Assembly (NCBI GenBank): GCA_045595285.1
Contig: JAZOAC010000135.1
Span: 23,822 to 87,821 of the forward strand
Direction of reading: 5' to 3'
Source: Kiritimatiellia bacterium
GTDB lineage: Bacteria > Verrucomicrobiota > Kiritimatiellia > RFP12 > UBA1067
Length of the DNA stretch: 64,000 nucleotides
Shown here: in pieces, positions 1 through 64,000 of the stretch
How the letters are laid out: every line of letters starts with the position of its first letter
Position numbering within the stretch: position 1 is the first letter of the stretch
Position numbers and translations under genes: made by a program
Notes under the pieces: generated by a model
Told to the model about the DNA's origin: nothing
What the model saw: only the letters and a program-made list of their open reading frames with translations
Databases searched by the model: none

Positions 1-1
1 T

Positions 2-997
2 GAAAACAATTTCGGCAGTATCCCCGCCGTATTTCTCGACTGCAATCCCGACGACTTCAACTGCAATGTAAACATGGTTTGCCACGATTCAACGGCGACC
101 GGCACTCTTGCGGCAAAGGAACTGATGGTTCTCGGAAGAACTCACTTCGCATATGTTCCGTTCCCCGGATCATTCCGATGGTGCAGCGAACGTTACACCG
201 CATTCAAAAAAGCGCTCGCGATAAACGGATTTAACTGTTCACTGTTTTCTCATGCCGACAAAACATTCACGCTCCGTCGTCAGCGCCGTCTGACGGAATT
301 TCTCCTGCAATTACCTAAACCATGTTCAATTTTTGCGGCAAACGACCGTACTGCGGAGGAAATTTCCGCAGCGGCAACCTTTTCAGATTTGTCAATCCCG
401 GGAGATATAGCCTTGCTTGGCGCCGACAACTTTCTTGAAATATGCGAAAACACAGCACCCAACCTAAGCAGTATCGAACCTGATTTCCGACAGGGAGGCA
501 TTCTTTCCGCACTGCTGCTCGAGAGTGTCATCCATTCGAAAAACACCGCGAAGACTCAATGTCTTACATTCGGTCCGCTGCAAACCATCCGTCGCAGATC
601 AACAACGACAGTTTCATCGAACAAAACCGTCACTGATGCACTTGCACTTATTTCCGACATGGCATGCGGCGGATTGACGGCGGCAGACGTTGTCAAACTC
701 TTCAACTGTTCCAGAAGAGCGGCTGAAATCCAGTTCAGAAAGGCAACCGGCAAAAGTATTCTTAACGTAATCCACGAAACGCGACTTGAACGGACAAAGG
801 TTCTGCTTACAAACCCCTATCAGCAATTGAAGTCCATGTCCGACTTCTGCGGTTTCAAAAGTCAAAATTCCCTTCGCCGATTTTTCCGCAAGCAGACCGG
901 CATGACACTCTCTAGCTGGCAGAAGTCTATAGCGTCGAAATCATCGATGCGAGGCGGACGAACCGCAAACGCTAAAAAGGATCGGCCTCCCAGATAA
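2..997 (+). CDS. AraC-family transcriptional regulator with periplasmic-binding-protein-like sugar-sensor domain (XylR-like); 5' end runs off the window
   Basis: ORF 74..997. The frame stays open back to nt 2 (ENNFGSIPAVFLDCNPDDF...). C-terminal AraC HTH: FNCSRRAAEIQFRKATGKSILNVIHETRLERTKVLL ... SLRRFFRKQTGMTLSSWQK. TAA stop at 995-997. Confidence 0.8.
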   Translation, partial: ENNFGSIPAVFLDCNPDDFNCNVNMVCHDSTATGTLAAKELMVLGRTHFAYVPFPGSFRWCSERYTAFKKALAINGFNCSLFSHADKTFTLRRQRRLTEFLLQLPKPCSIFAANDRTAEEISAAATFSDLSIPGDIALLGADNFLEICENTAPNLSSIEPDFRQGGILSALLLESVIHSKNTAKTQCLTFGPLQTIRRRSTTTVSSNKTVTDALALISDMACGGLTAADVVKLFNCSRRAAEIQFRKATGKSILNVIHETRLERTKVLLTNPYQQLKSMSDFCGFKSQNSLRRFFRKQTGMTLSSWQKSIASKSSMRGGRTANAKKDRPPR

Positions 998-1003
998 CAA
1001 GCT

Positions 1004-3418
1004 TCAGAAAAGCGTCATCTGCCCTGGAATGTCGGAGAGCTTCTTGCGCGGGCGGCGCACGATCTTCTGCGCATCGACGTCAAGGTCGTTCGCTTCAAGA
1101 TTCGCGAGTATCCGCCCCGCACGGTCCACCACCGCCTTCGGCAGACCAGCCATCGCCGCGACATGGATGCCGAACGACTTTTCCGCCACGCCCGGCACGA
1201 TACGGCGCAAAAACACAATCCTCTCCCCATCCTGCTTGACGCGGACGGTCCAGTTCTTGACCCCGGAAAATCTGTCCGCAAGGTCGGTCAGTTCATGGTA
1301 GTGCGTAGCAAACAGGGTTTTCGCCTTTACCTGCGGATTCTCGTGCAGATACTCCGCCACACTCCACGCGATGGAGATTCCGTCAAACGTCGATGTGCCG
1401 CGTCCGATCTCATCCAGCACAATAAGCGACCGGGGCGTCGCATTGTTCAGTATGTTCGCCGCCTCCTGCATCTCCACGAGGAATGTCGAGCGCCCACGCG
1501 AGAAATCGTCGCCAGCACCGATACGGGTGAAGATGCGGTCGAGCGAACCGATTCGCATCCTTGCGGCGGGAACGAACGATCCCGCCTGCGCCATGGCGGC
1601 TATCGTCGCAACCTGACGGATGTAGGTGGATTTGCCGGCCATGTTAGGACCGGTGATGAGCATTATCTGATCGCTGGTGCAGTTCAGCGAAGTTGAGTTG
1701 GGGACGAACGGCTCGGCATCAGGAAGCTGCTCGATGATCGGGTGGCGGCCATCCTCAATCTCCAGCACATCCGAATCATCGACCTCCGGGCGCACATATC
1801 CGGCCGCAAGCGCGCGGTCCGCAAAGGACAGCACCGCATCCAACTCGCCTATCGCAACGGCGGTCCGCTGCACAGCGGCCGTCCGTTCCGCAATCCGGGC
1901 GACAATCCCCTTGAACAGTTCCTGCTCGAGCGCACAGGACTTGTCCTGAGCGCCTACGACCTTCTGCTCGTACTGCTTGAGTTCGGGCGTAATGAAGCGT
2001 TCGCCGGTGGTAAGTGTCTGGCGGCGCTCGTACTCCGGCGGAGCCTGATGCACAAACGTCTTGGATATCTCAATGTAGAAGCCGAACACGGAATTGCGGC
2101 GCACCTTGAGAGTCTTGATGCCTGTACGCTCAATCTCGCGCGACTGATATTCCGCGATCCAGCGATGCCCTTCAGCGGCGAGATTGCGCAGTTCATCAAG
2201 CTCCGGGCTGTAGCCTGGAGCGATCAGGTTGCCTTCTGAGAGGATGATGTTGGGCTCTTCGGTGATGCCGCGGTCTATCAGATCGACAATCTCCGTTTCC
2301 GGCATAAGGCGTGACCGGATATCCGACAGCGCCGCGCATGCAGACTCTAACGAGTCCTTCAGGTCCGGAACAGGACGCAACGACGCCGCAAGCGCCTTCA
2401 AGTCACGTGCGTTCGCCCGGCCCGAATCGACCTTTGCGATAAGGCGTTCAAGATCCCTTACACCATCAAGCCTGGACTGAAGAATCGACAGCGTGGTGCG
2501 ATCCCTCACGAATGCCTCTACGGCGTCAAGACGTGCATTGATCTCCTCCTGACGGCTGAGTGGCTGACGCAGCCACGCCGCCAGACGACGCGCTCCCATG
2601 GGGGTCTTCGTCGCATTGAGAGCACCGAAGAGCGATGCCTCGCGCGTAACGCCATCGCCGGGCAGAAGCGCCAGATGCCGTATCGTTCCCGCATCCAGGG
2701 CAAGCGAATCCGACGACTCCCGCAGACGTACGGAACGGATGTGGTCGACCGCATGGTGAAGCGTGGTGTGCACATAATAGAGCAGAGCTCCCGCCGCGGA
2801 GACAAGCGCCCCCTTCCCTTCCAATCCAAAACCGTCAAGCGATGCCACATTGAAATGCCGCCTCAGTTCTTCGGTTGCGGCGTCAAGCGAAAACGTCCAG
2901 CGGTTGGAGTCGTCCGGACGCAAGATTTCGGCGGGACGGTAGCGTGCCAGAGCATCGTCAAGCTGAAGCTCCGTCCCAAACCCCTCCACGAAAAATTCAC
3001 CTGTGGACAGATCGAGAACCGCAATGCCAAGCCCCGACACCGCCGCAATGTAGTTGTTGGAGCAATCTTCAAGCAAACCGTCTTCCGTAACCGTGCCGGG
3101 GGTGATAATTCTGGTCACCTCGCGCCTGACAAGCCCCTTCACGGTTTTCGGATCTTCGATCTGATCGCACAACGCCGCCGTCATTCCGGCACGTATGAGT
3201 TTCGATAGATGGTTGTTGAGAGCGTGATGGGGGACTCCGCACATCGGCATGTTTCCACGACGGGTGAGAGTCGCCCCCAGAACAGGCGAGGCAACGACGG
3301 CGTCCTCGCCGAACATTTCGTAGAAATCGCCCAGACGGAACATCAGTATCGCGCCCTTTGGTATCTCCGACTTGATCCGGAGATACTGGCGCATCATTGG
3401 TGTTAGTTCTTCTGCCAT
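1004..3418 (-). CDS. mutS: DNA mismatch repair protein MutS
   Basis: 804 aa. N-terminus TPMMRQYLRIKSEIPKGAILMFRLGDFYEMFGEDA, Walker A ITGPNMAGKSTYIRQ, and STFLVEMQE / LVLDEIGRGTSTFDG motifs. ATG start and TGA stop checked in the DNA. Confidence 0.97.
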   Translation of the reverse strand: MAEELTPMMRQYLRIKSEIPKGAILMFRLGDFYEMFGEDAVVASPVLGATLTRRGNMPMCGVPHHALNNHLSKLIRAGMTAALCDQIEDPKTVKGLVRREVTRIITPGTVTEDGLLEDCSNNYIAAVSGLGIAVLDLSTGEFFVEGFGTELQLDDALARYRPAEILRPDDSNRWTFSLDAATEELRRHFNVASLDGFGLEGKGALVSAAGALLYYVHTTLHHAVDHIRSVRLRESSDSLALDAGTIRHLALLPGDGVTREASLFGALNATKTPMGARRLAAWLRQPLSRQEEINARLDAVEAFVRDRTTLSILQSRLDGVRDLERLIAKVDSGRANARDLKALAASLRPVPDLKDSLESACAALSDIRSRLMPETEIVDLIDRGITEEPNIILSEGNLIAPGYSPELDELRNLAAEGHRWIAEYQSREIERTGIKTLKVRRNSVFGFYIEISKTFVHQAPPEYERRQTLTTGERFITPELKQYEQKVVGAQDKSCALEQELFKGIVARIAERTAAVQRTAVAIGELDAVLSFADRALAAGYVRPEVDDSDVLEIEDGRHPIIEQLPDAEPFVPNSTSLNCTSDQIMLITGPNMAGKSTYIRQVATIAAMAQAGSFVPAARMRIGSLDRIFTRIGAGDDFSRGRSTFLVEMQEAANILNNATPRSLIVLDEIGRGTSTFDGISIAWSVAEYLHENPQVKAKTLFATHYHELTDLADRFSGVKNWTVRVKQDGERIVFLRRIVPGVAEKSFGIHVAAMAGLPKAVVDRAGRILANLEANDLDVDAQKIVRRPRKKLSDIPGQMTLF

Positions 3419-3437
3419 TTTTCCAAAGAGTATCCTA

Positions 3438-6158
3438 TCATCTACCAGTCGACACCGAGAAAGAATGGGTGCCGCACGAAAGCTTCCTGTCAGGAGAGTC
3501 CGGCAGACGCAAAGTGGCTGTTGAGTTAGCCGGCACCGTCACCTGCACATGGACTGTTCCACCCTCTCGACGCCATTTGACGGAGATACGCCCATACATG
3601 CTCATTACGCTTGCAGACACATGATTGAGCTGTGGGATGAAATCAGGCGCAATGAGAAACTCCTTGAATGCGCAGACCTCTGGATCAGGCGTAGCCGCAG
3701 TGCCTCCATCAGGCAACCGTATGCCGGCGAGCCACTGATACGCCCAGCAGACAAAGTCGCCAAACATGATGTGGTTGCGCGAAGCGCCATCCTCCCAGTC
3801 TTCCCAAAGCGCCGTACCGCCCTTTCTCTGCCATGCGGCAGGCGACGGCTCTTCCGGATGGACAATCATGGCATAAGCGATATCGCTTCTTCCAGCCTCG
3901 CTCAACGCGCGAAGAGAATGCTTCATGCCCAGAACCCCCATCTGCGTCTTGCCGCCTGTTTTTTCAAACGAAGCGACAAGCTGCGCCCGTGCGGCGGCAA
4001 GATACTCTCCGGGAACGACCCCAAACGACAACGCCATGCCCTGCGCGGTCTGCCCACCGTTATCATACACGCCAGACGTTTTCATCAGCTTTGCGTTTAT
4101 GGAAGCTTTCGTTGCCGCAGCACCGGCGGCGAAGCGTTCCGCGTCATCCTTGAATCCCTTAAGCCCGGCAATTTTCGCAGCAATCTCCTGCGCCTGCATA
4201 TAGTAGCATGACGAAGTTAAAAGGGTTGATGGCATTGCCTTTGGATCCGCCGGCACCCAATCCCCAAGACCATGCTTTACAAGGCCATCCGTCGCTTTTG
4301 TCGCAGTGTAGGCCAGATAGCGCACAAGCGCAGGATATATCTCGTCGAGAACACGGCGGTTTCCGCGATAGATGTAGAGGTTCCATGCAATCACGGGCAA
4401 TGCTGAATCCCATGCGGGACCATTTCCCCACGCAAACCCCCACCCTGCCGAGGGAACTATCCCGGGGAGGTCTCCTTTTTCATTCTGCGCATCACAGATA
4501 TCCCGCAACCACTTTTCATATCCGCTTGTGTTTCCATAGCAATACTGGGCAAGCTCACATGCAAAGGACGCATCACCCATCCATCCGTTCTTTTCGCGAT
4601 GCGGACAATCCGTCGGGAATCCGTCCGTATAGTTTGACCTGAACGCGATATCGGCCATGTCCATCAGGCTGTTGAACACCGGATCGGAACATTCGAACGC
4701 CGCTTGACGAGGGAATGCGGTATGAATGAACTTCGCAACAATGTCATCTTTACGCAATTTGGTGCGCAGCCCGCGTATCACCACATACTGAAAACCGTTG
4801 TAGGTAAACTTCGGCTCGTACATCTCTACTTCAGAACCGGAACAGACTATTCGGTCGGTCTGAAACCCGGTATCGACGGTACATATGTTTGTGGAGGCGG
4901 AAGCGTCGAAATAGCAGTCGATCCGACGACGGTCCGGCCCGGATGCCGGCTTGCGAAGATCCCTGCTGTTTCCAGGTGAAGGCGCCACCGGAGAGAAATC
5001 CTTGTTGACACGCTCATCATAGCGAACGGAAACCACGTCCCCCTTATGTGCGCCACGTATCGCCAGACGCACCCAACCGGAAATATTCTTCGGAAATGCG
5101 ACCACCTGCACGTTCCCGGTGAATGAATGGATGGCAACAGGCCGAAACTCCTCGACAGCTTCTGCCGCATGATGCGACTCGGCAACAAGACGGCCAGATG
5201 GTCCTTTCACCACTACGGCAGGTATGACACTTGCACGATAATCGGGAAGAGATCCATCACAAACCCCAATTACCTCACCTTCACGGAAGTCGTCATATCC
5301 AATCGGACTCGGCATCTGCCTCCATGTACCGTCAGAAACAACGGTTTCAAATGAACCATCCGCATAAGTAAGTTCAAGTCGTGCAATCATGCATGGAGGA
5401 GCTTTCCAGGGCGCCTTCTCAAACCACCAGTGCGACAGTGCCCGCACGCAGTAAAGCCCGTGTCCGACAAGGACGGAAAGCGTATTTTCACCTTTCTTTA
5501 TCCCATCCTCAATCTGGTACGTAGAATACAGAACCGTTTTGCAGTAGTCTGTCGGAGACGGATCAAGCAATTTGGTACCGATGCGTCGTCCGTTCAATGA
5601 AGCCTCATAGTAGCCCAGACCGGTAATATGCAGGTCAGCCTTCACAGGCTTGGCTTTTGCCTTGAAGCTCTTCTCAAAGCAAGGTGTCGGAACCATGCTT
5701 CCGGATGAAATCCATTTTGCGCCCCAATCTTCTCTGAGCATCCCCCACTGCCATTTTGCAGGATAGCTCCAATCGCTCTCCCCTTCAGCAGTCCAGGTCT
5801 TTACCTGCCAAAAGACACGTTGCGATGGCTCAGGTGTCTTACCGGAGTAGGCTATGCCATATGTTTCACGTCCGCATATCCTACCTGAGTCCCAAAGATC
5901 CGCATTGCCGGACAAAAGACGATCTTCCGTGGACGCCGCCCGAATTCTCCATGCGACCTGCCCTTCACCCGACTGCCATGAAAGTCTCGGACGGGCAGTT
6001 TCAAGGCCGATCGGATCAGTGCGGTATTCACACTTCAACGACACAGGCCTGCCTCCACCGTAAACGGTAAAGACAACCAATACCGCAAGCATGCCGAAAA
6101 GGCCGCGCTTTGCCTCTTTGTCAAAATTCACGCATTCGCCAGATATGGATATTTTCAT
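3438..6158 (-). CDS. alpha-L-rhamnosidase-like glycoside hydrolase (GH78-type)
   Basis: 906 aa. N-terminal membrane/signal segment, then the typical GH78 N-domain opening LKCEYRTDPIGLETARPRLSWQ. Size and multi-domain layout fit bacterial rhamnosidases. Confidence 0.8.
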   Translation of the reverse strand: MKISISGECVNFDKEAKRGLFGMLAVLVVFTVYGGGRPVSLKCEYRTDPIGLETARPRLSWQSGEGQVAWRIRAASTEDRLLSGNADLWDSGRICGRETYGIAYSGKTPEPSQRVFWQVKTWTAEGESDWSYPAKWQWGMLREDWGAKWISSGSMVPTPCFEKSFKAKAKPVKADLHITGLGYYEASLNGRRIGTKLLDPSPTDYCKTVLYSTYQIEDGIKKGENTLSVLVGHGLYCVRALSHWWFEKAPWKAPPCMIARLELTYADGSFETVVSDGTWRQMPSPIGYDDFREGEVIGVCDGSLPDYRASVIPAVVVKGPSGRLVAESHHAAEAVEEFRPVAIHSFTGNVQVVAFPKNISGWVRLAIRGAHKGDVVSVRYDERVNKDFSPVAPSPGNSRDLRKPASGPDRRRIDCYFDASASTNICTVDTGFQTDRIVCSGSEVEMYEPKFTYNGFQYVVIRGLRTKLRKDDIVAKFIHTAFPRQAAFECSDPVFNSLMDMADIAFRSNYTDGFPTDCPHREKNGWMGDASFACELAQYCYGNTSGYEKWLRDICDAQNEKGDLPGIVPSAGWGFAWGNGPAWDSALPVIAWNLYIYRGNRRVLDEIYPALVRYLAYTATKATDGLVKHGLGDWVPADPKAMPSTLLTSSCYYMQAQEIAAKIAGLKGFKDDAERFAAGAAATKASINAKLMKTSGVYDNGGQTAQGMALSFGVVPGEYLAAARAQLVASFEKTGGKTQMGVLGMKHSLRALSEAGRSDIAYAMIVHPEEPSPAAWQRKGGTALWEDWEDGASRNHIMFGDFVCWAYQWLAGIRLPDGGTAATPDPEVCAFKEFLIAPDFIPQLNHVSASVMSMYGRISVKWRREGGTVHVQVTVPANSTATLRLPDSPDRKLSCGTHSFSVSTGR

Positions 6159-6165
6159 GGTGCAA

Positions 6166-6171
6166 ATTATA
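6166..6171 (-). promoter_or_regulatory. candidate -10 box (TATAAT) only 7 nt upstream of the GH78 ATG
   Basis: Minus strand reads GCGGTATAATTTGCACCATG. No Shine-Dalgarno between box and ATG. Confidence 0.2.
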
Positions 6172-6234
6172 CCGCAACCACCCCAATCAGAGCAATAGCA
6201 TGCGCAAAAGACAATAAATCAAGGGCAAACAGAT

Positions 6235-7260
6235 TTATCGCTGCACGCGACCGGTGCCGTTCCCCGCGGCGAGAGCCTCCACCTCTGAAACGGCAACGAG
6301 ATTGAAGTCATGCTCTATCGAATGCTTCAAACAGGATGCCGCCACTGCAAAATCGATGGCGGACTGATCACCACGCTTTGTAGCAAGCGCATATACGAGT
6401 CCGCCTCCGAACGAATCTCCGCCTCCTACACGGTCCACTATATGCACCTTGTATTCGGGAGAGAAGAACGCCTTGCCGGACTTTGCATCGTAAAGCATAC
6501 CAGCCCATAGATTGTCGAACGCCGACAGGGACGTACGCAACGTGATTGCAACCTTCTTGCACCCAAAGCGCTCAACCAACTGTTCAGCGACGGATACGTA
6601 GCCTTGCTTGTCGAGAGTCCCGTTTTCAACATCCGACCCCTCTCCGACAATGCCAAACACATCCGCAGCATCGGCTTCATTTGCAATGAGTACATCTACA
6701 TATGGCACAAGTTTCGCCATGCAACGTCCCGCCTCAGCTTTCGACCAGAGTTTTCCGCGGTAGTTGAGGTCGCAACTTACCGTGATCTTGTGTGCTCTGC
6801 AATATTCAAGAGCATCAAGGCATATCTCCGGCAGTTCGCCGCCCAACGCTGGCGTGATGCCGGTAAAATGGAACCACTTGACTCCTTTCAATATCTTCGC
6901 CCAATCGAAATCGGCACGCTTGGCACTTGCGATTGAACTTCCGGCACGGTCATAGACCACCTTTGACGCCCGCTGGGATGCCCCTTTCTCGACAAAATAC
7001 AGTCCAAGACGCGGTCCACCCCAGACTATATCCTTCGTATCCACACCGAAATGGCGCACTGCATTTCGCGCGGCCTCGCCAAGGGGATTGGACGGCAGCT
7101 TCGTCACAAACGAAGCGTCAAGTCCATAGTTCGCAAGCGAAACCGCAACATTCGCCTCGCCACCGGCATACGTCGCCTCAAATCGTTCCGCCTGTACAAA
7201 TCGCAGATACCCCTCCGGGTTCAGGCGCATCATGATTTCTCCAAAACAAACCACCTTCAT
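6235..7260 (-). CDS. kdgK: 2-dehydro-3-deoxygluconokinase / 2-keto-3-deoxy-sugar-acid kinase (PfkB family)
   Basis: 341 aa. MKVVCFGEIMMRLNPEGYLRFVQAERFEATYAGGEANVAVSLANYG and the PfkB C-terminal motif VDRVGGGDSFGGGLVYAL. Confidence 0.85.
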   Translation of the reverse strand: MKVVCFGEIMMRLNPEGYLRFVQAERFEATYAGGEANVAVSLANYGLDASFVTKLPSNPLGEAARNAVRHFGVDTKDIVWGGPRLGLYFVEKGASQRASKVVYDRAGSSIASAKRADFDWAKILKGVKWFHFTGITPALGGELPEICLDALEYCRAHKITVSCDLNYRGKLWSKAEAGRCMAKLVPYVDVLIANEADAADVFGIVGEGSDVENGTLDKQGYVSVAEQLVERFGCKKVAITLRTSLSAFDNLWAGMLYDAKSGKAFFSPEYKVHIVDRVGGGDSFGGGLVYALATKRGDQSAIDFAVAASCLKHSIEHDFNLVAVSEVEALAAGNGTGRVQR

Positions 7261-7317
7261 TGCTTTCTCCTTTCTTCAGATGGGGCGTTGAGAACAATGC
7301 GCCCTGACATTCTGAAC

Positions 7318-7968
7318 TTAGACATTTACATTTTTAACAAGTTCTCTGGCTGCATCGGCTATCTTATCCCATGCGGCCGATGCAATCCACTCCTTGTTTG
7401 TGAGATTGCCGCCAACTCCAACGCCGACACATCCTGCCCGCATGAAGTCAGCCGCATTTTTCACCGACACACCTCCCACGGCAAGAAACGGAATGTGCGA
7501 AAGCGGGGCGCGGACGGCCTTCACGTAATCAGGGCCAAGCGATCCCGCCGGAAACAGCTTCACAAAACTCGCTCCCGCCTCCCAGGCTTCAACCGCCTCA
7601 GATGGGGTAAAGGCGCCAGGCAGGGCCGCAAGACCGCGCCCGACAGCAGTTCTGATAAGGCATGGCTTTACATTCGGAGTTACAATGTATTCGCCACCGG
7701 CATCCTCACACATGGAAAGTTGCTCTTCTGTGAGCACAGTACCCGCACCGACACGCATCTCGTCAGCGAACTCTCTGCGAATTGCCTTGATCGCCGCTGC
7801 GGTATCCTTCCACGTGTCTGGAGCTTTCTGGTTGAACGTGACCTCAACAAGCCTTATGCCGCCCTGTCTGTAGGAGTCAGCAAGTTTCAGGCATATATCC
7901 GGAGCGAAGCCGCGAACAATGGCGACGACCTTCGTATCCAGCACAATCTTTTCAATCTCTTCTTTCAT
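7318..7968 (-). CDS. eda: KDPG/KHG (or KDPGal) aldolase
   Basis: 216 aa. VVAIVRG ... GGIRLVEVTFN ... GAGTVLT ... FVKLFPA (Schiff-base Lys context) ... FLAVGGV. The start lies 1 nt after the symporter stop. Confidence 0.85.
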   Translation of the reverse strand: MKEEIEKIVLDTKVVAIVRGFAPDICLKLADSYRQGGIRLVEVTFNQKAPDTWKDTAAAIKAIRREFADEMRVGAGTVLTEEQLSMCEDAGGEYIVTPNVKPCLIRTAVGRGLAALPGAFTPSEAVEAWEAGASFVKLFPAGSLGPDYVKAVRAPLSHIPFLAVGGVSVKNAADFMRAGCVGVGVGGNLTNKEWIASAAWDKIADAARELVKNVNV

Positions 7969-7969
7969 A

Positions 7970-9460
7970 TCAGACCTTCCCTTCTCGAGCTGCGAACACC
8001 GCCATCTGACGTTCTTCCCAGGATGCCGAACTGCGCGGCGTAATCAGCGAAACCGCCACACCAGCAGCAACTGCAATAGCCGTGGATGGAATGGCGGGGC
8101 CTCCGAACGCAAGCTTCACCCAATCTGCAAATGCAGGAACAAGCAATACGACAAGCCCGAACATAGTACCCGAAAGGACAGAGGCATATGCACCCTGCCA
8201 TGTGGAGCGCCGCCAGAAACGTCCGAGCAGCATCGTAACGCCAACCCCGGGCAAGAGCGACCCAACAACTTTCTGGAAATATGCAATCACGTCACCGACG
8301 AAAAGTGTGATGACGAACGCGAGCGCGAGCGCAATAATCAGCGCAATGCGACTCGCAAACGCATAGTTCTTCTCAGCTATACGTCGTCCTGTGAGCGAAG
8401 GAATCACATCCGTAAGCAGGATCGTCACCCCTGAAATCGCGTCCGAACCTCCCGAACTCATCGTTGCCGACATTCCGCAAATGAGGAACATGAGACCTAT
8501 CGCAGGACCAAGAACATTTGTCGCCATATAGGAGAATGCATAATCCCCGGATTCGAGCGTATGCCCGTTCTTGACCATGATCGCGTAAGCGCTCATGCCG
8601 ATAAGTGCGGTAACAAAACTCCATACGAACATCATTCCGCTCTGTCCAAGAAACGCGCGACGAGCCACCCCTTCATCCCTGGAGGTGTATATCCTGGTTC
8701 TGTATGTCGGGGTGCCTACCACACCCATCACTGTGGAGAATATGAGCGCCACCGCCGCCAGGAGCCCATAACTGCCAAGTCCATAGAACTCCATTGCGCC
8801 CGGCTTGCCCGCCGCCGTGAACGTCTGCACGATAGCGTCATATCCGCCCGCGAGCGGCAATGCCTTGATCGCGATGAAGGAAAATCCGCCGATTATCGCA
8901 CAGAATTGAATCACATCAGCCTTGACCACCGCGACATATCCGCCGATGAACACATATGCCCCGAATCCGCAGACTGTTATCAGCTTGCACCATGTGGGAT
9001 CGATTCCAAGTACATATGAAAGGTACTTAGAGCCTCCGTTCACATGGTTTCCGATCCAGATGATTTCAATAACGAACATCATGAATCCCATCAACTGCCG
9101 CACCCGTCTATCTCCGCCATAGTAGTATTGAGCCTCTTCACTCATTGTGATGAAGTTCTTGCTGCGGATCGGTACAAACAAGGAAAGCAGCAGCAGTCCA
9201 AGTGCGCTTCCAAGACCGAAGATCGCTCCGCCCCAACCATGATTGAATCCGTCCCCGATGGCACCGATCGACGAACCCGTGCCGATAATCGTCGCGCCGA
9301 GCGTGCAAAAAATGAGAAAGAGACTCATGTCGCTGCCGCCGGTCAGAAACTTCTCTCCTTCACGCTTACCACGGCTTCCCCAAAAGCCCACACCTATGAT
9401 AAATATCATCCAAATGATGAACCCGCCCAGAAACAGCGGTATGTATTTTGCATCAAGCAT
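7970..9460 (-). CDS. sodium:solute symporter family (SSF) transporter
   Basis: 496 aa, highly hydrophobic with about 13 predicted TM segments. SSF-like N-terminus (FLTGGSDMSLFLIFCTLGATIIGTGSSIG). Confidence 0.85.
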   Translation of the reverse strand: MLDAKYIPLFLGGFIIWMIFIIGVGFWGSRGKREGEKFLTGGSDMSLFLIFCTLGATIIGTGSSIGAIGDGFNHGWGGAIFGLGSALGLLLLSLFVPIRSKNFITMSEEAQYYYGGDRRVRQLMGFMMFVIEIIWIGNHVNGGSKYLSYVLGIDPTWCKLITVCGFGAYVFIGGYVAVVKADVIQFCAIIGGFSFIAIKALPLAGGYDAIVQTFTAAGKPGAMEFYGLGSYGLLAAVALIFSTVMGVVGTPTYRTRIYTSRDEGVARRAFLGQSGMMFVWSFVTALIGMSAYAIMVKNGHTLESGDYAFSYMATNVLGPAIGLMFLICGMSATMSSGGSDAISGVTILLTDVIPSLTGRRIAEKNYAFASRIALIIALALAFVITLFVGDVIAYFQKVVGSLLPGVGVTMLLGRFWRRSTWQGAYASVLSGTMFGLVVLLVPAFADWVKLAFGGPAIPSTAIAVAAGVAVSLITPRSSASWEERQMAVFAAREGKV

Positions 9461-9486
9461 TCTTATTTTCTCTCATTTGAATGGTT

Positions 9487-10878
9487 TTATATCCGTTTCG
9501 TTGCATTTGCAGCCTTACGAGGGGAAAATTCCAACACCTTGACGATTTTTTTGTTGTAGATGTCATGCACTGTCACTTTTAATTTTCCGTTTTCCGTCTT
9601 TCCCTCTATGACCGTCTGAAACTGTCCGCGGGCATTGTTCCATCTCCATCCTCCCGCAACAAGATGCGCCCAAGGACGGTCTTCGACGGGAGCATCATAA
9701 CGATATTTGTGGGTGTGAGCCGTCACAACAAGCTGTACGCCAGCCTTGATGAACAACGGTCCCCACATTTTCGAACAGGCTCTCTGCCAACTTGCAAAAT
9801 CCGTACGGTAGCGCGGGTCAGTATCGTTTGGATAGATGTCACCGGGGTTGCTTGTCGGATCGGAATCGAACAGCGGTATGTGGCAGAACGCGACAATGTA
9901 CGGGGCTGACTTTATCTCGGGACGTTCCAGCGCGTCGGCAAGCCATGCGGTCTGAGCGACACGATACGGCTCACTGCAGAAAAGCCCAGCGAACACATCA
10001 CGGGAATCAAGCTTGTCCTCGGCGGTATCCAACCCTATCAAAGCGATGTCGCCCTGCCGGAAAGCGAAATTTCTCCCAAGATCCCAGTCACGTGAAAGCC
10101 GCTCCTCCGGCTGGCGGAACATCACCACCTTCTCCAGTCTGCGGCATGCCATGCCTCGCATGTCATGATTGCCTGGCACGAAGCATACCGGCATCTCCGA
10201 AGCATAATCGCGACGTTCGATCGGAGGCGCGAGAAAAATATTGCGAAGGCTTTCGATCGTTTCCTGGGTATTACAGGCGTCACCATTCCAAATTACCACC
10301 GCAGGATTCAATTCCGCAACTTTGTCCGTCACCTGGGCGAACTCTTCCCATTTCGCGTGGGTATCGTTGTACACGCAGAAATGAGACCTTGCATCCTCCC
10401 CGGACGTGGTGAACGTATAAACCCGCGGATCCTGTTCAACGCCTATGATGCGCATCTTGTATCCGCCGCCGTAGAATATGCGGTCAGCCCCGATGCGGTA
10501 GAAATACTTTGTTGACGGTTTGAGACCGGTAAGCCTGACCAACATGACCTTATCGTTCATGTCTGTCACGCGGAATCCTCCGCACTTGACCTTGCGCGCA
10601 TTCCTCATATCCGCAAATTCCGAATACTCGACGAAACCGTTGGCCATCGCACTCACGGCAAATGCGACACCCATGGAAGTCGGCGCCGGATTCTGGAGCA
10701 TCGGAGCGGAAATTATCAGTTTTCCGGATGCGGACCGGGAATATCCTGTGTCTATTTCCGCGACAGCTTTGACACTCGCTCCGCCTGAGTGATCTACACT
10801 CCTTTGCGACACGCATCCAACACCTGCAACCGATGAGGCAACGGCGGCAAACGACTTTACAAAATCACGTCTGTTCAT
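9487..10878 (-). CDS. Tat-exported metallophosphoesterase (purple-acid-phosphatase-like)
   Basis: 463 aa. Twin-arginine leader MNRRDFVKSFAAVASSVAG. Metallophosphatase motifs NDTH, GDACN, GNHDMRG, CHIPLF, AHTHKY. N-terminal beta-sandwich-like region. Confidence 0.75.
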   Translation of the reverse strand: MNRRDFVKSFAAVASSVAGVGCVSQRSVDHSGGASVKAVAEIDTGYSRSASGKLIISAPMLQNPAPTSMGVAFAVSAMANGFVEYSEFADMRNARKVKCGGFRVTDMNDKVMLVRLTGLKPSTKYFYRIGADRIFYGGGYKMRIIGVEQDPRVYTFTTSGEDARSHFCVYNDTHAKWEEFAQVTDKVAELNPAVVIWNGDACNTQETIESLRNIFLAPPIERRDYASEMPVCFVPGNHDMRGMACRRLEKVVMFRQPEERLSRDWDLGRNFAFRQGDIALIGLDTAEDKLDSRDVFAGLFCSEPYRVAQTAWLADALERPEIKSAPYIVAFCHIPLFDSDPTSNPGDIYPNDTDPRYRTDFASWQRACSKMWGPLFIKAGVQLVVTAHTHKYRYDAPVEDRPWAHLVAGGWRWNNARGQFQTVIEGKTENGKLKVTVHDIYNKKIVKVLEFSPRKAANATKRI

Positions 10879-10890
10879 AATGTCCTCTGG

Positions 10891-11403
10891 TTATTTCAGG
10901 ACGGATCGGCCACGCTTTACGAACTGAAGCGGTATTCCCGAGGGATCCCGCATCATGGCACCGTCAAATCCCTGAGCCTTCTCATGAACCACCAATGTGG
11001 CGCCCGCCTTCAGCATCCGCTCGATGTCGGCATCAACATCCTCCGAAACAAAGGCGAAATGCAACTGCAAAGGGCTCATCGACCGGTAGTCAGGGGCCTG
11101 CGGAGCATCCTTCGCCCGGTAGAGTTCAATGGCGACCTTGCCGGTGGAATCCACGATGAAAGTGGTATGTGTTGCATCCGTTTTCTGCATAGTGACGGAA
11201 AAACCGAGATTGTCGCACCACCATTGCGCCGTCGCGACGGGATCCGCCACGTCAATCGCGGTATGTTCAAGCTTGTATCCTGTCGGAGAGGCGCATCCTG
11301 CGGCCAGTGCGGCAAACACGATTCCCGCAAGTAATCGGCAACATGCCCAAAGCGGCGAGCGAGGCATGCAATCTGCAACGGATGATTTTTCTGAGGTTTT
11401 CAT
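10891..11403 (-). CDS. VOC/glyoxalase-fold lipoprotein
   Basis: 170 aa. Lipobox LAAGC, then a single VOC-like module (HTAIDVADPVATAQWWCDNLGF ... LHFAFVSEDVDADIERMLKAGATLV). Confidence 0.6.
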   Translation of the reverse strand: MKTSEKSSVADCMPRSPLWACCRLLAGIVFAALAAGCASPTGYKLEHTAIDVADPVATAQWWCDNLGFSVTMQKTDATHTTFIVDSTGKVAIELYRAKDAPQAPDYRSMSPLQLHFAFVSEDVDADIERMLKAGATLVVHEKAQGFDGAMMRDPSGIPLQFVKRGRSVLK

Positions 11404-11472
11404 TTCCTTTTCCTTTCCATTTTCATCTTCATTATAGTTGTTTAGACTCGGGAAGCGTTGAATGCAATCATG

Positions 11473-12933
11473 TCAAACACTCATCTGCCCTTTGATTCTG
11501 CCTACGTTCTTGAAATCAATCTTAGAGACATCCATCTCTGCATCCATGAGATTGCAATTGCATTTCTTCTTCCATGCGCCACGCGTAAAATCGGGGATGT
11601 CCAGAGCCTTCGAACGATTTCTTGCGCTTCGTTCGGAAAGTTCGCAGATCGCGCACCAGGACGCAAGGTCATACACATCCATGTCGAGAGGGAGCCCTCT
11701 CTGCATGCAATATGCCCAACGAAGGTCCATCATGAAGTCCATACCACCATGTCCTCCGGCCTTTTTGACAGTTTCGCCCAGTGCCTTCTGCAACGGATGG
11801 CGATATTTCTCCCTGAGCCTCTCCGTGACATTTTTGTCATAGCATGTGTGTGCCGCCTTCTTCGGCCACTTGTCAAGTTCTTCGAGGCACACCTCAAGAT
11901 GCGGATAACTGCGCATCATCCCTTTTGTCCCGGCAATGAGATTTATACGGGAATATGGACGCGGCGAGGTCACATCGTGCTGAAGCATGATGGTACGGCC
12001 AAGCGCGGTGCGGATCGTCGTCACATTCATGTCGGCCATTGCAAAGCGCTGCGCCCTCCCCGGATTGCCGTCAGGGAGAGTTGCTGCGGCAAACGCCTCG
12101 TACCCCCGCTGCATTCCATCCACGGAAACGAGATAGTCAAAGCGGTCACCTCGGTTTATGCCCATATCCAAGGCTATAGGTCCCAATCCATGAGTGGGAT
12201 ACTGGTTGCCGCCGTGCTTTTCGTTCCAGTAGTTGCGCCAACGCTTTCCCGGCACCTCTTTCCAGGAGAAATCATTGAATATCTGCCAGCGACGGTCGTG
12301 TATGTACGCGCCTTCACCATGGAGAAGATCTCCCAGCATGCCAAGCTTGCAGAGATTGAGCGCCAGCATCTCATACTCGCCATAGCAGCAATTCTCAAGC
12401 TGCATGCAGTGCCGTTTTGTCCGTTCGGCGGTTTCCACAAGTTCCCAGCATTCATCTACGGACATCGCGGCGGGAACTTCGATGAGCGTGTGTTTGCCCG
12501 CTCTCATTGCATACAGCGAAACCGGCGCATGCGCATTCCACGAAGTACAATTGTACACAACATCCACATCCGGATGGTCACACAGCTTCTTGTACGCCTC
12601 TGCGCTCCCGGAATACACCACAGGCCGTTTTCCGGAACGTTCCTCGATGGCTTTTGCACATCTCTCGGCGAACCATGTCCTGATGTCACAAAGCGCGACA
12701 ATTTCAATGCCCGGAATGAAAGGAAGCCGCCGTGCGGCGCAATACCCGCGTTCCCCCAGACCTACAATGCCAACACGGATTTTATCTATCGGAGCACACC
12801 TGAAATTCCGCATCGGCATCCCCTGAACACCGGAGACGCAGGATTGTCCGGCGGCAAACCCGCTCACCACTCCCGACCCCCCGGCCGCCATGGCGATTCC
12901 TTTTATGAATTCGCGTCTATTTGAGTTTTGCAT
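11473..12933 (-). CDS. Tat-exported Gfo/Idh/MocA-family NAD-dependent enzyme, GH109-like
   Basis: 486 aa. Leader NRREFIKGIAMAAGGSG and Rossmann start IRVGIVGLGERG. Size and Tat leader are typical of GH109-type alpha-N-acetylgalactosaminidase-like proteins. Confidence 0.7.
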   Translation of the reverse strand: MQNSNRREFIKGIAMAAGGSGVVSGFAAGQSCVSGVQGMPMRNFRCAPIDKIRVGIVGLGERGYCAARRLPFIPGIEIVALCDIRTWFAERCAKAIEERSGKRPVVYSGSAEAYKKLCDHPDVDVVYNCTSWNAHAPVSLYAMRAGKHTLIEVPAAMSVDECWELVETAERTKRHCMQLENCCYGEYEMLALNLCKLGMLGDLLHGEGAYIHDRRWQIFNDFSWKEVPGKRWRNYWNEKHGGNQYPTHGLGPIALDMGINRGDRFDYLVSVDGMQRGYEAFAAATLPDGNPGRAQRFAMADMNVTTIRTALGRTIMLQHDVTSPRPYSRINLIAGTKGMMRSYPHLEVCLEELDKWPKKAAHTCYDKNVTERLREKYRHPLQKALGETVKKAGGHGGMDFMMDLRWAYCMQRGLPLDMDVYDLASWCAICELSERSARNRSKALDIPDFTRGAWKKKCNCNLMDAEMDVSKIDFKNVGRIKGQMSV

Positions 12934-12945
12934 GTCACCATCTCC

Positions 12946-13998
12946 TTACTTTTCCATTGCCACCGCAAGCTGATCCATACCTGCGTAGTTAAAACGAAAC
13001 GCACTCTCGCCCTTGCAGTCGGTCCAGGAGGCCATCATGAACCCCTTGAGTCTGCTATGGGAAATATGTGCGCGGCAGAACTCCACCACCTTTCCGGCAC
13101 AGTCGGAATTATCCGTCCTGCCAGACTTCTTAAGTTTGCCCGACATCCAATTCGAGGAACACGGCACCTGGTCAAACCCGGCCCTGTCCAGATCACAGAA
13201 CAGGCGCAGTTTAGGCTTGAACCACTCCTTCATCTTGTCGATTTCATAGCCCTGTGCATCTTCGTTATAATACCAGTTGCTTTGAAGAACGCTCTTGGGG
13301 CATTTCTGGACAAACTCAGGATGCCTCCAGCCGTAGTCACTGAATATCCATGCGCGTGAGCCTGTCTTCTCAACCTCGTTCACAAACCAAAAGAGGTCGT
13401 GCCACCACAATTCGTTCTGTCTCAAGATCACAAAAGAGCGCTTGCGCTGATTTTCGGTTTTCTCCTCATCGAAACCAAGATGGATGTAGCGGGGGTGCTC
13501 AAATATCTCCGACACATCCTTGATGATATCCGAACAGACGCGGTAATATATCTTCGTGGACACCATACGTCCATATTCCTTGAGCCACTGATGATGGGAT
13601 GCGGAGAAATTCACTTTCGGGATCGGCTCCAGTCCCATAGCCTTAAGGCGACGGACCTCCGTGTGCATGCGGTCTGCGCTCCAGCTGCCCTTCACTGCGA
13701 GTTCCGGATGGCTCGGATACGCAAGAAACTCCCCCAGATCCATCACCACCATGTTGTAGCTGCACTTTACGGCATGATCAATCGTACGCTTCCAGATGTT
13801 TTCCGAAAAATATATCGCATCCCGCGTATAGCGTTTGCCGTCGATTCTGGGTTCACCCGGAGCGATCCACTCGCCCCACATGTTCATGCCCATATGAAGA
13901 AGCACCGCACGGATATCCTCCGGCTTCTTCGCGAATGCGGGTGGTGAGATGAGGGCCGACGCGGCAACAGCCGATTTAATAAAGTCACGTCTGTTCAT
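12946..13998 (-). CDS. Unassigned TIM-barrel-like glycan enzyme, paralogue P1 (Tat leader)
   Basis: ORF 12946..14010 starts at a GTG. The ATG at 13998 gives MNRRDFIKSAVAASALISPPAFA. Family motifs: LLHMGMNMWGEW, AYPSHPELAVKGSWS, VNFSASHHQWL, YIHLGFDEE. Confidence 0.7.
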   Translation of the reverse strand: MNRRDFIKSAVAASALISPPAFAKKPEDIRAVLLHMGMNMWGEWIAPGEPRIDGKRYTRDAIYFSENIWKRTIDHAVKCSYNMVVMDLGEFLAYPSHPELAVKGSWSADRMHTEVRRLKAMGLEPIPKVNFSASHHQWLKEYGRMVSTKIYYRVCSDIIKDVSEIFEHPRYIHLGFDEEKTENQRKRSFVILRQNELWWHDLFWFVNEVEKTGSRAWIFSDYGWRHPEFVQKCPKSVLQSNWYYNEDAQGYEIDKMKEWFKPKLRLFCDLDRAGFDQVPCSSNWMSGKLKKSGRTDNSDCAGKVVEFCRAHISHSRLKGFMMASWTDCKGESAFRFNYAGMDQLAVAMEK

Positions 13999-14009
13999 GA
14001 TCCACCGCA

Positions 14010-16634
14010 CTACCTTATCGAAATCTGGAATCCGGGGATGAACGGTTCAAGACCGCCATCAGCACCCACGCGTACGCGGAGCCTGTCGGCGCCGCAGCGT
14101 ATTTTGGAGATTGAACCGCTTTCAATGCGCAATGTCGCGCCGCTTCCGAGATTGTCCGAAACAAGAAGCGACGCACCTTCTTCGAAGGAGCAGGATACAA
14201 GCGTAAGCGTGGAACCATTCCCGAGAACCAACGGGGAATCCGCCTCCTTCACCACAAGTGCGCCGATGCTGTTCACGGTGCCTGACGCGGTCTCCAATCC
14301 ACCGCCGGCCAACCAGATCGCCGCCCTGGTGTTTTCGCCGGATTCCTGACGTTTGCGGCTTACCTTGAACTGGTCGCTTGCAGCAAGCCGCAAGACACCG
14401 TTGCTAACGCATATTTCGTTCGGAAGCGTGACATCCCCCGAGAGCTCCAATGTTCCGGTGCCATTCTTGACAACATGCACATTCCAGTATCCGTTCGCCT
14501 CCGTATTAAACGAATGATAATCAACGATATTCCCTGTGACGAAGAAATCCGAGCCGTCAGAAACATCATTTACGTTGAAAGTAAACGTCCTCTCTCCGTC
14601 ACCGCCCGCAGCCAAGATGACCAGACCACTCTCGCAAATGGATGGAGAATCGCCGGTCACTATCCAGTTAGCACGTTGTGCGTCATTCAGGACTCGTGCC
14701 GGCTTGCCCTTGATGTTTGCGCCATCCATAAACGTAACATAGTTCAAATATGTATCGGACTCCGTTGCACTTTCCTCCTCCTCGCGAATTGAGAGCGTCC
14801 CGCCAACAAGATCAATCTGATCTGTTGTAGCAGTCTGCAAAGCACCTTTCAGTTTAAGAACGCCATTTGTCATTACACGATATTTCGTCCAACGGGGATT
14901 TTGCACATGGCCGGAAAGTGTCAATGAGGCGTATGGATTTACGGTGACGACACTGTTGGAAGGAAATACAGTTGTGTCTACTGACCGCACCGCAAGCGGA
15001 GAGCTTTCACTTCCGCCGAATGTCAGGTTTCCGCCATTCACGGCGGTGCTTACAGCAGCATATACCACTCCTCCAGTAGCAAATCGCAGACGCAAATTTT
15101 TAATGCCCCTTGATGTTGCCGAATCCGACACCCCGAACCCTCCCAATGTCGTACGAGATGCCGTGGTATATTGTTTGTAGTTGTAAAAATCCAACCCGTA
15201 TGCAATCGATGGATCATCGACTTTCTTTATATACCAATTCCGATATCTTCCAGTGCGAGCCTCAATGTCGTTTCCATTCTGCTTCAAATCCAGCCCGATG
15301 CAATAGATATTGTTTTCATTTTCATCCTGAAACTGTACCGAACCGGCATTACCTGAAATATTCAGATTCACTCCATGCACATAATGCCCTTTATTGGCAT
15401 CATTATGATAGAAAGCATCCACCTCCACAAGATCCGAAAGATCATGGTTCTTTGCAATCGACGTGTAATAGTTTACTCCTCCGTCATCATATGCGTTAGG
15501 CATGTATTCCTCTCTTGCAACCGTAGCACGAGACCGGAATCTCAGGCCAATGTCTTTCACCCCGTGGCTGCCGCTTTCATCGGACGTCGCAAGGCTCCCA
15601 TATCGTCCCAACAAAGGCGAAGAACCTGCATCCGTGCTGAAATGCTCGAAGTCCATGCCCAAATGAACCTGATCGGCAAAGTAATCGTCTACAAGAACGC
15701 CATCCACATAATTTGTGGTAGAAATCTTATAGGTACGATATTTGCTCGTGTACGCTTCCACGTTTTCGCCGTTTTGCCTGAACTCCACAAGCACTCCCGT
15801 AACCAACGTGGGAGATGACTGCAACTGGAACTGGCATGTTTTTTCGCCAAAGCGACTACTTACGTGAGTATATTTAAGATTGTATGCCTGTTGTTCATCA
15901 AAGAGGTTTTTCCCGAAATGGTATTTCCCGGAAACCGAATCAAGATCGGCAAGGCTGCAGTTTTCCGCGACTACAACCCATTCAGCATCCGGGAGGTATC
16001 CGGCTCGAAAATGCGATGCGACTACGGCGTTTGTCACAATAATGTCGCCATTGCCTACTATCGTTTCGCCAATCGAGTCTCCCTCATATACGGAGTATTC
16101 GACCGGTGCGGCAGGCTTGCGCATGGCTATGAAACTTATGTTGAATGCTGAACGGGTACCTGCGGTGAGCGGACGTGGCAACACCCGAGGATTTTTCGCA
16201 TCAACCATTGCGTCAAGGTCCATGCCAAGTTCCACGTCAAGCGGGTTGAGCGAAGCCGCCCTAACAGTATAGGCTATAATGTCGTTTCCGCTTTGCACAA
16301 ACTTAACTGTGACCGAAGCTGTGTACGGCGTCGGCGTAGATGTGCGCGTTACACCCTGAAACTGCACAGTCGCCGACTCCACCCCATTTTCTGACGACCT
16401 GACGATGTTGTATGGTCGCAGAATCTCGTTGTGGAGATCCTGATTTATCTGCCACCGTTGCCCGGAAGACGAACCTTTATTAAAATAGGCGTATGCCGGT
16501 TCATAATCCGAAAGCTTCATACCTGTGAACACCGTATCCGGCTTGTCTGGATCCGATGAGAGCACCTCGTTTGAGGCAGCCTCAAAGGTAATGAAATCGT
16601 CCGACTGCTGAGCATTTGCAAGCAGCATAGTCAT
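14010..16634 (-). CDS. Large secreted beta-helix/PATR-like exoprotein, paralogue 1; signal peptide is encoded upstream of the first in-frame start (see poly-A tract)
   Basis: 874 aa. Three internal repeats of an unrecognised module, then a PATR-like segment (VKNGTGTLELSGDVTL ... NGVLRLAAS). Ends PGFQISIR. The frame is open upstream to TGA 16677-16679 and encodes KKKKIHLGLCVACSMTMLLANA. Confidence 0.8.
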   Translation of the reverse strand: MTMLLANAQQSDDFITFEAASNEVLSSDPDKPDTVFTGMKLSDYEPAYAYFNKGSSSGQRWQINQDLHNEILRPYNIVRSSENGVESATVQFQGVTRTSTPTPYTASVTVKFVQSGNDIIAYTVRAASLNPLDVELGMDLDAMVDAKNPRVLPRPLTAGTRSAFNISFIAMRKPAAPVEYSVYEGDSIGETIVGNGDIIVTNAVVASHFRAGYLPDAEWVVVAENCSLADLDSVSGKYHFGKNLFDEQQAYNLKYTHVSSRFGEKTCQFQLQSSPTLVTGVLVEFRQNGENVEAYTSKYRTYKISTTNYVDGVLVDDYFADQVHLGMDFEHFSTDAGSSPLLGRYGSLATSDESGSHGVKDIGLRFRSRATVAREEYMPNAYDDGGVNYYTSIAKNHDLSDLVEVDAFYHNDANKGHYVHGVNLNISGNAGSVQFQDENENNIYCIGLDLKQNGNDIEARTGRYRNWYIKKVDDPSIAYGLDFYNYKQYTTASRTTLGGFGVSDSATSRGIKNLRLRFATGGVVYAAVSTAVNGGNLTFGGSESSPLAVRSVDTTVFPSNSVVTVNPYASLTLSGHVQNPRWTKYRVMTNGVLKLKGALQTATTDQIDLVGGTLSIREEEESATESDTYLNYVTFMDGANIKGKPARVLNDAQRANWIVTGDSPSICESGLVILAAGGDGERTFTFNVNDVSDGSDFFVTGNIVDYHSFNTEANGYWNVHVVKNGTGTLELSGDVTLPNEICVSNGVLRLAASDQFKVSRKRQESGENTRAAIWLAGGGLETASGTVNSIGALVVKEADSPLVLGNGSTLTLVSCSFEEGASLLVSDNLGSGATLRIESGSISKIRCGADRLRVRVGADGGLEPFIPGFQISIR

Positions 16635-16663
16635 GCTGCAGGCAACGCAAAGACCAAGGTGTA

Positions 16664-16673
16664 TTTTTTTTTT
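16664..16673 (-). repeat. Homopolymer A10 (T10 on + strand) between GTG/RBS and the signal peptide of exoprotein 1
   Basis: Counted directly: gtaTTTTTTTTTTctttcac. GGAG at 16691-16694 and GTG at 16678-16680. A9 or A12 would fuse the GTG to the long ORF. Confidence 0.95.
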
Positions 16674-16714
16674 CTTTCACAACACCATTTCTCCTTTCTA
16701 ATGTTTGGAAACGA

Positions 16715-17863
16715 TTACCATTCGGCAACGGAGCCATCGGCATGACGCCAGACAGGGTTCTTCCAGTTGTGGGGATTCTTATTTTCCTCCATGACAAGCT
16801 CTTTGTTCACTTCGACACCGAGACCGGGGCGCTTCGGCAGCTCCACCGTGCCGTCAGTAAACTTGAAGTCATCCTTGTTGGTCACGTAATCGAGAACCGT
16901 CTTTCCGACATTGTAGTGGATGCCGATGGACTGCTCCTGGATAACCGCATTGTAGCTGATCGCATCGACGTGTAGGCACGCCGCAAGCGCAATCGGTCCG
17001 AGCGGACAGTGCGGAGCGAGCGCCACATCGTACGCCTCCGCCATAGCGGCAATCTTCTTGACTTCTGTAATGCCGCCGGCGTGCGAAAGGTCGGGCTGGA
17101 TGATATCCACGCCGCCAGAGGCAAGAAGCCTCTTGAAGTCATACTTGGTGAAAAGACGCTCTCCGGTCGCGATCGGCACATTGCATGCGGCGGCGATCTC
17201 CTTGAAGTCCTCCATGTGCTCGCAGAGAACAGGCTCTTCGATGAACATCGGGTCAAACTGTTCAAGCTTCTTCGCGAGCACCTTCGCCATTGGCTTGTGG
17301 ACGCGTCCATGGAAATCTATGGCGATACCGAAGTACTTGCCGCAGGCGTCTCGGATCTCCTGCACACGGGAGAGGACCGCATCCACCTTGTTATAAGTGT
17401 CGATCATCTGCAGCTCTTCGGTCGCGTTCATCTTCACCGCGGAGAATCCGGCGTCCATCTTCTCCTTCGCGGCGCGCCCGGTATCGCCGGGACGGTCACC
17501 GCCGATCCAGGAATAGACCTTCATCCTGTCGCGGCAACGTCCGCCCATCAGCTCATAGACGGGGGAGTTGAACACCTTGCCCTTGATGTCCCACAGCGCC
17601 TGATCGATACCGGAAAGCGCACTCATCAGCACGCCGCCGCCGCGGTAGAATCCGGCACGATAGATTGTGCTCCATATATCCTCGATGCGGGAAGGATCCT
17701 TGCCGATGAGATAGTCGTGGTATTCCTCCACGCAAGAGAGAACAGCCTTGGCATGTCCTTCAAGCACAGCCTCGCCCCATCCGGCCAGACCGGTATCAGT
17801 TACGATCTCCACAAATCCCCAGCGGGGACGGACAAAATAGACGTTTACCTTATCGATTTTCAT
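16715..17863 (-). CDS. dgoD: D-galactonate dehydratase (enolase superfamily)
   Basis: 382 aa. WGFVEIVTDTGLAGWGEAVLEGHAKAV ... YLIGKDPSRIEDIWSTIYRAGFYRGGGVLMSALSGIDQALWDIKGK closely parallels the DgoD N-terminal region as I remember it. Confidence 0.9.
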   Translation of the reverse strand: MKIDKVNVYFVRPRWGFVEIVTDTGLAGWGEAVLEGHAKAVLSCVEEYHDYLIGKDPSRIEDIWSTIYRAGFYRGGGVLMSALSGIDQALWDIKGKVFNSPVYELMGGRCRDRMKVYSWIGGDRPGDTGRAAKEKMDAGFSAVKMNATEELQMIDTYNKVDAVLSRVQEIRDACGKYFGIAIDFHGRVHKPMAKVLAKKLEQFDPMFIEEPVLCEHMEDFKEIAAACNVPIATGERLFTKYDFKRLLASGGVDIIQPDLSHAGGITEVKKIAAMAEAYDVALAPHCPLGPIALAACLHVDAISYNAVIQEQSIGIHYNVGKTVLDYVTNKDDFKFTDGTVELPKRPGLGVEVNKELVMEENKNPHNWKNPVWRHADGSVAEW

Positions 17864-17890
17864 AATGATTCCTCATTTATCTTATGTTTT

Positions 17891-19342
17891 TCAAGAAAAT
17901 TTCCATTCGGTGAAAATCGGATCACCTTTATTACCGAAACTGTCGCAGGGGCGCACGGAAAAACGGTAGCGGCGGCCACGCGAAGGATCAAGCCTCCCGT
18001 TCGGCGCGGGCAGGTCCGAAAGCGCAAACGGACAGACGACCGTTTTCGCGTCCGCCGCCTCGCCCTTGTAGAAACCGGACGAATACACGCGCTTCGTGCG
18101 CCGCACCTTCACGGCATCAACATCCATTTCCTGCAGCTGCACCTCGAAATCGAACGCCCGGGCTCGTCCACCGGCGGCAAAAACATTTGGGAACGAAACG
18201 AACAGCGCCCGCACGGATTCGCCCTTGCGGTCGGCCGCAAACCCCTCTCCGACCGATATCTCCGCATCATCGGCAAACTCCGGAGGCTTCGAGCGCAGCG
18301 CCCGTTTGACGAGCGGATCGACCCTGCCCGGAATCGGCACGATCCAATCGTCCCCGAGCGAAAGATCATTCGCGAAATCACGCCGTTCGAAGGCGATTCT
18401 GTCCCGATAGACGCGGCAGACCATTCCATGCTTGCCGTCTTCCGGGCGAAGCCTCGGCAGAAGCTGATCACCGGTATCGACAGCACCGTCGATCTCTGAG
18501 TTTTCGCGTCCCCCGAACGGTATCAGAAACCGCAGAGCCGCCGTTCCGACCGATGTGAATTCCCCGCGCCAGAGAGTACGCTCGTCGTTGAGCGGCGTGT
18601 GCGAATGCCCTGAGACGGCAACCGCATTGGAAAATTTCGACAGCGCTCTGGTTGCCGTGCCGTCATCCTGTCCCCACGTCCACGGCGCACTGCACGTACC
18701 CCGCGGATGCATATGCTGAACAAAGAAAAACACATCCTCTCCGGCAAGTTCGGATTCCATCCCGGCAAGATATTCCGGAAGGTCCGTCTGTCCGGGCGGC
18801 GCAGTGCGGCGCTGACGGTCGTTCCGGTACTGGTAGCTGGAGCCGACAAAACAGACGCCGTTGATCCGCTTTTTCCACAACGGCTCGTATTCGCAGCCGA
18901 AAAGACGCTTCCATTCTCTGCGCAAACGATCATCGGCATCAAGATTCTCGGCGACAACGCGATCCCACGGCATTTTGATTTCGTCCGCCCAGTCACGGCT
19001 CCAGCGCTGAAGGTCGTGATTGCCGAGGACCGTAAGCAGTTCGACCCTGCGGCCGTCAGCCCCACGACCGTCGGGGAATACGGAGAACCACGCATTCGCA
19101 AGATGCTCCAGTTCGCCGGAGAGTCCGTTGTCGATCATGTCTCCCGCCATGACTACAGCGTCCACCTGCCGGTCGCGGAAATACCTGAGCGCATGGACGG
19201 TCTCCTTCGCCGACTCCGCATCGACGATGTGCATGTCGCTCAGGATTCCGAACACGAGCCGAGGCCGCTCCGCCGCAAATGACGGCATCGCAACCGCGGC
19301 CACAGCTCCGCCCAAAAAACCTCTGCGGGAAACCGCGTTCAT
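17891..19342 (-). CDS. Tat-exported metallophosphoesterase
   Basis: 483 aa. Leader VSRRGFLGGAVAAVAMPSFA. Motifs LSDMHI, AGDMIDNG, GNHD, VQHMHP, GHSHTP. Extra C-terminal beta-rich domain. Confidence 0.75.
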   Translation of the reverse strand: MNAVSRRGFLGGAVAAVAMPSFAAERPRLVFGILSDMHIVDAESAKETVHALRYFRDRQVDAVVMAGDMIDNGLSGELEHLANAWFSVFPDGRGADGRRVELLTVLGNHDLQRWSRDWADEIKMPWDRVVAENLDADDRLRREWKRLFGCEYEPLWKKRINGVCFVGSSYQYRNDRQRRTAPPGQTDLPEYLAGMESELAGEDVFFFVQHMHPRGTCSAPWTWGQDDGTATRALSKFSNAVAVSGHSHTPLNDERTLWRGEFTSVGTAALRFLIPFGGRENSEIDGAVDTGDQLLPRLRPEDGKHGMVCRVYRDRIAFERRDFANDLSLGDDWIVPIPGRVDPLVKRALRSKPPEFADDAEISVGEGFAADRKGESVRALFVSFPNVFAAGGRARAFDFEVQLQEMDVDAVKVRRTKRVYSSGFYKGEAADAKTVVCPFALSDLPAPNGRLDPSRGRRYRFSVRPCDSFGNKGDPIFTEWKFS

Positions 19343-19346
19343 TCAA

Positions 19347-20303
19347 TCAATCCTCCACTATATCAAACACGCGGATGTAATCGACGGCGAAGTCGTCGCC
19401 GAGAGCCTCGTCCAACCGAGGATCTTTCGTGGCGTTCTTCTTGTAGTTCATCGCTTCGGTAGTGATGTAGATGAACTCCTTCGTCTGGGAGACGACTTCG
19501 CCTTTACCCTTGCCGACCTTCTCACCGTGCTGTCTGCCGTCGACAAAAATCGTAAATCCGTCGCTCTCCCACAGCAATCCGTACGTATGGAACTCCTCGG
19601 AACCGAGCTTGAGGATGTGCGGACTCGTCTTCGGCTTTTCGCCCGGCTTCATGCGCGGAGTGACGAACACTCCGTAGTCTGGACCGTAGCCGTTGTAGTG
19701 GAAGCAGTGCGGAATAACCTCGCCCGGGACGAACGACTCCATCACGTCAATCTCCACTCCGCTCCGCGCCGGATCGAGCGTCGCGCCAATATCCACGGAA
19801 TTGAGCCAAAACGCGCTCCACCAGCCGGGCTTGCGCTGAAGGCGGCACCGGCATTCGTAATAGCCGTACCGATGCTCGAACTTCGGCGCTTCACGTTTCC
19901 GGTACGCCCAGCGGCGGAATCCGTTCTGTCCACGGTCGCTCAGTTCGGGATCGACCGGTTCGTCCCAGATGCGGTTGCCCGTCTGGAGACTCGCGGAGCA
20001 GAACTGACCGTCCGGACGTTTCTTCAGCTTCATGTACATTATGCCGTCCTTGAACTCGAGCGTGTCGTCTTCAGGACCTGCAAACCAGCTCGCCCGCTCG
20101 CCCATGTAGTTCGTGCGGTACATCCATTTCGAATCATCCAACCTGTCGCCGTTGAATTCATCATTCCATATGAGCTTAAAGTTCTTGCCCGGCGGCAAAA
20201 GCGAAACCGCCTCCCCTTTTACAGCCTCAACCGTCTGTGGCGGTCTTGCATCCCAGACGATCGCCGAAGCGAACGCCAGCATCGAAACAGTCAGAACGTT
20301 CAT
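19347..20303 (-). CDS. GH16-family endo-glycanase
   Basis: 318 aa. Signal peptide, WNDEFNGDRLDDSKW, and the catalytic ExDxxE block GVEIDVMES. The ATG overlaps the upstream stop (ATGA at 20300-20303). Confidence 0.85.
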   Translation of the reverse strand: MNVLTVSMLAFASAIVWDARPPQTVEAVKGEAVSLLPPGKNFKLIWNDEFNGDRLDDSKWMYRTNYMGERASWFAGPEDDTLEFKDGIMYMKLKKRPDGQFCSASLQTGNRIWDEPVDPELSDRGQNGFRRWAYRKREAPKFEHRYGYYECRCRLQRKPGWWSAFWLNSVDIGATLDPARSGVEIDVMESFVPGEVIPHCFHYNGYGPDYGVFVTPRMKPGEKPKTSPHILKLGSEEFHTYGLLWESDGFTIFVDGRQHGEKVGKGKGEVVSQTKEFIYITTEAMNYKKNATKDPRLDEALGDDFAVDYIRVFDIVED

Positions 20304-21295
20304 ATCTGATCCTTCCCTTCAAACATTGCACGAGCAACATCGTTCATGTCGCAACCGGCCATAAACTTAAAGTCTCCATCCTTGGTGGAAGTGCACCATG
20401 GCACCATGAAGAATCCCGAAATCCGTTCCGGTGGGATATGCTTTCTGCAGAACATCGCAAGATTCGGATGATTCTTCACGTTGACTGCAAGACCTCTCGC
20501 CTTCAGTCTGCCGCTGCACCATACGCTGCCGCACGGGACAAGGTCGAATCCTTTCTCCGCCATGCGCGTAAACACGTCGCTGCGCGAATGGTCGGAATCA
20601 ACCGCCGCTTTTGGATCCGTGAATCGTTCCGCATAGCTCCACGGCGAATGCAGAAAGGATTTCGGCAGACGCGCATAGAATTCCTTCGGATCACGGGTTC
20701 CCGGATTGGAGAACATCCACGGACGGCTGTTGTTCTTCTCCAGGCACTTTGCGTAGAATCCGATGTCATGCCACCACAGATCACCCTCACGGTACACGCA
20801 GTACGCATTGCCGCTGGACCACTTGTACCCCTCTTCATCCATGCCGATGTGGAAATAGGGAGGATTGTCGAATATCTCGCAGGTGTCGTCGATGAGATCC
20901 TTCACCACCTTGTAGTATGTCGGCGATGAGATCATACGCGCGTAATCGCCCAACCAGAAGTCGTGGCAGGTGGAGAAATTGAGTTTCGGCACCACCGTAA
21001 GCCCGCCCGCCTTGAGGCGCTTGACTTCCCTGTTGAGCTTCTCCGCGCTCCAGCTTCCCTTGACGGCGATTTCGGGATGGGACGGATAAACCACACCCTC
21101 TCCGACGTCGATGACAAGCGTATTGGTACCGGATCCCGGCTCCAGCAGGCGCTTCATCCGCAGATTCCAGGATGCATCCGTGCACAGCAGACGGTCCGTA
21201 CAGAAATTAGACCATTTCATGCGGCCGGGACCCCGCCAGATCGCCTCGTCATGCCACATGTTGTAACCCAGATGCTGCATCACTGCCCAGATCAT
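20300..21295 (-). CDS. Unassigned TIM-barrel-like glycan enzyme, paralogue P2 (no signal peptide)
   Basis: ORF 20300..21394 is over-extended. The ATG at 21295 forms an ATGA overlap with the stop of P3. Motifs: MQHLGYNMWHDE, VYPSHPEIAVKGSWS, LNFSTCHDFWL, YFHIGMDEE. Confidence 0.7.
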   Translation of the reverse strand: MIWAVMQHLGYNMWHDEAIWRGPGRMKWSNFCTDRLLCTDASWNLRMKRLLEPGSGTNTLVIDVGEGVVYPSHPEIAVKGSWSAEKLNREVKRLKAGGLTVVPKLNFSTCHDFWLGDYARMISSPTYYKVVKDLIDDTCEIFDNPPYFHIGMDEEGYKWSSGNAYCVYREGDLWWHDIGFYAKCLEKNNSRPWMFSNPGTRDPKEFYARLPKSFLHSPWSYAERFTDPKAAVDSDHSRSDVFTRMAEKGFDLVPCGSVWCSGRLKARGLAVNVKNHPNLAMFCRKHIPPERISGFFMVPWCTSTKDGDFKFMAGCDMNDVARAMFEGKDQI

Positions 21296-22104
21296 ATCGT
21301 CATCTCCTTGAGAGTGCCCAAAACACGGGAAGACGGCAATTTCCCCACGATCACCGCATCTCCGTCCGTACGGATGAACGGGACAGAGTCGCATCCGGCC
21401 TTAACCACCTGCATGAAACGGTCCGCATTGCGCCTTACCGTCAGCGGCTTCAGATTGGAATACACGATGTCCCGCGGACAGTCCGCCAGAAAATCCTTCA
21501 TTCCCCACGGATAATCGAACCATGCCCATGTCCGCGCCCCCGTCTCCTTCACCCAGTCGGAGGTCTTGGCAAGATAACGCATCCAGAGATCTCCTTGGCG
21601 CATCACCGCATACCCTCCTGACGGATGTTGCGTTTGCCCCTCATCCGAGAATCCGATGTGAATGAACCGCGGAGAACCGAATATTCCATACGCGTCCTTC
21701 AAGAGGTCGCGGACAAGGGCGTCGTACGGCTTTGAACACACCATACGGTCGTAGACGCCAAGCCACGAATCCCGTGCAGTGCAGAAATCAAGGAGCGGAA
21801 CGACTTCGATCCCGCCATCCTTCAACCCTTTGACCAACGCCGAAGCCTTCTCCGGTGACATGGAACTCTTCGTTGCTATTTCGGGATGGGATGGATAAAC
21901 GACGCCGTCCTGGACATCCACCAAAGCCACATTGAAACCGCCGGCGCAAAGCTTCGCTTTCAATGCCGATGCGGAAGCTCCGCCGAAAAAGGATTTTCCC
22001 GCAAGCAAAGCCGCCTTGAACGGTCGCTTATCCGAGGCAAATGACGGGAAAGTCAGACCGGCAACCACCGCGGAAGCTCCTGACATGAACTGTTTGCGTG
22101 TCAT
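21292..22104 (-). CDS. Unassigned TIM-barrel-like glycan enzyme, divergent short paralogue P3 (Tat-like RK leader)
   Basis: The ATG at 22104 is preceded by GAGGAG and gives MTRKQFMSGASAVVAGLTFPSFA. Motifs: VVYPSHPEIATKSS, LDFCTARDSWL, FIHIGFSDEG. Lacks the LLHxGxNMW block. Confidence 0.65.
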   Translation of the reverse strand: MTRKQFMSGASAVVAGLTFPSFASDKRPFKAALLAGKSFFGGASASALKAKLCAGGFNVALVDVQDGVVYPSHPEIATKSSMSPEKASALVKGLKDGGIEVVPLLDFCTARDSWLGVYDRMVCSKPYDALVRDLLKDAYGIFGSPRFIHIGFSDEGQTQHPSGGYAVMRQGDLWMRYLAKTSDWVKETGARTWAWFDYPWGMKDFLADCPRDIVYSNLKPLTVRRNADRFMQVVKAGCDSVPFIRTDGDAVIVGKLPSSRVLGTLKEMTI

Positions 22105-22114
22105 TGGCAACTCC

Positions 22115-24442
22115 TCACCGTACGATAACCCTGAAAGCGACCGGACGAAGATATCCGGCGGAATTCTGCGCAACCATCTTTCCGTTCACCCGAATGGCTC
22201 CAAGATGCGCGGAGGAAAGAGAGGCAGATTCACCAAACCTGATCGAACTGCGAGATGCAATGTCGGAAACGACAAAATTAACTGAACCATTCTCCGGCCA
22301 ATCCGTCGCAGGAGGCTTGATTGTGACGGAAGATCCTTCACCGAGTGTAATTGTCGATGCAACACCGGGAATCACCTCGCCCATCGTCAATGCGATTCCG
22401 TCCGCAATCTCAAGATTGCCGCCTGACAGCTTGAAATCCGTCGATTCGCTTGCCGATTTTGGATGGGCGAACCGCCATGTCCCGTCTGCAATCACGGTGG
22501 GCTGATACGGGGTGTACGCCGCCTCCATGCTGACGGTTCCGGGACCTTCCTTGCGGATGTAAGCGGATTTGTAGGCTTCAAAATCAGCATCGCCGACAGG
22601 ATAGAAAAGCCGTATCGGATTCGTAATCCTGAAATCAGCCTCCGCGTTGCCGGTCACGTCCTCGACCTCCATCACGATCGCGCTTGGATCTGCATCCTTC
22701 GCCGGAAACAGAGACATTCCGGTCGCACACACCGATGGAGCGGTGCCTGTAACATACCATCTGGGGTTCATGCCGTATCCGACACGCGGCGCCGCACCTA
22801 AAAGCTTCGCGCCATTCTCGAAATGCATATAGTTGAGATACAATCCGGCATCATCGTAATTCTCCTTGACGGACGTTCTCCCGCTCCAGTATCCGACCAC
22901 AAACGTACCTCCGTTCAGGCATACGCCGTATGTCGATGCCGCCGGAATGCACATTGACGCTCCCTGATACAGGAATCCGCCGTTCTCCACGACAAGTCGC
23001 CCCGTCTCCAATGAACCTGAAAGCACGGCATGACCACCACGCCCTACGACAAGCTGGCCTGACGACGGAATGCTTCCGGCGGAGAACTGCACCATCATAG
23101 GGGACTTGTCGCCACCGCTGACACGAACGACCGATCCCGTAGACATGGAGCTGCGTCCTTCAACCACGGCAACATGCGTCAACGCACCTTCCGCGAAGAA
23201 CAGCTTGAGACTGTGAAGCCCTACTTGTCCCCTATCGGTATAGGAACCGTCTTCATTCCTTTGTTCCGGTATTGTCATCCCCTGACACTCGGAGGACATC
23301 TTCTCAAAATCAATGTCGCCATATTGATAGGAACTTTCAGAAAAACCGTTCGCCCAAGGGGAATTGAACGAATAGGACGCTATGCAGGCCTGTATGTCAC
23401 GCCCCATCTGACGCAATCTGAGCAGACACCCCGTCTGGTAGCTGGAACTTACTTTGTTGTATATCTGCAAAGCGGCATAGGCACCGTTGTTCCGCCAATG
23501 GCTATATGCGGCGGGATCTTTATCGCCGCCTGTTCTGCTGCCGCACAGAATGGCGGTAACATTGGTCAAAGAGGACAGCAATCGGTCCTTGGAAACGGTT
23601 TTCCATTTATCATTGAGAAAGACATCTTTGCCGCACTCAACATCCAACGCCGAATCCGTACGCATCTGTGAAGCCTCGTAGACAATGTCCCCGTCGCCAG
23701 ACACCGCGCCGGAATACGTCTTCTCCTGAGGATTGCGTATGGTCATGACGCCGTCCACACGAAGGTTCCCGGAATATGTCCCCGGAGACTGTACGATTGC
23801 GGAAGCGCCCGTCGCAATGTATTCCGTATCGGAAGGGACTTCAATATCGCCTTCTATCGGAGAGGCCGTCTCTGTCGTTTCAGAAAGCCCTCCCAAACGG
23901 CGCAAAGCGATGAAGTCAACGCCGTATCCCTTTTCAAAGCCACCGCCTGCATCCTCAAGATCGTATCCGGCGCTGCCTTTCACAACTGTCTTGCCGTCGA
24001 AAAGCGATTCCATGTCCCTGCCGTACAGATGCGTGCCGGCCGCCACATAAACGCCGGACAGCCAGGCGTAGACATCGGCATCGCGCTGTTCAAGAATGAC
24101 ATCGAACTGATATGTCGTGTATTTACCGTCATATTTTCTGGCCGCCTGAAGAATGGTTTTCACCCTCTTCTTCCCGTCGGACTCATACCTTCTTTCTGCG
24201 ATGGGCATAAAATCGAACCGTCCGGCACCGTGCAGATAAATGTAATTACCCTTATATTTACTGTAAGATGCGTTTGCCGCAGCCCTTACGGCATAGTCGT
24301 CGACAGAAATGTTTTCAAACACCTTGCGGGCATTTGTCTTGGAGTTGTTTATCATCAATCCCCTATATGTCAAGGTGTACGGGGCTCCTCCCCGCAGGAA
24401 AAGCGGGACACTTGCGGCAATCAACAGCAACATAATTCGCAT
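22115..24442 (-). CDS. Large secreted beta-helix/PATR-like exoprotein, paralogue 2
   Basis: 775 aa. AAGGAG RBS, signal peptide MRIMLLLIAASVPLFL, and two copies of the module seen in paralogue 1. The C-terminal half is homologous to paralogue 1 (LYLNYMHFENGAKLLGAAPRV vs TYLNYVTFMDGANIKGKPARV). Ends VAFRVIVR. Confidence 0.8.
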   Translation of the reverse strand: MRIMLLLIAASVPLFLRGGAPYTLTYRGLMINNSKTNARKVFENISVDDYAVRAAANASYSKYKGNYIYLHGAGRFDFMPIAERRYESDGKKRVKTILQAARKYDGKYTTYQFDVILEQRDADVYAWLSGVYVAAGTHLYGRDMESLFDGKTVVKGSAGYDLEDAGGGFEKGYGVDFIALRRLGGLSETTETASPIEGDIEVPSDTEYIATGASAIVQSPGTYSGNLRVDGVMTIRNPQEKTYSGAVSGDGDIVYEASQMRTDSALDVECGKDVFLNDKWKTVSKDRLLSSLTNVTAILCGSRTGGDKDPAAYSHWRNNGAYAALQIYNKVSSSYQTGCLLRLRQMGRDIQACIASYSFNSPWANGFSESSYQYGDIDFEKMSSECQGMTIPEQRNEDGSYTDRGQVGLHSLKLFFAEGALTHVAVVEGRSSMSTGSVVRVSGGDKSPMMVQFSAGSIPSSGQLVVGRGGHAVLSGSLETGRLVVENGGFLYQGASMCIPAASTYGVCLNGGTFVVGYWSGRTSVKENYDDAGLYLNYMHFENGAKLLGAAPRVGYGMNPRWYVTGTAPSVCATGMSLFPAKDADPSAIVMEVEDVTGNAEADFRITNPIRLFYPVGDADFEAYKSAYIRKEGPGTVSMEAAYTPYQPTVIADGTWRFAHPKSASESTDFKLSGGNLEIADGIALTMGEVIPGVASTITLGEGSSVTIKPPATDWPENGSVNFVVSDIASRSSIRFGESASLSSAHLGAIRVNGKMVAQNSAGYLRPVAFRVIVR

Positions 24443-24460
24443 GGCGTTTACTCCTTTGTT

Positions 24461-25552
24461 TCAGATTTTAAGATCCGTTTTTGCAGGCTGTGCATCCATT
24501 GCATCCGCAATCTGGTCTATGGCGCTCTGCCAGTAGTATTGAAGATCGGGCTTGATTTCGCCCCACGGTGCGATCATCATTCCCATGAGCTTTTCATCGG
24601 CGAAGTGGGATCTGGCGTACTTCCACATCCATTCCGCCGCCTTCGGGTCCTGCGGATAATCCTTTCCTGTCGGCCACGGCTTGGGCATCTCGCCCTTCCA
24701 TACCCAGTTGCTGGTGAGGGCGAGGACTTCGAAACCGGCCTCATTCAGCTTTTCCATGGTCTCGAAGGTCTTCACCTTGCGCACCAGATGTTCCGTCGGA
24801 CGCTGAGGATTGCATTTAAGCCGTCTTTCGATATCGGCGCGAATCGCGTCCACATCATGTCCGTGTCCATAAAGCCCGATGTTCTGAACCACCGATTTCG
24901 GCATGCGCGAATAGAAATACTCCGGATATGTGCCGGCGACATAACTGGAGAATACAACGGCCCGCGTCCGGTGCTTTTCGAGACAGTCGAGATAGTGGAA
25001 GAAATCCCTCCACCACAGCTCCGCCCGGCGTATGATGACGAGAGGAAACTTCTTCTGCATCTCAAGATTCTCCTCATCCAATCCGAGGTGCATGAACCTA
25101 GGATTTCCGAACACCTCGCAGACGTCGTCGATAATCTCCTTCACCGCCTTGCGGTATATGTCGGTGGAGACCATGCGCCCGTATTCCTTGAGCCATCCGT
25201 CATGGCACGTGGAGAAATTGAGCTTCGGAACCGCCTCAATCCCCATGGACTTGAGTCTCCTGACCTCGGCGGCAAGCTTTTCCGCGCTCCAGCTTCCTTT
25301 GACCGCGAGTTCGGGATGGCTCGGATAGACAAGCCCTTCACCCACATCGATGACTGCCATGTTGAGGCGCCGTTCCCGCATCCGTTCCGTAAGGGCATGC
25401 CATACATTCCCGTCGGTCCGAAGATGTCCGCATGTGTATGTGAGTCCTTTTTCCCTTTTCTCGCCGGGAGCAAGATACTCCCCCCACATGTTCTGTCCGA
25501 GATGAAGAAGTATCGCCCTGATCTTTTCCTTATGTGAAGCGCAGTCTGCCAT
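24461..25552 (-). CDS. Unassigned TIM-barrel-like glycan enzyme, paralogue P4 (no signal peptide)
   Basis: ORF 24461..25582 begins at a TTG overlapping the tannase stop. The ATG at 25552 gives MADCASHKEKIRAILLHLGQNMWGEY. Motifs: VYPSHPELAVKGSWS, LNFSTCHDGWL, FMHLGLDEE. Confidence 0.7.
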   Translation of the reverse strand: MADCASHKEKIRAILLHLGQNMWGEYLAPGEKREKGLTYTCGHLRTDGNVWHALTERMRERRLNMAVIDVGEGLVYPSHPELAVKGSWSAEKLAAEVRRLKSMGIEAVPKLNFSTCHDGWLKEYGRMVSTDIYRKAVKEIIDDVCEVFGNPRFMHLGLDEENLEMQKKFPLVIIRRAELWWRDFFHYLDCLEKHRTRAVVFSSYVAGTYPEYFYSRMPKSVVQNIGLYGHGHDVDAIRADIERRLKCNPQRPTEHLVRKVKTFETMEKLNEAGFEVLALTSNWVWKGEMPKPWPTGKDYPQDPKAAEWMWKYARSHFADEKLMGMMIAPWGEIKPDLQYYWQSAIDQIADAMDAQPAKTDLKI

Positions 25553-25578
25553 AATTCGCGTTCCCTTCCGTTCTTCAG

Positions 25579-27168
25579 TCAATAGAGACCGTCCGTTTTC
25601 GTTTCAAGGCAACGCCCGTCGATTCTCGCCGCGCCTCGCGGCGTCTCTTTGCGCACCCATCCGCCATTTGCGTCATGGACAAACAATCCGGGATAGGCGG
25701 CGACGGGCAGAGTCATCCTGCGCGAGGTCCAATTGCAGACGAGACGCTCCGGAGCGACGCCGCGTTCACACCAGTCCGTCAGCATCCGCCGCACCTGCGC
25801 ACCGCCCGGAGACGCCGTCATCACCCTCCCCTTTCCTCCGCCGTGCGCGCAGCCGGGGATGCAGAATAAACGGAAATATCCAAGCGTCTTTTCAATTCCG
25901 CCGTCCTTCTCGCAGACACGCTCGTAATAATCGATGATCGGATTCGGCGGAATCGTCTGATCCTCCCATCCGGCGGTCATTATGATCTTGCCGCCGCGCC
26001 GGCGGAATGCGGAAAGGTCGGGCGAACAGGCGTTGAACCGCGGCCCGTATTCCTTCAGATAGCCGTCGATCACATTCCATCCGATCTTCTTCCAGTCACG
26101 GTATCCGATCCCTTTCGACATGAGGTAGCTGCGAAGATTCACAATCCCCATCCATGTCATATTCTTGCCCAGATACGAACCAGGGGCGAAACCGTTGAAA
26201 CAGCATCTGCCGTCATGGACGAGAGGAATGTACAATCTCCTGAGGCGGGCAAGTTTATCCCCGTCCTTGATCGAAGGACAACGCTCTGCCGCCAATGCAA
26301 GAAAACCGTCAATGTCGGTTTCCGACAGACGTCCATCGGAAATGGTGTGCCCGGCGAAAGGCTCCGGCTCCTTCGACCTGCGGTAATCGACGGCCGCATC
26401 CGCCACCACACGCATTTCGTTCGTGGTGAACAGCAGTTTTCCGTCATCGCCGTGCGTCTGCCGCCAGAGATGCCATACCGCCATCTCGTTCACGGCGGCG
26501 TTGTTGTCCGGCAGAATCGAAATTATTCCGTCGTAGTCCTCCGGGAAACGGATCGCCTCGCTCATCGCCTGGCGGCCGCCTGTGGAACCACCGCAGAAAT
26601 ACGCCTTGTCGCAGGGACGGCCGTAGAACGCCTTGACGATCTTCCTGCCGTAAACCGTCATCAGATGGGTGGCGCGCCATTCGAAATCACGCCTGACGCT
26701 CTCCGGCCATATTTTGGAATTGGTCTTTCCGCAATCGGTGATCTTCCAGGTTCCGAGATCGGTAGCAACCCCCGCCGTGCCCGCGGCGGTGTATGCAGTG
26801 AGCGACGGCAACACTCCGCCGTGTCCACTATTGCCCTGCCCCCACATACGTCCATCCCACAATTTCGGCGGCGGCAGTTCAGCACGACAACGGATATCAC
26901 TTCCTTCTTCCGGTTTAAGCACAAAATCGACGCGAACGAAAAAGCCCTTCTTCGCATTCGCCTTTTCCTCCTCCTGAATCGCCGCCCACATCGCAAGCGG
27001 ATTTGGAGTTTTCTTAGAACCGCGCTCAATGAGCACAGCATTCGTCACAAAGCATATAGCATCCGAAACCCCTTTGACGCGTTTAAAACGCACTTCAAGG
27101 TCATCCCCGAACCCACTCAGGGCAAGAATGGTCATGAAGAATCCTGTAAATGCAATCCTTGCTTTCAT
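25579..27168 (-). CDS. tannase/feruloyl-esterase-family alpha/beta hydrolase
   Basis: ORF 25579..27210 starts at a TTG. The ATG at 27168 gives the signal peptide MKARIAFTGFFMTILALSGFG. Family nucleophile block YFCGGSTGGRQAM. Confidence 0.8.
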   Translation of the reverse strand: MKARIAFTGFFMTILALSGFGDDLEVRFKRVKGVSDAICFVTNAVLIERGSKKTPNPLAMWAAIQEEEKANAKKGFFVRVDFVLKPEEGSDIRCRAELPPPKLWDGRMWGQGNSGHGGVLPSLTAYTAAGTAGVATDLGTWKITDCGKTNSKIWPESVRRDFEWRATHLMTVYGRKIVKAFYGRPCDKAYFCGGSTGGRQAMSEAIRFPEDYDGIISILPDNNAAVNEMAVWHLWRQTHGDDGKLLFTTNEMRVVADAAVDYRRSKEPEPFAGHTISDGRLSETDIDGFLALAAERCPSIKDGDKLARLRRLYIPLVHDGRCCFNGFAPGSYLGKNMTWMGIVNLRSYLMSKGIGYRDWKKIGWNVIDGYLKEYGPRFNACSPDLSAFRRRGGKIIMTAGWEDQTIPPNPIIDYYERVCEKDGGIEKTLGYFRLFCIPGCAHGGGKGRVMTASPGGAQVRRMLTDWCERGVAPERLVCNWTSRRMTLPVAAYPGLFVHDANGGWVRKETPRGAARIDGRCLETKTDGLY

Positions 27169-27337
27169 GCTCGCAAGTGTATCAAAACCGCACACGAACA
27201 ATGTACGCAAAATAAAATATAAATTACACGTACAAATTTATGCTAGGCAAATACAGATCGCACTCTTGCCAGAACCTTGTCCGCCATCCCGATGCCAAAG
27301 CGTTCTCCGATAACCGTTGTGGAGAACTGGCACATGA

Positions 27338-28246
27338 CTATTTGCGGCACATGCTAGGAGATATGCCGGTGATGCGCTTGAATACTGTCGCGAAATGTTG
27401 CGGCGACGGGAAACGGTAGCGGCTTGCTATTGCGGCTACGCTCAATTTCGGATTGGCGAGATCGGCACGCGCACGCTTTACCCGCACATCAAGAAGATAT
27501 GCATGAGGCGTAAGACCTGTCGCGCGCTTGAACGCATCAATAAATGCAACCGTCGACAACGCTGCCTCTACCGCCATGTCCTCAACCGAAAAATCGGCCT
27601 CAGGAGTTTTCTCCATTCGTGCAACAATCGTCTTCACCTTGGAATTCGGCCTTCCAAGAGGCGATGGCGGCAGTTTCGGCAGCTCAATCAAAGCAAGCAG
27701 AAGCTCCAATGCCGCGGACTTCATCGCCAGCCTTCGCATCAGCGTACCGCGTTCTTCCTGATCGTACAGCCTGAACAACCGTTCGAAAGCGACGCGAACC
27801 CGCTGCGAAGAAGGACAGATCATATACGGAAATGCAAGCAATCCCCGTGATATCAGAGAACTTTCACTTGGTGTCAAACCAAGAATCGACGAGCCTTTTT
27901 TCGGCATCTTGAAAAGCAGCCTGTAAAGACGCATCCCCTTGGGATTGTTGCATCTCCGATGCGGCTCACCCGGTTTGGACACAAACAACTGCCCCGGAAG
28001 TATCTGACATTCGCCATTCGCGGTGTCATATCGTATGTTCCCTTTAAGGCAGAGACTTATTTCCACATGTTCAGGGTGAATATGCAGATCCACACCATTC
28101 CGCAACGACCTGAAACTGCTGCTGGCAAGCACGGGAATGCAATCGCATCCGTCGGGACGCAAATCGATTATGCGCCAATCATCGCCATCATCATACCTGA
28201 TTGGCTCGATGCTTATGCCGTCTTTTTTATTTGGAAGACGGCTCAC
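27338..28246 (-). CDS. AraC-family transcriptional regulator with N-terminal cupin sensor
   Basis: The C-terminal double HTH ends FATVFKRITGISPSMCRK. The cupin region is VDLHIHPEHVEISLCLKG ... LFVSKPGEPH. The ORF-track start 28453 would overlap lacZ by 227 nt. A GTG at 28244-28246, preceded by GGAG at 9-nt spacing, is the most plausible start. Confidence 0.75.
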   Translation of the reverse strand: MSRLPNKKDGISIEPIRYDDGDDWRIIDLRPDGCDCIPVLASSSFRSLRNGVDLHIHPEHVEISLCLKGNIRYDTANGECQILPGQLFVSKPGEPHRRCNNPKGMRLYRLLFKMPKKGSSILGLTPSESSLISRGLLAFPYMICPSSQRVRVAFERLFRLYDQEERGTLMRRLAMKSAALELLLALIELPKLPPSPLGRPNSKVKTIVARMEKTPEADFSVEDMAVEAALSTVAFIDAFKRATGLTPHAYLLDVRVKRARADLANPKLSVAAIASRYRFPSPQHFATVFKRITGISPSMCRK

Positions 28247-31200
28247 CGGAATACGGCTCCATGCGCAAGGTCCATTCCTCCCTGGATGCCGGAAGCATAT
28301 ATTTGCCCATTGGCTTTGGACCGCACGATGCGCCGCCAAGGCCAAGCTGGCGGATGTCGAGATTGAGGCACACCTCATCACGCTTGACCAATGGCGCATT
28401 GATCCTCTGCTGGTCTCTACGATGACGTGCGAACTCAAGATCCTCAACTCCATAATGGAGCGCCTGCATGAACATCGGAACCGAACCGGAGAACTTCACG
28501 CCCTTGCCGTCCGAACCGATGAATGCCGCCCAGCGGACGTCGCTGCGGTAGCCGTTATCCTGAGGACGCACATACGCTTCATACTGCTCCGTGACCGTGG
28601 AATCGTACACGCCGAAGAACGATGCCGTCTTGCGGTCGATGTAGTTCTCGCGAGGTCCGCGGCCATAGTAGCGCATCTTCTCGAGATCCTTGTCGAGCTT
28701 GAAGGAGAGCCCGAGACGCGGCAACGACTCCGGCATCGTACCGAACGGCTCCACAGTGTTTTTGACGGATACGTCTCCATCGGCAGCGAACGTCCAGACG
28801 GTTTTGTGCCTGAATCCTGCGGACTTCGCTCCGAACACGCTAACGTCGAAGCTTATGCTGTCCTTGCCGATCTTGACGGGACGCGCATGGTAGCGAAGCT
28901 GGGTAAGGCCGGTCAGGTAGAAGTTGCCCTTGTCCTCAACGCGACGTCCGCGCAGCCAGATGTCGTTATCGGTGAATGCGCGCATGCATGTAAGCTGAGG
29001 GCCGGCCACAACACCAGACACCGGATCCTTGAGAATCGTCTTTCCGTTCATCACAAGCTCGCAGAGCGTACCGGACTTGCGGCAGAACACGGCCTTCGTA
29101 CCGCCAACCGAGGCGGTAACGGTCCTATCATCCTGAGTGAACTCCGGCGCAACGGCCTTGACCGCCATGCACTTTGCATCCTCGGGAATGAACGCAATCT
29201 GGTTGCGGGAAACCTTCCAGCCCTTCTTCGCCCAGATCGTGTCGGTCTTGAGAGAGAAGTCGACATTCACAAAGTACTCATGCCCGGCCTTTCTCTCGAA
29301 CTCAGGAAGCTCGAGGCGGCATTTGGACAGCGGCGCCAGGTGTGGAACCGCGAACGTTCCGCTCTTTACGATTTTGCCGTCCTCGACAAGCTCCCAGGTG
29401 CCGTCAAACTCATCGGCATAGGTGAAGCCGAAGCGGTTCTCAAGGGTGAAGTCGCTGGACACTACGAGGTTCCTGTGCACATGACCGACCTCGACCAGCT
29501 TGGCCGTCACATTGCGGAAGGGATCGACGACGCCATTGTTGTTGAACGGACCGTCGTTGGGCTGTTCATCCCAATCGCCGCCGTACGCAAGGAAGCGCTC
29601 GCGCTTGCCGTCCGCGCCAACCCTGTCGGTGTATTTCCAGACTGCCTGGTCGACCCAGTCCCAGATGCAGCCTCCGGTGAGGGAATCGTATTTGTAGAAC
29701 ACATCCCAGTATTCCTGGAAGTTACCGATGGAGTTGCCCATGGCATGGGCGTACTCGCACATCCAGAACGGTTTCCCTGAGGTCTGCCAATTCTCCTTCG
29801 GCCATCCGTCCTCACGCTTGGAGTCTCTAGGCAGGTCTCCGTGCTTGCCGCGCCACTCGCACCATTCAACGCTGGGATACATGCGGCTGTCAACATCAGC
29901 ATCGGGATTCCCGCGCTCCCAATGGACTGGACGTGACGGATCGAGCTTCTTGACCTCTGCGATTGCGGTCTTGAAACACACGCCATGCCCCGTCTCATTG
30001 CCCATCGACCAGAGAGAGATCGAAGCGTGGTTGCGGTAGAACACCACATGACGCAGGTTGCGCTCGAGAATGGAATGCGTCCATTCGGGGAAGCGACCAA
30101 GCCCATTTTCATTGTATCCGGCCTCATGTCCTTCGACGTTCGCCTCTGCGCAGACATAGATGCCGTACCTGTCGCAGAGATCATACCACAGGTGATGATC
30201 CGGATAGTGGGCGGTACGGACGGTGTTGATGTTGTATTTCTTGAAAAGAAGGATATCAGCCATCATGTCATCCATCGAGACGGTACGCCCGTTGTCGGGG
30301 TTGGTCTCATGGCGATTGACACCCTTGAACTTGATCTTGCGTCCGTTTACGAGAATCGTGTTCCCTGAGACCTTGACCTCCTTGAAGCCGATCTTGCGCG
30401 TACGGATGTCAGAACCCTTCCTGACAATGAGAGTGTAAAGGTTGGGCTTTTCGGCGCTCCAGAGCTTCACGTCGCAAATCTCGACCGCGCCCCTGGAGCC
30501 CGATGCGATCTCTCGTCTGGCGGCATCGTACAGCTTCCACTCGACACCCTCGCAGCCGAGCACTTCCATGGTGGCATCGTGGTAGTCGTTCTTGAGAGAT
30601 GTCTTGACCTCAAAATCCCAGATGCCGTCCTTCGGCATGGACCAGATGGAGACATCACGGAAGATACCGGAGAAACGGTACATGTCCTGATCCTCGAGAT
30701 AGCTGCCGTCGCACCAGCGGTAGACCTCGACGGCAAGAAGGTTTTCACCATCCTTGAGAAACTTCGTGATGTTGAACTCAGACGGAAGCTTGGAGTCCTC
30801 GGCATAGCCTACCTTCTCGCCGTTCACCCACACATAGTAGGCGGAATACACGCCATCGAAGCGAAGGAATACCTCGCGCCCCTTCCAATCCGTCGGCACG
30901 GTAAACGTACGGCGGTAGGACGAGACCGGATTGTAGTCGCCCTTGCCCGACTGCCGGTCCTTGATGAACGGCCATTCCATCTTGTGCGGATAACGGACGT
31001 TCACATATCCCGGGGAGCCGAAACCGCGCATCTCCACACAGCTCGGAACGTCAATGGTGAACCAGTCCGCATCGGAGTAGTCAACACGATAGAAATCCTT
31101 TATGCGCAGATCGGGATTGCCGGCCCAGGATATCTTCCATGTGCCGTTGAGCGACTTGCGGTACGGGGATTCAGGCTCAATGGCATCCGTGAATGCGGCA

Positions 31201-31343
31201 TCCTCGGATGCAAGCGGCATCGTGTATGCCCGCGCCGGCTCGCGGTTGATGGAATTAACCAGAAGGTTTTCCCAGTCGTTCGCCGCAAACGTCGGAAACA
31301 TCATTGAGACAACAGAGGCTGTCAGCAGGAATTTCATAGTCAT
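28227..31343 (-). CDS. lacZ: beta-galactosidase (GH2)
   Basis: 1038 aa. Signal peptide MTMKFLLTASVVSMMFPTFA. GH2 blocks NTVRTAHYP, SISLWSMGNETG, MCEYAHAMGNSIGN. Confidence 0.92.
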   Translation of the reverse strand: MTMKFLLTASVVSMMFPTFAANDWENLLVNSINREPARAYTMPLASEDAAFTDAIEPESPYRKSLNGTWKISWAGNPDLRIKDFYRVDYSDADWFTIDVPSCVEMRGFGSPGYVNVRYPHKMEWPFIKDRQSGKGDYNPVSSYRRTFTVPTDWKGREVFLRFDGVYSAYYVWVNGEKVGYAEDSKLPSEFNITKFLKDGENLLAVEVYRWCDGSYLEDQDMYRFSGIFRDVSIWSMPKDGIWDFEVKTSLKNDYHDATMEVLGCEGVEWKLYDAARREIASGSRGAVEICDVKLWSAEKPNLYTLIVRKGSDIRTRKIGFKEVKVSGNTILVNGRKIKFKGVNRHETNPDNGRTVSMDDMMADILLFKKYNINTVRTAHYPDHHLWYDLCDRYGIYVCAEANVEGHEAGYNENGLGRFPEWTHSILERNLRHVVFYRNHASISLWSMGNETGHGVCFKTAIAEVKKLDPSRPVHWERGNPDADVDSRMYPSVEWCEWRGKHGDLPRDSKREDGWPKENWQTSGKPFWMCEYAHAMGNSIGNFQEYWDVFYKYDSLTGGCIWDWVDQAVWKYTDRVGADGKRERFLAYGGDWDEQPNDGPFNNNGVVDPFRNVTAKLVEVGHVHRNLVVSSDFTLENRFGFTYADEFDGTWELVEDGKIVKSGTFAVPHLAPLSKCRLELPEFERKAGHEYFVNVDFSLKTDTIWAKKGWKVSRNQIAFIPEDAKCMAVKAVAPEFTQDDRTVTASVGGTKAVFCRKSGTLCELVMNGKTILKDPVSGVVAGPQLTCMRAFTDNDIWLRGRRVEDKGNFYLTGLTQLRYHARPVKIGKDSISFDVSVFGAKSAGFRHKTVWTFAADGDVSVKNTVEPFGTMPESLPRLGLSFKLDKDLEKMRYYGRGPRENYIDRKTASFFGVYDSTVTEQYEAYVRPQDNGYRSDVRWAAFIGSDGKGVKFSGSVPMFMQALHYGVEDLEFARHRRDQQRINAPLVKRDEVCLNLDIRQLGLGGASCGPKPMGKYMLPASREEWTLRMEPYSGEPSSK

Positions 31344-31363
31344 ACGCCTTTCGTGTTAAACGC

Positions 31364-32527
31364 TTATTTGCTCATCGCAGGATTCATCCAGTTGCCGGAA
31401 TTATGGAACATCTGCACAGGATTCGAGTCTCCATCGGGATCGGAGTCCACGATGAAGATCGCCTTGTCGCGCGCCGCCACGATATGGCGGCTGTCCGCCG
31501 CCCACGTCGGATCCTGCCACGAACCCGGTTTGGTGACCGCACGGGCGGTGGACTCGCCTCCGTTCGGGGCGGATACCATCACGCACCACTGCCCGGCCTG
31601 AAGGGAGGACCAGCAGAGCTTGCCGTCCTGGGCCCAGTCGGGACGGGTGTTTTGGCGGCCCTTCGATGTGTAGCGGGTGGATTTGCGGGTTGCAACGTCG
31701 CAGATGTATATCTGAGGGTTGCGCGTCTGATCGGAGACATAGGCGATCTTGCGTCCGTCGGGGCTCCAGCACGGGCTGGACTCGGCGGCAGCGGCCGTTT
31801 TTGTCAGACGGATGATTGTACGCTTCGCGAGATCCATCACATAGAGTTCCGGATTTCCCTGGTAGGAAAGGATGATCGCCGCCGAACGTCCGTCAGGCGA
31901 GACCGCCGCGCCAGAGGCGCCGTTCTTGAACGCGCCGAGGCATTCGCGCTCGGACGTTTCCGTATTGATCCTGTACACAAGTTGCTTCTCGTGAAGGAAG
32001 CCGGTGTAGTAGATGTCGCGCCCGTTAGGCGCCCAGCGGGGACCGACCGCCGCACGACCGTCGGAGGTGATCTGCTTCATGTCAAAACCGTCTGGATAGC
32101 AGGTATAGAGCTCCGCATTGTTGGATCCCTTGCGGTTCACGAACGCGAGACGGGTGGTCGCAAAACCCTTTCCTCCGTCGGAGAACGCCTCTACGATCGC
32201 ATCCGAGAAACGGCGCGCCGCCATTCTTGCCGACGGATCGCCGGACACCGCCTCGTTCGAACGGACCACTTTCCCCCGCCCGGCCGCAGTGACGGCGCCG
32301 CCGGCCAGACCTGTCACCGTGATCGTCCCGGACGGAGCCACCTTGAATATACCGGAAAGCTCAAGATTCCTCTTGAGGCACTTCTGATACCATGCGCTCC
32401 CCTGCACGTTGACGGAAACGGTGATCTTCTCGGCCCCCGCCTTTTCGACCTTGACGACAGGGGCGGCTCCGCACACGAGCGAAACGACCAACGCGCACAC
32501 AACAGCAATGTTCTCCATTCTTCTCAT
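31364..32527 (-). CDS. TolB-like periplasmic beta-propeller protein
   Basis: WD40-like TolB repeats (SPDGRSAAIILSYQGNPELYVMD, SPDGRKIAYVSDQTRNPQIYICD). The likely start MRRMENIAVVCALVV at 32527 gives a signal peptide; the ORF track begins at 32578. Confidence 0.7.
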   Translation of the reverse strand: MRRMENIAVVCALVVSLVCGAAPVVKVEKAGAEKITVSVNVQGSAWYQKCLKRNLELSGIFKVAPSGTITVTGLAGGAVTAAGRGKVVRSNEAVSGDPSARMAARRFSDAIVEAFSDGGKGFATTRLAFVNRKGSNNAELYTCYPDGFDMKQITSDGRAAVGPRWAPNGRDIYYTGFLHEKQLVYRINTETSERECLGAFKNGASGAAVSPDGRSAAIILSYQGNPELYVMDLAKRTIIRLTKTAAAAESSPCWSPDGRKIAYVSDQTRNPQIYICDVATRKSTRYTSKGRQNTRPDWAQDGKLCWSSLQAGQWCVMVSAPNGGESTARAVTKPGSWQDPTWAADSRHIVAARDKAIFIVDSDPDGDSNPVQMFHNSGNWMNPAMSK

Positions 32528-32581
32528 TTCAACTGACCTTTCAGCTTCTTCTTGATGGGGTGTATAGATCAATGGCATCCA

Positions 32582-33364
32582 TCAGCAGACGCCACGGGCA
32601 GAATCGCGGTAGAACTGAACGAGCTCCTTCACCTCGTCGTACTGTTCGACATCGTTCTCGACGCGCTCCAGAGCCTGCGAACGGTTCATGCCGGAGTGGT
32701 AGATGAAGCGGAACGCCTCCTTGAGCGCGGCGATGACGTCATTGGAGAAGCCGCGACGCTTGAGGCCGACAACATTAGGACCTATAACCTTGAGCGAGCC
32801 TTCGACCATGTCGCCCAGCATGAACGGCGGGAAATCCTGGCGTATCTTCGACATGCCGCCGACCATCGCATGCCGGCCCACGCTGCAGAACTGATGCGCC
32901 GCCGCGCAACCGCCGACAATCGCCCAGTCGTTGAGATGGACGTCGCCCGCAAGCTGCACGGAATTGGAGCAGATGACATGGTTGCCGAGAATGCATCCAT
33001 GCGCGGCATGGCAATAGGCCATGAACAGACAATCGGATCCGATGATCGTCTTCTCTCCATCCTTCGTCCCCAGATGCACGGTCGCAAATTCGCGAATTAC
33101 GGTGCGGTCGCCGATCTCCACATAGGAAATCGATCCCTCCTGGTATTTCAGGTCCTGCGTCTTCATCCCGATCAGGGCGTACGGGAATATCTGGCACTTT
33201 TCCCCGATTGTCGTATGTCCGTCGATTATGGCACCCTGCCCGACAGTCGTACCTGCGCCAAGCCTGACATTGCCACCGATGGTCACATACGGACCGATCT
33301 TGACACCCTCGCCCAACTGGGCGGCCTTGTCCACCATTGCGGTGGGATGAACTTCAATAGACAT
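32582..33364 (-). CDS. lpxA: acyl-ACP--UDP-N-acetylglucosamine O-acyltransferase
   Basis: 260 aa. Left-handed beta-helix hexapeptide repeats from IHPTAMVDKAAQLGEGVKIGPYVTIG, plus the LpxA-type C-terminal helical domain. Confidence 0.92.
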   Translation of the reverse strand: MSIEVHPTAMVDKAAQLGEGVKIGPYVTIGGNVRLGAGTTVGQGAIIDGHTTIGEKCQIFPYALIGMKTQDLKYQEGSISYVEIGDRTVIREFATVHLGTKDGEKTIIGSDCLFMAYCHAAHGCILGNHVICSNSVQLAGDVHLNDWAIVGGCAAAHQFCSVGRHAMVGGMSKIRQDFPPFMLGDMVEGSLKVIGPNVVGLKRRGFSNDVIAALKEAFRFIYHSGMNRSQALERVENDVEQYDEVKELVQFYRDSARGVC

Positions 33365-33381
33365 GGGACTGTTCTCCTATT

Positions 33382-34497
33382 TTAAAGGTTTTTGGGTACA
33401 AGATATGAAGCCAGCAGCATGCATGCCAGCACAGGAAGCCAAATGAGATACTCGGGCTGCACCCTGAAGTTCTTGGAGAGACTCGACATCAGGATGATGA
33501 CCATATAGTACGAAAGCGCGACGACAAGCGATATCGCCATGCCTATCGAACTCTCCTTACGCTGAGCACGAATCCCCAGCGGAGCCCCGACCAGCACAAA
33601 GCATATCGAGGCGAATGCAAACACCCACCGCTTCTGGAACTCTGTTTGGATATCGCTCAGATGGCGTTTGGCGAAATAGCGAGCTGTCCCCTTCTTGGAG
33701 GTCCCTTTGGCGTTGGCGACATTGGCCTTGGCCTTCGATATGGCCGAAGTCATCTCGAAGAAGCGGAAGTCCTTCTCTTTGCGGTTGTACTTGCCTGACT
33801 TCAGGGCGTCGACAATACGATGCTGGTAGCGGGCCGCACGTGCCATTCCGGGATGAGCCTCATCCATCGGATCGACCGTAAGGTTGTACAGGTCAAGACA
33901 GATGTCACGCCCTTCACTGGTGACAAGCGCCTTGCGGGCCGTTATCTCCCGGTCGAATTTCGGATTCGACTGATCGAGCACGATCAGATTGTGAAGCCAG
34001 TTGCCCTCCTTTGACGAAAAATACAGCTTCATCTTCGGAAAATCGTCTATGACACGTCCCGGCTCCAGCAGCTCAAGGCCCGACCCTACGGTAATTCGCT
34101 TTGCGAGACTGCGGCGAATCTCATGCCCACGAGGAACGATTTCGTTGTTTATGTACAATCCAAGAACCGTCATGGAGACCGCAAACACCAACGGCCAACG
34201 CATGACAGACAGCAGATTGACCCCGCACGCCCGCATGGCGGCTATCTCTGAATCGGCAGACATGCGGGAGAACACCAGCACCGATGAAACCAGGAGCGCG
34301 AGCGGTATCGTCCACTGCATTGTCTCGGGAAAGCATACAAGCGCAAACTGACCGACAAGCTCTATCGGCACACCCGAGAGGATGTAACTCACCACCTGAA
34401 CCATCAAACCAATGGTCAACACAAACGACAGCACGAGAAACGCCATGAAAAACGACGTTAAAAACGAACCGAAAACATATCTTTGAAGGGTTTTCAT
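33382..34497 (-). CDS. LptF/LptG-family (YjgP/YjgQ) permease
   Basis: The ORF track starts at TTG 34518. The ATG at 34497 gives MKTLQRYVFGSFLTSFFMAFLVL, the typical family N-terminus. Six TM segments with a large periplasmic loop. Confidence 0.8.
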   Translation of the reverse strand: MKTLQRYVFGSFLTSFFMAFLVLSFVLTIGLMVQVVSYILSGVPIELVGQFALVCFPETMQWTIPLALLVSSVLVFSRMSADSEIAAMRACGVNLLSVMRWPLVFAVSMTVLGLYINNEIVPRGHEIRRSLAKRITVGSGLELLEPGRVIDDFPKMKLYFSSKEGNWLHNLIVLDQSNPKFDREITARKALVTSEGRDICLDLYNLTVDPMDEAHPGMARAARYQHRIVDALKSGKYNRKEKDFRFFEMTSAISKAKANVANAKGTSKKGTARYFAKRHLSDIQTEFQKRWVFAFASICFVLVGAPLGIRAQRKESSIGMAISLVVALSYYMVIILMSSLSKNFRVQPEYLIWLPVLACMLLASYLVPKNL

Positions 34498-34558
34498 TAA
34501 TTGCACGAATTCTATCAAAACATCGGCCCAAACTCAAGCCAACGTCACTTCGCGCCCG

Positions 34559-35293
34559 TCATTGCGCAGAATCGAGGATTCCGGCCTGCCGCCTCTGCGC
34601 AAGCGCCCGCGCAACGTCCGGAACGGCGACAAGCAGACGCCTTGTGTAGTCGCTCTGCGGACTCTCGAACACGTCCGCAGCGTTACCGGCATCGACGAAA
34701 ATCCCCCTCTGCATCACGCACACGCGGTCGCACACGTTCTTGACGACCGCAAGATCGTGCGCAATCAGCAGAATGGAGAGATCAAGCTCATGGCGGAGCT
34801 CGCGGAGAAGGTTCAGTATGCGCGCCTGGACGCTCACGTCCAGCGCGCTCACAGGTTCGTCGGCGATAAGCACATCCGGCTCGCACGCCAACGCACGCGC
34901 TATGCTGACGCGCTGGCACTGTCCGCCGGACATCTCACGCGGATACTGCTCAAGGACTGCGGAACTAAGCCCCACAATATCAAGCAATTCACCGACCGTG
35001 CGCCTTGACAAACGCTTGACCTTCAGCACCTCCTCAAGCGTCTGCCTTACCGTCATGCGCGGATTGAGCGAACCCACCGCATCCTGAAACACCATTTGGA
35101 CGGACTTCGCGTTGCACACGACCCTTCCCGAAAACGGCTTTTCCAATCCGATGAGAGTCCTCGCTATCGTGGACTTTCCGCTGCCCGACTCGCCGACAAT
35201 ACCCAGAGTCTCGCCTCTGCGGAGAGTGAAACTCACACCCTTCACCGCCTCCATCGCGCCATAACGCACCTTAAGATCGGTCACTTCAATCAT
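34559..35293 (-). CDS. ABC transporter ATP-binding protein (oligopeptide/dipeptide DppF/OppF-like)
   Basis: Walker A GESGSGKST, signature MSGGQCQRVSIARAL, Walker B LIADEPVSALD. Likely start is MIEVTDLKV. Confidence 0.85.
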   Translation of the reverse strand: MIEVTDLKVRYGAMEAVKGVSFTLRRGETLGIVGESGSGKSTIARTLIGLEKPFSGRVVCNAKSVQMVFQDAVGSLNPRMTVRQTLEEVLKVKRLSRRTVGELLDIVGLSSAVLEQYPREMSGGQCQRVSIARALACEPDVLIADEPVSALDVSVQARILNLLRELRHELDLSILLIAHDLAVVKNVCDRVCVMQRGIFVDAGNAADVFESPQSDYTRRLLVAVPDVARALAQRRQAGILDSAQ

Positions 35294-35346
35294 TTTCGCG
35301 CACCATATCATTCACGGAGCCGGTTGGTTCGCAGCCGAAGGCCCGG

Positions 35347-36048
35347 CTATACCTCGTACTTCAGTATTCTCCCGTCCTTCACGACAATGTGGCTCTTTGC
35401 ATATGCATCGATGTCCGGCTCGTGAGTGACGACAATGACAGTCTTGCCCTGTTCGTAGAGCTCCTGGAAAAGACCCATGATCTGTACGGACGTCTTGGAG
35501 TCGAGATTGCCTGTAGGCTCGTCGGCCAGAAGCACGGCAGGGTCGTTAGCCAAGGCGCGGGCGACGGCCACACGCTGTCGCTGACCGCCGGAGAGCTCGG
35601 ACGGAAGATGCATAAGGCGGTGGTCTATCTCGACCTTCTCCGCAAGCTCCTTTGCGCGGCGTGTCCGTTCGGCCTTGGGGACGCCGAGATAGAACATCGG
35701 CATTTCGATGTTGTCCAGCACCGTCAGCTGCGGAATGAGATGGAAACTCTGGAACACAAAGCCGAGATTCTTCAGCCGATGGTCCGAGAGCGCGTTGTCG
35801 CTCATGTTCGAGACGTCCGTGCCGTTCAGATGGTAGGATCCGGACGTCGGACGGTCCAGGCATCCGAGAATGTTCAGCAGGGTCGATTTGCCGGATCCTG
35901 AAGGCCCCATTATCGCCACATACTGACCCTTCCGGATCGTGAACGACACGCCGTCAAGAGCCTTCACAGTTTCGCCGCCGACTGTATAGTGGCGGCGCAC
36001 GTCATTGAGCACTACCACTTCCTCTGCCATCTGAATCATCTCCGCCAT
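35347..36048 (-). CDS. ABC transporter ATP-binding protein (MacB/LolD/FtsE-type ATPase only)
   Basis: 233 aa. GPSGSGKSTLLN, LSGGQRQRVAVARAL, LLADEPTGNLD. No fused FtsX permease domain. Confidence 0.85.
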   Translation of the reverse strand: MAEMIQMAEEVVVLNDVRRHYTVGGETVKALDGVSFTIRKGQYVAIMGPSGSGKSTLLNILGCLDRPTSGSYHLNGTDVSNMSDNALSDHRLKNLGFVFQSFHLIPQLTVLDNIEMPMFYLGVPKAERTRRAKELAEKVEIDHRLMHLPSELSGGQRQRVAVARALANDPAVLLADEPTGNLDSKTSVQIMGLFQELYEQGKTVIVVTHEPDIDAYAKSHIVVKDGRILKYEV

Positions 36049-37504
36049 TCACTTCTTCGTCCTTTTCCTCCTGAACCGGCGGCGCAGTCATTACGACTTC
36101 GCCAGGCTTCACGCCCTTGAGGATGTGGATCATGCGATTGTTGTCCAGTCCAACCTCGACCTTGCGCAGTTCCCACTCCGAATCGTCCTGCACATACACA
36201 TAGGCGTCATCATCAATGCGCACCACGCACTGGATCGGACAGTACACAGCCTTGGCGAACGTCTCCTTCACGAGCTCGACGTCACAGCTCATGCCGGGAC
36301 GCACGACGGCATCGCAGAAGTCGCATTCCAATTCACACTTGAACATCTTCAGATCGGGATTGAGGCGCGTAGACTGCGCATCAGGAAGGATGCCGATCTT
36401 TGTGAGCCTGCCCGAGAACACCTGATCGGGGAATGCATCCACCTTGACCGTCGCGGACATCCCCACCTCAAGCTTGTTGAGCGAGGATTCCGGAACCATT
36501 ATCTCCACGATCATGCCGGTGTCCAGCGGAATGTATATCAGCTCCTGGCGCTGGACGGCGGATTCTCCGGCCGCAATCGGATTTTCCCACCAACGGCGCT
36601 TGGCGGTCGCGGCGTAGAGGACGATGCCGTTCGTGGGCGCGAATATCTTCGACTTAGAAATCTGGAAGTTGAGCTCCGCCAGTCGGTTCGTCGCCCGGTA
36701 GTACTCGCGGCTGCGCTGGACGATCTCCGTCTCGCCCTGGCGAATCTGCGACTTGTTCTGCCAAACGGTGCGCGCAACGGCGCGCGTGGCCTTGCGGACA
36801 TTCGACTGAAGCGTGGCGCGCTTCTGGTGAACCGTATAGTTCGTGAGAACGTTCATCTTGGTCTTCGCCATTTCGAGATCGATCTCCTTGCGGCGCAGGG
36901 CCAACTCGTCCGCCTGCAGTTCGGTGCGGGTGAGAAAGCCCTCCTTGGCAAGCTTGCGGCTCCACTCCAGCTTCTCGGCGGCGCGCTGAAGCTCCTCGTC
37001 CGCAAGGGCGATATCGGCTTCACGCTGGCGCTTCTCCTCGGGGAAGTCGCCCTTCTCGTACTTCTCGAGCTCCATCTTCGCGAGATCAAGCGTCACCTCG
37101 CGCTCAAGCAGATTGCCTTCGCACTCTCCCTTCGTCACCCCAAGACGCTCCTCCGCGATGATGAGGTTGCCGTGGGCCGTGTTCGCCGTTATCTCCTGGT
37201 CGTTTCGCTTCTCCACCAGCGCAGCCGCGTCAAATTCGACGAGGAGATCGCCCGTCTTGACGTTCACGCCGTCCTCCACGACCCACAGGATCGTGTTGCG
37301 CCCCTCTAGCTCACTGCGCAGAATCACCTTGTCACGGCTCTGCACCGAACCGGACGCCGTAATGCCGATCGTGAGCGGGCCTTCCGTCACGGTGAACACC
37401 GGCGTGGTGTCGTCAGCGGCGTCGCCGCCGCCAAACAGCCATACGGACAGCACGGCGGCCGCCAGCGCCGTCACCAGAATCCAAAACCATTTTTTCTTGA
37501 TCAT
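36002..37504 (-). CDS. efflux periplasmic adaptor (HlyD/MacA-type membrane fusion protein)
   Basis: The ATG at 37504 gives MIKKKWFWILVTALAAAVLSVWL (TM anchor). Lipoyl-like VKTGDLLVEFD and a long coiled-coil. The ORF-track N-terminal 170 aa overlap the TolC gene and were discarded. Confidence 0.8.
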   Translation of the reverse strand: MIKKKWFWILVTALAAAVLSVWLFGGGDAADDTTPVFTVTEGPLTIGITASGSVQSRDKVILRSELEGRNTILWVVEDGVNVKTGDLLVEFDAAALVEKRNDQEITANTAHGNLIIAEERLGVTKGECEGNLLEREVTLDLAKMELEKYEKGDFPEEKRQREADIALADEELQRAAEKLEWSRKLAKEGFLTRTELQADELALRRKEIDLEMAKTKMNVLTNYTVHQKRATLQSNVRKATRAVARTVWQNKSQIRQGETEIVQRSREYYRATNRLAELNFQISKSKIFAPTNGIVLYAATAKRRWWENPIAAGESAVQRQELIYIPLDTGMIVEIMVPESSLNKLEVGMSATVKVDAFPDQVFSGRLTKIGILPDAQSTRLNPDLKMFKCELECDFCDAVVRPGMSCDVELVKETFAKAVYCPIQCVVRIDDDAYVYVQDDSEWELRKVEVGLDNNRMIHILKGVKPGEVVMTAPPVQEEKDEEVNGGDDSDGRGSGSAQ

Positions 37505-37532
37505 CTTGTTGCACCCCCAAAAGAAATGAAAA

Positions 37533-39152
37533 CTATCTCCAGGTCCCGTCACGCCGTATCTCCAGACCTCCCGTCGCACAGCGGAGCTCAAGATCGCTCG
37601 TCCACCAGTCGATGACCGCGGAGCAGAGCGCGTTGCGCGCCGAAAGAAGTGCGGATTCGGCCTCGAGGATGTCGCGCATGGAGCTCCGTCCCGACTGCAT
37701 GAACAAATCGTTCGCCTCGACGCGCATGCACGCAGTCCTGTACGCCTCGACCTTGTTTCCGTAGAGAGCGCGCATGGCGACAAGATCCCGGTATCCGGCA
37801 CGTACCTCGTTCTTGACATTGTCCTCGCTCTCCGTGTATTCTCGGATGGCCTGGTCGCGGGACACAAGCGCCTGCCTGTACTGATTGCGTTCGCGGCGGC
37901 GATCCCACGGCATAGAGAACTTGATTTTGGCGCGTGTATCGGTGGAATCCTGAACCGTATCACGTTTAGGATCACCGCCGTGGCGGTTACCGTTGTAAGA
38001 AGCTCCGCCCTCAATGGTCAAATCGGCTCGAAGAGCGTCCGCCTTGATCTTCACCTGACGCTCTGCATCCTCCGACTCGCCGCGGGCCACCGCCAGATCG
38101 CGTCGGCAGCGCACCGCAGAGATGAGAGCCTCGGACTCCATAGGATAGTTTGCGAGCGCGTCGTCCGTCGCGGCGGCCAGGGACTCCATGCGCTCCTCAA
38201 GGGCGCGCAGTTCCTCTGCCCGCAATTCCACCGGCGTCTCCGGCGGAAGGCCTAGCGTGATCTTGAAATTGTCCAGGGCATCCTGATAGCTCTGCTTGGT
38301 GGTGATCATGGTCTGCCTGGCGTTGAGAAGATCCGTCTTCGCCTGGTCGGTCTGGATGCGATCCATGCGGCCGGCCTCGAACATCATCTCCGCGCGGGAG
38401 TAGTTCTGCTCAAGGCGCTTCACGTTGTCGCCGGAGTTCAAGTGGTTCTGGTAGTATTTCAGCACGTTGAAATAGGCTTTCGCAAGAGACAGCGCGAACG
38501 TCTGCCGATAGCGCTCGAACGTCCAGATCGAATAGACGAGATTGCGCTCAGCCTGCGTGAGAGGCTCGCGCACAATGTCGCGCCCGGCGCCGCGCATCAG
38601 CGGGATGGACATAGTGATGTCGCCGGTCCACGCGAAGCTGTGCCAGTCGTCACGGATCATCTTCGCTATGTCGACGGCGGCATTGCCCGTCATCACGGCG
38701 CCCTGCTCGAACTTCCGCCTTGCGAGGCTCGAATCGCCGCCCGCCGAGACGGACTCCTTGACTATCTCGGGTTCGCCTGACAGGGCCCCCAGTATCATGC
38801 CCGAAAACGTGGTGGAGAAGGCGTACTCCTCGGAATCCAGCGAGAGCGCACGGACGAAAACCGTCTCCTTGTGCCTGCGGAACTGGCGGTTGTTCTTCGC
38901 CCCCACGCGCAATGCGTCGTCAAGGGAAAGCCGGACGATTCCGTTCGTGTCCGGAACGAGCGGAGCGATCGGATCTCCCTCGTAGGCTATGCCGAAGATG
39001 TTCGTGACGCCCATCGCCTTCTCCCACGCGGCGATGGCGAGCCGGTCGGCGGCATTGTCCGCATCCCTCTCCGCCTTCTCCGGGGTCATGCACCCCGCCA
39101 AAGCCAGAAGCACCGCCATTGCGGGCGCAACGACAGAGGACGCCGACGGCAT
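37533..39152 (-). CDS. TolC-family outer-membrane efflux protein (lipoprotein form)
   Basis: The ATG at 39152 gives MPSASSVVAPAMAVLLALAGC (lipobox). Two OEP-type helical repeats. Confidence 0.8.
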   Translation of the reverse strand: MPSASSVVAPAMAVLLALAGCMTPEKAERDADNAADRLAIAAWEKAMGVTNIFGIAYEGDPIAPLVPDTNGIVRLSLDDALRVGAKNNRQFRRHKETVFVRALSLDSEEYAFSTTFSGMILGALSGEPEIVKESVSAGGDSSLARRKFEQGAVMTGNAAVDIAKMIRDDWHSFAWTGDITMSIPLMRGAGRDIVREPLTQAERNLVYSIWTFERYRQTFALSLAKAYFNVLKYYQNHLNSGDNVKRLEQNYSRAEMMFEAGRMDRIQTDQAKTDLLNARQTMITTKQSYQDALDNFKITLGLPPETPVELRAEELRALEERMESLAAATDDALANYPMESEALISAVRCRRDLAVARGESEDAERQVKIKADALRADLTIEGGASYNGNRHGGDPKRDTVQDSTDTRAKIKFSMPWDRRRERNQYRQALVSRDQAIREYTESEDNVKNEVRAGYRDLVAMRALYGNKVEAYRTACMRVEANDLFMQSGRSSMRDILEAESALLSARNALCSAVIDWWTSDLELRCATGGLEIRRDGTWR

Positions 39153-39318
39153 CAATCCGCCGGGGCCATCTGTTTTTTCTCTCAGAAATGTGTTTCCTCT
39201 AAACATTGTCTGCATGCACAACCACACAAAAATACGGTCCACATTTTACCATAAAATCAATGTCGCACGATTATCTGAAGGACCCTTGCATGTTTCTCGT
39301 TTGCGCCTTCAAAATCCC

Positions 39319-39336
39319 GTGCTGAAAACTCAGCAC
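39319..39336 (-). terminator. weak hairpin overlapping the nudix stop codon
   Basis: Minus strand reads GTGCTGA-GTTT-TCAGCAC followed by GGGATTTTGAAGG. The stem is 7 bp and the T-tract is short and interrupted. Confidence 0.2.
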
Positions 39337-39767
39337 TTGAAGTATACGTCCGGCCAACCAGAAAGCGCACGGAATCCTTCCGGAAGAAGGTTTGCCGATT
39401 CAAGATCATCCATGTCCTGCCACACGAACTCAATCCAGTCTTCGCACGACTTCAATCCATCCGCATCCACACCGTCGGCGAGCTTGAGTTCATAGACGAG
39501 ATTTATCTCTGCATGCGGCCTGCCGTTCTGGATGAACGAATTCTCAAGTACCCCCAGAAAAGAGCCTGTCGACGAATCGACGCCTAGCTCCTCCTTCACC
39601 TCGCGGACTAGCGCGGCGCGTCCTGTTTCGCCGAACTCGATGTGACCGCCCGGAAGGTATGTAGATCCGCCGCCCTTGGCCCGGCAGAGGAGCAGTCTTC
39701 CATCCTTCACGCACACACCGCGCGCGATCGTCTCAATTCCGGCCAGTTCATATTCCTTGCGAACCAT
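39330..39767 (-). CDS. NUDIX hydrolase
   Basis: Nudix box GGHIEFGETGRAALVREVKEELG. The ATG at 39767 lies 2 nt after the lpxB stop. Confidence 0.8.
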   Translation of the reverse strand: MVRKEYELAGIETIARGVCVKDGRLLLCRAKGGGSTYLPGGHIEFGETGRAALVREVKEELGVDSSTGSFLGVLENSFIQNGRPHAEINLVYELKLADGVDADGLKSCEDWIEFVWQDMDDLESANLLPEGFRALSGWPDVYFKC

Positions 39768-39769
39768 CT

Positions 39770-40909
39770 TCAGCCCCTCCCCCCTGCGCACGAAATTATC
39801 TCTTCCGCCGCAATGGCGAGCGGATCTCCATCCGTCTGGAGATATCCCATCGCCATGTCAAGTCTCTTTGCCGCCTCATTGCGCAGCGATACGTCCGCAA
39901 GCCAACGCTCCAGCTGCAGCGCTACCGCATCAGGCGTGAAATCTTCCTGCAGGAGCTCCGGCATGGGCGGTTCGAATCCACACTTCTCCGCCACTACATT
40001 GGCGAGCCCGACATGTTTCACGCCTTTTATCACACGCCTTGCGAACCATGCAAGAAACGGACCTACCGCATACACCAGCACAGTCGGACAGCGCACAAGC
40101 GCCGCCTCGAGCGTGGCTGTGCCGCTCGCAACCGCCGCACAGTCCGCAATACGAAGAAGATCACGGGCCTTCCCCTTCTGCAGTTCGATTGGCGGCAGCC
40201 CGTCAAACCTCCCCATGATGCGTCGTATCTCGCGCTCTGCCGCCGTATTTGCGGCTGGGATGCAGACGCGAAGAAAAAGCGGCTCAGAGCGCTTTTTGCC
40301 GACGAGCATCTTCAAGGCTTGAAGAAGACGTGGCAGTATGCGCTGTATCTCGCCAATGCGGGAGCCGGGAAGCAGCGCAATGGTCTTCATCCCCCTGACC
40401 ATGTCTCCCGCCAAAGAAGTGGCGGACTGCTCCCGCTCGACGACCTTCACGAGAGGATGTCCGATAAACCTAGCGTCCAGACCGGTCCCGTCAAAAAGCT
40501 TCGGCTCAAAAGGGAAGAAGCAAAGAAGCTTTGTCAATGCGGCGGCAACCTTTGGAACACGTCCCCGGTGCCATGCCCATACCTGCGGACACACCATATG
40601 GACTGACGGTATCCCAAGCCCTTTGGCGAAGGCCCCCAACTTGAGATTGAGCCCGGGATAATCCACCGTGGCGACAACATCCGGACGCCATTCTCGTATA
40701 GCCCTCTTCATCGTGCGCGCAACGCCAAGAAAATAGAACAGTCTGCGCAGGACGGGCCAGAATCCCATCACGGCAAGATCCGCCGTCTTGAATCCGTAAT
40801 CGCCGTAGCCGCGGATATCCGCACCGGCCGCACGCAGATGCTCCGCAAGCCGTTCGGCATACAGAACACCGGACTCCTCTCCGGCCAACAGCAATACCTT
40901 AAATTTCAT
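39770..40909 (-). CDS. lpxB: lipid-A-disaccharide synthase
   Basis: The ATG at 40909 gives MKFKVLLLAGEESGVLYAERLAEHL. GT19-like layout (VDYPGLNLKL, LLPGSRIGEI, SGTATLEAAL). Confidence 0.9.
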   Translation of the reverse strand: MKFKVLLLAGEESGVLYAERLAEHLRAAGADIRGYGDYGFKTADLAVMGFWPVLRRLFYFLGVARTMKRAIREWRPDVVATVDYPGLNLKLGAFAKGLGIPSVHMVCPQVWAWHRGRVPKVAAALTKLLCFFPFEPKLFDGTGLDARFIGHPLVKVVEREQSATSLAGDMVRGMKTIALLPGSRIGEIQRILPRLLQALKMLVGKKRSEPLFLRVCIPAANTAAEREIRRIMGRFDGLPPIELQKGKARDLLRIADCAAVASGTATLEAALVRCPTVLVYAVGPFLAWFARRVIKGVKHVGLANVVAEKCGFEPPMPELLQEDFTPDAVALQLERWLADVSLRNEAAKRLDMAMGYLQTDGDPLAIAAEEIISCAGGRG

Positions 40910-40946
40910 CGCCGCAATTATACCACATTTCGCAATGCCGAAGACA

Positions 40947-41627
40947 CTATCCGTTGAAACACCCGCCCTGGTTGCGCTCAAATGCAAGACAGCATTTGAA
41001 ACGGCCGCAGGTTCCGTTCATGAGTGACGGCAATGAATTCGACGTGCGCCTGTCCGGCGCCAGTTTGGACGGATAGCGTCTCTGCCAGCTGCAACAGCAG
41101 CAGACGCGTCCGCACGGTCCCAGACCGCCTATTTCCGAGACCTCGTCGCGCGGTCCCATCGCCCAAAGGCTGACCTCGACGGCGAACTGGCGCCTCAGCG
41201 CTTCCTGCGCCGCCGAAAGGTCGATCTTCAACTGATCCGCCGCATAGCGGAGAAAAAGCTTCTTTCTGCCGAATGAAAGCCTTGCGACTGGTATGCGAAT
41301 GTCCGGCGCAGCATCCTTCGCGAAAGAGAGGAACGCGTTCCTCATGGCGGCGGCCAAGGTGTCATTCTCCGCCAACGTCTTCTCGTCCTGTTCGTCCAGA
41401 GGTCGAACGATGCGGAAACCGGGGATCCTGTCACCATGAACGGACGGAACGTATGGTCTAACGCCGAACACCCTGCCTACATCCTCACCGTAGTCCAGTG
41501 CGACAATGAAACGTCCGCCTACGCCCTCCCCGACCACGCCTGAAGACACAAGCCGATCATCCACCCTGACGGTGAACACGCCCCTTTCTGGCATGAGCAC
41601 CTGCGCTACGAGAATTTCACTTTCCAT
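40947..41627 (-). CDS. PSP1 C-terminal domain protein (RicT/YaaT-like)
   Basis: 226 aa. Cys-rich PSP1 signature CGRVCCCCSW ... GTCGRFKCCLAFE. Confidence 0.75.
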   Translation of the reverse strand: MESEILVAQVLMPERGVFTVRVDDRLVSSGVVGEGVGGRFIVALDYGEDVGRVFGVRPYVPSVHGDRIPGFRIVRPLDEQDEKTLAENDTLAAAMRNAFLSFAKDAAPDIRIPVARLSFGRKKLFLRYAADQLKIDLSAAQEALRRQFAVEVSLWAMGPRDEVSEIGGLGPCGRVCCCCSWQRRYPSKLAPDRRTSNSLPSLMNGTCGRFKCCLAFERNQGGCFNG

Positions 41628-41658
41628 CCGCCATTCTCCATCTTCTCAATCAGAGGCA

Positions 41659-42384
41659 TCATTGCATGACATGGGCTTCCCCTGCGGATATCGCCTCCCC
41701 CGCGACATCAAGCATCCCGTCACGCCGTATCCCGCCGCATCTGCCAGACGCAGGCTCGCCGTCATCATCAGTGCGACGCACTGCAACATGGAGCCCCTTC
41801 AGACAATCGAACTCCGTCAGACGCGGCAAAAGCGACGGAAAGCCAGCCATGCGCCATCGGGCAACATTCTCCGCAAGGACGGACAGAACCGCATCCCGTA
41901 CATCATCGACATTCAGAGCCTCACCGGTCTCAAGTCTCACAGATGTCGCACGGTCCGATATCTCGGGAGCAAAGACGGTCTGGTTGACGTTCACGCCGAT
42001 ACCGACAATGACACTGTCACCATTGCGTTCGCAGAGGATTCCGCAGATCTTGCGTCCGGCGACAAGGACATCATTTGGCCACTTGACCTTCACGCCGGAG
42101 CAGAGCGGATCCGCACCATTGGAAGTGAAGATTCCGCATACCGCCTCGGCGACGGAGAGCCCTGCGACCAGCGGGAGAGTCACGACCTCATGCGGCGGCA
42201 TGTCGGCGACATCCACAACCGCGGACATCATGAGATTCTCTCCCGGCGGAGAAAGCCATTTGTGGTCAAGCCGTCCACGACCGGCGGTCTGCATCCCCGC
42301 AGTAAAGACATCGCCCGGCTTTCCGCCGAGCGCATCCCTGTTTGTGGATTCCGTTACGGCGCTATGCCGTATCCGCCAGTCCAT
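41659..42384 (-). CDS. birA: biotin--[acetyl-CoA-carboxylase] ligase (class I, no HTH)
   Basis: 241 aa. GRGRLDHKWLSPPGENLMMS and KWPNDVLV motifs. Confidence 0.85.
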   Translation of the reverse strand: MDWRIRHSAVTESTNRDALGGKPGDVFTAGMQTAGRGRLDHKWLSPPGENLMMSAVVDVADMPPHEVVTLPLVAGLSVAEAVCGIFTSNGADPLCSGVKVKWPNDVLVAGRKICGILCERNGDSVIVGIGVNVNQTVFAPEISDRATSVRLETGEALNVDDVRDAVLSVLAENVARWRMAGFPSLLPRLTEFDCLKGLHVAVRRTDDDGEPASGRCGGIRRDGMLDVAGEAISAGEAHVMQ

Positions 42385-42395
42385 ATCGATGGATC

Positions 42396-43175
42396 CTATT
42401 TGCCGATGATGGGTGCAAGCGCCTCCATCCAGATGTCGTATCCTGCGGCGGTCGGATGTATCTCATCGCGCATGATGGACTTCGGCACCCAGCCGGACGC
42501 ATCGACAAGCCTGTCGTTGAAATCGATCCAGATGATCTTTCCGTCCTTTTCCGCAAACTGTTTGAGAAGCGCGTTAGTCTTGCTGTTTCGGACGCTTGCT
42601 TCCGCGTGGCGGACAGACTGAGCCGAATTGCCGCGCGGGAAGATCGGATGTAGGATGATCTTGGCGTTCGGCTGCTTTTCGCGGATCTTCGAGACGATCA
42701 GCTCGATGGCGCCGGCGACATTCTCCGGCTTCGAGGTCTTGGACGAATTGTTGTTCGTGCCGATCATGAGCACGATGCACTTCGCCTCGTAGCCGTCGAG
42801 TTCGCCGTGGGCGATGCGCCAGAGGACATGCTGCGTACGGTCTCCGCCGTAGCCGAGATTGAGGACCGTGCGGTTTGCGGTGAACTTCTTCCAGCTTTGG
42901 GGATGCTTCCACTCCCAGAAATGCATGATGGAGTCTCCGAGAAGCACAACATCGACGGACTTGCCCCTGAACTTCTCAATCTCCATATGGCGGCTGAGAA
43001 AACGGTTCGCCCACCAGTGCGCACCGAAAAGCCCCGGCTCGCGCTTCTTGTCTTTCGTCAGGTTTCCGACGCGGGATTCCGGCGTCGTCTCGACGGTCAC
43101 GCCCGACTTGCCCTGTGCGCTTCCCGCAACCACAAATGCCGCAGCAACGGCAACGATCAATGTCTTCACGATCAT
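42396..43175 (-). CDS. SGNH/GDSL esterase (PAF-acetylhydrolase-Ib-like / sugar O-acetylesterase-like)
   Basis: The ATG at 43175 (AAGGAG upstream) gives the signal peptide MIVKTLIVAVAAAFVVAGSAQG. The four SGNH blocks are LLGDSI, GYGGDRTQHVLWRI, IGTNN, DEIHP. Confidence 0.8.
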   Translation of the reverse strand: MIVKTLIVAVAAAFVVAGSAQGKSGVTVETTPESRVGNLTKDKKREPGLFGAHWWANRFLSRHMEIEKFRGKSVDVVLLGDSIMHFWEWKHPQSWKKFTANRTVLNLGYGGDRTQHVLWRIAHGELDGYEAKCIVLMIGTNNNSSKTSKPENVAGAIELIVSKIREKQPNAKIILHPIFPRGNSAQSVRHAEASVRNSKTNALLKQFAEKDGKIIWIDFNDRLVDASGWVPKSIMRDEIHPTAAGYDIWMEALAPIIGK

Positions 43176-43341
43176 TTCTGACTGTCTCCTTTTTTGAAAC
43201 CTCAATGTTATGCCGCCCTGATAATTCTTCACACCATATGGGCAGCAATCTCTTGCTATGCCGCCAATTATATCACAACTAGACTCCCCAAAGTCACTTA
43301 ACTGCACAAAATACAGAGACGGCAAATGCCCGGCGGAATGG

Positions 43342-44298
43342 TCACACCTCCACCACGCCTTTCCTGTACGGACCGATCGTGGTAGCTGCTGCGGCGGCGC
43401 TGAGACCTGCGCCAAACCCGGCAAACAGCACGGGGGTACGCACTGATTCCGTCAGTACGGCATCGATTCCATCTGCCATCGTGAGCGCCGCCGAACAGGA
43501 ACCGGTGTTCGCATACTTCGCGCCGCTTCCGAAAACACGTTCCTTCAATCCAAGCGCATCCGAAAGCTGGCGCACCATGTACATGTTCGCCTGATGCGGC
43601 ACAAATGCAGGGTCTGTCCCCACAAGAAGTTCAGATGACTGAATGAAGGACGCAAGAAATTTCCTGACAGGCCCGGCGACAAAGCGGAACACTCCAAAAC
43701 CATCCATGTGAATGGATTCGCGGCAGCGAAGTGCGTCAGCACCGGAACCGTCCGTATGGAATCCGAAATCCCAGACACCATCGCCAGGCGCAAGCAGAGT
43801 GGCCGACGCGCCGTCACCCATCACCGCAAGCGTATTCGGGTCGGTCCGATCCGTCCATGCACTCTGCACGTCGCCATCGACAAGCAGCACTTTCCTGTCC
43901 GTTGCGCGCACAAGCTGAGCGGCGGAGTAGAGTCCGTATATCCAGCCGCTGCACGCCATCGAAATGTCGTATGCTACCGTGCCGGTCGAGAGTCCAAGCT
44001 CATGCTGGAGACGGGAGGAAAGGGCCGGGAAGCGGTCGCGGTTCGAGAAACTCACCGCTATCACGCCGCCGACATCCGCAGGGTCTGTCCCCTCAAGCGC
44101 GCATTTCGTCGCCGGAAGCGCCAGATCGATGACGTCCTGACCTTCTGCGGCGACACGCCTGGTCGTGAACCCGGTGGCCCTCACGATCCCTTCGGCCTTT
44201 TCGGCTCCGACCAGTCCCGCGAGTTCGGCAAGGCTGTCCACGGCGTTCGCCGGAACACCGCCAAACACTGCCTCGATATCAACGCCTTCAATTCTCAT
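43342..44298 (-). CDS. 3-oxoacyl-ACP synthase III-like (FabH/KAS III family)
   Basis: The ATG at 44298 gives MRIEGVDIEAV. Catalytic triad contexts: ISMACSGWIYGL (Cys), VPHQANMYM (His), YANTGSCS (Asn). Confidence 0.8.
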   Translation of the reverse strand: MRIEGVDIEAVFGGVPANAVDSLAELAGLVGAEKAEGIVRATGFTTRRVAAEGQDVIDLALPATKCALEGTDPADVGGVIAVSFSNRDRFPALSSRLQHELGLSTGTVAYDISMACSGWIYGLYSAAQLVRATDRKVLLVDGDVQSAWTDRTDPNTLAVMGDGASATLLAPGDGVWDFGFHTDGSGADALRCRESIHMDGFGVFRFVAGPVRKFLASFIQSSELLVGTDPAFVPHQANMYMVRQLSDALGLKERVFGSGAKYANTGSCSAALTMADGIDAVLTESVRTPVLFAGFGAGLSAAAAATTIGPYRKGVVEV

Positions 44299-44839
44299 GC
44301 GACACCGTCTTGACAGTAAACTCATACCCATACACCGCATTGCGGAAGTACACGTCGCCGCCGGGGAGAATCTGGCGCACGGACTGGAGTTCGCCCCGCT
44401 TCACGTCAAATACCGTGCGCCGTTTCCCGTCTGCTGTTTCATCGACGCGATACCCGTCGCCCAATGCCTTTGCGAGCGCATCGGTCGGCAAGGTGACAAG
44501 CGCAATATCGAAAATCACGTATTCGGGATCGAGCGAGGACGGCAGCTGCGGAGCGCGTTCCCAACGGATTGTCCGGGGCTTCGCTATCGTGAGCGTTGCG
44601 AGACGCATCTGCGGCGCAAGGAGAACAGCCGTCAACTTTTCTCCGTTTCCCTTGAGGACACATTCCGCGGCGAACGCCTCATCCTTCCATGCGCCGTTCA
44701 CGGACTGGACCGTCACGCCCTTCACGCCTGCAAGCAGAGCCTCGGCGATATCCGGATTGTCGGGGTCCTCCCGCACGACCACAGTCGCACAGCCGCAGCA
44801 AAGTGCCAGAAGCGCGCATACGCTCAACAACCGGCGCAT
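44288..44839 (-). CDS. small lipoprotein of unknown function
   Basis: The ATG at 44839 gives MRRLLSVCALLALCCGC (lipobox). 183 aa. Overlaps the KAS III start by 11 nt. Confidence 0.55.
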   Translation of the reverse strand: MRRLLSVCALLALCCGCATVVVREDPDNPDIAEALLAGVKGVTVQSVNGAWKDEAFAAECVLKGNGEKLTAVLLAPQMRLATLTIAKPRTIRWERAPQLPSSLDPEYVIFDIALVTLPTDALAKALGDGYRVDETADGKRRTVFDVKRGELQSVRQILPGGDVYFRNAVYGYEFTVKTVSHEN

Positions 44840-44844
44840 ACCGT

Positions 44845-46674
44845 TCACACCCGCTTTCTGACGGCGATCAGGCACACGGCGAACGACACTGCGACGAACG
44901 CCAGCGCGCAAATCCTGTGCGCCCAGAGAAGAAACTCCTGTCCGTCGCTTCCGAACACCGACATCATCGGCATCACGGCGGTGAACACCGTTGCGGCGGC
45001 GAGCACCAGCCAGAACGTCCACGCCACGGCCGACACAGGACACGCCGTACGGTCACCGTGCCGAAGGACCGCCATCACCGCAACCGCCGCCGCCAAAGCG
45101 CCGCCCGCGACCATGTGGAGCATCAGCCACCACCAGGTCATTCCGCCGAAATACCAGCCCGCTACTCCAGACGCGGCAAGGTAGAGAGCGGCAAGTACGA
45201 ATCCGGCATCGACGATCCACTTGAATGCGCCCCAGAGGAAATGCGTGGTGGAACCGGAAACCTTTGAGGAGACTCGGTTTATCGCATGTGCGGCGCCTGC
45301 GGCGACAAATAGGCAGAGAAGCGCAAACACGCACCAGAGCACAACCTTGAACATCGGCCTTCCAAGGAAAGCAAGGTTGAATGCGCTGAAATACACAGGG
45401 TCGTCGTATCCATCGAAGAAATCGCTCTTGATTGAATGGCACGCGGCGCAACGGTCAGGAGCGGCGCCCCTCGCCATGCGTGCGGGCTTCACGTCATGGG
45501 CGAACGCCCAATACACGTAATTCGATCCCTCTAGCGCGGCACGACGGCAAAGCTCAACCTGTCCTTCGGCATTCTTGCGGACGAACGGCTCCTCGATGAA
45601 CGGAAGATCCGTCGCCCACTGCGCACGGCCGTAGATGCCGATGCGGTTGGCGCGCATTGTACGGATCTGGGCGCGCCTGCCATCCTTCGTGACACCTGAA
45701 TGGCAGACGGCGCAGGAAAGCTTCTTGAAGTGCACAAGCGGGATTCCGGCGTGATCCGGCTTCGGTCCCTCGCCATTCTTGTCCATGTGGCAGGATGCGC
45801 AGCTCTTCGTCTCAACGCGATGCTTCATGCCGTTCTGGTGGCAGTCGACGCAGCGCATTCCGCGCTGAAGATGCACGTCAACGGTCATCCCCTTCGAACC
45901 GGCGCCGGCCTCGGCGACGGAATGGCACGCAAGGCAGTTCTCGTTTCTGGGCTTGCCCACGCGGAACGTTGCACGGCCCTTGTCGTCGTACTTCGCCGGT
46001 TCATACGTGATGTTCTCAGGAACCTTGAAGAGATGGTCGTCAGGGTTTTCGGCGATGTGCGGATCCCAAGCGGCGTCAAGACGCTCGTTCATGCCGTCCA
46101 CGCGCGCATATCCAGCCGCGGCGATGGCGGCGCCGCTCCAGTTCTCGCGCAGGACCTGCTTTGCCCATTCGCTCACATCGTAGTCATCCTGCGAATGGCA
46201 GGCAAGACAGTTCATTTCAAGCGCACCGGTCACGAACCAGCGCTGACGGTCACCAGCCGCCTCGGACATTGCGACAGGGCACGAGGCGAGTCCACCGCCT
46301 GGGAACGCCCAACCAAAAGTCTTCGTCCATTCCCAGGCCGAAAGTCCACCGCGGTCGGCAAGCGAGACCGTGCGGCAGGCACCGTTTGTGGAGCAGAGGA
46401 ACCAAGGTTCGCGGTTCACCTTGTTCACCACGTCGTTAGTGCCGCCGGAGCGGAAGTGCGATCCGCCGCGCATCTTACCGACATCATGGCACTGCGCACA
46501 GGTCTTCTCCTGCGACATGGCAGCGGGCATGCGCGCGCGAACGGACACTTTGTCCCCTTCGCGGTCCACAGGCACAAAACGATGCACGGGTACCGTACGG
46601 CCCCCGTTGAACTCACTGGCCAGTGCTGCAAGCGAAAAGGCCAGCGCTGTCAAAAACGCTGATGTACTCTTCAT
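44845..46674 (-). CDS. heptahaem c-type cytochrome fused to a C-terminal 5-TM, His-rich membrane domain
   Basis: 609 aa. Signal peptide MKSTSAFLTALAFSLAALA. Seven CxxCH motifs: CAQCH, CLACH, CLACH, CVDCH, CASCH, CAVCH, CAACH. The last about 170 aa form 5 hydrophobic helices carrying conserved-looking His residues. Confidence 0.85.
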   Translation of the reverse strand: MKSTSAFLTALAFSLAALASEFNGGRTVPVHRFVPVDREGDKVSVRARMPAAMSQEKTCAQCHDVGKMRGGSHFRSGGTNDVVNKVNREPWFLCSTNGACRTVSLADRGGLSAWEWTKTFGWAFPGGGLASCPVAMSEAAGDRQRWFVTGALEMNCLACHSQDDYDVSEWAKQVLRENWSGAAIAAAGYARVDGMNERLDAAWDPHIAENPDDHLFKVPENITYEPAKYDDKGRATFRVGKPRNENCLACHSVAEAGAGSKGMTVDVHLQRGMRCVDCHQNGMKHRVETKSCASCHMDKNGEGPKPDHAGIPLVHFKKLSCAVCHSGVTKDGRRAQIRTMRANRIGIYGRAQWATDLPFIEEPFVRKNAEGQVELCRRAALEGSNYVYWAFAHDVKPARMARGAAPDRCAACHSIKSDFFDGYDDPVYFSAFNLAFLGRPMFKVVLWCVFALLCLFVAAGAAHAINRVSSKVSGSTTHFLWGAFKWIVDAGFVLAALYLAASGVAGWYFGGMTWWWLMLHMVAGGALAAAVAVMAVLRHGDRTACPVSAVAWTFWLVLAAATVFTAVMPMMSVFGSDGQEFLLWAHRICALAFVAVSFAVCLIAVRKRV

Positions 46675-46712
46675 AAAACGGAAAATGGAATACCTGTCAT
46701 GAAATGATGGAG

Positions 46713-46721
46713 ATTATACCA
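46713..46721 (-). promoter_or_regulatory. candidate extended -10 promoter TGGTATAAT upstream of the cytochrome gene
   Basis: Minus strand reads GAATTATGGTATAATCTCC, about 40 nt upstream of ATG 46674. The same nonamer occurs upstream of lysS. Confidence 0.3.
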
Positions 46722-46952
46722 TAATTCACCGATTCTCCATTGGACAATCTGGATGATTCATGACACAAGGCAACACCTCCCCATAACGTCTCGAAATCGC
46801 GCAGGTGAGCATGTAGCCCTTTCCTACACTTTCTACACTTCTTGCCTGCAACTTGATTTAAATTTAGATTTTTGCTTTCGCTACTTGGAGTTTTGGAGAT
46901 TCGGTGTTTAGGAGAGTTTTCAGAATCTATTCTCCCTATCTTCCAGTCTCCA

Positions 46953-46967
46953 AATCTCCCGGAGATT
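46953..46967. promoter_or_regulatory. perfect 15-bp palindrome AATCTCC-C-GGAGATT in the 325-bp holB-cytochrome intergenic region
   Basis: Read directly. The half-site GGAGATTCG also occurs at 46895-46903. Confidence 0.25.
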
Positions 46968-46999
46968 CGCCCGCGCCTCTGCCTATCCTTCGCCACCGG

Positions 47000-47881
47000 T
47001 CAGAATCGGGTGCGGTCCATGAAGAACGACAGGACGGCAAGTTCGTTCATGTTGCGGTCGAAGGAGCGAGCCATGTCCTCGACCGCCTCGACGTTGCGGA
47101 ACGCCGAAAAACCGGGATCCTCACGCATTCGCTTCGCGAAGAAATCCATGAGAGTGAACAGGAAATCCCGACGGTATTCGCGATATCGGGATGATATCAG
47201 CGCATCCTCCTCGCTGTCGGAAAGTTCGGCGCCATCCTGGGCCGATGCCGTCAACTCCGAAGAGACCTCCTTCTCGGCCTGCTTCTTCAGGGATTCCAGT
47301 ACGTCGGCAAGTCGCTCGGCCGCAATGGCCTTTTTGACAAGACCCGCCGCCGTAGCGTCGGCGAGATCGGGGTCGGACAGGATGCCGAGCACATTCGTGC
47401 GCCACGGATCTCCGAGTTGATGCTCATGCGCATCCGGAAGGTCTATCCGCTGGCAGCGGGAGACTATCGTCGGCAGGAGCTGTTCGGGCGCATCGGTGAG
47501 CAGAAGAAACACTGCCTTGGACGGAGGCTCCTCGAGCGTCTTGAGAAACGCATTCGCTCCGGCGGCGTTGAGCCGGTCCGCTCCGACAAGCACACCGACC
47601 TTCCATCCGCCCGCAAACGACGTCTGCGACATCGGATCGATGAACTTGGTGTGCACGGACTCCACGGACACAATGCGAGTCTTCTTCTCCGGATAGAGCC
47701 AGTGGATGTCCGGATGCGTCTTGAAATTCTCTTCCGGAACGCCGGGGAAGAGATCCCTCAGCACAGCCATCGCAAGGTCACGCGCCATGCCGCGGATTCC
47801 GCCGACGACAAGATATCCGTGCGCCGGTCTGCCGTCCGCAATGGCTTTGGCTATCAGAGCATGGGCTGAATCGAGTTCCAT
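47000..47881 (-). CDS. holB: DNA polymerase III subunit delta prime
   Basis: 293 aa. RPAHGYLVVGGIRGMARDLA and the clamp-loader motif ANAFLKTLEEPP. Confidence 0.85.
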   Translation of the reverse strand: MELDSAHALIAKAIADGRPAHGYLVVGGIRGMARDLAMAVLRDLFPGVPEENFKTHPDIHWLYPEKKTRIVSVESVHTKFIDPMSQTSFAGGWKVGVLVGADRLNAAGANAFLKTLEEPPSKAVFLLLTDAPEQLLPTIVSRCQRIDLPDAHEHQLGDPWRTNVLGILSDPDLADATAAGLVKKAIAAERLADVLESLKKQAEKEVSSELTASAQDGAELSDSEEDALISSRYREYRRDFLFTLMDFFAKRMREDPGFSAFRNVEAVEDMARSFDRNMNELAVLSFFMDRTRF

Positions 47882-48492
47882 ACGGCCTCTCCAACCTCCT
47901 CAACTCCGCCATCTGCCTGGATCACCGAAAACCGCTCCGGCTCTGCGGCGGCAAGTTCCAGAAAGCCCCGCCTGAGCCTGAAATGAAAATCGTCGCCCGC
48001 CTTCTCCATGCGATCGGCTCCGGTGTTGGTCGCCGCCTCGCGCGCACGCATGCGCTTTGCGGAAACCTCAGGCGAGACATTCAGCAGAATCGTCCTGTCC
48101 GGCGCAAGTCCGCCCGTTGCAAACGAATTGATCCGCCTGAGCTCATCGAGGTCCAGACCGCGTCCATACCCCTGATAGGCGAAGGTTGAGTCGGCGAAGC
48201 GGTCGCACAGCACCCATGTGCCGGACTCGAGAGCGGGACGTATCACGCCCTCGACGACCTGCGCTCGGCTGGCGAGAAAGAGAAGCGTCTCGGCTCGCGA
48301 ATTCGGCGGATCGTCCGACTCCTCGCGAACGAGGGTTCGTATCTTCTCGGCAAGCGCGGTTCCGCCCGGTTCACGAGTAAGCAGAACCTCCTTGCCGGCC
48401 GCGCGCAGACGGTCCGCAAGCAGACGGATCTGAGTGGATTTTCCGCACCCTTCTCCGCCCTCAAACGTAATGAACCGTCCTGCCGCAGCCAT
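47854..48492 (-). CDS. tmk: dTMP kinase
   Basis: The ATG at 48492 gives MAAAGRFITFEGGEGCGKSTQ (P-loop) and LTREPGGT. The ORF-track N-terminal extension overlapping lysS was discarded. Confidence 0.9.
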   Translation of the reverse strand: MAAAGRFITFEGGEGCGKSTQIRLLADRLRAAGKEVLLTREPGGTALAEKIRTLVREESDDPPNSRAETLLFLASRAQVVEGVIRPALESGTWVLCDRFADSTFAYQGYGRGLDLDELRRINSFATGGLAPDRTILLNVSPEVSAKRMRAREAATNTGADRMEKAGDDFHFRLRRGFLELAAAEPERFSVIQADGGVEEVGEAVWNSIQPML

Positions 48493-48503
48493 GACTCCGC
48501 GCC

Positions 48504-49958
48504 TCAGGCCTTCTTCATCTGCGGGAAGAGAACCACGTCGCGGATTCCGTCCACGCCCGTAAGGAGCATCACCAGACGGTCCACGCCGATCCCAAGACCA
48601 CCGGTCGGCGGCATCCCGCATTCGAGTGCGGAGATGAAGTCCTCGTCGATCTTCTCGGTATCCTCACCTGCCTGGTTCTCAAGGGCCTTGCGCTGCTCGA
48701 GCGGGTTGTTCTGCTCGGTGTATCCCGGGCAGAGTTCTCGTCCGCCAACGACGAATTCGAAAACGTCCACGAGCTTAGGGTCATCCTCGCAGGCCTTGGC
48801 GAGCGGCACGAACTCGTGCGGAAGACGCGTCACGAACGTGGGCTGACGGAGATTCTTCTCGATGAGCTTGTCATAGACCTCATGCGTGAGCATGAGCGTA
48901 TCGGAAATGCCGTCGAGTTCAAGATTCGTCTCCGACTCCGCGCCCTTGGCCTTGGCTTTCTCAAGCTGCGTCTCGAACGGGAGATCGAACCAGTCGTCGC
49001 CCATCTTCTCCTTCACGAGATCGGAGTACGCCACACGGCGATAGGGCGGAGTGAAGTCGATGATCTCCTTGGCCTCTCCGTACTCGATCTTGCGTGTGCC
49101 GATCACGGTGTCGCAGAGATGGGGGATGAGACCTTCGATGATGTTCTCCATCGACTTGCGGTCACCGTACGCCTCGTATACCTCAAGGACGGTGAATTCC
49201 GGGTTGTGGCTGCGGTCGATGCCTTCATTGCGAAAATCCTTGCCGAGCTCAAACACCTTGTTCATGCCGCCGACGATGAGTCGCTTGAGGTAGAGCTCGG
49301 GAGCGATGCGAAGCACCATGTGCTGGTCAAGCGCGTTGAAATGCGTCTCGAACGGCTTTGCCGCAGCGCCGCCGGCCTGGGACTGCAGAATGGGCGTCTC
49401 AACCTCGTTGAAGCCCTTGCTCCAGAGATACTTGCGCGTCTCTGCGAGAATCTTCGAACGCGTGAAGAATCGGTTGCGCGATTCGTCATTCGTCATGAGA
49501 TCGACATAGCGGCGGCGGTAGCGCTCCTCCTGGTCCGTAAGGCCGTGGAACTTCTCCGGCGGCTGCTCGAGGGCCTTAGCGAGAAGCTCCCATTCCTTGA
49601 CGACGATGGACTTCTCGCCGCGCTGGGTCGTGAACGACACGCCCTTCACGCCGATTATGTCGCCGAGATGAAGCTGCTTGAAGCCCGCGAAAAGACGCTC
49701 GTCCAGTTCGTCGCGCTTGAAGATCAACTGGAAACGGTCGGTGCCGTCGTTCATTGTGCAGAAGTTCATCTTGCCCATGCGACGGATCATCAGGAGACGT
49801 CCGGCGGCGGACACCTCCCTGCCCTCCTCGAACTCCTCGCGGATCTTTGCGAGATCATCGTGCGGATAGGCCCGGCCATAGGGCCTGAAACCGAGCTTTT
49901 CAAGTTCTGCCATCGCCGCGAGACGATTCTCGCGGTATTCGTTTGTCTCAACTTCCAT
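48504..49958 (-). CDS. lysS: lysine--tRNA ligase (class II)
   Basis: 484 aa. OB-fold N-domain and class II motifs (DFRNEGIDRSHNPEFTVLEVYEAY, GGLGIGVDRLVMLLT). Confidence 0.95.
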   Translation of the reverse strand: MEVETNEYRENRLAAMAELEKLGFRPYGRAYPHDDLAKIREEFEEGREVSAAGRLLMIRRMGKMNFCTMNDGTDRFQLIFKRDELDERLFAGFKQLHLGDIIGVKGVSFTTQRGEKSIVVKEWELLAKALEQPPEKFHGLTDQEERYRRRYVDLMTNDESRNRFFTRSKILAETRKYLWSKGFNEVETPILQSQAGGAAAKPFETHFNALDQHMVLRIAPELYLKRLIVGGMNKVFELGKDFRNEGIDRSHNPEFTVLEVYEAYGDRKSMENIIEGLIPHLCDTVIGTRKIEYGEAKEIIDFTPPYRRVAYSDLVKEKMGDDWFDLPFETQLEKAKAKGAESETNLELDGISDTLMLTHEVYDKLIEKNLRQPTFVTRLPHEFVPLAKACEDDPKLVDVFEFVVGGRELCPGYTEQNNPLEQRKALENQAGEDTEKIDEDFISALECGMPPTGGLGIGVDRLVMLLTGVDGIRDVVLFPQMKKA

Positions 49959-49983
49959 CTTATCTCCTTCAGAAAACCCGGCA

Positions 49984-49992
49984 ATTATACCA
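49984..49992 (-). promoter_or_regulatory. candidate extended -10 promoter TGGTATAAT upstream of lysS
   Basis: Minus strand reads ATATGGTATAATTGCCGGGTTTTCTGAAGGAGATAAGATG. The box lies 26 nt upstream of the ATG, with a GAAGGAG RBS between them. Confidence 0.3.
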
Positions 49993-50020
49993 TATTCACA
50001 TAATGCCGCGGACCGGGTCG

Positions 50021-52351
50021 CTATTCCCTGTTGAGCCAGCGAGAAAGACGGGCGGAATCAACCTTGCTCGGCGAATGTCCGAAACCGATGCTTCCGACAA
50101 TCCCCTTGTCCTTGGAAGGACAAGCGTTGAACGCGGCAAATCCGGCGTGCGGCGGCGCGACGGTGTCCGTGAAGCCGACGGAGAAGCGGATCGGACAGGT
50201 TATGAGCGACGCGAAATGCACTCCGTCGAAATACGGCGCGTTGCGCTCGGCTGCGGCGACGTTCTCCGGCAGCTGCGACTTCACGAGATTCGGCCAGCCG
50301 GACTGTCGCCCGTCTATCTTGTGGCACAGATGCACGGTGATCGCGGGGACGGCGATTGTCGCCTTGCGGAACCCTCCGTTGAGAGCGACAAGCGCAAGCC
50401 CCATTCCGCCGCCCTGACTTCCGCCGGAGTATATGAAATCGTCCCTCTTCACCTCCGGGCGGCGCTTGAGCCAGTTCACGGCGCGGTTGATGGCGAGAAT
50501 CGCGCCATAGTAGAAATACTCCTCGCGGCTGGCGGCGATGCCGGTGCGCGTATAGCGCGGCGCCAGCACGGGATAGAGCTTCGAATAGTGGTCGTCCTCC
50601 ACCTTCTGGAGCGCATTATGCTCGGGACCGCGTTTCGCCGCCCCCGGCACCGGGCGGTAGTAGTGCACGTTCATGAGAAGCCCCACGGTAGAGGCGTCCC
50701 CGATGGACGTTGTTCCCATCGACGGACCTGCGCCCGGCACATGGACCCGCACGGGGAACGGCCCCTTGGAGAGGTCCTTCGGCTCCTTGAGGAACCCGTA
50801 CACGGTCCTTCCGCGCGGATCGCTCAGCGAAAGCATGTACACGTCGCATCCGTTGGTGGACATGGACGGCAGAAGCTCCAGCTTCACGTCCTCCGAAACC
50901 TCACGGTCATAGCGTGCGATCGCATCACGCCAGAACTTCTCGAAATCTGCGGGCCGCTCATCGCCGCCCGTGATGAGTTCCTTCGAAAAGACCGCGCCCC
51001 AGCGTTTCACGTGCTTGCCGCACTTGACTGTGAGGAGCAGGAACCCCGGAATGTCGCGTCCGCCCTTCACCGTGAACTCACGCTGCCTGGAAAGGTCCAC
51101 GTCAAACTCAGACAGCACCTTGTCGCCGAAATTGTCGAGGCGCACCTTTGCAATGCCGGACGTGAGCGACGAGCGCACGGTGAACACGGCTTCGTCGCCG
51201 CAGCGGTAGTTGGAGTCCGGATCGTCGCACCACACGGAGAACGGCGCAATGCCCGACTTCACGTTCTCTATCTTGAGGGAGTCGATGTTCTTCGCGATCG
51301 GCTCGCCGCGCGATGGATTCTTCATCTCGCAGTTGCGGAGCGCTATGTTCTTCGGCGGGCATGCCGGATCGCCGCGCAGCTCGTAGGCGTACCATCCTTC
51401 ATCGCACACCACATTTTCAACCGTCACGTTTTCTATCGGAGTGTACACGATTTCAGGATTCGTGGGCTTGTCGCGCCTCAGCCACTGGTAGTCCGGCATG
51501 ATCTCGAAGATCGAACACTTCGCGCGCGCCGCCGTGACGTTGCGCACCGTGATGTTGCGGGCGTAGCCGCCGCGCGCCGCGTTAGTCTTGATGAACAGCA
51601 CACGCCAAACCTCACCTTCCACACGGCAGTTTTCAAGCGTGATATTCTCAATACCGCCTGAAAGTTCACTGCCGATGCCGAGAAGCGTATGGCCGTTCAC
51701 GACCGTGCAGTTTCTGATCGTGATGTCCTTTGTGGGCCTGGCGCGGCGACGGCCGTCGGCGTTCTTGCCGCTCTTCATGCAGAAGCCGTCGTCCCCCTGG
51801 TCAAGGCGGCAATTCTCAATCAACGCGCGTTGCACAGAATCGAGGTCGATACCGTCGGTGTTAGGGCCATCGCACCGCAAATCAAGATTGCGAATCGTCA
51901 CGTCATCCGTGCAAAGCAAATGAATCGTCCAGTTCGGGGAATTTCTTACACGGAATCCTTCAAAACGGACATTTCCGCAATCTTTGAACTGGAAGAAACG
52001 CGGACGCGTAATCTTCTTGCTGAAAGCCTCGCCGTGCCAATAGTCGACCTTCGCCTCGAAAGTACCCGCACCCGTCACCGACACATTGGTCGCTCCGACA
52101 GCCATGACCAGCGCTCTCGCGTCAGGATACAGTGAAGGATCGTCGGAGAAAACGAGTCGTGCACCATCCTCAAGATGCAGTTCGACACCGCTTCCAAGAG
52201 TCAGCGGACCGGTCGTCCATTCTCCGGCAGGAACAACGACGCGCCCACCGCCGGCTTTCGCCGCCGCATCAAGCTTCGGCTGCAGTTCAATCGGCGCGGC
52301 CGCCGCTGCCGAAAACAATCCAAAAACAAAAAACAGAATATTATTTTTCAT
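50021..52351 (-). CDS. secreted GH28 (polygalacturonase-like beta-helix) fused to a CE7-type acetyl esterase
   Basis: The ATG at 52351 gives MKNNILFFVFGLFSAAAAAP. GH28 blocks: NSPNWTIH, GPNTDGIDLDS, QGDDGFCMKSG, NGHTLLGIGSE, RVLFIKTN. The C-terminal CE7-like part carries YSGGSQGGGMGLAL, PYFDGVHFA and GFGH. Confidence 0.8.
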   Translation of the reverse strand: MKNNILFFVFGLFSAAAAAPIELQPKLDAAAKAGGGRVVVPAGEWTTGPLTLGSGVELHLEDGARLVFSDDPSLYPDARALVMAVGATNVSVTGAGTFEAKVDYWHGEAFSKKITRPRFFQFKDCGNVRFEGFRVRNSPNWTIHLLCTDDVTIRNLDLRCDGPNTDGIDLDSVQRALIENCRLDQGDDGFCMKSGKNADGRRRARPTKDITIRNCTVVNGHTLLGIGSELSGGIENITLENCRVEGEVWRVLFIKTNAARGGYARNITVRNVTAARAKCSIFEIMPDYQWLRRDKPTNPEIVYTPIENVTVENVVCDEGWYAYELRGDPACPPKNIALRNCEMKNPSRGEPIAKNIDSLKIENVKSGIAPFSVWCDDPDSNYRCGDEAVFTVRSSLTSGIAKVRLDNFGDKVLSEFDVDLSRQREFTVKGGRDIPGFLLLTVKCGKHVKRWGAVFSKELITGGDERPADFEKFWRDAIARYDREVSEDVKLELLPSMSTNGCDVYMLSLSDPRGRTVYGFLKEPKDLSKGPFPVRVHVPGAGPSMGTTSIGDASTVGLLMNVHYYRPVPGAAKRGPEHNALQKVEDDHYSKLYPVLAPRYTRTGIAASREEYFYYGAILAINRAVNWLKRRPEVKRDDFIYSGGSQGGGMGLALVALNGGFRKATIAVPAITVHLCHKIDGRQSGWPNLVKSQLPENVAAAERNAPYFDGVHFASLITCPIRFSVGFTDTVAPPHAGFAAFNACPSKDKGIVGSIGFGHSPSKVDSARLSRWLNRE

Positions 52352-52353
52352 GA

Positions 52354-55300
52354 TCAACGCACACCTATTTTAAGATTCCTGATTCTTCCGGCGAAGAATT
52401 CGCCGCCTTTAGCGCCGCCGCCGACAGCGGTGTACAAGGGATAGAAAAGATCGCCGGAAACCGGCATCGCCTCTCCGCGCACTCCGTCGACCTCCACATG
52501 GGCCGTCCTCTGGTCGCACACGATCTTGACCTTCTGCCACTTGCCCGCCGCAATCTCCGGACCTTTCACGGTGACGGAAGCGGCTCTTCCCGACACTCGC
52601 ATGAACTTGTTGCGCAGGAAGAAGTGAGCGTACACCCGACCGTCGGCGACATATATCGATGCGCTGGTGGGACCGGTGAACACCAGCATCTGCCTGCGCT
52701 TCACATCGTCCGGATTGACCTCCATCTCAAGTTCGAAGCTGGCATGCACAGGCCAGATCTGCTGCGGAAGGCTCACATATGAGCATCCGGAGAACTTGAG
52801 CGCCCACGAGCCGTCCGGTTCCTTTACAAAATCCGGCGAACTCTTCTCCCAGTTCGGCGTCTTGGCGTTCAACGCAAGCACCGCACTGTTGCCGTAGCCG
52901 GTCTCACCCTGACCGAAACCGGTGACGAGCGGCACATTGCCGCCGAGGATGCCCCAGAGATTGCGGCCGCCCGGACACGGTATTACCGACCCACGGGATG
53001 GAGTAAACTCATATTTGACATCAAGAAAGCGCGAGCTGTCGGCGGAAATTTCAGACACCTTTTCGGAGTCGCGTTCAAACACATGGAACTTCACCCTCCT
53101 GCCCGAAGCTTTGCCGAGAACGAACGGCTTGGAACGCCAGACCTTATAGTTTTCATCAATCGTCTCAAGTCGCAAAATGGAATTGGGAAGCCCCGGTTTT
53201 AAGCGGAAAGTAAAATCGGCATTCTTCACCATCTGCGGATCAGGTATGCGTTCCTGCGAAAGGTAGCGCGTAAAGACAAGGTTAGTCCCCTTCTTTCCCG
53301 GCAAACCGACAACTTCGTCGCGTTCAAGATCGGCAACTGAAACCTTACCCTTGAAGTAGTCCTTCACATCCGCTTCAAAGACGGCGCTGTCCGCCTCCGC
53401 ACGGGGGATTTCGATCAATAGATAGTGAGGCCAGTTGTTCGCCATCGCGCCGGTGAGCACGAAGCTCGTCCCTTCGATTGCGATGTTTCCGCGAGTGCGG
53501 AACATCGACAGCTTTGCGTTCGGAGCGCCGGCAAGCTTAATCTTGCCGAACAAATGCTTCCCCTTGCCGTTGATCGCGTATCCCTGGAACGCGATGCGTA
53601 CGCGCACCGTGTCCGCATCGCGCACACTCTTTCCGTCGTACATGTAGATGGTATCGGTCTCGTCGATGACGGCAATCGACCTGAGACGCGCATCGCTCTT
53701 CACGCTTCCGCAAATCTCACGAACGCCATTTGCATCGGGCTCGCCGATGTTCAGCGTCCCCGCCGTACCCTTGGGCAGATCGCGCAAAGGATGCTTCGCC
53801 CACTTGTACTCAATGCAGCGCGTAGGACGCAGACCGACCGGCCACATGCCGTCCGAATGCACGCTGCGAAAGCCATTCGCCCAAACGGTGAGTTCCGGAA
53901 CGAGCGCCGGATTATCTATCAGCCGCGAGACATCCTCCTTGAACCATGCCGCCGCCAATCTGCCGCCCTTCAACTTCTGCGGCGGGAAACTGCGCACAAC
54001 TTTGCCATCGGGCGTCTTCCAGGCGAACGCCACGGTGATGTCGGCATTGTCAAACGTTCCGTCGGGAATATTGAGCACTTCGACTTCAAGCGGCTCGCCC
54101 GCCATCAGCTCCTTGCGGTAGGATACGATGAGGTTCGGAACAGACGCATCGTCGCCGGGGAACATATCGGGCTTAAGACCGTTTGCGATATCATGATAGT
54201 AGCGCATTATGCGCTGATTCGTGAAACCATGCGCGACCATCGGACGGAAACTCGTGTTCTCGTTTTCCTCATCCCATTCACAGCCGATCATGAAATCCGC
54301 ATTCATAGCCGCCATTGATCCCAGCATGTCGCGTAGCATGCGCGTACCGGTGCAGTCAAGTCCGTAGTTCCAACGATAGGAGTTCTCATGTCCAGCCGTG
54401 GCCAAATAACCCAGACATTTCTCCTTGAACTCAGGCTTGGAGAACACGTCATGCACCATAGGCACTAGCACCTTGTCGAAAAGCCACGGATTGTAACGAC
54501 GGTTGAAGATAGTCTCGCGCCCGTTATAGCACAACCCATCAAGAACCTTGAGTGCGCGTTCAAGCCGCTCTCGCATTTTCCGGAGCACATCGGCACTGTA
54601 GCCTTCGGTCGTCTCCTTGCGGTCTTCCAGACAGAGCATATAATACGGCATCACCAGGAATCTGTCGCCGAAACGCGATGTCAGTTCCTTCTTCAGCTTC
54701 GCATAGTGAGGAAGGTCATTTTCACGGATGGCGGGATAGCTGGTAATCACCACCTTCCCATTGATGCGGAAACTGTTCGGGGCATCCAATGCCTGCTTTG
54801 CACGGAAGATGCACTCTTCAAGAGGCAGTCCGCGCAAAAGCTCAACCAGTATTTTTGTCTCACAACCCGGTTTCACTGACGCAGGTAAAACCTCCTCGCG
54901 ATTCTTCGTGCATGTAAAGACTGCAAAACCGGTCTGCTTGCCCAAGCGCCCTATCTCAACTGTCTTCTGCCATCCCTTTTCATTGAGCCACGGGCCTTTT
55001 TCCACATCCTGGTTCACATATTTCAAACTCGAATCCTGCAAAAGCGGACGATCGTACCAATGGTGCAGAAAATCACTGCGATTGATACCGTACTTAAGCT
55101 GCGCCCGGACAAAGAAATCCGTTCTGCCGTTTTTGCGCACATAGCGGCTCTTCGACCATTCTGAGAGCAGTTTTTCCGCGTCGGCTGTAAGCTTCCAGTT
55201 TTTTGCCAAAAGACCATATTCGTCCGGAGGTGCGTATTCTGCGGAAGGCGCTTGTTCCCGGGCCCCCTTTGGAACGGAGCACGCAGAGTTTCTGCCAGTA

Positions 55301-55359
55301 CAGTCCTGACAGCACGATGCGAAGGAAGATACGACAGCGGCGACTAAAAGTGTTTTCAT
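52354..55359 (-). CDS. 1001-aa lipoprotein with C-terminal LamG/concanavalin-A-like domain; central region unassigned
   Basis: Lipobox SSFASC. The C-terminal about 200 aa are LamG-like (LKFSGCSYVSL ... FFAGRIRNLKIGVR). I recognised no catalytic family in residues about 50-750. Confidence 0.6.
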   Translation of the reverse strand: MKTLLVAAVVSSFASCCQDCTGRNSACSVPKGAREQAPSAEYAPPDEYGLLAKNWKLTADAEKLLSEWSKSRYVRKNGRTDFFVRAQLKYGINRSDFLHHWYDRPLLQDSSLKYVNQDVEKGPWLNEKGWQKTVEIGRLGKQTGFAVFTCTKNREEVLPASVKPGCETKILVELLRGLPLEECIFRAKQALDAPNSFRINGKVVITSYPAIRENDLPHYAKLKKELTSRFGDRFLVMPYYMLCLEDRKETTEGYSADVLRKMRERLERALKVLDGLCYNGRETIFNRRYNPWLFDKVLVPMVHDVFSKPEFKEKCLGYLATAGHENSYRWNYGLDCTGTRMLRDMLGSMAAMNADFMIGCEWDEENENTSFRPMVAHGFTNQRIMRYYHDIANGLKPDMFPGDDASVPNLIVSYRKELMAGEPLEVEVLNIPDGTFDNADITVAFAWKTPDGKVVRSFPPQKLKGGRLAAAWFKEDVSRLIDNPALVPELTVWANGFRSVHSDGMWPVGLRPTRCIEYKWAKHPLRDLPKGTAGTLNIGEPDANGVREICGSVKSDARLRSIAVIDETDTIYMYDGKSVRDADTVRVRIAFQGYAINGKGKHLFGKIKLAGAPNAKLSMFRTRGNIAIEGTSFVLTGAMANNWPHYLLIEIPRAEADSAVFEADVKDYFKGKVSVADLERDEVVGLPGKKGTNLVFTRYLSQERIPDPQMVKNADFTFRLKPGLPNSILRLETIDENYKVWRSKPFVLGKASGRRVKFHVFERDSEKVSEISADSSRFLDVKYEFTPSRGSVIPCPGGRNLWGILGGNVPLVTGFGQGETGYGNSAVLALNAKTPNWEKSSPDFVKEPDGSWALKFSGCSYVSLPQQIWPVHASFELEMEVNPDDVKRRQMLVFTGPTSASIYVADGRVYAHFFLRNKFMRVSGRAASVTVKGPEIAAGKWQKVKIVCDQRTAHVEVDGVRGEAMPVSGDLFYPLYTAVGGGAKGGEFFAGRIRNLKIGVR

Positions 55360-55378
55360 CTTTGATTATTTTCTCTTA

Positions 55379-57751
55379 TCAGCGAATGGATATTGCAAAA
55401 CCGTACTTCTTCAGATTGGCGATCAGAGTTACGGTACCGGCTTCAGTGACCTTGTCCAATTTGACCTTGTAGGAGGATAGCACGGAAGGACGAATAACCT
55501 CCAACAGATCAAGCACTGCCGCGCAACCGGAATCCACAGTCATCACGCCGAACGAATACTCATTCGCAGGCGTTTCATCGGCACATTCGACATATACCGG
55601 GATCTTCTTGGACGGATTGTCGTCAAGGAATGCAAGCGGCGAAGGCGATTTCACGTTGCAGATACCCTTCATCCGTGGTGTGCAGATCAAGCGCAAAACC
55701 GACTTCAAGCTTGGAAGTCTTGTTTGAGAACACGACATCCAGACCATCCAGTGCATGTGCGCTCAAAGGCTTCACCATGCCGCCCGCCACATAGAAAGTG
55801 CGCTTTGCGGCATCTTCAGGGATTTCGTCTGTTACTGTTCCTTCCGCATCAATAAAACGCAGATCGCCGCCAAGAGCAAGAGTACCGGAGCCTTCCTTGT
55901 ACATTTCTCCGTCAACCGTCAATTGCTGGAAGATCGCAAGTGACTTGTCTTCAGGCACGAGAAAACGTCCTTTCCAACGAATGAAGATGCCGCGGGTAAG
56001 CTCGGCTAGCGACATGCTATCCAGCACTTCCAATCTACTGGCTGAGTCAAGCGTCAAAGCATCATATGCAAATTCATTGCGGGGACCGCCAAGATTCTCC
56101 GCCCGCCGAACGACCAGGGAGGTGAAAGGATAGTTCATCTTAACATATGCTCTCGCATTCGTCGCACAGATTCTGCCGGCGAACCCCCTGTTGTCTCCAT
56201 CTAGACAAATTGTGGCGCCACATCTTGTTTCGGCGAAACCCTGCACTTGCAAAACCGACGCTTCATCGCCGGAGATTGGCCCGACAAGCCGGATTGTTCC
56301 GCTGTATTTTGGGGTCACTATTGTTCTGCCGGATAACATGAAATTGCTTCGTAAAGTCAAGTCACATCCGTCAAGACCTTGAATTTCCACACCGCCTTTC
56401 CCTCCGTCCAAAAGGAGATATGGTATCGTGTAATCTTTAATCCTGAAATATAATTTGGACGGATTTACAAATCGCATGGAACGTCCTGCAAACGACAGAG
56501 TGCCCTCAGGTGCATATCTTGTCGCGAAGCAACCTGTACCAGAACCTATTTTCCCTGTCTGGTATCTTATTCCGTTGCGAACCGGCTGACCATCACTCCA
56601 GTAATTGCCGTCTGTCTCCGCGACCACGGCGTCCTGCATTGTCATATCTATTTTATTGTTCTTAGTCTGCGTCACAAGAGGATAATAAGTAACATATATT
56701 GTCTTGGTCTTCCCATCATCGGAAACTTTCATTTCCACCGATGTTCCAGTCCTTATGTCGTAAGCCTCCTCCAGGATAAAGTCATCCAATGAGCATTGAC
56801 TGTCAACCGGCAGTGTCAGCAATGCATATCTGGTAGCCTCTTCAGGAGCCGAGGTCGGAGCGGTAAAATGTAAAACTGTACCTTTCCCCACCGTCAAACC
56901 ATTTAGAACCGCAAGCGAGCAATCGACAGAAGTCTTGAGCGTCGCACCTGTTTCAAGAGTAAGATTATCACGCACCTCAAAATTAGATACAGCAGACAAG
57001 TCGAGCGTTGCCCCACGCTTCAATATAATCGATCCAACAGATGTATTAACCTCAGCTTTAAAGACAGCGCCATTATCTGCGACAATCGAACCTCCAAAAT
57101 AAGTAGCCTTATCAGCAAGAGTGAATGTTGTGGTCAGAAGAGTTCCTGCTGAATTATATTGTGATGTTACAACCACCTCTCCAAGAAATTCACTTGCATC
57201 ACCCGAGAATTTCAACCCAAACGGACAACTTCCAAATTTGCCATTAACTCCTGAATGAACAATAATTCCACAATCTGATGCTGCATGAACATCATCTTTA
57301 AACGTTAAAGTCTCCTCTTGTTTACCGCTAAAAAGAACAAACGGAGCTGACTTCGGAGACGTAAAAGTCACTTTCCCACTTATTTTCGAACTCGCTGCAT
57401 TTACATGTAACGTACCATTTTCAAGAATCAAGCCACCACTGCCGGAATACGTCGCACTATAATAAGCAAAATAATCTCCAGCCTTTTCCTTATCCCCCAA
57501 TTTTCCAATCGTAAGCGAGCGAGCAGGTATGATCTCTCCACTAGATGTATAATATGTGTAACCTGACACTAAATAATCGCGATTCTTAACATCTTCTCCC
57601 TCTACCTCTGGCTCCCATGTAGCCCCTGCAAAACCAGTATCATGCGAATTATTCTCCTTAAGTCTCACATAATCCTCGCCTTCAGCAAATGCGAAGAATG
57701 GAATGAATGACATTGACAATGCCATAAGTACATTTTTTTTTCGCGGAACAT
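55379..57751 (-). pseudogene. beta-helix/PATR-like exoprotein, paralogue 3, disrupted twice (A9 tract after the start codon; +1 shift near 55665)
   Basis: ORFs 55623..57725 (700 aa) and 55379..55756 (125 aa, ending YGFAISIR like paralogues 1 and 2) form one gene. GGAG-N8-ATG lies at 57749-57763, followed by GAAAAAAAAA, and is out of frame with the 700-aa ORF. Confidence 0.75.
57733..57741 (-). repeat. Homopolymer A9 (T9 on + strand) between ATG/RBS and the signal peptide of exoprotein 3
   Basis: Counted directly: caTTTTTTTTTcgcggaacat. A10 would give MFREKKNVLMALSMSFIPFFAFA-EGEDY. Confidence 0.95.
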
Positions 57752-58009
57752 TTCAAAAACTCCTTTATTACCAAGAACTGGCGCTAATTATATCATATTT
57801 TGTCCGAGTGTGCCCGGGCAGACATGCACCGACTCAAGAACTTAAGAACTCACGACCTATCACACAAGTTGTTTCGCTGCCATACACAAGTCATTCTATT
57901 CATTTCGGCAGTCATGCGTCCCTCAACCTGTTATTTCGCCATAGTCTTGAACTTCTCAGTCACAGTGCGGACAACAAACTTCGGCCGCTGGAGCATAAAA
58001 TACACATTA

Positions 58010-58531
58010 TCATCGATAGACCTCCTCTTTCCATTCGTATGGTTCGGAATATGATTCACCAAGCATCGTCTCAACCATGAACCTGAGAACGCGCGCACCG
58101 TTGAAGAGTTCATGGTATCTTACACGTCCGGCAGATGCAACCGCCGCCCGTTCCGTGTCGTGAGCCTGATATTGCAGGATCTTCTCGGCGAGATCCACCG
58201 CGTCATCGAACCATACGGTCTCACGGTCCGTGAAGAATCGTTACATCTGGTTCTTCGAGGACTGGAACGTAAGTATCCCATAACCCATCAGATGTGCGAT
58301 GCGATCCGACGAATACCACTTGTCCCCTTCCTTGCGGTTCAGGTTGAGCGACATCTTGCTCGTGGCGAGAACATCTTCATAGTCCGCACCCCAAATGGAC
58401 GGCCTGTCCGCGCCAAATATGTCAATGCGCAGCTTGCCTTCAAGCTTTGGCCTAAGTTCCTTCCAAAAGCAAGACAAATAATAATCGACCAATTCAGGTT
58501 TACAGCATTTGATATTATCCCAATCCTGCAA
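58010..58531 (-). pseudogene. 3' remnant of a CgeB/Glyco_trans_1_2-like glycosyltransferase with an in-frame TAA
   Basis: ORFs 58241..58531 and 58010..58198 share one frame, separated by TAA 58241-58243 (…LTFQSSKNQM*RFFTDRETVWFDDAVDLAEKILQYQAHDTERAAVASAGRVRYHELF…). Only the C-terminal about 170 aa are present. Confidence 0.7.
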
Positions 58532-58537
58532 ATCTTG

Positions 58538-59896
58538 TTAATCCTGTCCTATTAACACTTCCCAATGGCCGTTTTTTGCAGCTCCAACGCGCCGTATTCT
58601 GCCGGCATCGGCAAGCTCCTTTATACGACGTGCGACCGTTCGACGCGGCACACCCATAAGCTTCGACAATTCGTCATAGCTGACAAACGGATCGGCCTTG
58701 AGGTTTGCGATAATTTGCAGTGCCAACGATTCGTTATTTACAGGATTTACAGTGCCACATTTTGTTGGTATCTCAAATATATCATCTGCCCTTTGAGTAA
58801 GTTCCTCAATTTTCATAATGCGGCTTTGCAGAAACCTCTCTATTGAGCGCAGTCTGTCTTGCGGCAAGTTATGGTATTTGTGCCGTTTGAAGCGGAAACC
58901 CTTCAACGCCTTCATGCGCTCAAGCATGCTTTTCGTAATGCCACCCGGAAATCCCAGCCACTTTGAGTATAGCGCAGGCTTTACTCGCGAAACATATTTA
59001 GCCAAATCCCAAAACTCGTCAAGTTTATCGCCAGGACGATAAAGTGCCGGCGAAAACAGTCCGTAACCATTATCGAATATGGGAGCTGCACCAACTATCT
59101 CATTTTTATCATTATCAACCAAATACCCAAAATTTCCGAGATGACGGTCGGTGTTGAAAATGAGTGCGTCAAAGAAGAAAATGTCGGCAAAGCGTTTGTC
59201 TTCCAGAGCTTCTGCCACGTTCATTATTCTTCCCGCTGGCAGATATCCAAACTTATCGCTAGTAAAAATATTGCAGGTCGAACACAAATAGCCTTTAAAC
59301 TTGCTTAGCGAATATTCGACATGATCAAGCCCCATCGCAGCAGCAATCTGTGAAGCATAATATTCGGAATAAGGCTCAAATCCCGTATTGGCAGCTCCAT
59401 CCGTTCCAGATTTGTAAAGAACGACCCTTCCATCGATTCTCCGCCAGCATTTCGCGAGCATTCCATTCGTCGAAAATTCAGGCGAAGATATCCAATCAAG
59501 GCACTCAATGGCAGACCCCATTCCGTTAAAAGCAGTGAGCGCAATCACCTGTGAAAATTCATTATCGTAAAGATTGCAATCCTTCCACGATCCCTTAAAA
59601 TCATTCGGCACCACCCAATGAACATCATTAAGCGATAAGCCGCGGCATATCTCGATTATGCCTCGAACATTTCGTGCATCAAGACCCGTCGCCGCCATTA
59701 ATGCGTCTATGTTACGGCGATTACGTGGCACCACACGACGAGACAGCCACCTCCAAAGATTTTCGTCAGAAACATCGCCCTTAAAATCAAGGGGCAGATA
59801 GCGATTATTCCCTTCATCTACCGAAACAATACGAACTCCTTGCGGTTCAATCCATTCAAACCGCAACAGTTCTTTATCTCGATGCTTCAGAATCAT
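58538..59896 (-). CDS. HipA-like Ser/Thr kinase fused to a C-terminal winged-helix DNA-binding domain
   Basis: 452 aa. Kinase core FNTDRHLGNFGYLVDN and PIFDNGYGLF. The C-terminus SYDELSKLMGVPRRTVARRIKELADAGRIRRVGAAKNGHWEVL is wHTH-like. Confidence 0.75.
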   Translation of the reverse strand: MILKHRDKELLRFEWIEPQGVRIVSVDEGNNRYLPLDFKGDVSDENLWRWLSRRVVPRNRRNIDALMAATGLDARNVRGIIEICRGLSLNDVHWVVPNDFKGSWKDCNLYDNEFSQVIALTAFNGMGSAIECLDWISSPEFSTNGMLAKCWRRIDGRVVLYKSGTDGAANTGFEPYSEYYASQIAAAMGLDHVEYSLSKFKGYLCSTCNIFTSDKFGYLPAGRIMNVAEALEDKRFADIFFFDALIFNTDRHLGNFGYLVDNDKNEIVGAAPIFDNGYGLFSPALYRPGDKLDEFWDLAKYVSRVKPALYSKWLGFPGGITKSMLERMKALKGFRFKRHKYHNLPQDRLRSIERFLQSRIMKIEELTQRADDIFEIPTKCGTVNPVNNESLALQIIANLKADPFVSYDELSKLMGVPRRTVARRIKELADAGRIRRVGAAKNGHWEVLIGQD

Positions 59897-60212
59897 TTAA
59901 CTAATCAACTTGAACTTACCCCGTCAAACATGCACATCTCAAATCATCTTTCACGAAAACATGGCGAATAATAGCACTTGCAGATATCAAAAGCAAGCGG
60001 GAAGTTGACGACTTTTGGATGACAAGGCAAAGTGAATGCGACAGCAAACTCTACCATGCCAAGACAACGGGCTTTTTGCCAGTTGTCTTTGATGAGAATA
60101 TGATTCGGACCGATTCTCAACCGATATTGTGCAAGGTAAGGACCCAAAGGCTATTGTAGCTCGCTAGGCATGCGTCCTTGCGCGTTCTTCAGCGGATTGG
60201 GGTTGCGAAGGT

Positions 60213-60470
60213 TCATGTTCCACGACCTGTGTTCGCCCCGGTATGGACATCGGCGTTCTCCTGCCGCCATTTTCCGGCGGCTTCGTCGATCGGATCGAAA
60301 ATCTCCGCCTTCATGAGCGCGACCCTTCTTCCTTCAAGACTCTCGGGATCGACCGATGCGGCGGCACGTTTGAGTATGCGTTCAAGACCGTTGAGAAAGT
60401 CCGCCGTGTATATTTCGCCCATGAGCTTGGCGACAGGCGGCCCGCGCCGCAGTTCCCTGGGCTCATGGCG
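60213..60470 (-). pseudogene. 3' fragment of an unidentified gene
   Basis: The frame is open from 60470 (RHEPRELRRGPPVAKLMGEIYTADFLNGLERILKRAAASVDPESLEGRRVALMKAEIFDPIDEAAGKW…). It has no plausible N-terminus and is fused out of frame to the fragment upstream. Confidence 0.4.
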
Positions 60471-60824
60471 TTATCGAGAATGACCTTCCCATAAAGTTCT
60501 TCCTTGTCGCTATTGTAGCACATTATTGCATTGTTCGCCGAATATGGAGAGTCGTCAACACCACAAGTTTTTCCCTCGGCAATGTACATGCCATTCATGT
60601 CGGTTACACCCCTTAAGACAGTGTCCGTTAGGGCGAAAATTCATGCCGAAAAACACACTAACATCGGCATTTGACACATTGTGGCCTAAATCGTCTACAA
60701 CGTGTATTTTAATTTTTGCCAATGCTCCAGACCTTCTCGCTTCGCGGCAAGAAGAATCTTTGCTTAAAGCAAAAGCAGATGTTGCTGTAATTATCAATAT
60801 TGCAATCACAAAAAACATTCTCAT
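60311..60824 (-). pseudogene. small secreted CarboxypepD_reg-like protein, frameshifted
   Basis: ORF 60555..60824 (signal peptide MRMFFVIAILIITATSAFA … KIKIHVVDDLGHNVSNADVSVFFGMN) continues in the +1 frame as FALTDTVLRGVTDMNGMYIAEGKTCG… (ORF 60311..60598). The shift lies near a T4 run. Confidence 0.5.
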
Positions 60825-60843
60825 TTAAGACCGCCTTTCTCTA

Positions 60844-62337
60844 TTACTTTTTCATAGAATCTAAAATTAAAGCCTGTTCGACTGAAATCTTGTTGACACC
60901 AAACCAATTTTCTTCAATATTCCATCCAGACCAATCGGTTGCACCCAATCCTACACCAAGCCCACGTCCTTTGAATAATTCCTGTATTTTCCAGGCTCCG
61001 CCAGATAATGTAAGCTGCCCGACTTCCGCATTTGCCAAAACATCCTCTGTCGGGGAATAGCAGTTTACGGCATTGGCGATCCCGGCAAATCTTCCACGCC
61101 ACGAAAGTGATGCACGGAAATCATTTGCCGGGAAAAGCTTGCTCCAATTGGCTGCCAAATAATTGGATGGAACCTTCTCCCATTCTTCATCGCACATGAC
61201 AGAAGAAAACGATCCGTTATCATACGCCTCCATCGAAACTGCCGCATTTAGCATGTAATACTTTGAATAATTGAGTCCGTGATCTTTCGCTGCGGACGAC
61301 ACAAGCATATTGCCAAGAGAATGTGCGAGCATCACTTTCTCTCCGGGAAGATCACGGCAGGACTGCACAAGCGCAGGTGCAGACTGAAAAGCATTCTTCA
61401 CATTGACGTAATAATCTGGCGATATCTGCTTATCCGAGAACATCAACGAGAACTGCGACCCGTCACCTTTCCAGTTCACCGCCGTGAACATGGACTTCAT
61501 GCCCGAAAGCCGCAGGCGCTTGAACATCTGATCGCCCCATTTGCGGGCATCTGCAGGATTTACGTTGTAACCGTGCACAAATACAAAGTGTTGTCCATCG
61601 CATTCCGAATCGGGGAGGTTGTTCGGCTCGTAGAGCCGTGACGGTTCGCCGCCGGTGCCGCCGCAGACGCTGCGGATGTTGAGCCACCGGTACATTTCCC
61701 TTACCGAAGAAATTGATATCGGCATCGGGAATGAGAGGATTGTCTCATCGCCCAACTTCACCCCAAGCGTGACATTCTCATGCGATGCCGCTGCCTCGAA
61801 TGCAAGGATGCCAGGCGCGTTGTCTTCGCCCAAAAGCTCCGATGGATTTATCTGCATTGCGTCATACTGAAGCGCGGTCAATGGCGCGGAATGCAAAGGC
61901 GTGTCAGCGTTTTTCGTAAAAGTATCGTCAGTATATATCTTGCCTGCTTCATTCGGATTCACATCCACGGCACAGTAGCGCATGGCATTTTCGCCGTGTG
62001 CGGAGAGCTCGAACTTGACCGACGATCCCCACGCATCGATGAACGGCTTCAGGTCGAGCCTTGCGGCAAAAAGGTTCACAAGGTCGTACCTTCCATTCAC
62101 AACGCCGTCGGCGGCGTTTCGCGCATTATATGCATAACGGACAAGATAGATAGTACCCCATTCTGAAAGAATGTTGTCGAAAGAATCGTATGTGTGGAAG
62201 ATAGTGTTGCATAGTACATCAATTGTTTCGACACTATTGCCGAATTTGTCGTATGCATACGATCCAAGGACAATTAAATCATCATTGGCACCCGTAATTT
62301 TATTATGCTTGATGCAACCTCTGCAAAACATGTCCAC
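60844..62337 (-). CDS. YD-repeat-containing protein with C-terminal alpha/beta-hydrolase (lipase/esterase-like) domain; possible orphan polymorphic-toxin module
   Basis: 497 aa. N-terminal YD repeats SYAYDKFGNSVE and HTYDSFDNILSEWG. The hydrolase part carries HFVFVHGYNVNP and the nucleophile elbow LAHSLGN. The ORF-track start is a GTG; ATG-TTT-TGC follows 2 codons later. Confidence 0.65.
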   Translation of the reverse strand: MDMFCRGCIKHNKITGANDDLIVLGSYAYDKFGNSVETIDVLCNTIFHTYDSFDNILSEWGTIYLVRYAYNARNAADGVVNGRYDLVNLFAARLDLKPFIDAWGSSVKFELSAHGENAMRYCAVDVNPNEAGKIYTDDTFTKNADTPLHSAPLTALQYDAMQINPSELLGEDNAPGILAFEAAASHENVTLGVKLGDETILSFPMPISISSVREMYRWLNIRSVCGGTGGEPSRLYEPNNLPDSECDGQHFVFVHGYNVNPADARKWGDQMFKRLRLSGMKSMFTAVNWKGDGSQFSLMFSDKQISPDYYVNVKNAFQSAPALVQSCRDLPGEKVMLAHSLGNMLVSSAAKDHGLNYSKYYMLNAAVSMEAYDNGSFSSVMCDEEWEKVPSNYLAANWSKLFPANDFRASLSWRGRFAGIANAVNCYSPTEDVLANAEVGQLTLSGGAWKIQELFKGRGLGVGLGATDWSGWNIEENWFGVNKISVEQALILDSMKK

Positions 62338-62381
62338 ATTATATCAAAACATTATCATTATCTCCTTAAAACAACTCTACA

Positions 62382-63554
62382 TCACCCATTCCCCTTGACG
62401 CGATTATGGTGTTTGCAGAGCATCTGGCAGTTCTTCTCGGATGTATCACCACCTTTCGACCATGCGGTGACATGATCAGCCTCCATCTCTCCAAATGCGT
62501 AGATACGCTTTGCATTCGCCCCGTGCGCCAGTACACAATCTGGGCAATTCGAAATTCCTTTCTCAACGGCGTCTTCTGTCTGTCTTCTGTAAACACGTTT
62601 AGCAACCGCTTCCTTGAATATTCTTATCCTTAAAAGCCTACGATCGGTTTCGCCGCCAAGGATATACTCAAAAATATTTCTCCTGTTCTTGATGATGTCA
62701 TTGTCTGCATCCGCATAAAGAGCCTCCACTCGTGCCCACACTTCGTCAGGAGAGTACGGCTTATCATGATAAACTTCGTAAAGACGCCCCCATTCAACAC
62801 CACGCATTTCATTTTTCACATCCTTGAACACCCCATCAATCCAATTCATCACACTGTTGAAATATGCCGTAATCTCGGCAATATCCGCATTATACTGATG
62901 ATCTTTCATGTAATCCTTAACATGACCTTTAGAGACCCATTCCAAAGCCTTTGCCAAGATGGCCTGTCTTTTCTCGTCGCCATCGACGAAATGTTTCCAC
63001 TTATTCATATTCGCATTGGTCGAATTGCTGAATACTGCTTTAGCGGCAGTTACAAAGGGCCCAGAATATGTCGCATTCAGAAGTTCCTGATCGTTAAGCG
63101 GTTTTCCCGCAATATTGATAGTCCTGAACCAGTCCTTTATTTCAGACTCCGGGTCATCGCCTTCCCCTTCGCAGATATAAATCGTAAGCGGTGTTTTTAG
63201 CAACCATCCATGGTGTGCAGGATCAAACTTGTGCGGCATCCCGTTTGCATCCAAAACATCCAGTTGTCCTGTCACGAACCGCCCAAAACTCGTTATGCGC
63301 TGTTGACCATCCAGAACTTCGTACTCGTCACCGTTCTTCAAAAAGTAAATGAGACCAATTGGGTACTTCTTCAATAGCGACTCGACGACCGCAACATCAT
63401 CCTTACCGTTCGCATAGATGTAATTGCGCTGATACTCCGGCTGAATGACGAGTTTCCCGCTCCAGCCTCTAACACCTTTACCTTCCAGCGTGTTGTAGTA
63501 AAAACCTTTACAGATATCTCCTACGGTTATGTCGGTGCGAAGTTCAGTTTTCAT
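62382..63554 (-). CDS. DUF262 (ParB-like nuclease superfamily) protein fused to an HNH endonuclease
   Basis: 390 aa. IQPEYQRNYIY and VLDGQQRITSFGRF (DUF262 DGQQR motif). C-terminal CPDC … EADHVTAWSKGGDTSEKNCQMLCKHHNRVKGN (HNH with CxxC/CxxH zinc ligands). Confidence 0.8.
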   Translation of the reverse strand: MKTELRTDITVGDICKGFYYNTLEGKGVRGWSGKLVIQPEYQRNYIYANGKDDVAVVESLLKKYPIGLIYFLKNGDEYEVLDGQQRITSFGRFVTGQLDVLDANGMPHKFDPAHHGWLLKTPLTIYICEGEGDDPESEIKDWFRTINIAGKPLNDQELLNATYSGPFVTAAKAVFSNSTNANMNKWKHFVDGDEKRQAILAKALEWVSKGHVKDYMKDHQYNADIAEITAYFNSVMNWIDGVFKDVKNEMRGVEWGRLYEVYHDKPYSPDEVWARVEALYADADNDIIKNRRNIFEYILGGETDRRLLRIRIFKEAVAKRVYRRQTEDAVEKGISNCPDCVLAHGANAKRIYAFGEMEADHVTAWSKGGDTSEKNCQMLCKHHNRVKGNG

Positions 63555-63610
63555 ACAGACTATCCTTTCTTTGAAATTTATCTCCTACAGAAAATGCTGA
63601 GGACTACGAA

Positions 63611-64000
63611 TCACTTTTTATGACGAATAAGAATACGGAAATACGGATACTCACCTCCAATATTCAAATCTTTATTATCATCTCCAATACGAAACTTTAT
63701 TATCTCAAACTGTTCCGGACAGTACTTATCAAGAAATGAGATCGGAACTCCCATAGCTCCATTGTAATCAGATGGAATCGCATCCGTAAATGGCACTTCG
63801 ATAGCATCATAGTTGTCGTATTTCCGATATCCTTTACCCTTCACCTCCTTGTGACGCGAATACTTGATGTTATCCGCCATAGACATAAGTTGCAAGGGCA
63901 AATGCCGCCGACCATGCTCTACATTGGTAAACCATCTGACGCCCGGCACACGAATAAATCCTTCCCGATAGTCGTGTGAATTATAGTAACTGAGAGATTT
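63611..64000 (-). CDS. M.EcoRI-family N6-adenine DNA methyltransferase, 5' end outside the window
   Basis: The frame is open to nt 64000. The C-terminus YRKYDNYDAIEVPFTDAIPSDYNGAMGVPISFLDKYCPEQFEIIKFRIGDDNKDLNIGGEYPYFRILIRHKK closely parallels the M.EcoRI C-terminus as I remember it (…YPKYDNYDAINV…DYNGVMGVPITFL…PEQFELIKFR…PYFRILIKNK). Confidence 0.75.
   Translation of the reverse strand, partial: KSLSYYNSHDYREGFIRVPGVRWFTNVEHGRRHLPLQLMSMADNIKYSRHKEVKGKGYRKYDNYDAIEVPFTDAIPSDYNGAMGVPISFLDKYCPEQFEIIKFRIGDDNKDLNIGGEYPYFRILIRHKK

Follow-up and report, generated by a model that had tools for sequence, protein, structure and literature searches.

Four paralogs from a gut Kiritimatiellia genome and their predicted place in a highly divergent branch of the GH20 lineage

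Judged from sequence comparison and structural modeling, the family to which proteins P1–P4 belong is a branch of the GH20 lineage that has diverged very far and carries no annotation; it thus widens an enzyme kind already known and does not constitute a new one. We consider P1, P2, and P4 to be probable single-domain (β/α)8 glycoside hydrolases of this branch (clan GH-K), presumably with a GH20-type mechanism and HexNAc-releasing activity, and put the probability of this reading at roughly 0.75.

Gene order, paralogy, and leaders

P1–P4 are four ORFs close to one another in a gut Kiritimatiellia genome. All lie on the minus strand of the window (the whole 64,000-nucleotide stretch of DNA that was analyzed), with ATG start codons at 13998 (P1), 21295 (P2), 22104 (P3), and 25552 (P4). 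They and their neighbors are as follows.

11473..12933, minus strand: NAD-dependent glycosidase of the GH109 type, immediately downstream of P1 (Pfam PF21252 and PF01408; E=6e-95 to PDB 6t2b, 'Glycosyl hydrolase family 109 protein 2')
12946..13998, minus strand: P1, GH20-like form with a Tat leader, catalytic and subsite residues all kept (translation, AF2, Foldseek, key-residue table)
13462..13482, minus strand: H-L-G-F-D-E-E block of P1 (H177-E183 of P0001), aligned to Niako3494 and to GH20s of the same genome; D181/E182 are the putative catalytic pair
13930..13998, minus strand: twin-arginine leader of P1, MNRRDFIKSAVAASALISPPAFA (sequence; Pfam TAT_signal E=0.0047, sub-threshold)
14010..16634, minus strand: 'exoprotein 1', a large protein of 874 aa without a Pfam family, directly upstream of P1
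19347..20303, minus strand: GH16 gene (Pfam PF00722), with an ATGA overlap with P2 read from the sequence
20300..21295, minus strand: P2, without a leader, active-site residues kept, translationally coupled on both sides, to P3 upstream and to GH16 downstream
21292..22104, minus strand: P3, form with an R-K leader and a stripped barrel, S-D-E replacing D-E-E (sequence, AF2, Foldseek, ortholog)
22115..24442, minus strand: 'exoprotein 2', a 775-aa paralog of exoprotein 1, between P4 and P3
24461..25552, minus strand: P4, without a leader, D-E-E and Y248 kept, Gly at the position of W246 (sequence, key-residue table)

The gene order set out in the earlier note (exoprotein 1 followed by P1; P4 followed by exoprotein 2, P3, P2, and the GH16 gene) was confirmed, and the ATGA overlaps that it reported for P3/P2 and P2/GH16 are both directly visible in the sequence. 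Scanning of the array for promoters and terminators gave results at chance level only. As had been proposed, the four proteins are true paralogs, aligning over their full length with 32–43% identity to P1 and sharing the motifs previously described for them. The long nucleotide identity also claimed for these genes was overstated: it is just 63–72% over 285 nt, including a single local conserved stretch that encodes YPSHPE(L/I)AVKGSWSAEKL. By sequence, such similarity is ordinary for old paralogs and gives no sign of recent conversion.

P1 carries the Tat leader ascribed to it (N-R-R-D-F-I-K, a hydrophobic region, and A-F-A), and the leader of P3 is indeed an R-K variant (T-R-K-Q-F). P2 and P4 are leaderless, with no hydrophobic N-terminus and none supplied by upstream in-frame extension either. 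This division into leaderless forms and forms with a leader, the latter presumably exported, is real and extends across the family, RR leaders being present in 68 of 231 members and R-K variants in 34 of 231. The same MAG encodes TatA, and a search of it for tatC found none; because TatC is present in 12 of 12 congeners, the missing gene is probably best explained as an assembly gap. P2 has an ortholog in genome G001 (90% identity, dN/dS 0.03), and a protein 99% identical to P4 is found on two ENA metagenome contigs.

Homology to GH20

No curated family model covers P1–P4 or their scanned relatives (n = 42 members), and in this respect the description of the family as unassigned was correct. 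P1–P4 themselves had no NCBIfam match and nothing in Pfam beyond a weak TAT_signal match, with no PF00728 match at E<=1. The PF00728 gathering score was reached by 0 of the 42 members; sub-threshold matches to it were present in 10 of 42 (best E=5.7e-4), which made it the commonest non-signal family. In public records, relatives are named just 'Tat pathway signal protein' or 'hypothetical protein'.

The AlphaFold2 (AF2) model of P1 (pLDDT 92.2, pTM 0.88) is a (β/α)8-type barrel with alternating strands and helices, the fold suspected earlier, and its best 50 PDB matches in Foldseek are all GH20 (E ~1e-10, probability 1.00). The similarity is structurally moderate, with query-normalized TM scores of 0.52–0.60 at 12–14% identity. 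The P3 model (AF2 pLDDT 85.3) has eight strands, and its top 50 Foldseek matches are also all GH20, Niako3494 and TrdeGH20 being the best. When the 42-sequence family profile was compared with 177,635 PDB sequences, it matched 8bal (E=1.7e-7), 9fym/9fyl (~7e-5), and 7cbn (3e-3), and it retrieved GH20 only, save for marginal, chance-level matches. Within the source genome, the weaker profile matches sit in larger ORFs, and 4 of 4 of those scanned pass the PF00728 threshold. Alignment of the family by hhalign to five GH20 paralogs of that genome, three of which were scanned and pass the same threshold, gave 99.1% probability (E=1e-18, 195 columns) and placed HLGFDEE on HIGCDEA and SNWYY on CDWYY.

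The likeness of the H-x-G-x-D-E block to the GH20 catalytic strand, which the earlier note had pointed out, is real homology: it aligns to fHVGLDE in Niako3494 (8bal) as well as to HIGCDEA. The same note held that the rest of the protein does not look like canonical GH20, but four of its features have counterparts in GH20 with which they align: YPSHPEL...KGSWS, IPKLNFSxxH, the W-x-Y that follows strand 6, and the Trp of strand 8. Because these sequence blocks so align, the family is best regarded as a far-out GH20 branch of clan GH-K rather than as the undescribed clan first envisaged, the match to an already characterized CAZy family being a confident one. No evidence pointed to an esterase, the other activity that had been considered.

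The closest solved relatives are Niako3494 (PDB 8BAL) and TrdeGH20 (PDB 9FYL, 9FYM), both compact GH20 enzymes with a single domain, from CUPP groups GH20:19.1 and 60.1. Like them, family members are ~320–380 aa long and lack the GH20b domain. Also common to both are SHPEL after strand 2, PK(L/M)N...H after strand 3, H-x-G-x-D-E at strand 4, an unusual W-x-Y after strand 6 that replaces the strand-7 Tyr, and a Trp after strand 8. However, identity to these enzymes is just ~12–17% in structural alignments, and their Zn-binding Cys cluster (a Cys before helix 3 and C-x-x-C after strand 4) is absent from the family, which has invariant E183 and R197 there; the canonical GH20s of the source genome do carry HxGCDE...CxxC. 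The family further differs from Niako3494 and TrdeGH20 in its long strand-1 loop (HxGxNMW...W73), in the Tat leaders of many members, and in its sub-threshold PF00728 scores.

With canonical GH20s (GcnA 2EPN, GH20C 5A6A, StrH, LnbB 4H04, and human HexB 3LMY) the family has in common the barrel, H-x-G-x followed by Asp-Glu, and the aromatic pocket, whereas those enzymes are usually multi-domain with GH20b and have their Tyr after strand 7. Their conserved strand-1 Arg, which binds O3/O4, closes subsite -2, and is typical of exo-HexNAc-ases, could not be aligned to any residue of the family; the GH20:19.1 group is without this Arg. The strand-1 region (LLHxGxNMW) aligned to GH20 in none of the comparisons and contains no conserved Arg or Lys. 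Dispersin B-type GH20s (1YHT, 8QCE) are single-domain barrels of similar length and are among the structural matches of the family, but standard GH20 models do detect them, their substrate is poly-beta-1,6-GlcNAc, and in sequence they have no special affinity to the family.

Active site and proposed function

Among 231 full-length members, D181 is conserved in 97%, E182 in 99%, E183 in 100%, Y248 in 96%, W246 in 74%, W329 in 98%, N134 in 99%, and H139 in 100%, the last two being the Asn and His of strand 3; position 223 holds either Trp or Phe in 224 of the 231 (97%). D-E-E is intact in 357 of 373 family sequences. The conserved residues match the Asp-Glu pair, Tyr279, Trp239/277/342, and Asn118/His122 of Niako3494 and TrdeGH20 (PMC11776370). 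In our alignments W-x-Y falls on W400-x-Y402 of the GH20s from the same genome, and the pocket Trps fall on Trp239 and Trp342 of Niako3494. Strict invariance is seen for E183, which directly follows the canonical pair, and because it persists even where D181/E182 are lost, the roles of these residues could be shifted.

On the strength of these residues, the family most likely consists of retaining, substrate-assisted beta-N-acetylhexosaminidase-type or 'biosidase'-type enzymes that trim HexNAc-containing glycans. In a mechanism like that of GH20, which is retaining and substrate-assisted, D181 would orient and polarize the 2-acetamido group of the substrate, E182 would act as the general acid/base, and Y248 of the W-x-Y motif after strand 6 would stabilize the oxazolinium intermediate, and W/F223, W246, and W329 would make up the pocket in which the N-acetyl group sits. 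Such enzymes would be expected to cleave a beta-linked HexNAc, or a disaccharide containing HexNAc, off complex glycans. Members that carry a Tat leader, such as P1, would work in the periplasm, and leaderless forms, such as P2 and P4, in the cytoplasm on imported oligosaccharides. The fusions found in the family involve carbohydrate-active partners, namely AXE1 (in two cases), GH110-type barrels, and an FAD oxidoreductase.

Alternatively, the enzymes might have retained the barrel and the carboxylate pair of the GH20 type but changed in specificity or reaction, being endo-acting, directed at a non-HexNAc substrate, or active as phosphorylases or transglycosylases, in which case they would merit a CAZy family of their own. 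We think this unlikely, but several observations speak for it: every curated GH20 model stays below threshold; E183, R197, the HxGxNMW loop, and W73 are invariant in the family and absent from GH20; the closest solved relatives are marked by open sites and by atypical activities, LacNAc-ase or 6-sulfo-GlcNAc-ase (PMC11776370); and there is a precedent in CAZy, where GH163 and GH185, remote from GH20, were made families of their own (PMC10570127). However, every residue tied to substrate-assisted HexNAc chemistry (Asp-Glu, Tyr, and the aromatic residues of the pocket) is conserved. GH163 and GH185 (Pfam DUF4838; BT1035, Sp_0475), remote relatives of GH20 that have a TIM barrel and work by substrate-assisted catalysis, are without the H-x-G-G-D-E signature, whereas the P1–P4 family has it. 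Membership of the family in GH163/GH185 was rejected because this D-E signature is present and PF16126 (DUF4838) matched none of the 42 members. A DUF4838 gene adjoins one family copy in the source genome. Depending on the criteria that CAZy applies, the family of P1–P4 could become a further subfamily within GH20 or a separate new family of clan GH-K.

P3, neighboring genes, and spread

P3 has lost N134, H139, W246, Y248, and W329 as well as the N43/W45 loop (key-residue table); the absence of the LLHxGxNMW loop had been noted before, and the C-terminal Trp region is gone too. A decaying pseudogene was considered and rejected, since the ortholog in a sister species is intact (73–75% identity) and dN/dS is 0.14. 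From its sequence, P3 is probably a loop-stripped, non-catalytic paralog that is nevertheless maintained by selection, and as such it offers a small, clean case of a selection-maintained pseudo-enzyme. It is rather improbable that P3 is a catalytically dead 'carrier' whose R-K leader and barrel core pair in the cytoplasm with the intact, leaderless P2, both then crossing the membrane by Tat 'hitch-hiking'. Were this so, a glycosidase would be exported via a pseudo-enzyme subunit, and some 'cytoplasmic' family members would be exported after all. When 'carrier plus passenger' tandems were sought in other genomes, the tandem copies there were nearly all intact and leader-bearing.

Exoproteins 1 and 2 are paralogs of each other (26% identity over ~520 aa, E=2e-25). 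The label 'PATR exoprotein' given to them earlier should be read as description only, because PATR and autotransporter-repeat models in Pfam and NCBIfam gave no match at a useful threshold to either large protein. Their reported pairing with the family stands within this genome and genus, where 6 of 11 copies lie <=2.4 kb from a gene of the exoprotein type, P1, P3, and P4 right beside one, but not elsewhere: phmmer and an iterated profile found it in just 2 of 79 loci in other genomes. A conserved functional link was hence rejected as a family property, and clustering of neighbors across the 79 loci revealed no recurrent partner, the biggest cluster comprising 4 loci. A role for the family members as partners of the adjacent exoproteins, sugar-binding or structural but not catalytic (maturation or anchoring factors, for instance), would agree with the pairing in the source genome and with P3, which is without the catalytic set and still under purifying selection. 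Yet this is very improbable given the rarity of the pairing elsewhere, the retention of D-E-E and the pocket residues in 357 of 373 sequences, which would be unexpected for a binding-only protein, and fusions that join enzymes and never exoprotein domains. A xylose-isomerase-like or sugar-phosphate-isomerase-like TIM barrel with a GH20-like motif by chance, brought to mind by weak AP_endonuc_2 matches in 2 of 42 members (best E=8.5e-4) and by the Tat leaders and many paralogs typical of the xylose-isomerase-like family in PVC genomes, is effectively refuted by the exclusively GH20 top 50 Foldseek matches of both the P1 and P3 models and by the hhalign result, and the PDB profile matches argue against it as well.

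The GH20-lineage family is moderately large and missing from standard annotation. It comprises 339 clusters at 50% identity (E<=1e-30) and at least 549 confirmed stretches in reference genomes, with up to 18 copies per genome in the genus of the source. The loci that match best are mostly in MAGs from gut and rumen, labeled Kiritimatiellae, Verrucomicrobia, Lentisphaerae/Victivallales, Alistipes/Rikenellaceae, and Thermoguttaceae. Its recognition as GH20-type would close a gap in the CAZyme inventories of poorly cultured glycan degraders, point to concrete, cheap assays, and extend the little-explored group of compact GH20s, in which unusual LacNAc-ase and 6-sulfo-GlcNAc-ase activities are a recent finding (PMC11776370).

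As a clue to substrate, the neighboring GH16 gene gave nothing usable, the nearest solved GH16s being mixed and ambiguous in specificity. The genes around family copies are highly variable and include plant-type enzymes (GH78, GH106, and GH43); neighbors of the copies in the source genome include GH109, GH16, GH2, GH123, DUF4838, GH95, GH29, and GH92.

Kinship of the P1-P4 family with GH20

The paralogues P1-P4 were found as translated ORFs in a region in which every gene lies on the minus strand:

12946-13998, minus strand: P1, 350 residues, from the ATG at 13998
20300-21295, minus strand: P2, 331 residues
21292-22104, minus strand: P3, 270 residues
24461-25552, minus strand: P4, 363 residues

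With P1 as reference, the other paralogues are 32-43% identical and align end to end, and all motifs quoted in the earlier note are present. The leader split claimed there also held: P1 begins MNRRDFIKSAVAASALISPPAFA and P3 begins MTRKQFMSGASAVVAGLTFPSFA, while neither P2 nor P4 starts with a hydrophobic segment and in-frame upstream extensions supply none. The proposed translational coupling is visible as ATATGA overlaps at P3/P2 and P2/GH16. The "long nucleotide identity" between copies amounts to only 63-72% over 285 nt, highest where YPSHPE...KGSWS is encoded; this is the pattern of old paralogues and not of recent gene conversion. In a maximum-likelihood tree P1, P2, and P4 fall in separate subclades, each closer to other organisms' proteins than to one another.

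Pfam and NCBIfam assigned no family to P1, P2, P3, or P4, and relatives are named "Tat pathway signal protein" or "hypothetical protein" in public records. When 42 members of the family were scanned singly, none reached the PF00728 threshold; 10 gave sub-threshold matches (best E=5.7e-4), GH20 being the commonest non-signal family touched. A profile of the 42 sequences nevertheless matched PDB sequences of the compact single-domain GH20 enzymes Niako3494 (8bal, E=1.7e-7) and TrdeGH20 (9fym and 9fyl, ∼7e-5), followed by Am0868 (7cbn, E=3e-3) and, lower still, more GH20 enzymes. The AlphaFold2 model of P1 (pLDDT 92.2, pTM 0.88) has strands alternating with helices, and Foldseek against the PDB, the check named in the earlier note, returned GH20 structures for all of the best 50 matches (E ∼1e-10, probability 1.00, query-normalised TM 0.52-0.60). 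Within its own genome, the family profile also matches mostly ∼520-aa ORFs (E 1e-14 to 1e-5); all four scanned score above the PF00728 threshold, two of them with a GH20b match as well. By hhalign, the family and own-genome GH20 alignments match with 99.1% probability (E=1e-18), the 195 aligned columns spanning strands 2 to 7.

The correspondence extends to individual residues. H177-L-G-F-D181-E182 aligns onto the GH20 H-x-G-x-D-E, and hhalign places S-N-W246-Y-Y248 onto the invariant C-D-W-Y-Y of the own-genome GH20s. Against Niako3494, HMMER sets PKLNF...H onto PKMNL (Asn118, His122), F223 onto Trp239, and W329 onto Trp342; the YPSHPEL...KGSWS block, which had been thought foreign to GH20, aligns with KSHPELAGER. 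In TrdeGH20 and Niako3494, precisely these residues are described as building subsite -1 and the catalytic machinery, with the Tyr placed unusually, two residues past the strand-6 Trp and not after strand 7 (PMC11776370). Among 231 full-length members conservation is 97% for D181, 99% for E182, 96% for Y248, 98% for W329, 99% for N134, and 100% for H139, with Trp or Phe at position 223 in 97%. E183 and R197 are invariant (231 of 231), E183 even in the 4% of sequences with D181 or E182 replaced, and the two may form a structural pair.

Sequence profiles, structure, and the own-genome GH20s are three independent lines that converge on a GH20 identity. Because of these profile, structural, and residue-level correspondences, we assign the family to the GH20 lineage as a distant branch whose closest kin is the compact group GH20:19.1. 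The earlier suspicion of GH20 was thus right, and on firmer ground than its author supposed, while the suggested undescribed clan or esterase found no support. Judged from sequence and models, the unannotated family belongs to a known enzyme type, of which it is a new form with a predicted activity.

Departures from canonical GH20

Unlike GH20, the family has no GH20b domain, and whereas the canonical GH20s of its own genome carry HxGCDE...CxxC, it lacks the Cys/Zn cluster after strand 4. A feature of its own is a long loop after strand 1 (HxGxNMW, then W73). Strand 1 does not align to GH20, so the alignments do not place the Arg which in canonical GH20 enzymes closes subsite -2. Like GH20:19.1, the family has no conserved Arg or Lys in its strand-1 region, which would fit an open site taking a disaccharide or longer chain.

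Six larger ORFs of the same genome (G000) are weaker matches to the family profile and carry HxG(C/L)DE followed by a C-x-x-C resembling the Cys cluster that is reported to bind Zn in GH20:19.1/60.1:

C167:11044-12615
C45:296-1867
C179:24210-25766
C133:58597-60159
C68:2477-4030
C114:30362-32344

All three of these that were scanned pass PF00728; GH20b was found in the C167 and C133 proteins and is absent from that of C114.

P3 and the Tat leaders

In P3 the N43/W45 loop, Y248, and W329 are lost, and N134, H139, D181, and W246 are replaced by Asp, Arg, Ser, and Leu, respectively. Its AlphaFold2 model (pLDDT 85.3, pTM 0.84) is an eight-strand barrel with shortened loops, matched best by Niako3494 and TrdeGH20 (TM 0.64-0.72). 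An intact orthologue in one congeneric genome (73-75% identity) shares the S-D-E, the R-K leader, and the ATGA coupling, there to a P2 orthologue, with GH16 next in line. With dS saturated, dN/dS was 0.14 for P3 and 0.03 for P2. Given the residue losses, the intact orthologue, and this ratio, P3 is a maintained, probably non-catalytic paralogue; binding, or partnership with P2, are guesses at its role. The order of a leader-bearing dead copy and then a leaderless intact one was not repeated in tandem pairs of other genomes.

Among the 231 full-length members, 94 are essentially without an N-terminal extension, an RR leader is present in 68, and the T-R-K-E-F variant in 34. The tree implies at least 11 switches of leader status, a count perhaps inflated by truncated metagenomic gene calls, and one half of the family is nearly all leaderless. 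The R-K motif of the 34, written T-R-K-(E/Q/D)-F, is also that of the P3 leader (22036-22104); Alistipes-type members pair it with a lipobox-like Cys (MNRKDFIY...GVSC). No tatC was detected in the MAG, although many of its proteins carry Tat-type leaders; one TatA is present (G000:C167:5085-5231). TatC occurs in 12 of 12 congeners, most with two TatA/B genes, and with MAG completeness at 86% the missing tatC is most likely an assembly gap.

Distribution and gene neighbourhood

Searched exhaustively with the family profile, 1.84 billion representatives yielded 339 clusters at a cut-off of E<=1e-30 and, at E<=1e-10, 749. A reference-genome scan confirmed at least 549 stretches, and most of the best 80 come from MAGs of gut or rumen that bear the label Kiritimatiellae or Verrucomicrobia, the rest of the 80 being labelled Lentisphaerae/Victivallales, Alistipes/Rikenellaceae, or Thermoguttaceae. 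The 3.8-Mb MAG has 11 copies and congeners as many as 18; no copy was found at E<=1e-20 in eight genomes of the same order but of other families. Fusion partners are an AXE1 esterase (twice), GH110-type beta-barrels, and an FAD oxidoreductase. A 452-aa protein (G000:C96:12107-13465), with no Pfam match, is made up of an unrecognised N-terminal domain and a shortened family piece (strands 2-4) that has lost H-x-G-x-D-E (RYFRIKTDG).

The two large exoproteins of the window (14010-16634 and 22115-24442) are paralogous to each other and were not recognised by curated models. Their reported pairing with the family holds in its own genome, where one of nine exoprotein-type genes is found no more than 2.4 kb from 6 of the 11 copies, but in other genomes only 2 of 79 family loci show it, an iterated profile included; it thus characterises the loci of this lineage, not the family. 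Directly downstream of another copy, a 667-aa protein (G000:C5:19039-21042) has a Pfam PATR match (E=3.8e-7), whereas the two window proteins have none.

No recurrent neighbour was found across the 79 loci. Family copies adjoin GH109, GH16, GH2, GH78, a tannase-type esterase, and metallophosphoesterases in the window, and GH123, a DUF4838 protein, GH95, GH29, GH92, GH43, and GH106 elsewhere in the genome. One such locus reads GH95, family gene, uncharacterised gene, GH29 fucosidase, GH92 mannosidase, a setting in which a beta-HexNAc-ase activity would be expected. This context supports, short of proof, HexNAc-containing complex glycans as predicted substrates.

Some 18 co-directional genes (3438-27210, minus strand; gaps 0-80 nt) run from the tannase-type esterase to GH78, with no terminator-like sites above chance and an AraC regulator upstream (27338-28453). 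The array includes a possible sugar-acid branch (enolase-superfamily dehydratase, 16715-17863; SSF symporter, 7970-9460; KDPG aldolase, 7318-7968; PfkB kinase, 6235-7260) and two metallophosphoesterases (9487-10878 and 17891-19342). A Tat-leader metallophosphoesterase, as at locus L001:2395-3789, is among the few neighbours of family genes that recur in other genomes (4 loci). Open frames of 429-502 aa lie antisense to coding genes:

24029-25537, plus strand
19020-20309, plus strand
17009-18499, plus strand
11458-12924, plus strand

These are most likely shadow ORFs, because the opposing minus-strand genes have homologues or Pfam matches.

What the first reader, a model, noticed from the sequence alone, without database searches (positions are those of the whole stretch)
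16630..16700. An A10 tract separates the RBS/GTG start from the signal peptide of the 874-aa beta-helix exoprotein: candidate slipped-strand phase switch
On the coding (minus) strand the DNA reads AAAGGAG-N10-GTG AAA GAA AAA AAA AAT ACA CCT. That is a Shine-Dalgarno (16691-16694), a GTG (16678-16680) and then ten A (T10 at 16664-16673).
The long ORF is open upstream of its first ATG (16634) as far as TGA 16677-16679. There it encodes KKKKIHLGLCVACSMTMLLANA|QQ, a complete h-region plus an AxA cleavage site. That stretch contains no ATG, GTG or TTG. Initiation at Met-16634 would leave only MTMLLANA, which is too short to be a signal peptide.
With A9 (or A12) the GTG reads straight into (M)KEKKIHLGLCVACSMTMLLANA-QQSDD, a canonical secretory leader. 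As assembled, the gene is therefore exactly one nucleotide from an ON register.
This tract and the A9 tract at 57733-57741 are the only homopolymers of 9 nt or more that I could find by eye in 64 kb. Both occupy the same position (codons 3-6, an E-K-K motif) of related exoprotein genes.
Basis: partly seen in the sequence, partly recalled or inferred. Interest (0 to 1): 0.8.

Follow-up and report, generated by a model that had tools for sequence, protein, structure and literature searches.

The report
Slippery poly-A run breaks secreted-protein gene
In an uncultured gut Kiritimatiellae bacterium, a run of ten A's right after the start codon puts a large secreted-protein gene one base out of frame; this is a familiar kind of slippage-prone on/off site, newly arisen in this strain, and a neighbouring gene family shows the same design really changing length between identical strains.

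Summary
On the minus strand, AAAGGAG, N10, GTG and then A10 (16673-16664) precede an intact 874-codon body whose frame is closed by TGA 16679-16677. A9 or A12 would give MKEKKIHLGLCVACSMTMLLANA|QQ.

All 11 close orthologues (96.7-97.7% identical where measured) read GTG AAA GAA AGA ATA (MKERIHLG...), in frame and with no homopolymer. The tract is strain-specific, 4 nt longer than in the relatives. No other assembly of this allele exists to show length variation. The rest of the gene shows no decay.

The comparison gene (A9, 57733-57741) gives the real evidence.
- It is also out of frame and needs A10.
- Its promoter and leader cassette is 94-98% conserved in front of bodies about 50% identical.
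- Its tract is A9, A10 or A11 in different assemblies.
- Two A9 contigs and ten A10 contigs are otherwise identical over 2,750 nt.

Best reading: a real, hypermutable poly(A) frameshift site acting as an ON/OFF (probably high/low) switch. It is established in the gene-2 family and newly born, or simply inactivating, in gene 1. This is a new member of a known kind, in a phylum with no reported phase variation. Raw reads are needed to settle it.

The parts
16691..16697 (-). Shine-Dalgarno AAAGGAG of gene 1, 10 nt upstream of the GTG
   Evidence: Read directly. The intergenic sequence is identical in orthologue locus L001.
16678..16680 (-). GTG, the true start codon of gene 1
   Evidence: Orthologues called from this GTG give MKERIHLGLCVACS... 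(P0042, P0044, P0048, P0050). L001 DNA confirms it.
16664..16673 (-). A10 tract (T10 on the + strand), beginning inside codon 3 (GAA). It puts the GTG frame +1 nt out of register with the gene body.
   Evidence: The orthologues have AAAGAA at this place, 4 nt shorter.
16677..16679 (-). TGA that closes the body frame upstream, overlapping the GTG
16611..16676 (-). Rest of the signal-peptide coding region in the body frame (KKKKIHLGLCVACSMTMLLANA, with an AxA cleavage site before QQSDD)
   Evidence: Translation. Residues 1-24 of the orthologue model form a low-confidence N-terminal helix.
14010..16634 (-). Gene 1 body as callable from the first ATG (874 aa). It belongs to an uncharacterised all-beta secreted Kiritimatiellae family.
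   Evidence: no Pfam; 37 homologues; no excess private substitutions; model pLDDT 88.8; no PDB match.
16715..17863 (-). Upstream enolase-superfamily (MR_MLE) gene. Its stop lies 34 nt before the GTG of gene 1, and the same synteny is seen in L001.
57733..57741 (-). A9 tract in codons 4-7 of gene 2. It is out of frame here; A10 is the in-frame length.
   Evidence: Relatives carry A9, A10 or A11.
57749..57751 (-). ATG1 of gene 2 (MFREKK...). With A9 it opens only a 28-codon ORF.
57760..57766 (-). Shine-Dalgarno AAAGGAG of gene 2, 8 nt before ATG1
57787..57795 (-). TGATATAAT, an extended -10-like promoter element of the conserved 5' cassette
   Evidence: Read. It is conserved in all related loci. 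Its function is inferred from the consensus only.
55623..57725 (-). Gene 2 body as callable from the internal ATG2 (MALSMSFIPFFAFA...; 700 aa)
55667..55671 (-). Junction of a 14-nt deletion (GAAGAGCTCCGCAC, between GAAG direct repeats). It frameshifts gene 2 a second time.
   Evidence: Alignment with five related loci.
55379..55666 (-). Displaced C-terminal part of gene 2 (GICNVKSPSPLAF...KKYGFAISIR), in another frame

Best explanation
The A10 run is a real, slippage-prone homopolymer. It arose in this strain between the GTG start and the h-region of the Sec signal peptide of an otherwise intact secreted protein.

Mechanism. At A10, ribosomes starting at the SD-served GTG leave the gene frame and stop after 32 codons, so no exported protein is made. 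This is the OFF state. Loss of one A (A9) or gain of two (A12) by slipped-strand mispairing at replication restores MKEKK(K)IHLGLCVACSMTMLLANA|QQ and export. This is the ON state. Runs of 9 A or more also make RNA polymerase and ribosomes slip, so OFF is probably 'low' rather than zero.

Relation to the second gene. The same design, SD + start + GAA-AAA-AAA-AA + signal peptide, is an established, length-polymorphic switch in the unrelated MFREKKNVLMALSMSF-leader family that includes the window's second gene. Gene 1 is best read as a newly born site of that kind, currently caught OFF.

Shown: the anatomy; the true start and leader; the absence of the tract in orthologues; the intactness of the body; and the A9/A10/A11 polymorphism of the sister design on identical backgrounds.

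Inferred: that the gene-1 tract itself switches back and forth; that this is selected for; and that the OFF state is leaky.
For: Anatomy:
- Tract, SD, GTG and frame relations.
- The only homopolymers of 9 nt or more in 64 kb sit in the first 7 codons of two secreted-protein genes, in a genome that avoids AAA-AAA.

Start and tract are genuine:
- Eleven orthologues start at the same GTG with the same leader.
- The tract is 4 nt longer than the orthologous AAAGAA, which a one-base error cannot produce.

The body is intact:
- 874 codons, 96.7-97.7% identical to the orthologues.
- 6 private substitutions, against 0-5 in the others.

The assembly looks sound:
- Other genes in the window are intact, including MutS.

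Sister design (gene-2 family):
- Tract lengths are A9 (window, L008, L009, L012, L013, L014), A10 (L002-L007, L010, L011, L016-L025) and A11 (MAG RGIG9083, L015).
- A9 contigs L012 and L013 have 0 differences from ten A10 contigs over 250 + 2,500 nt.
- L012 carries a MEGAHIT-style contig name (k141_) and L013 a scaffold-style name, and both give A9 for the same allele.
- OFF alleles keep intact bodies of 770-831 codons.
- The cassette is 94-98% identical from -30 to +90, and the bodies fall to about 50% beyond that.

Literature:
- Nine A or T is the typical threshold for transcriptional slippage and hypermutability (PMC1088944).
- A homopolymer beside the signal-peptide region causes ON/OFF switching and signal-peptide-less annotations in Gardnerella nanH3 (bioRxiv 10.1101/2020.09.16.300947).
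Against: - The gene-1 tract is absent from all 11 orthologues, so it is not a conserved regulatory feature.
- No second assembly of this allele exists, so no length variation has been observed at this tract.
- The source appears to be a single NCBI contig of 90.5 kb, probably a metagenome-assembled genome, whose reads I could not see. A one-base consensus error (true A9) remains possible.
- The same genome carries a second, irreversible lesion in gene 2, a 14-nt deletion. That fits a lineage simply losing surface proteins.
- The counts of A10 against A9 in relatives are biased, because most loci were retrieved through the in-frame protein.
Confidence: 0.5

Rival explanations
1. Dead-end frameshift. 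The A10 run is a real mutation that has simply inactivated gene 1 in this lineage. On this reading the gene is a very young pseudogene with no selected switching.
For: - Orthologues lack any tract.
- Gene 2 of the same genome is doubly broken, by the A9 tract plus a 14-nt microhomology deletion that removes the conserved C-terminal 90 residues. This lineage therefore does tolerate loss of such proteins.
- Only one assembly of this allele is known.
Against: - There is no other lesion in 874 codons and no excess of private substitutions.
- Going from AAAGAA to A10 needs a G-to-A change plus a net +4 nt. That implies repeated slippage steps, so the tract has already been moving.
- An A10 run is intrinsically reversible at high rate (PMC1088944; general knowledge of homopolymer slippage).
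Confidence: 0.25
2. Consensus or assembly error. The true tract is A9 (or a mixed population whose majority is in frame), and the gene is an ordinary intact gene.
For: - Homopolymers of 9 nt or more are the classic site of indel miscalls.
- The window comes from a single deposited contig whose reads and platform are unknown to me.
- Exactly one base separates it from the ON register.
Against: - No other gene in the window looks frameshifted.
- The window's two long tracts err in opposite directions: gene 1 needs -1 and gene 2 needs +1. That argues against a systematic platform bias.
- A9 at gene 2 is reproduced in contigs with two different naming styles (k141_ and scaffold) and for three other alleles.
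- Even if the length is off by one, a tract of 9 nt or more that relatives lack is still there.
Confidence: 0.13
3. Programmed recoding. The out-of-frame arrangement is the working state. Protein is made because RNA polymerase drops or adds an A on the run (transcriptional slippage), or because ribosomes slide on the poly-lysine codons. The tract would then set a fixed low expression level rather than a heritable switch.
For: - Runs of 9 A or T are where transcriptional slippage becomes efficient in many bacteria, and some genes use it (PMC1088944).
- In the gene-2 family, A9 alleles with intact bodies recur for four different alleles in the same upstream context.
- The A9 allele also contains a perfect A_AAA_AAA -1 slippery heptamer in the ATG1 frame (read).
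Against: - Programmed cases keep the out-of-frame layout in orthologues. Here the gene-1 orthologues are in frame without a tract.
- Most gene-2 relatives are in frame at A10: about 30 MFREKKNVL... proteins against a handful of OFF ones.
- No stimulatory element was looked for or found.
Confidence: 0.12

Closest known systems
Gardnerella nanH3 sialidase poly-C tract (bioRxiv 10.1101/2020.09.16.300947)
   Same: - A homopolymer sits at the signal-peptide coding region of a large secreted or surface protein of a mucosal commensal.
- Out-of-frame lengths make annotators call a protein without its signal peptide from a downstream start. That is exactly what happened here (the 874-aa NCBI call, P0045).
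- In-frame lengths differ by 3 (C9/C12 there, A9/A12 here).
   Different: - There the tract is poly-C, lies just after the signal peptide, is present in all nanH3 genes and was shown to vary within cultures.
- Here it is poly-A, lies before the h-region, is absent from orthologues of gene 1, and was not tested on reads.
Neisseria pilC poly-G tract and opa CTCTT repeats in the leader-peptide coding region (from my own knowledge: Jonsson et al. 1991; Stern et al. 1986; the opa work is listed in the references of PMC3960869)
   Same: A translational ON/OFF switch made by a repeat inside the signal-peptide coding region of surface proteins. In opa, a conserved 5' end stands in front of variable bodies in a multigene family, as in the gene-2 family here.
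   Different: - Different repeat type and phylum.
- The Neisseria switches are experimentally proven and conserved across strains.
Helicobacter pylori sabA: promoter T-tract 'rheostat' plus 5' coding repeat (PMC4081817)
   Same: Related loci L002-L007 and L011 combine a T8-T10 tract just upstream of the promoter with the A10 tract in the leader. Both are of slippage-prone length. The T-tract varies between contigs that are otherwise identical.
   Different: - sabA uses CT dinucleotide repeats in the coding region.
- The promoter effect here is untested.
- The window's own gene-2 locus lacks that T-tract.
Transcriptional-slippage genes with 9A/9T runs (Shigella mxiE, IS-element transposases; PMC1088944)
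   Same: An A/T run of 9 nt or more separates two reading frames, so a fraction of transcripts would be in frame.
   Different: Those cases conserve the out-of-frame layout. Here the in-frame state is the ancestral one (gene 1) or the majority one (gene 2).

Membership tests
Simple-sequence-repeat contingency locus (phase variation by slipped-strand mispairing) | A repeat tract long enough to slip (homopolymer of about 8-9 nt or more) in the 5' coding region or the promoter | tested here: met
   A10 at 16664-16673 and A9 at 57733-57741.
Simple-sequence-repeat contingency locus (phase variation by slipped-strand mispairing) | Changes in tract length toggle between a full-length product and a short truncated peptide | tested here: met
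   - Gene 1: A10 gives 32 codons from the GTG, while A6, A9 and A12 give 888-890 aa.
- Gene 2 family: A9 gives 28 codons, A11 gives 23, and A10 gives 780-840 aa.
Simple-sequence-repeat contingency locus (phase variation by slipped-strand mispairing) | Tract length differs between otherwise identical or near-identical genomes | tested here: inconclusive
   - Gene 1: no second assembly of the allele is available.
- Gene 2 family: met. A9 and A10 occur with 0 differences over 2,750 nt. P0095 and P0085 differ by 1 residue. A11 is found in L015.
Simple-sequence-repeat contingency locus (phase variation by slipped-strand mispairing) | The tract is maintained at the same site in orthologues | tested here: not met
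   - Gene 1: all 11 orthologues read KERIHL (AAAGAAAGAATA in L001).
- Gene 2 family, by contrast: the tract is present in every locus read.
Simple-sequence-repeat contingency locus (phase variation by slipped-strand mispairing) | Reversible, high-frequency switching within a clonal population | not testable with these tools
   This needs raw reads, single-colony fragment analysis or a culture. No reads are available here.
Programmed transcriptional slippage gene | An out-of-frame layout across an A/T run that is conserved in orthologues | tested here: not met
   Gene-1 orthologues are in frame without a run. Most gene-2 relatives are in frame at A10.
Programmed transcriptional slippage gene | mRNA length heterogeneity at the run that yields the in-frame product | not testable with these tools
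   No transcriptome data. A run of 9 nt or more meets the sequence prerequisite (PMC1088944).
Decaying pseudogene | Further disabling mutations or relaxed constraint in the body | tested here: not met
   - Gene 1: no stops or extra frameshifts, and 6 private substitutions against 0-5 in the orthologues.
- Gene 2 of the window does meet this feature, through its 14-nt deletion.
Sec (SPase I) signal peptide on the repaired N-terminus | A positively charged n-region, a hydrophobic h-region and an AxA cleavage motif | tested here: met
   By inspection only, as no predictor is available. MKEKK / IHLGLCVACSMTMLL / ANA|QQ. Orthologues show the same with KER. The model has a low-confidence N-terminal helix at residues 5-20.
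   - No Pfam or NCBIfam hit.
- Best PDB match E = 3e-3 with TM <= 0.13.
- Ag43 and Hbp appear only at probabilities 0.25 and 0.06.
- Only the C-terminal 340 or so residues show solenoid-like short strands.

The most novel reading that the evidence does not exclude
Gut Kiritimatiellae run a multi-gene contingency system. A portable promoter + SD + poly(A) leader cassette acts as a translational switch, and in some loci a promoter-proximal poly(T) tract adds a rheostat. The cassette drives hypervariable secreted proteins that all end in a shared C-terminal G-x-x-I-x-I-R tail. New poly(A) switches are still being born at the leaders of unrelated exoprotein genes such as gene 1. This would be the first phase-variation system described in this phylum, found in uncultured commensals of ruminants.
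Probability: 0.3. Interest if true: 0.6.

Novelty: new member of a known kind. Interest (0 to 1): 0.45.

Why it matters
Homopolymer switches at the leaders of surface proteins are well known in pathogens such as Neisseria, Helicobacter and Campylobacter, and in a few commensals. I found no paper that links Kiritimatiellae or Kiritimatiellota with phase variation or homopolymers.

If the tracts switch as inferred, three things follow:
- These abundant but uncultured gut glycan degraders vary their exported proteins stochastically. That bears on phage and host interactions.
- It changes how their MAGs should be annotated. The public calls of this gene include an 874-aa protein without a signal peptide and 909-aa proteins with a spurious N-terminal extension that overlaps the upstream gene.
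- The clonal A9 and A10 contigs from named samples make the question directly testable on existing read sets.

For the specific tract in the finding, the practical message is narrower. It is a strain-specific frameshift at a slippery run, and reads must be checked before calling it a switch, a pseudogene or an error.

Tried and rejected
- Exact look-up of the window's own proteins to find the source contig or sister assemblies failed in the look-up of encoding contigs. The listing of cluster members showed only one NCBI contig of 90,545 bp.
- Pattern scans for the gene-1 leader in JGI metagenomes and GTDB genomes found nothing. The gene-2 leader pattern found one MAG, L015, with A11.
- The last two contig look-ups went on close relatives of the upstream enolase gene, to sample gene-1 loci without bias. 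They landed on loci that have no gene 1 downstream.
- In-frame A6, A9 and A12 versions of the window allele are not in the protein collection.
- Structure search and family libraries gave no identity for either protein.
- A lipoprotein signal was considered and rejected. LGLC and CVAC do not fit the lipobox consensus (my own reading).
- Initiation at ATG 16634 was rejected. It leaves MTMLLANA with no SD, and the orthologues show the longer leader.
- A general low-quality assembly was rejected. The apparently overlapping ORF pairs in the window are distinct intact genes.
- Homology between the two tract-bearing genes was rejected by hhalign.
Full report
**1. The observation**

Reading the minus strand:
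- The upstream enolase-superfamily gene ends at TAA 16717-16715.
- AAAGGAG lies at 16697-16691.
- Ten bases later comes GTG 16680-16678.
- Then AAA GAA runs into ten A's (16673-16664; T10 on the + strand).

In the frame of the long ORF there is a TGA at 16679-16677. From 16676 that frame reads KKKKIHLGLCVACSMTMLLANA|QQSDD. It has no ATG, GTG or TTG before ATG 16634, which is where ORF-finding starts the 874-aa product. Deleting one A gives MKEKKIHLGLCVACSMTMLLANA-QQSDD from the GTG.

A census of the whole window finds only three homopolymers of 7 nt or more: T7 at 9546, T10 at 16664 and T9 at 57733. There are 17 runs of 6 nt.

Composition alone makes an A9 not very rare. Dinucleotide shuffles give a mean of 0.61 matches, and 7 of 100 shuffles reach 3 or more. 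The placement is what is unusual:
- Both long runs fall in the first seven codons of secreted-protein genes.
- The genome prefers AAG (495) to AAA (219).
- It encodes only 1 of 30 Lys-Lys pairs as AAAAAA.

**2. Whose gene this is**

The repaired protein finds 37 homologues, all unnamed or 'hypothetical protein [Kiritimatiellae bacterium]', from metagenomes and MAGs.
- It has no Pfam or NCBIfam family.
- An AlphaFold model of the 98%-identical orthologue P0042 is confident (pLDDT 88.8, pTM 0.82). Residues 1-24 form a low-confidence helix, which is the signal peptide. Three repeated beta-sandwich modules follow, and the C-terminal third is solenoid-like.
- Nothing in the PDB matches it. The best E-value is 3e-3 with TM <= 0.13. 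'Beta-helix exoprotein' is at best a partial description.
- The neighbours are glycan-use genes: GH78 rhamnosidase, PfkB kinase, an SSF symporter, GH109, GH16, metallophosphoesterases, GH2 and GH28.

**3. What the orthologues show for gene 1**

The 90%-identity cluster around the closest homologue holds 18 sequences, of which 15 are listed. The window's own product is there once, as a signal-peptide-less 874-aa NCBI protein on a 90,545-bp contig.

Every other member that reaches the N-terminus, 11 sequences in all, reads KERIHLGLCVACSMTMLLANAQQSDD. Five of them are called from the GTG as MKERIHLG... (four of 888 aa and one 590-aa product). The other six carry a spurious 21-residue extension, MRTAASPNGNRFQTLERRNGVV... 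or MPMAPSPNGN..., because the frame is open back into the enolase gene.

The DNA of one of them (L001) has an intergenic region identical to the window's, followed by GTG AAA GAA AGA ATA CAT. Three conclusions follow:
- The GTG and the leader are the real ones.
- The orthologues have no homopolymer.
- The window's A10 replaces AAAGAA, a G-to-A change plus a net gain of four bases.

That last point rules out a simple one-base miscall as the origin of the tract. It does not fix the exact length.

The body of the window's gene is intact. It is 96.7-97.7% identical to ten orthologues and has 6 private substitutions, against 0-5 in the others. In-frame A6, A9 and A12 versions of this exact allele are not in the protein collection. 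I therefore have no second look at this strain.

**4. The second tract is where the evidence lies**

At 57733-57741 the minus strand reads AAAGGAG (57766-57760), N8, then ATG TTC CGC GAA AAA AAA A|TG TAC..., with ATG1 at 57751-57749.
- With A9, as assembled, ATG1 opens a 28-codon ORF. The 700-aa body can only be called from an internal ATG with no SD (MALSMSFIPFFAFA...).
- With A10 it reads MFREKKNVLMALSMSFIPFFAFA|EGE.

So this gene is also one base from ON, in the opposite direction to gene 1.

Its homologues begin with an identical MFREKKNVLMALSMSF[IM]PFFAFAE leader, although the mature parts are only 42-50% identical in all but one (P0052, 90%). At the DNA level, identity across loci is 94-98% from -30 to +90 of ATG1 and falls to about 50% beyond +90. 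This is a conserved promoter-leader cassette, including a TGATATAAT extended -10-like box, in front of hypervariable bodies.

Tract lengths read from DNA:

| Length | Sources |
|---|---|
| A9 | window, L008, L009, L012, L013, L014 |
| A10 | L002-L007, L010, L011, L016-L025 |
| A11 | L015 (MAG RGIG9083, water-deer rectum) |

The decisive comparison is between A9 contigs L012 and L013 and ten A10 contigs from other samples of the same study. They differ at no other position over 250 nt upstream and 2,500 nt downstream. L012 carries a MEGAHIT-style contig name (k141_) and L013 a scaffold-style name, and both give A9. P0095 (A9) differs from P0085 (in-frame leader) by one residue. OFF alleles keep intact bodies of 770-831 codons.

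The tract therefore changes faster than anything else in the gene. That is the signature of a hypermutable contingency tract.

Caveat: most A10 loci were retrieved through the in-frame protein, so the ON:OFF ratio is biased. Two 'MALSMSF' calls (L010, L011) are really in-frame A10 genes with a mis-called start.

**5. State of the window's gene 2**

Besides A9 it carries a 14-nt deletion (GAAGAGCTCCGCAC, between GAAG direct repeats) at about 55667-55671. This shifts the last 95 or so residues, including the conserved ...KKYGFAISIR end, into another frame. In this genome gene 2 is irreversibly broken. That makes the A9 state credible as real. It also shows that this lineage tolerates losing such proteins.

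**6. Mechanism and rivals**

The best-supported account is a translational ON/OFF switch by slipped-strand mispairing in a poly(A) run placed between the start codon and the h-region of the signal peptide. This is well supported for the MFREKK family and inferred for gene 1.

Runs of nine or more A/T are also where transcriptional slippage becomes efficient (PMC1088944), and ribosomes can slide on AAA repeats (my own knowledge). The OFF state is therefore likely to be leaky. The A9 allele of gene 2 even contains an A_AAA_AAA heptamer in the ATG1 frame.

For gene 1 specifically, three rivals remain:
- A young dead-end frameshift. The orthologues lack the tract and gene 2 is decaying in the same genome.
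- A one-base consensus error, with A9 as the true length.
- Recoding as the normal mode of expression.

Against a sloppy assembly:
- The other genes of the window are intact, including all five MutS domains.
- The two tracts are off in opposite directions.

Against programmed recoding, the in-frame state is ancestral for gene 1 and the majority state for gene 2.

I give the hypermutable-switch reading 0.5.

**7. Comparison with known systems**

- The closest published parallel is Gardnerella nanH3. A poly-C run beside the signal-peptide region varies within cultures and causes signal-peptide-less annotations (bioRxiv 10.1101/2020.09.16.300947).
- Neisseria pilC (poly-G in the leader) and opa (CTCTT in the leader, conserved 5' ends, variable bodies) work the same way (my own knowledge; the opa work is listed in the references of PMC3960869).
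- Some related loci here add a T8-T10 run 22 nt upstream of the TGATATAAT box. It differs (T9 against T10) between contigs identical over 2,434 nt. This recalls the sabA T-tract rheostat of H. pylori (PMC4081817).
- Membership in the class 'SSR contingency locus' is met on tract length and on frame logic. For the gene-2 family it is also met on polymorphism and on conservation. For gene 1 the conservation criterion is tested and not met, and polymorphism is untestable here.
- The two tract-bearing proteins are not homologous (hhalign probability 0.8%).

**8. Novelty and verdict**

No paper in the searchable library links Kiritimatiellae or Kiritimatiellota with phase variation or homopolymers. 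The mechanism itself is classical, so this is a new member of a known kind.

The finding as written is a correct observation with a plausible but unproven interpretation. The tract is strain-specific, and reads are needed to tell a live switch from a fresh pseudogene or a one-base error.

The more interesting result lies just outside the finding: a conserved poly(A) leader cassette with documented A9, A10 and A11 variation on clonal backgrounds, driving hypervariable secreted proteins in uncultured gut Kiritimatiellae.

Interest: 0.45.

Noticed in passing
window 57733-57766 (minus strand); L002-L025: The second tract (A9) is itself out of frame and needs A10. Relatives carry A9, A10 or A11 at this site. 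A9 contigs and A10 contigs are otherwise identical over 2,750 nt.
   Followed up: yes
window 55667-55671: A 14-nt deletion between GAAG direct repeats frameshifts gene 2 a second time and detaches its conserved C-terminal 95 or so residues. Gene 2 is a true pseudogene in this genome.
   Followed up: yes
L002 2852-2861, L003 2928-2936, L006 286-293, L007 44-53, L011 900-908: A T8/T9/T10 tract lies 22 nt upstream of the TGATATAAT box of the same gene family, in a different upstream context (dnaX, then a DHODB-like gene). T9 and T10 occur on contigs identical over 2,434 nt. It may tune the promoter, as the sabA T-tract does.
   Followed up: partly
window 57660-57800 and the equivalent parts of L002-L025: There is a sharp mosaic boundary. 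From -30 to +90 of ATG1 the loci are 94-98% identical. From +90 the bodies fall to about 50% identity, and the C-terminal 90 or so residues are conserved again. The window's body is 90% identical to P0052, which sits behind a different upstream region in other assemblies. This suggests cassette-flanked exchange of alleles.
   Followed up: partly
window 14010-14033 and 55379-55402 (C-termini); P0098-P0246: Both unrelated protein families end in a short tail, G-[FLM]-x-[ILV]-x-[IV]-[RK]-COOH (PGFQISIR, YGFAISIR, AGMLLLVR...). In the gene-2 superfamily (1,007 representatives at E <= 1e-3, top 150 inspected) most sequences end this way. No Pfam or NCBIfam model matches. It may be an undescribed C-terminal sorting signal of Kiritimatiellae.
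   Followed up: partly
P0016, P0022, P0033, P0037 (gene-1 family); P0150 (gene-2 family): Some homologues are 150-250 residues longer at the N-terminus. They carry sigma-70 region 2/4 domains (PF04542, PF04545, PF08281) or a zf-HC2 anti-sigma domain (PF13490), or begin with an anti-sigma-like MNCQEC... motif. The beta-rich body may therefore also serve as the outer domain of anti-sigma factors. Alternatively these could be fused gene calls.
   Followed up: no
window 16634-16800; P0001, P0040, P0041, P0043, P0047, P0049, P0045: Public gene calls for this gene are inconsistent. There are 909-aa versions with a spurious 21-residue extension that overlaps the enolase gene, 888-aa versions from the GTG (correct), and the 874-aa window version without a signal peptide.
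   Followed up: yes
window 1004-3418: An intact MutS with all five domains is encoded in the same window. The tract instability therefore need not reflect a mismatch-repair-deficient mutator.
   Followed up: partly
window 16682-16688: ATG GTG TTG TGA forms a 3-codon mini-ORF in the body frame. It lies right after the SD and overlaps the GTG start. It is identical in L001. Its significance is unknown.
   Followed up: no

Follow-up and report, generated by a model that had tools for sequence, protein, structure and literature searches.

A tandem all-β module on exported β-helix proteins of one Kiritimatiellae family matches no described domain family and is a candidate ligand-binding head

Two exported proteins encoded in a 64,000-nt stretch of DNA from an uncultured gut/rumen bacterium of the Kiritimatiellia (the window, meaning the whole stretch that was analyzed) carry tandem copies, three in P0001 (exoprotein 1) and two in P0002 (exoprotein 2), of a module of ~150 residues (~140–165 aa). 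Structure prediction, together with the repeat statistics, shows these repeats as a real, independently folding all-β domain, and our searches show that this domain constitutes a separate family, which is confined to one family of the Kiritimatiellae and has expanded there. As to its role, we see about an even chance that the module is a new, lineage-specific head domain that binds a ligand, by binding or sensing glycans, and that is mounted on a β-helix stalk.

The earlier note on this DNA had described such a module as repeated three times in exoprotein 1 and twice in exoprotein 2. All 18 of the landmark strings it quoted are present in the P0001 and P0002 ORFs, in the order it gave, beginning at residues 88/108/136/164, 265/281/325/358, and 431/446/479/510 of P0001 and at residues 111/140/173 and 339/374/407 of P0002. 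Self-BLAST of P0001 reported no internal repeats; similarity was scored segment by segment, by Smith–Waterman comparison against 300 shuffles and with HMMs. The former gave z=5.1 for modules 1a and 1b and higher values for 1b with 1c or 2b (Table 1). Trained on the three modules from 26 P0001 orthologues, an HMM recovered all three copies in P0001 and gave one match in P0002, to copy 2b, which strengthened on iteration. Copy 2a was not recovered by this HMM even after four iterations. A second HMM, made from paralogue modules on other contigs, does match P0002 residues 35–182, with 13.6 bits and an E value of 2.7e-6 for one sequence, which becomes ~0.05 when scaled to all ORFs of the genome. 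Moreover, 2a scores z=8.6 in Smith–Waterman comparison with the module of the C133 paralogue, and hhalign aligns region 2a, taken from seven P0002 orthologues, with the module alignment over the C-terminal half, landmarks in register (E 2e-4, probability 46%). By sequence comparison, 1b and 1c, 1a, and 2b are clearly homologous copies, and the membership of 2a, as a divergent copy, is supported at a weaker level; the count of three and two is thereby borne out. The span first assigned to the P0001 repeats, 14950–16370 (residues 89–562), was right as to the repeats but not as to their ends, since 1a begins close to residue 38 (nt 16523) and 1c runs only to residue 522 (nt 15069).

Table 1. Positions of the exoproteins, their modules and linkers, and a context gene in the window
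Feature	Coordinates	Strand	Description
Context gene	12946..14010	-	Tat-exported 354-aa protein; often adjoins P0001 orthologues
Exoprotein 1 (P0001)	14010..16634	-	874 aa counted from first ATG; ORF and translation
P0001 C-terminal β-helix-like region	14013..15068	-	Residues 523–874; ends PGFQISIR
Module 1c	15069..15521	-	Residues 372–522; HMM i-E 2e-47; modeled singly
Module 1b	15525..16013	-	Residues 208–370; HMM i-E 1e-49; z=18.5 vs. 1c
Linker 1a–1b	16014..16106	-	Residues 177–207; β-helix-rung-like motif GNGxxxVT
Module 1a	16107..16523	-	Residues 38–176; HMM i-E 3e-34; secondary-structure order same as 1b and 1c
Exoprotein 2 (P0002)	22115..24442	-	775 aa; intact signal peptide; seven orthologues
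Module 2b	23183..23635	-	Residues 270–420; HMM i-E 4e-7, 1e-19 after iteration; z=6.6 vs. 1b, 4.7 vs. 1c
Linker 2a–2b	23636..23896	-	Residues 183–269; PATR-like rungs GNLRVDGVMTIRNP and SGDGDIVY, from sequence reading
Module 2a	23897..24340	-	Residues 35–182; divergent, paralogue subtype ending GYGVDxIxLRR

P0001, which has 36 full-length homologues at 39–97% identity, begins with a Sec-type signal peptide that is broken upstream by an A10 tract. In both proteins a β-helix-like rod makes up the C-terminal two-fifths. In the full-length AF2 model of P0001 (pLDDT 90.5, pTM 0.85), this region is built of numerous strands of 3–5 residues and closes with β-helix rungs and a short tail, ...ISIR; it is homologous to residues 280–775 of P0002 (E 2e-25). 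Linker 1a–1b contains short strands (E178–182 and E198–202) in the same model, with a G.G..V.VT pattern conserved in the homologue alignment. The module thus lies, as had been proposed, N-terminal to a PATR-like β-helix, yet P0001 remains below threshold for Pfam PATR (PF12951; 13.6 bits, E 0.07, against 27 bits) and for TIGR02601 (9.7 against 19.85 bits), P0002 matches neither, and the two proteins were accordingly rejected as PATR family members. An identity as type Va autotransporters was likewise rejected, as Pfam at E≤1 finds no autotransporter barrel (PF03797, the 12-strand translocator) in either. The barrel-less PATR proteins of PVC bacteria (PF12951, TIGR02601) are alike in the β-helix-like C-terminal rod, in the label attached to family members, and in the PATR repeats of the larger members, but the definition of PATR does not include a tandem N-terminal module, which is undescribed.

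Because Foldseek searches with the full-length P0001 model returned only meaningless whole-chain alignments (TM ≤0.13), one module was modeled separately. Modeled alone with AF2, 1c is predicted to be a compact nine-strand domain (pLDDT 95.5, pTM 0.90) with strands of 9–13 residues joined via hairpins of 2–3 residues. Five or six of the strands are long and make up an up-and-down meander, a conserved loop of 40 residues precedes the last strand, and there is no C-terminal helix. Structure prediction and Foldseek, the route that the earlier note had suggested, gave a confident fold without a neighbor in the PDB (best E 0.54, TM<0.3, with full-length alignments at rmsd >10 Å). No CBM or lectin of solved structure proved similar, the best CBM being 4v18_A (E 0.96, TM 0.24, rmsd 15 Å). 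Lipocalins (3zq3, 6s8v, 1epa, and 2a2g) are among the weak matches, at E 0.8–2.5. The calycin up-and-down β-barrels (lipocalins, avidin-like) do resemble the module in their long antiparallel meander, tight hairpins, and size, but they are not superposable on it (TM 0.17–0.27, rmsd 10–16 Å), the module differs in its conserved loop and its lack of a C-terminal helix, and there is no sequence signal; lipocalin/calycin membership was rejected. Among viral protein models (BFVD), Foldseek found borderline matches to C7U0J2, A0A8T9VRW4, and A0A8S5VKY6 (probability 1.00, TMq 0.41–0.61, ~150–170 columns, E 1e-3 to 8e-3). These are the best structural neighbors found; they are predicted models of single-domain proteins of ~190 aa, at 8–12% identity, and add nothing on function.

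The module profile comprises 149 positions, with landmarks in the order YLP..W..VA.N..L.DL / QFQ / FRQNG.N[VI]EA / G.DF..Y / G[VI]K.L.L.F; module 1a is without the N-terminal YLP...W..VA motif. Searched against 1.84 billion protein clusters, the profile matched 544 at E≤1e-3 and 276 at E≤1e-10. Family proteins contain one to four modules, almost always followed by a PATR-type β-helix, and named members bear the database name [quoted passage not shown] The additional domains of 13 long members are PATR repeats only, besides Laminin_G_3 and Ig in one protein, and the module-bearing P0126 contains PATR above threshold (109 bits, 1e-31). A scan of genomes of the phylum, akin to the PVC scan suggested earlier, matched 5 of 301, all from the window's own family, with no match outside it in this sample; within a sample of that family, the module is present in 64 of 151 genomes, which represent 17 of 27 genera. 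The taxonomy of the module family is taken from these genome searches and from cluster names. The window's genome alone encodes nine module-bearing proteins, and a related-locus search with the full-length alignment returned a single MAG locus. In the module tree, 1a forms a separate clade of its own, and it is the best conserved of the three P0001 copies (mean pairwise identity 0.62 among orthologues); by tree and identities, position a is conserved and position c is swapped between orthologues. The positions most conserved over all copies are polar ones (Q434, Q436, Q452, D482, and D401, the last in an L-x-D motif) and, within the long loop (G.DFE.Y..P.R..Y...D), aromatic, Pro, and Arg residues.

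Each module protein examined sits amid carbohydrate-active genes, with glycoside hydrolases and phosphoesterases adjoining. The neighbors in the window are GH16, GH109, GH78, a tannase/feruloyl esterase, a sugar-acid pathway, and an SSF transporter; orthologue loci contain GH109, GH127, DUF4838, NagB, and an FGE-sulfatase, and paralogue loci contain GH13, GH28, GH43, GH78, GH106, a GH63-like gene, an AXE1-like gene, and NAGPA. The Tat-exported 354-aa protein encoded next to P0001 belongs to an unassigned family with ~12 copies in the genome, including paralogues at 20300–21394, 21292–22173, and 24461–25582 (E 8e-79 and 1e-40). Members lie within 4 kb of a P0001 orthologue in four loci (L007, L011, L012, and L013), and the protein itself gives only a weak GH20 match in the PDB (E 0.15). 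Three P0001 orthologues are single ORFs in which the exoprotein is preceded by a zf-HC2 anti-σ or ECF-σ part and a transmembrane segment, and one of these follows an ECF σ gene with an ATGA overlap; other orthologues come after an AraC regulator. Because the ribosome-binding site, ATG, and signal peptide that belong to the exoprotein are all retained within the joined ORFs, these may represent read-through ORFs and not functional fusions, and the exoprotein may still be produced separately. The likeness to ECF σ/anti-σ sensing with large extracytoplasmic sensors consists in these three orthologues, whereas P0001 and P0002 of the window carry a signal peptide only.

A binding role is suggested, indirectly, by the glycan loci, the conserved polar and aromatic residues, the σ/anti-σ ORFs and AraC regulators, and the exchange at position c. 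In the mechanism that we propose, the modules would form the ligand-binding head of the protein, outside the cytoplasm, with a polymeric glycan or phosphorylated glycopolymer as the likely target. Tandem copies would provide avidity, and the rigid β-helix would serve as a stalk or as a scaffold. By binding, the modules would either keep substrate within reach of the Tat-exported hydrolases of the adjacent genes or signal its presence to the regulator of the locus, and divergence of paralogues and the swapped copies at position c would vary specificity. The sugar polymers degraded by products of the neighboring genes are the probable ligands that the module binds or senses, and its location, a site at which one would expect carbohydrate-binding or adhesin modules, appears consistent with the gene neighborhoods. 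The neighborhood is, however, weak evidence for binding, as glycan loci abound in this genome, the module contains no recognizable sugar-binding motif, and the conserved polar residues could belong to a structural network or bind a metal instead of forming a ligand site. The tandem CBMs and SGBPs of PULs (CBM32/F5_F8_type_C arrays and Bacteroidota SGBPs) are similar in having tandem all-β domains of ~150 residues on an exported noncatalytic protein, in belonging to glycan-degradation operons, and in their variable copy number and diverged paralogues. In contrast, the module, a putative binder, shares neither sequence nor fold with any CBM or lectin, and the SGBPs employ an Ig-like scaffold, in Bacteroidota, where the module proteins employ a β-helix, in Kiritimatiellae.

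The modules could alternatively be ligand-free spacers or stalk extensions, with any function residing in the β-helix or elsewhere, as Ig-like/Big domains in adhesins are spacers that lengthen or stiffen a rod. The confident prediction of the full-length model as a single rigid body (pTM 0.85) suggests a stiff rod, which would fit a purely structural role too, and the β-helix-like rungs between modules, the copy number of 1 to 4, and the lack of a known binding motif point the same way. Yet in spacer domains usually core and turn residues alone are conserved, whereas module a is conserved to the same degree as the helix and the invariant positions are mostly polar. The module, having ~150 residues and an extended conserved loop, is also bigger and more elaborate than typical spacers, and we consider a spacer role rather unlikely.

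The module had earlier been reported as fitting no known domain family, and sequence searches agree with the Foldseek result on this point. Pfam and NCBIfam, searched with full-length P0001 and P0002, gave no family assignment; Pfam searches with 56 separate module sequences at E≤1 gave no family matched by more than one member (the sole F5_F8_type_C match has E 0.039); and the module profile found nothing among PDB sequences. There is thus no confident match to a CBM or adhesin domain by sequence (Pfam, NCBIfam) or by fold (Foldseek), and the established CBM and lectin families (the CBM_ families, F5_F8_type_C, Laminin_G_3, and others) were rejected on both counts. A tblastn search of 50,697 phage records with a paralogue module gave no match, and a literature search on Kiritimatiellae with β-helix or autotransporter found nothing relevant. 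Nevertheless, the module might be a highly divergent member of a known CBM, lectin, or calycin-like family that lies beyond the reach of these tools: Foldseek is weak on twisted all-β folds, lipocalins and one CBM do appear among the low-level matches, the borderline viral models indicate that the fold is not unique, and five members weakly match phrog_29420 (best E 9e-5). Against this stand a model of high confidence (pLDDT 95.5) that still finds no PDB neighbor, the failure of any Pfam family to recur among the 56 members, and the empty PDB sequence search, which together make such a hidden relationship quite improbable.

We likewise find it very doubtful that the modules adhere to proteins or cells, such as other microbes, feed particles, or host epithelium, rather than capturing or sensing glycan substrates. 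Their architecture is like that of the passenger adhesins Hap, SepA, and IgA1 protease (matches weak, TM about 0.1), the family is fast evolving and lineage specific with module swapping, and the 5′ A10 tract suggests on/off switching, as in surface antigens; however, the proteins are found consistently within catabolic sugar operons and not in adhesion or secretion loci, and Pfam and NCBIfam reveal neither a translocator barrel nor a known anchor. Finally, that the repeats are mere turns of one continuous β-helix, or a chance or low-complexity pattern, was rejected as extremely improbable: nothing other than the β-helix-like linkers favors it, repeats of ~20–30 residues with three short strands per turn are not seen, the full-length and single-module AF2 models both contain discrete domains with hairpinned strands of 9–13 residues, a lone module reaches pTM 0.90, and the repeat scores extend to z=18.5 and HMM E values to 1e-49.

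Returning to a ligand-binding head, its most far-reaching version is that of a new carbohydrate-binding or glycopolymer-sensing family with no solved fold, which arose and expanded in one gut/rumen family of Kiritimatiellae and in some species became wired to an ECF σ/anti-σ switch. A β-helix "antenna" with exchangeable heads would then capture and report polymers, possibly phosphodiester-linked glycopolymers of bacterial walls. We regard this fuller account as unlikely.

Kiritimatiellae are abundant, nearly uncultured glycan degraders of guts and sediments. To our knowledge they have no SusC/D system like that of Bacteroidota, and we know of no described mechanism by which they capture or sense polymers. 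A multicopy, lineage-specific domain on exported β-helix proteins in sugar operons is a candidate for this missing recognition layer. The module is also a tractable target, being small and, as predicted, independently folding, and it should be expressible. Should it prove to bind glycans, it would become the founder of a new CBM family and a source of new affinity reagents; even as a spacer, it would represent a new family of structural domains that merits an entry in Pfam.

The modules of exoprotein 1 (P0001; 1a, 1b and 1c) and exoprotein 2 (P0002; 2a and 2b) represent an independently folding, lineage-specific family of all-beta domains, which occur as tandem copies N-terminally in exported beta-helix proteins encoded in glycan loci. 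The AlphaFold2 model of full-length P0001, computed on a 26-sequence alignment, is confident (pLDDT 90.5, pTM 0.85) and shows long strands to about residue 522, followed from about residue 523 on by many strands of 3 to 5 residues that form a beta-helix-like rod. The modules are thus N-terminal to the beta-helix, as the earlier note had proposed, the PATR repeat itself being sub-threshold. Module 1c, modelled alone from an alignment of 56 copies covering all positions and the paralogues, reached pLDDT 95.5 and pTM 0.90 and contains nine strands; strands 3 to 8 make up an up-and-down meander whose turns span 2 to 3 residues, and the last strand is preceded by a 40-residue loop with short helices. 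In the full-length model the order of secondary-structure elements is identical in 1a, 1b and 1c. These long modelled strands, the common element order and the model of the module alone rule out that the repeats are turns of a continuous beta-helix, the outcome of structure prediction that the earlier note had named as refuting its reading. Short beta-helix-like rungs are also seen between modules, at residues 177-207 of P0001 and 183-269 of P0002 and in an insertion in the homologues P0036 and P0037; they are PATR-like (GNGxxxVT, GNLRVDGVMTIRNP), as if the domains budded from an interrupted beta-helix.

All the landmark strings on which the repeat was first recognized were found, in the order stated. 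Segment-wise Smith-Waterman scores against 300 shuffles gave z=18.5 for 1b-1c, 5.1 for 1a-1b, 6.6 for 1b-2b and 4.7 for 1c-2b, and no significant similarity of 2a to any of the other four copies. Each of the three P0001 modules is conserved as a unit across the homologue alignment. An HMM constructed from 78 module segments of 26 orthologues matches P0001 three times (i-E 3e-34, 1e-49 and 2e-47), P0002 once, at 2b, and, once or twice each, seven more proteins that this genome encodes on other contigs. For 2a, an HMM built only from the modules on those other contigs matches P0002 residues 35-182 (13.6 bits, single-sequence E 2.7e-6), and comparison with the module of a paralogue on contig C133 gave z=8.6. 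In addition, when the 2a regions of seven P0002 orthologues were combined into a profile, it aligned with the module profile over the C-terminal half (hhalign E 2e-4), with the landmarks V.LEQRD.DVYAW, L.GRDM and KGYGVD.I.LRR in register. Collectively, the shuffle scores, HMM matches and additional 2a tests support a count of three modules for P0001 and two for P0002, 2a being the weakest. Module 1a begins about 50 residues before the start given in the earlier note. A chance pattern is refuted by z values up to 18.5 and i-E values down to 1e-49.

Searches for a known family bear out the description of the module as unrecognized. Pfam and NCBIfam on the whole proteins returned only a sub-threshold PATR repeat at 722-735, and when the 56 module sequences were scanned individually, none of the Pfam families was hit by two or more of them, even at E<=1. 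No PDB sequence was found with the module profile or with P0001 itself, and a Foldseek search of 350,542 PDB chains with the single-module model gave nothing below E 0.5; full-length alignments had TM 0.17-0.30 and rmsd 9-16 Å, superposition being limited to hairpin fragments of about 42 residues. Among predicted viral structures the similarity was borderline (E 1e-3 to 8e-3, probability 1.00, TMq 0.41-0.61), and every protein matched there is uncharacterized. phrog_29420, a PHROG family without function, weakly matches five module members and two paralogues from the window's genome, and tblastn against phage genomes gave no match.

HMMER searches of 1.84 billion cluster representatives with the module profile identified 544 proteins at E<=1e-3, of which 276 reach E<=1e-10 and 37 reach E<=1e-30, with one to four module stretches each and mostly 650-1000 aa long. 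In 13 long members Pfam detected only PATR repeats, besides Laminin_G_3, Ig and DUF1349-like domains in one protein, and members that carry a name in their source are called [quoted passage not shown] Matches occur in 5 of 301 genomes of the phylum sample, all five in the window's own family, and within a sample of that family in 64 of 151 genomes and 17 of 27 genera, where a single genome may contain as many as 18 matched stretches. Within the phylum sampled, the module is a lineage-restricted, expanded family.

The C-terminal parts of the two exoproteins are homologous (P0001 390-874 and P0002 280-775, E 2e-25). P0001 has 36 full-length homologues (39-97% identity), all from metagenomes, one of them named Kiritimatiellae. 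Immediately upstream of its first ATG an in-frame TGA is followed by KKKKIHLGLCVACS. Ten consecutive A's stand between an RBS and GTG on one side and the signal peptide on the other; were there nine, translation from the GTG would yield MKEKKIHLGLCVACSMTMLLANA. The run is prone to slippage or was misassembled, so that P0001 as assembled lacks most of its signal peptide. A third beta-helix exoprotein contains no module copy, and its frame is broken near the C terminus by either a frameshift or a sequencing error: frame 0 stops at 55623, with the conserved tail ...YGFAISIR carried on in another frame.

Coordinates of the exoproteins, neighboring genes and regulator-joined orthologues
Feature	Sequence	Coordinates	Strand	Remark
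P0001	window	14010-16634	minus	ORF, 874 aa counted from first ATG
Region upstream of P0001	window	16640-16700	minus	TGA, ten-A run
P0002	window	22115-24442	minus	ORF, 775 aa
Third beta-helix exoprotein	window	55379-57725	minus	broken frame
Partner-family paralogue	window	12946-14010	minus	~350 aa
Partner-family paralogue	window	20300-21394	minus	~350 aa
Partner-family paralogue	window	21292-22173	minus	~350 aa
Partner-family paralogue	window	24461-25582	minus	~350 aa
Phosphoesterase	window	9487-10878		
Phosphoesterase	window	17891-19342		
P0018, P0001 orthologue	L014	4432-8099		anti-sigma-like N terminus
P0023, P0001 orthologue	L015	1114-4539		ECF sigma regions 2 and 4

The module tree places position a in a tight clade and positions b and c as sisters. 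Position c is occupied by a b-like copy in P0027, P0029, P0032, P0036 and P0037 and by a third, divergent HHHWKYTYANGVGDCYKT type in P0028, P0030, P0033 and P0035; in the orthologue alignment it is exchanged while module a is nearly constant. Mean pairwise identity among orthologues is 0.62 for module a, 0.50 for b, 0.44 for c and 0.58-0.62 for the beta-helix. Over all 56 copies the most conserved residues (P0001 numbering) are L399 and D401 (L-x-D-L motif), Q434 and Q436 (QFQ), Q452 and G454 (QNG), G480 and D482 (G.DF), P492, Y497, D504 and G510, and many of the most conserved positions are polar.

P0001 and P0002 belong to a cluster of about 24 kb on the minus strand, which encodes, in transcription order, a tannase/feruloyl esterase, a 373-aa protein of the partner family, P0002, two more paralogues of the 373-aa protein, GH16, a metallophosphoesterase, an enolase-superfamily dehydratase, P0001, a fourth paralogue (with a Tat signal), GH109, a purple-acid-phosphatase-like enzyme, an SSF symporter, KDPG aldolase, a PfkB kinase and a GH78 rhamnosidase. 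The partner paralogues, members of an unassigned family that flank both exoproteins, share an H[LI]G[FM]DEE motif, and some begin with a Tat leader. About 12 copies exist in the genome, and a family member lies less than 4 kb from the orthologue in four of six independent orthologue loci. Their sole outside hint is to GH20 hexosaminidase (E 0.15). Orthologue locus L012 has the same dehydratase-to-kinase gene order as the window, and others carry GH109, GH127, DUF4838, NagB, FGE-sulfatase and glycyl-radical enzyme genes. Module proteins on the other contigs adjoin GH13, NAGPA and RraA (C117); Exo_endo_phos (C133); the partner family, DUF6259, an AXE1-like esterase and GH28 (C75); a GH63-like hydrolase (C58); a metallophosphoesterase and an Exo_endo_phos-GH78 fusion (C89); and GH106, a metallophosphoesterase and GH43 (C165). 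Pfam matched none of the neighbors of the C100 copy. Thus, from the window, orthologue loci and paralogue contigs, the tie of module proteins to carbohydrate-active genes is general, with enzyme sets that vary by paralogue. Phosphoesterases (Metallophos, Exo_endo_phos, NAGPA phosphodiester glycosidase, Y_phosphatase3 and, at L009, GDPD) recur beside module genes on C89, C117, C133 and C165, in the window and at L009, L011 and L012, accompanied by rhamnosidases and GH109, and a peptidoglycan amidase (Amidase_2) is found at L012. This recurrence, with GDPD and Amidase_2, suggests that the substrates may be phosphodiester-linked glycopolymers, for example polysaccharides of bacterial walls or ones resembling teichoic acids.

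In three P0001 orthologues, regulator parts precede the exoprotein within a single ORF. P0035 consists of a zf-HC2 anti-sigma domain, a transmembrane segment, a linker and the exoprotein; P0018 has an anti-sigma-like N terminus and a transmembrane segment, and its ORF and an upstream ECF sigma gene share an ATGA overlap; in P0023, ECF sigma regions 2 and 4 precede a transmembrane segment, linker and exoprotein. All three keep the exoprotein signal peptide, and both checked in DNA, P0018 and P0023, keep its own Shine-Dalgarno and ATG inside the ORF, so that the product could be a fusion protein, in a genuine fusion to a sensor, as well as a separate exoprotein made from a nested start. An AraC-type regulator precedes other orthologues. 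As a hint of the Rosetta-stone type, these fusions and neighbors connect the exoprotein with signal perception for its locus.

With about even confidence, we read the modules as a ligand-binding head for a glycan or phosphoglycan polymer, which the beta-helix would carry as a stalk. Tandem copies would supply avidity, and swapped or paralogous copies specificity; the head may capture substrate for the neighboring Tat-exported enzymes or sense its ligand. That the modules are a structural spacer is unlikely, and a divergent member of a known family missed by the searches here and a protein or cell adhesin are both improbable. Lineage-specific domains of this sort are common in metagenomic dark matter. 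The module is a new domain family in a familiar architecture, in which an exported scaffold encoded in a sugar-utilization locus bears accessory beta-domains, and it lends itself well to structure determination and to assays of glycan binding.
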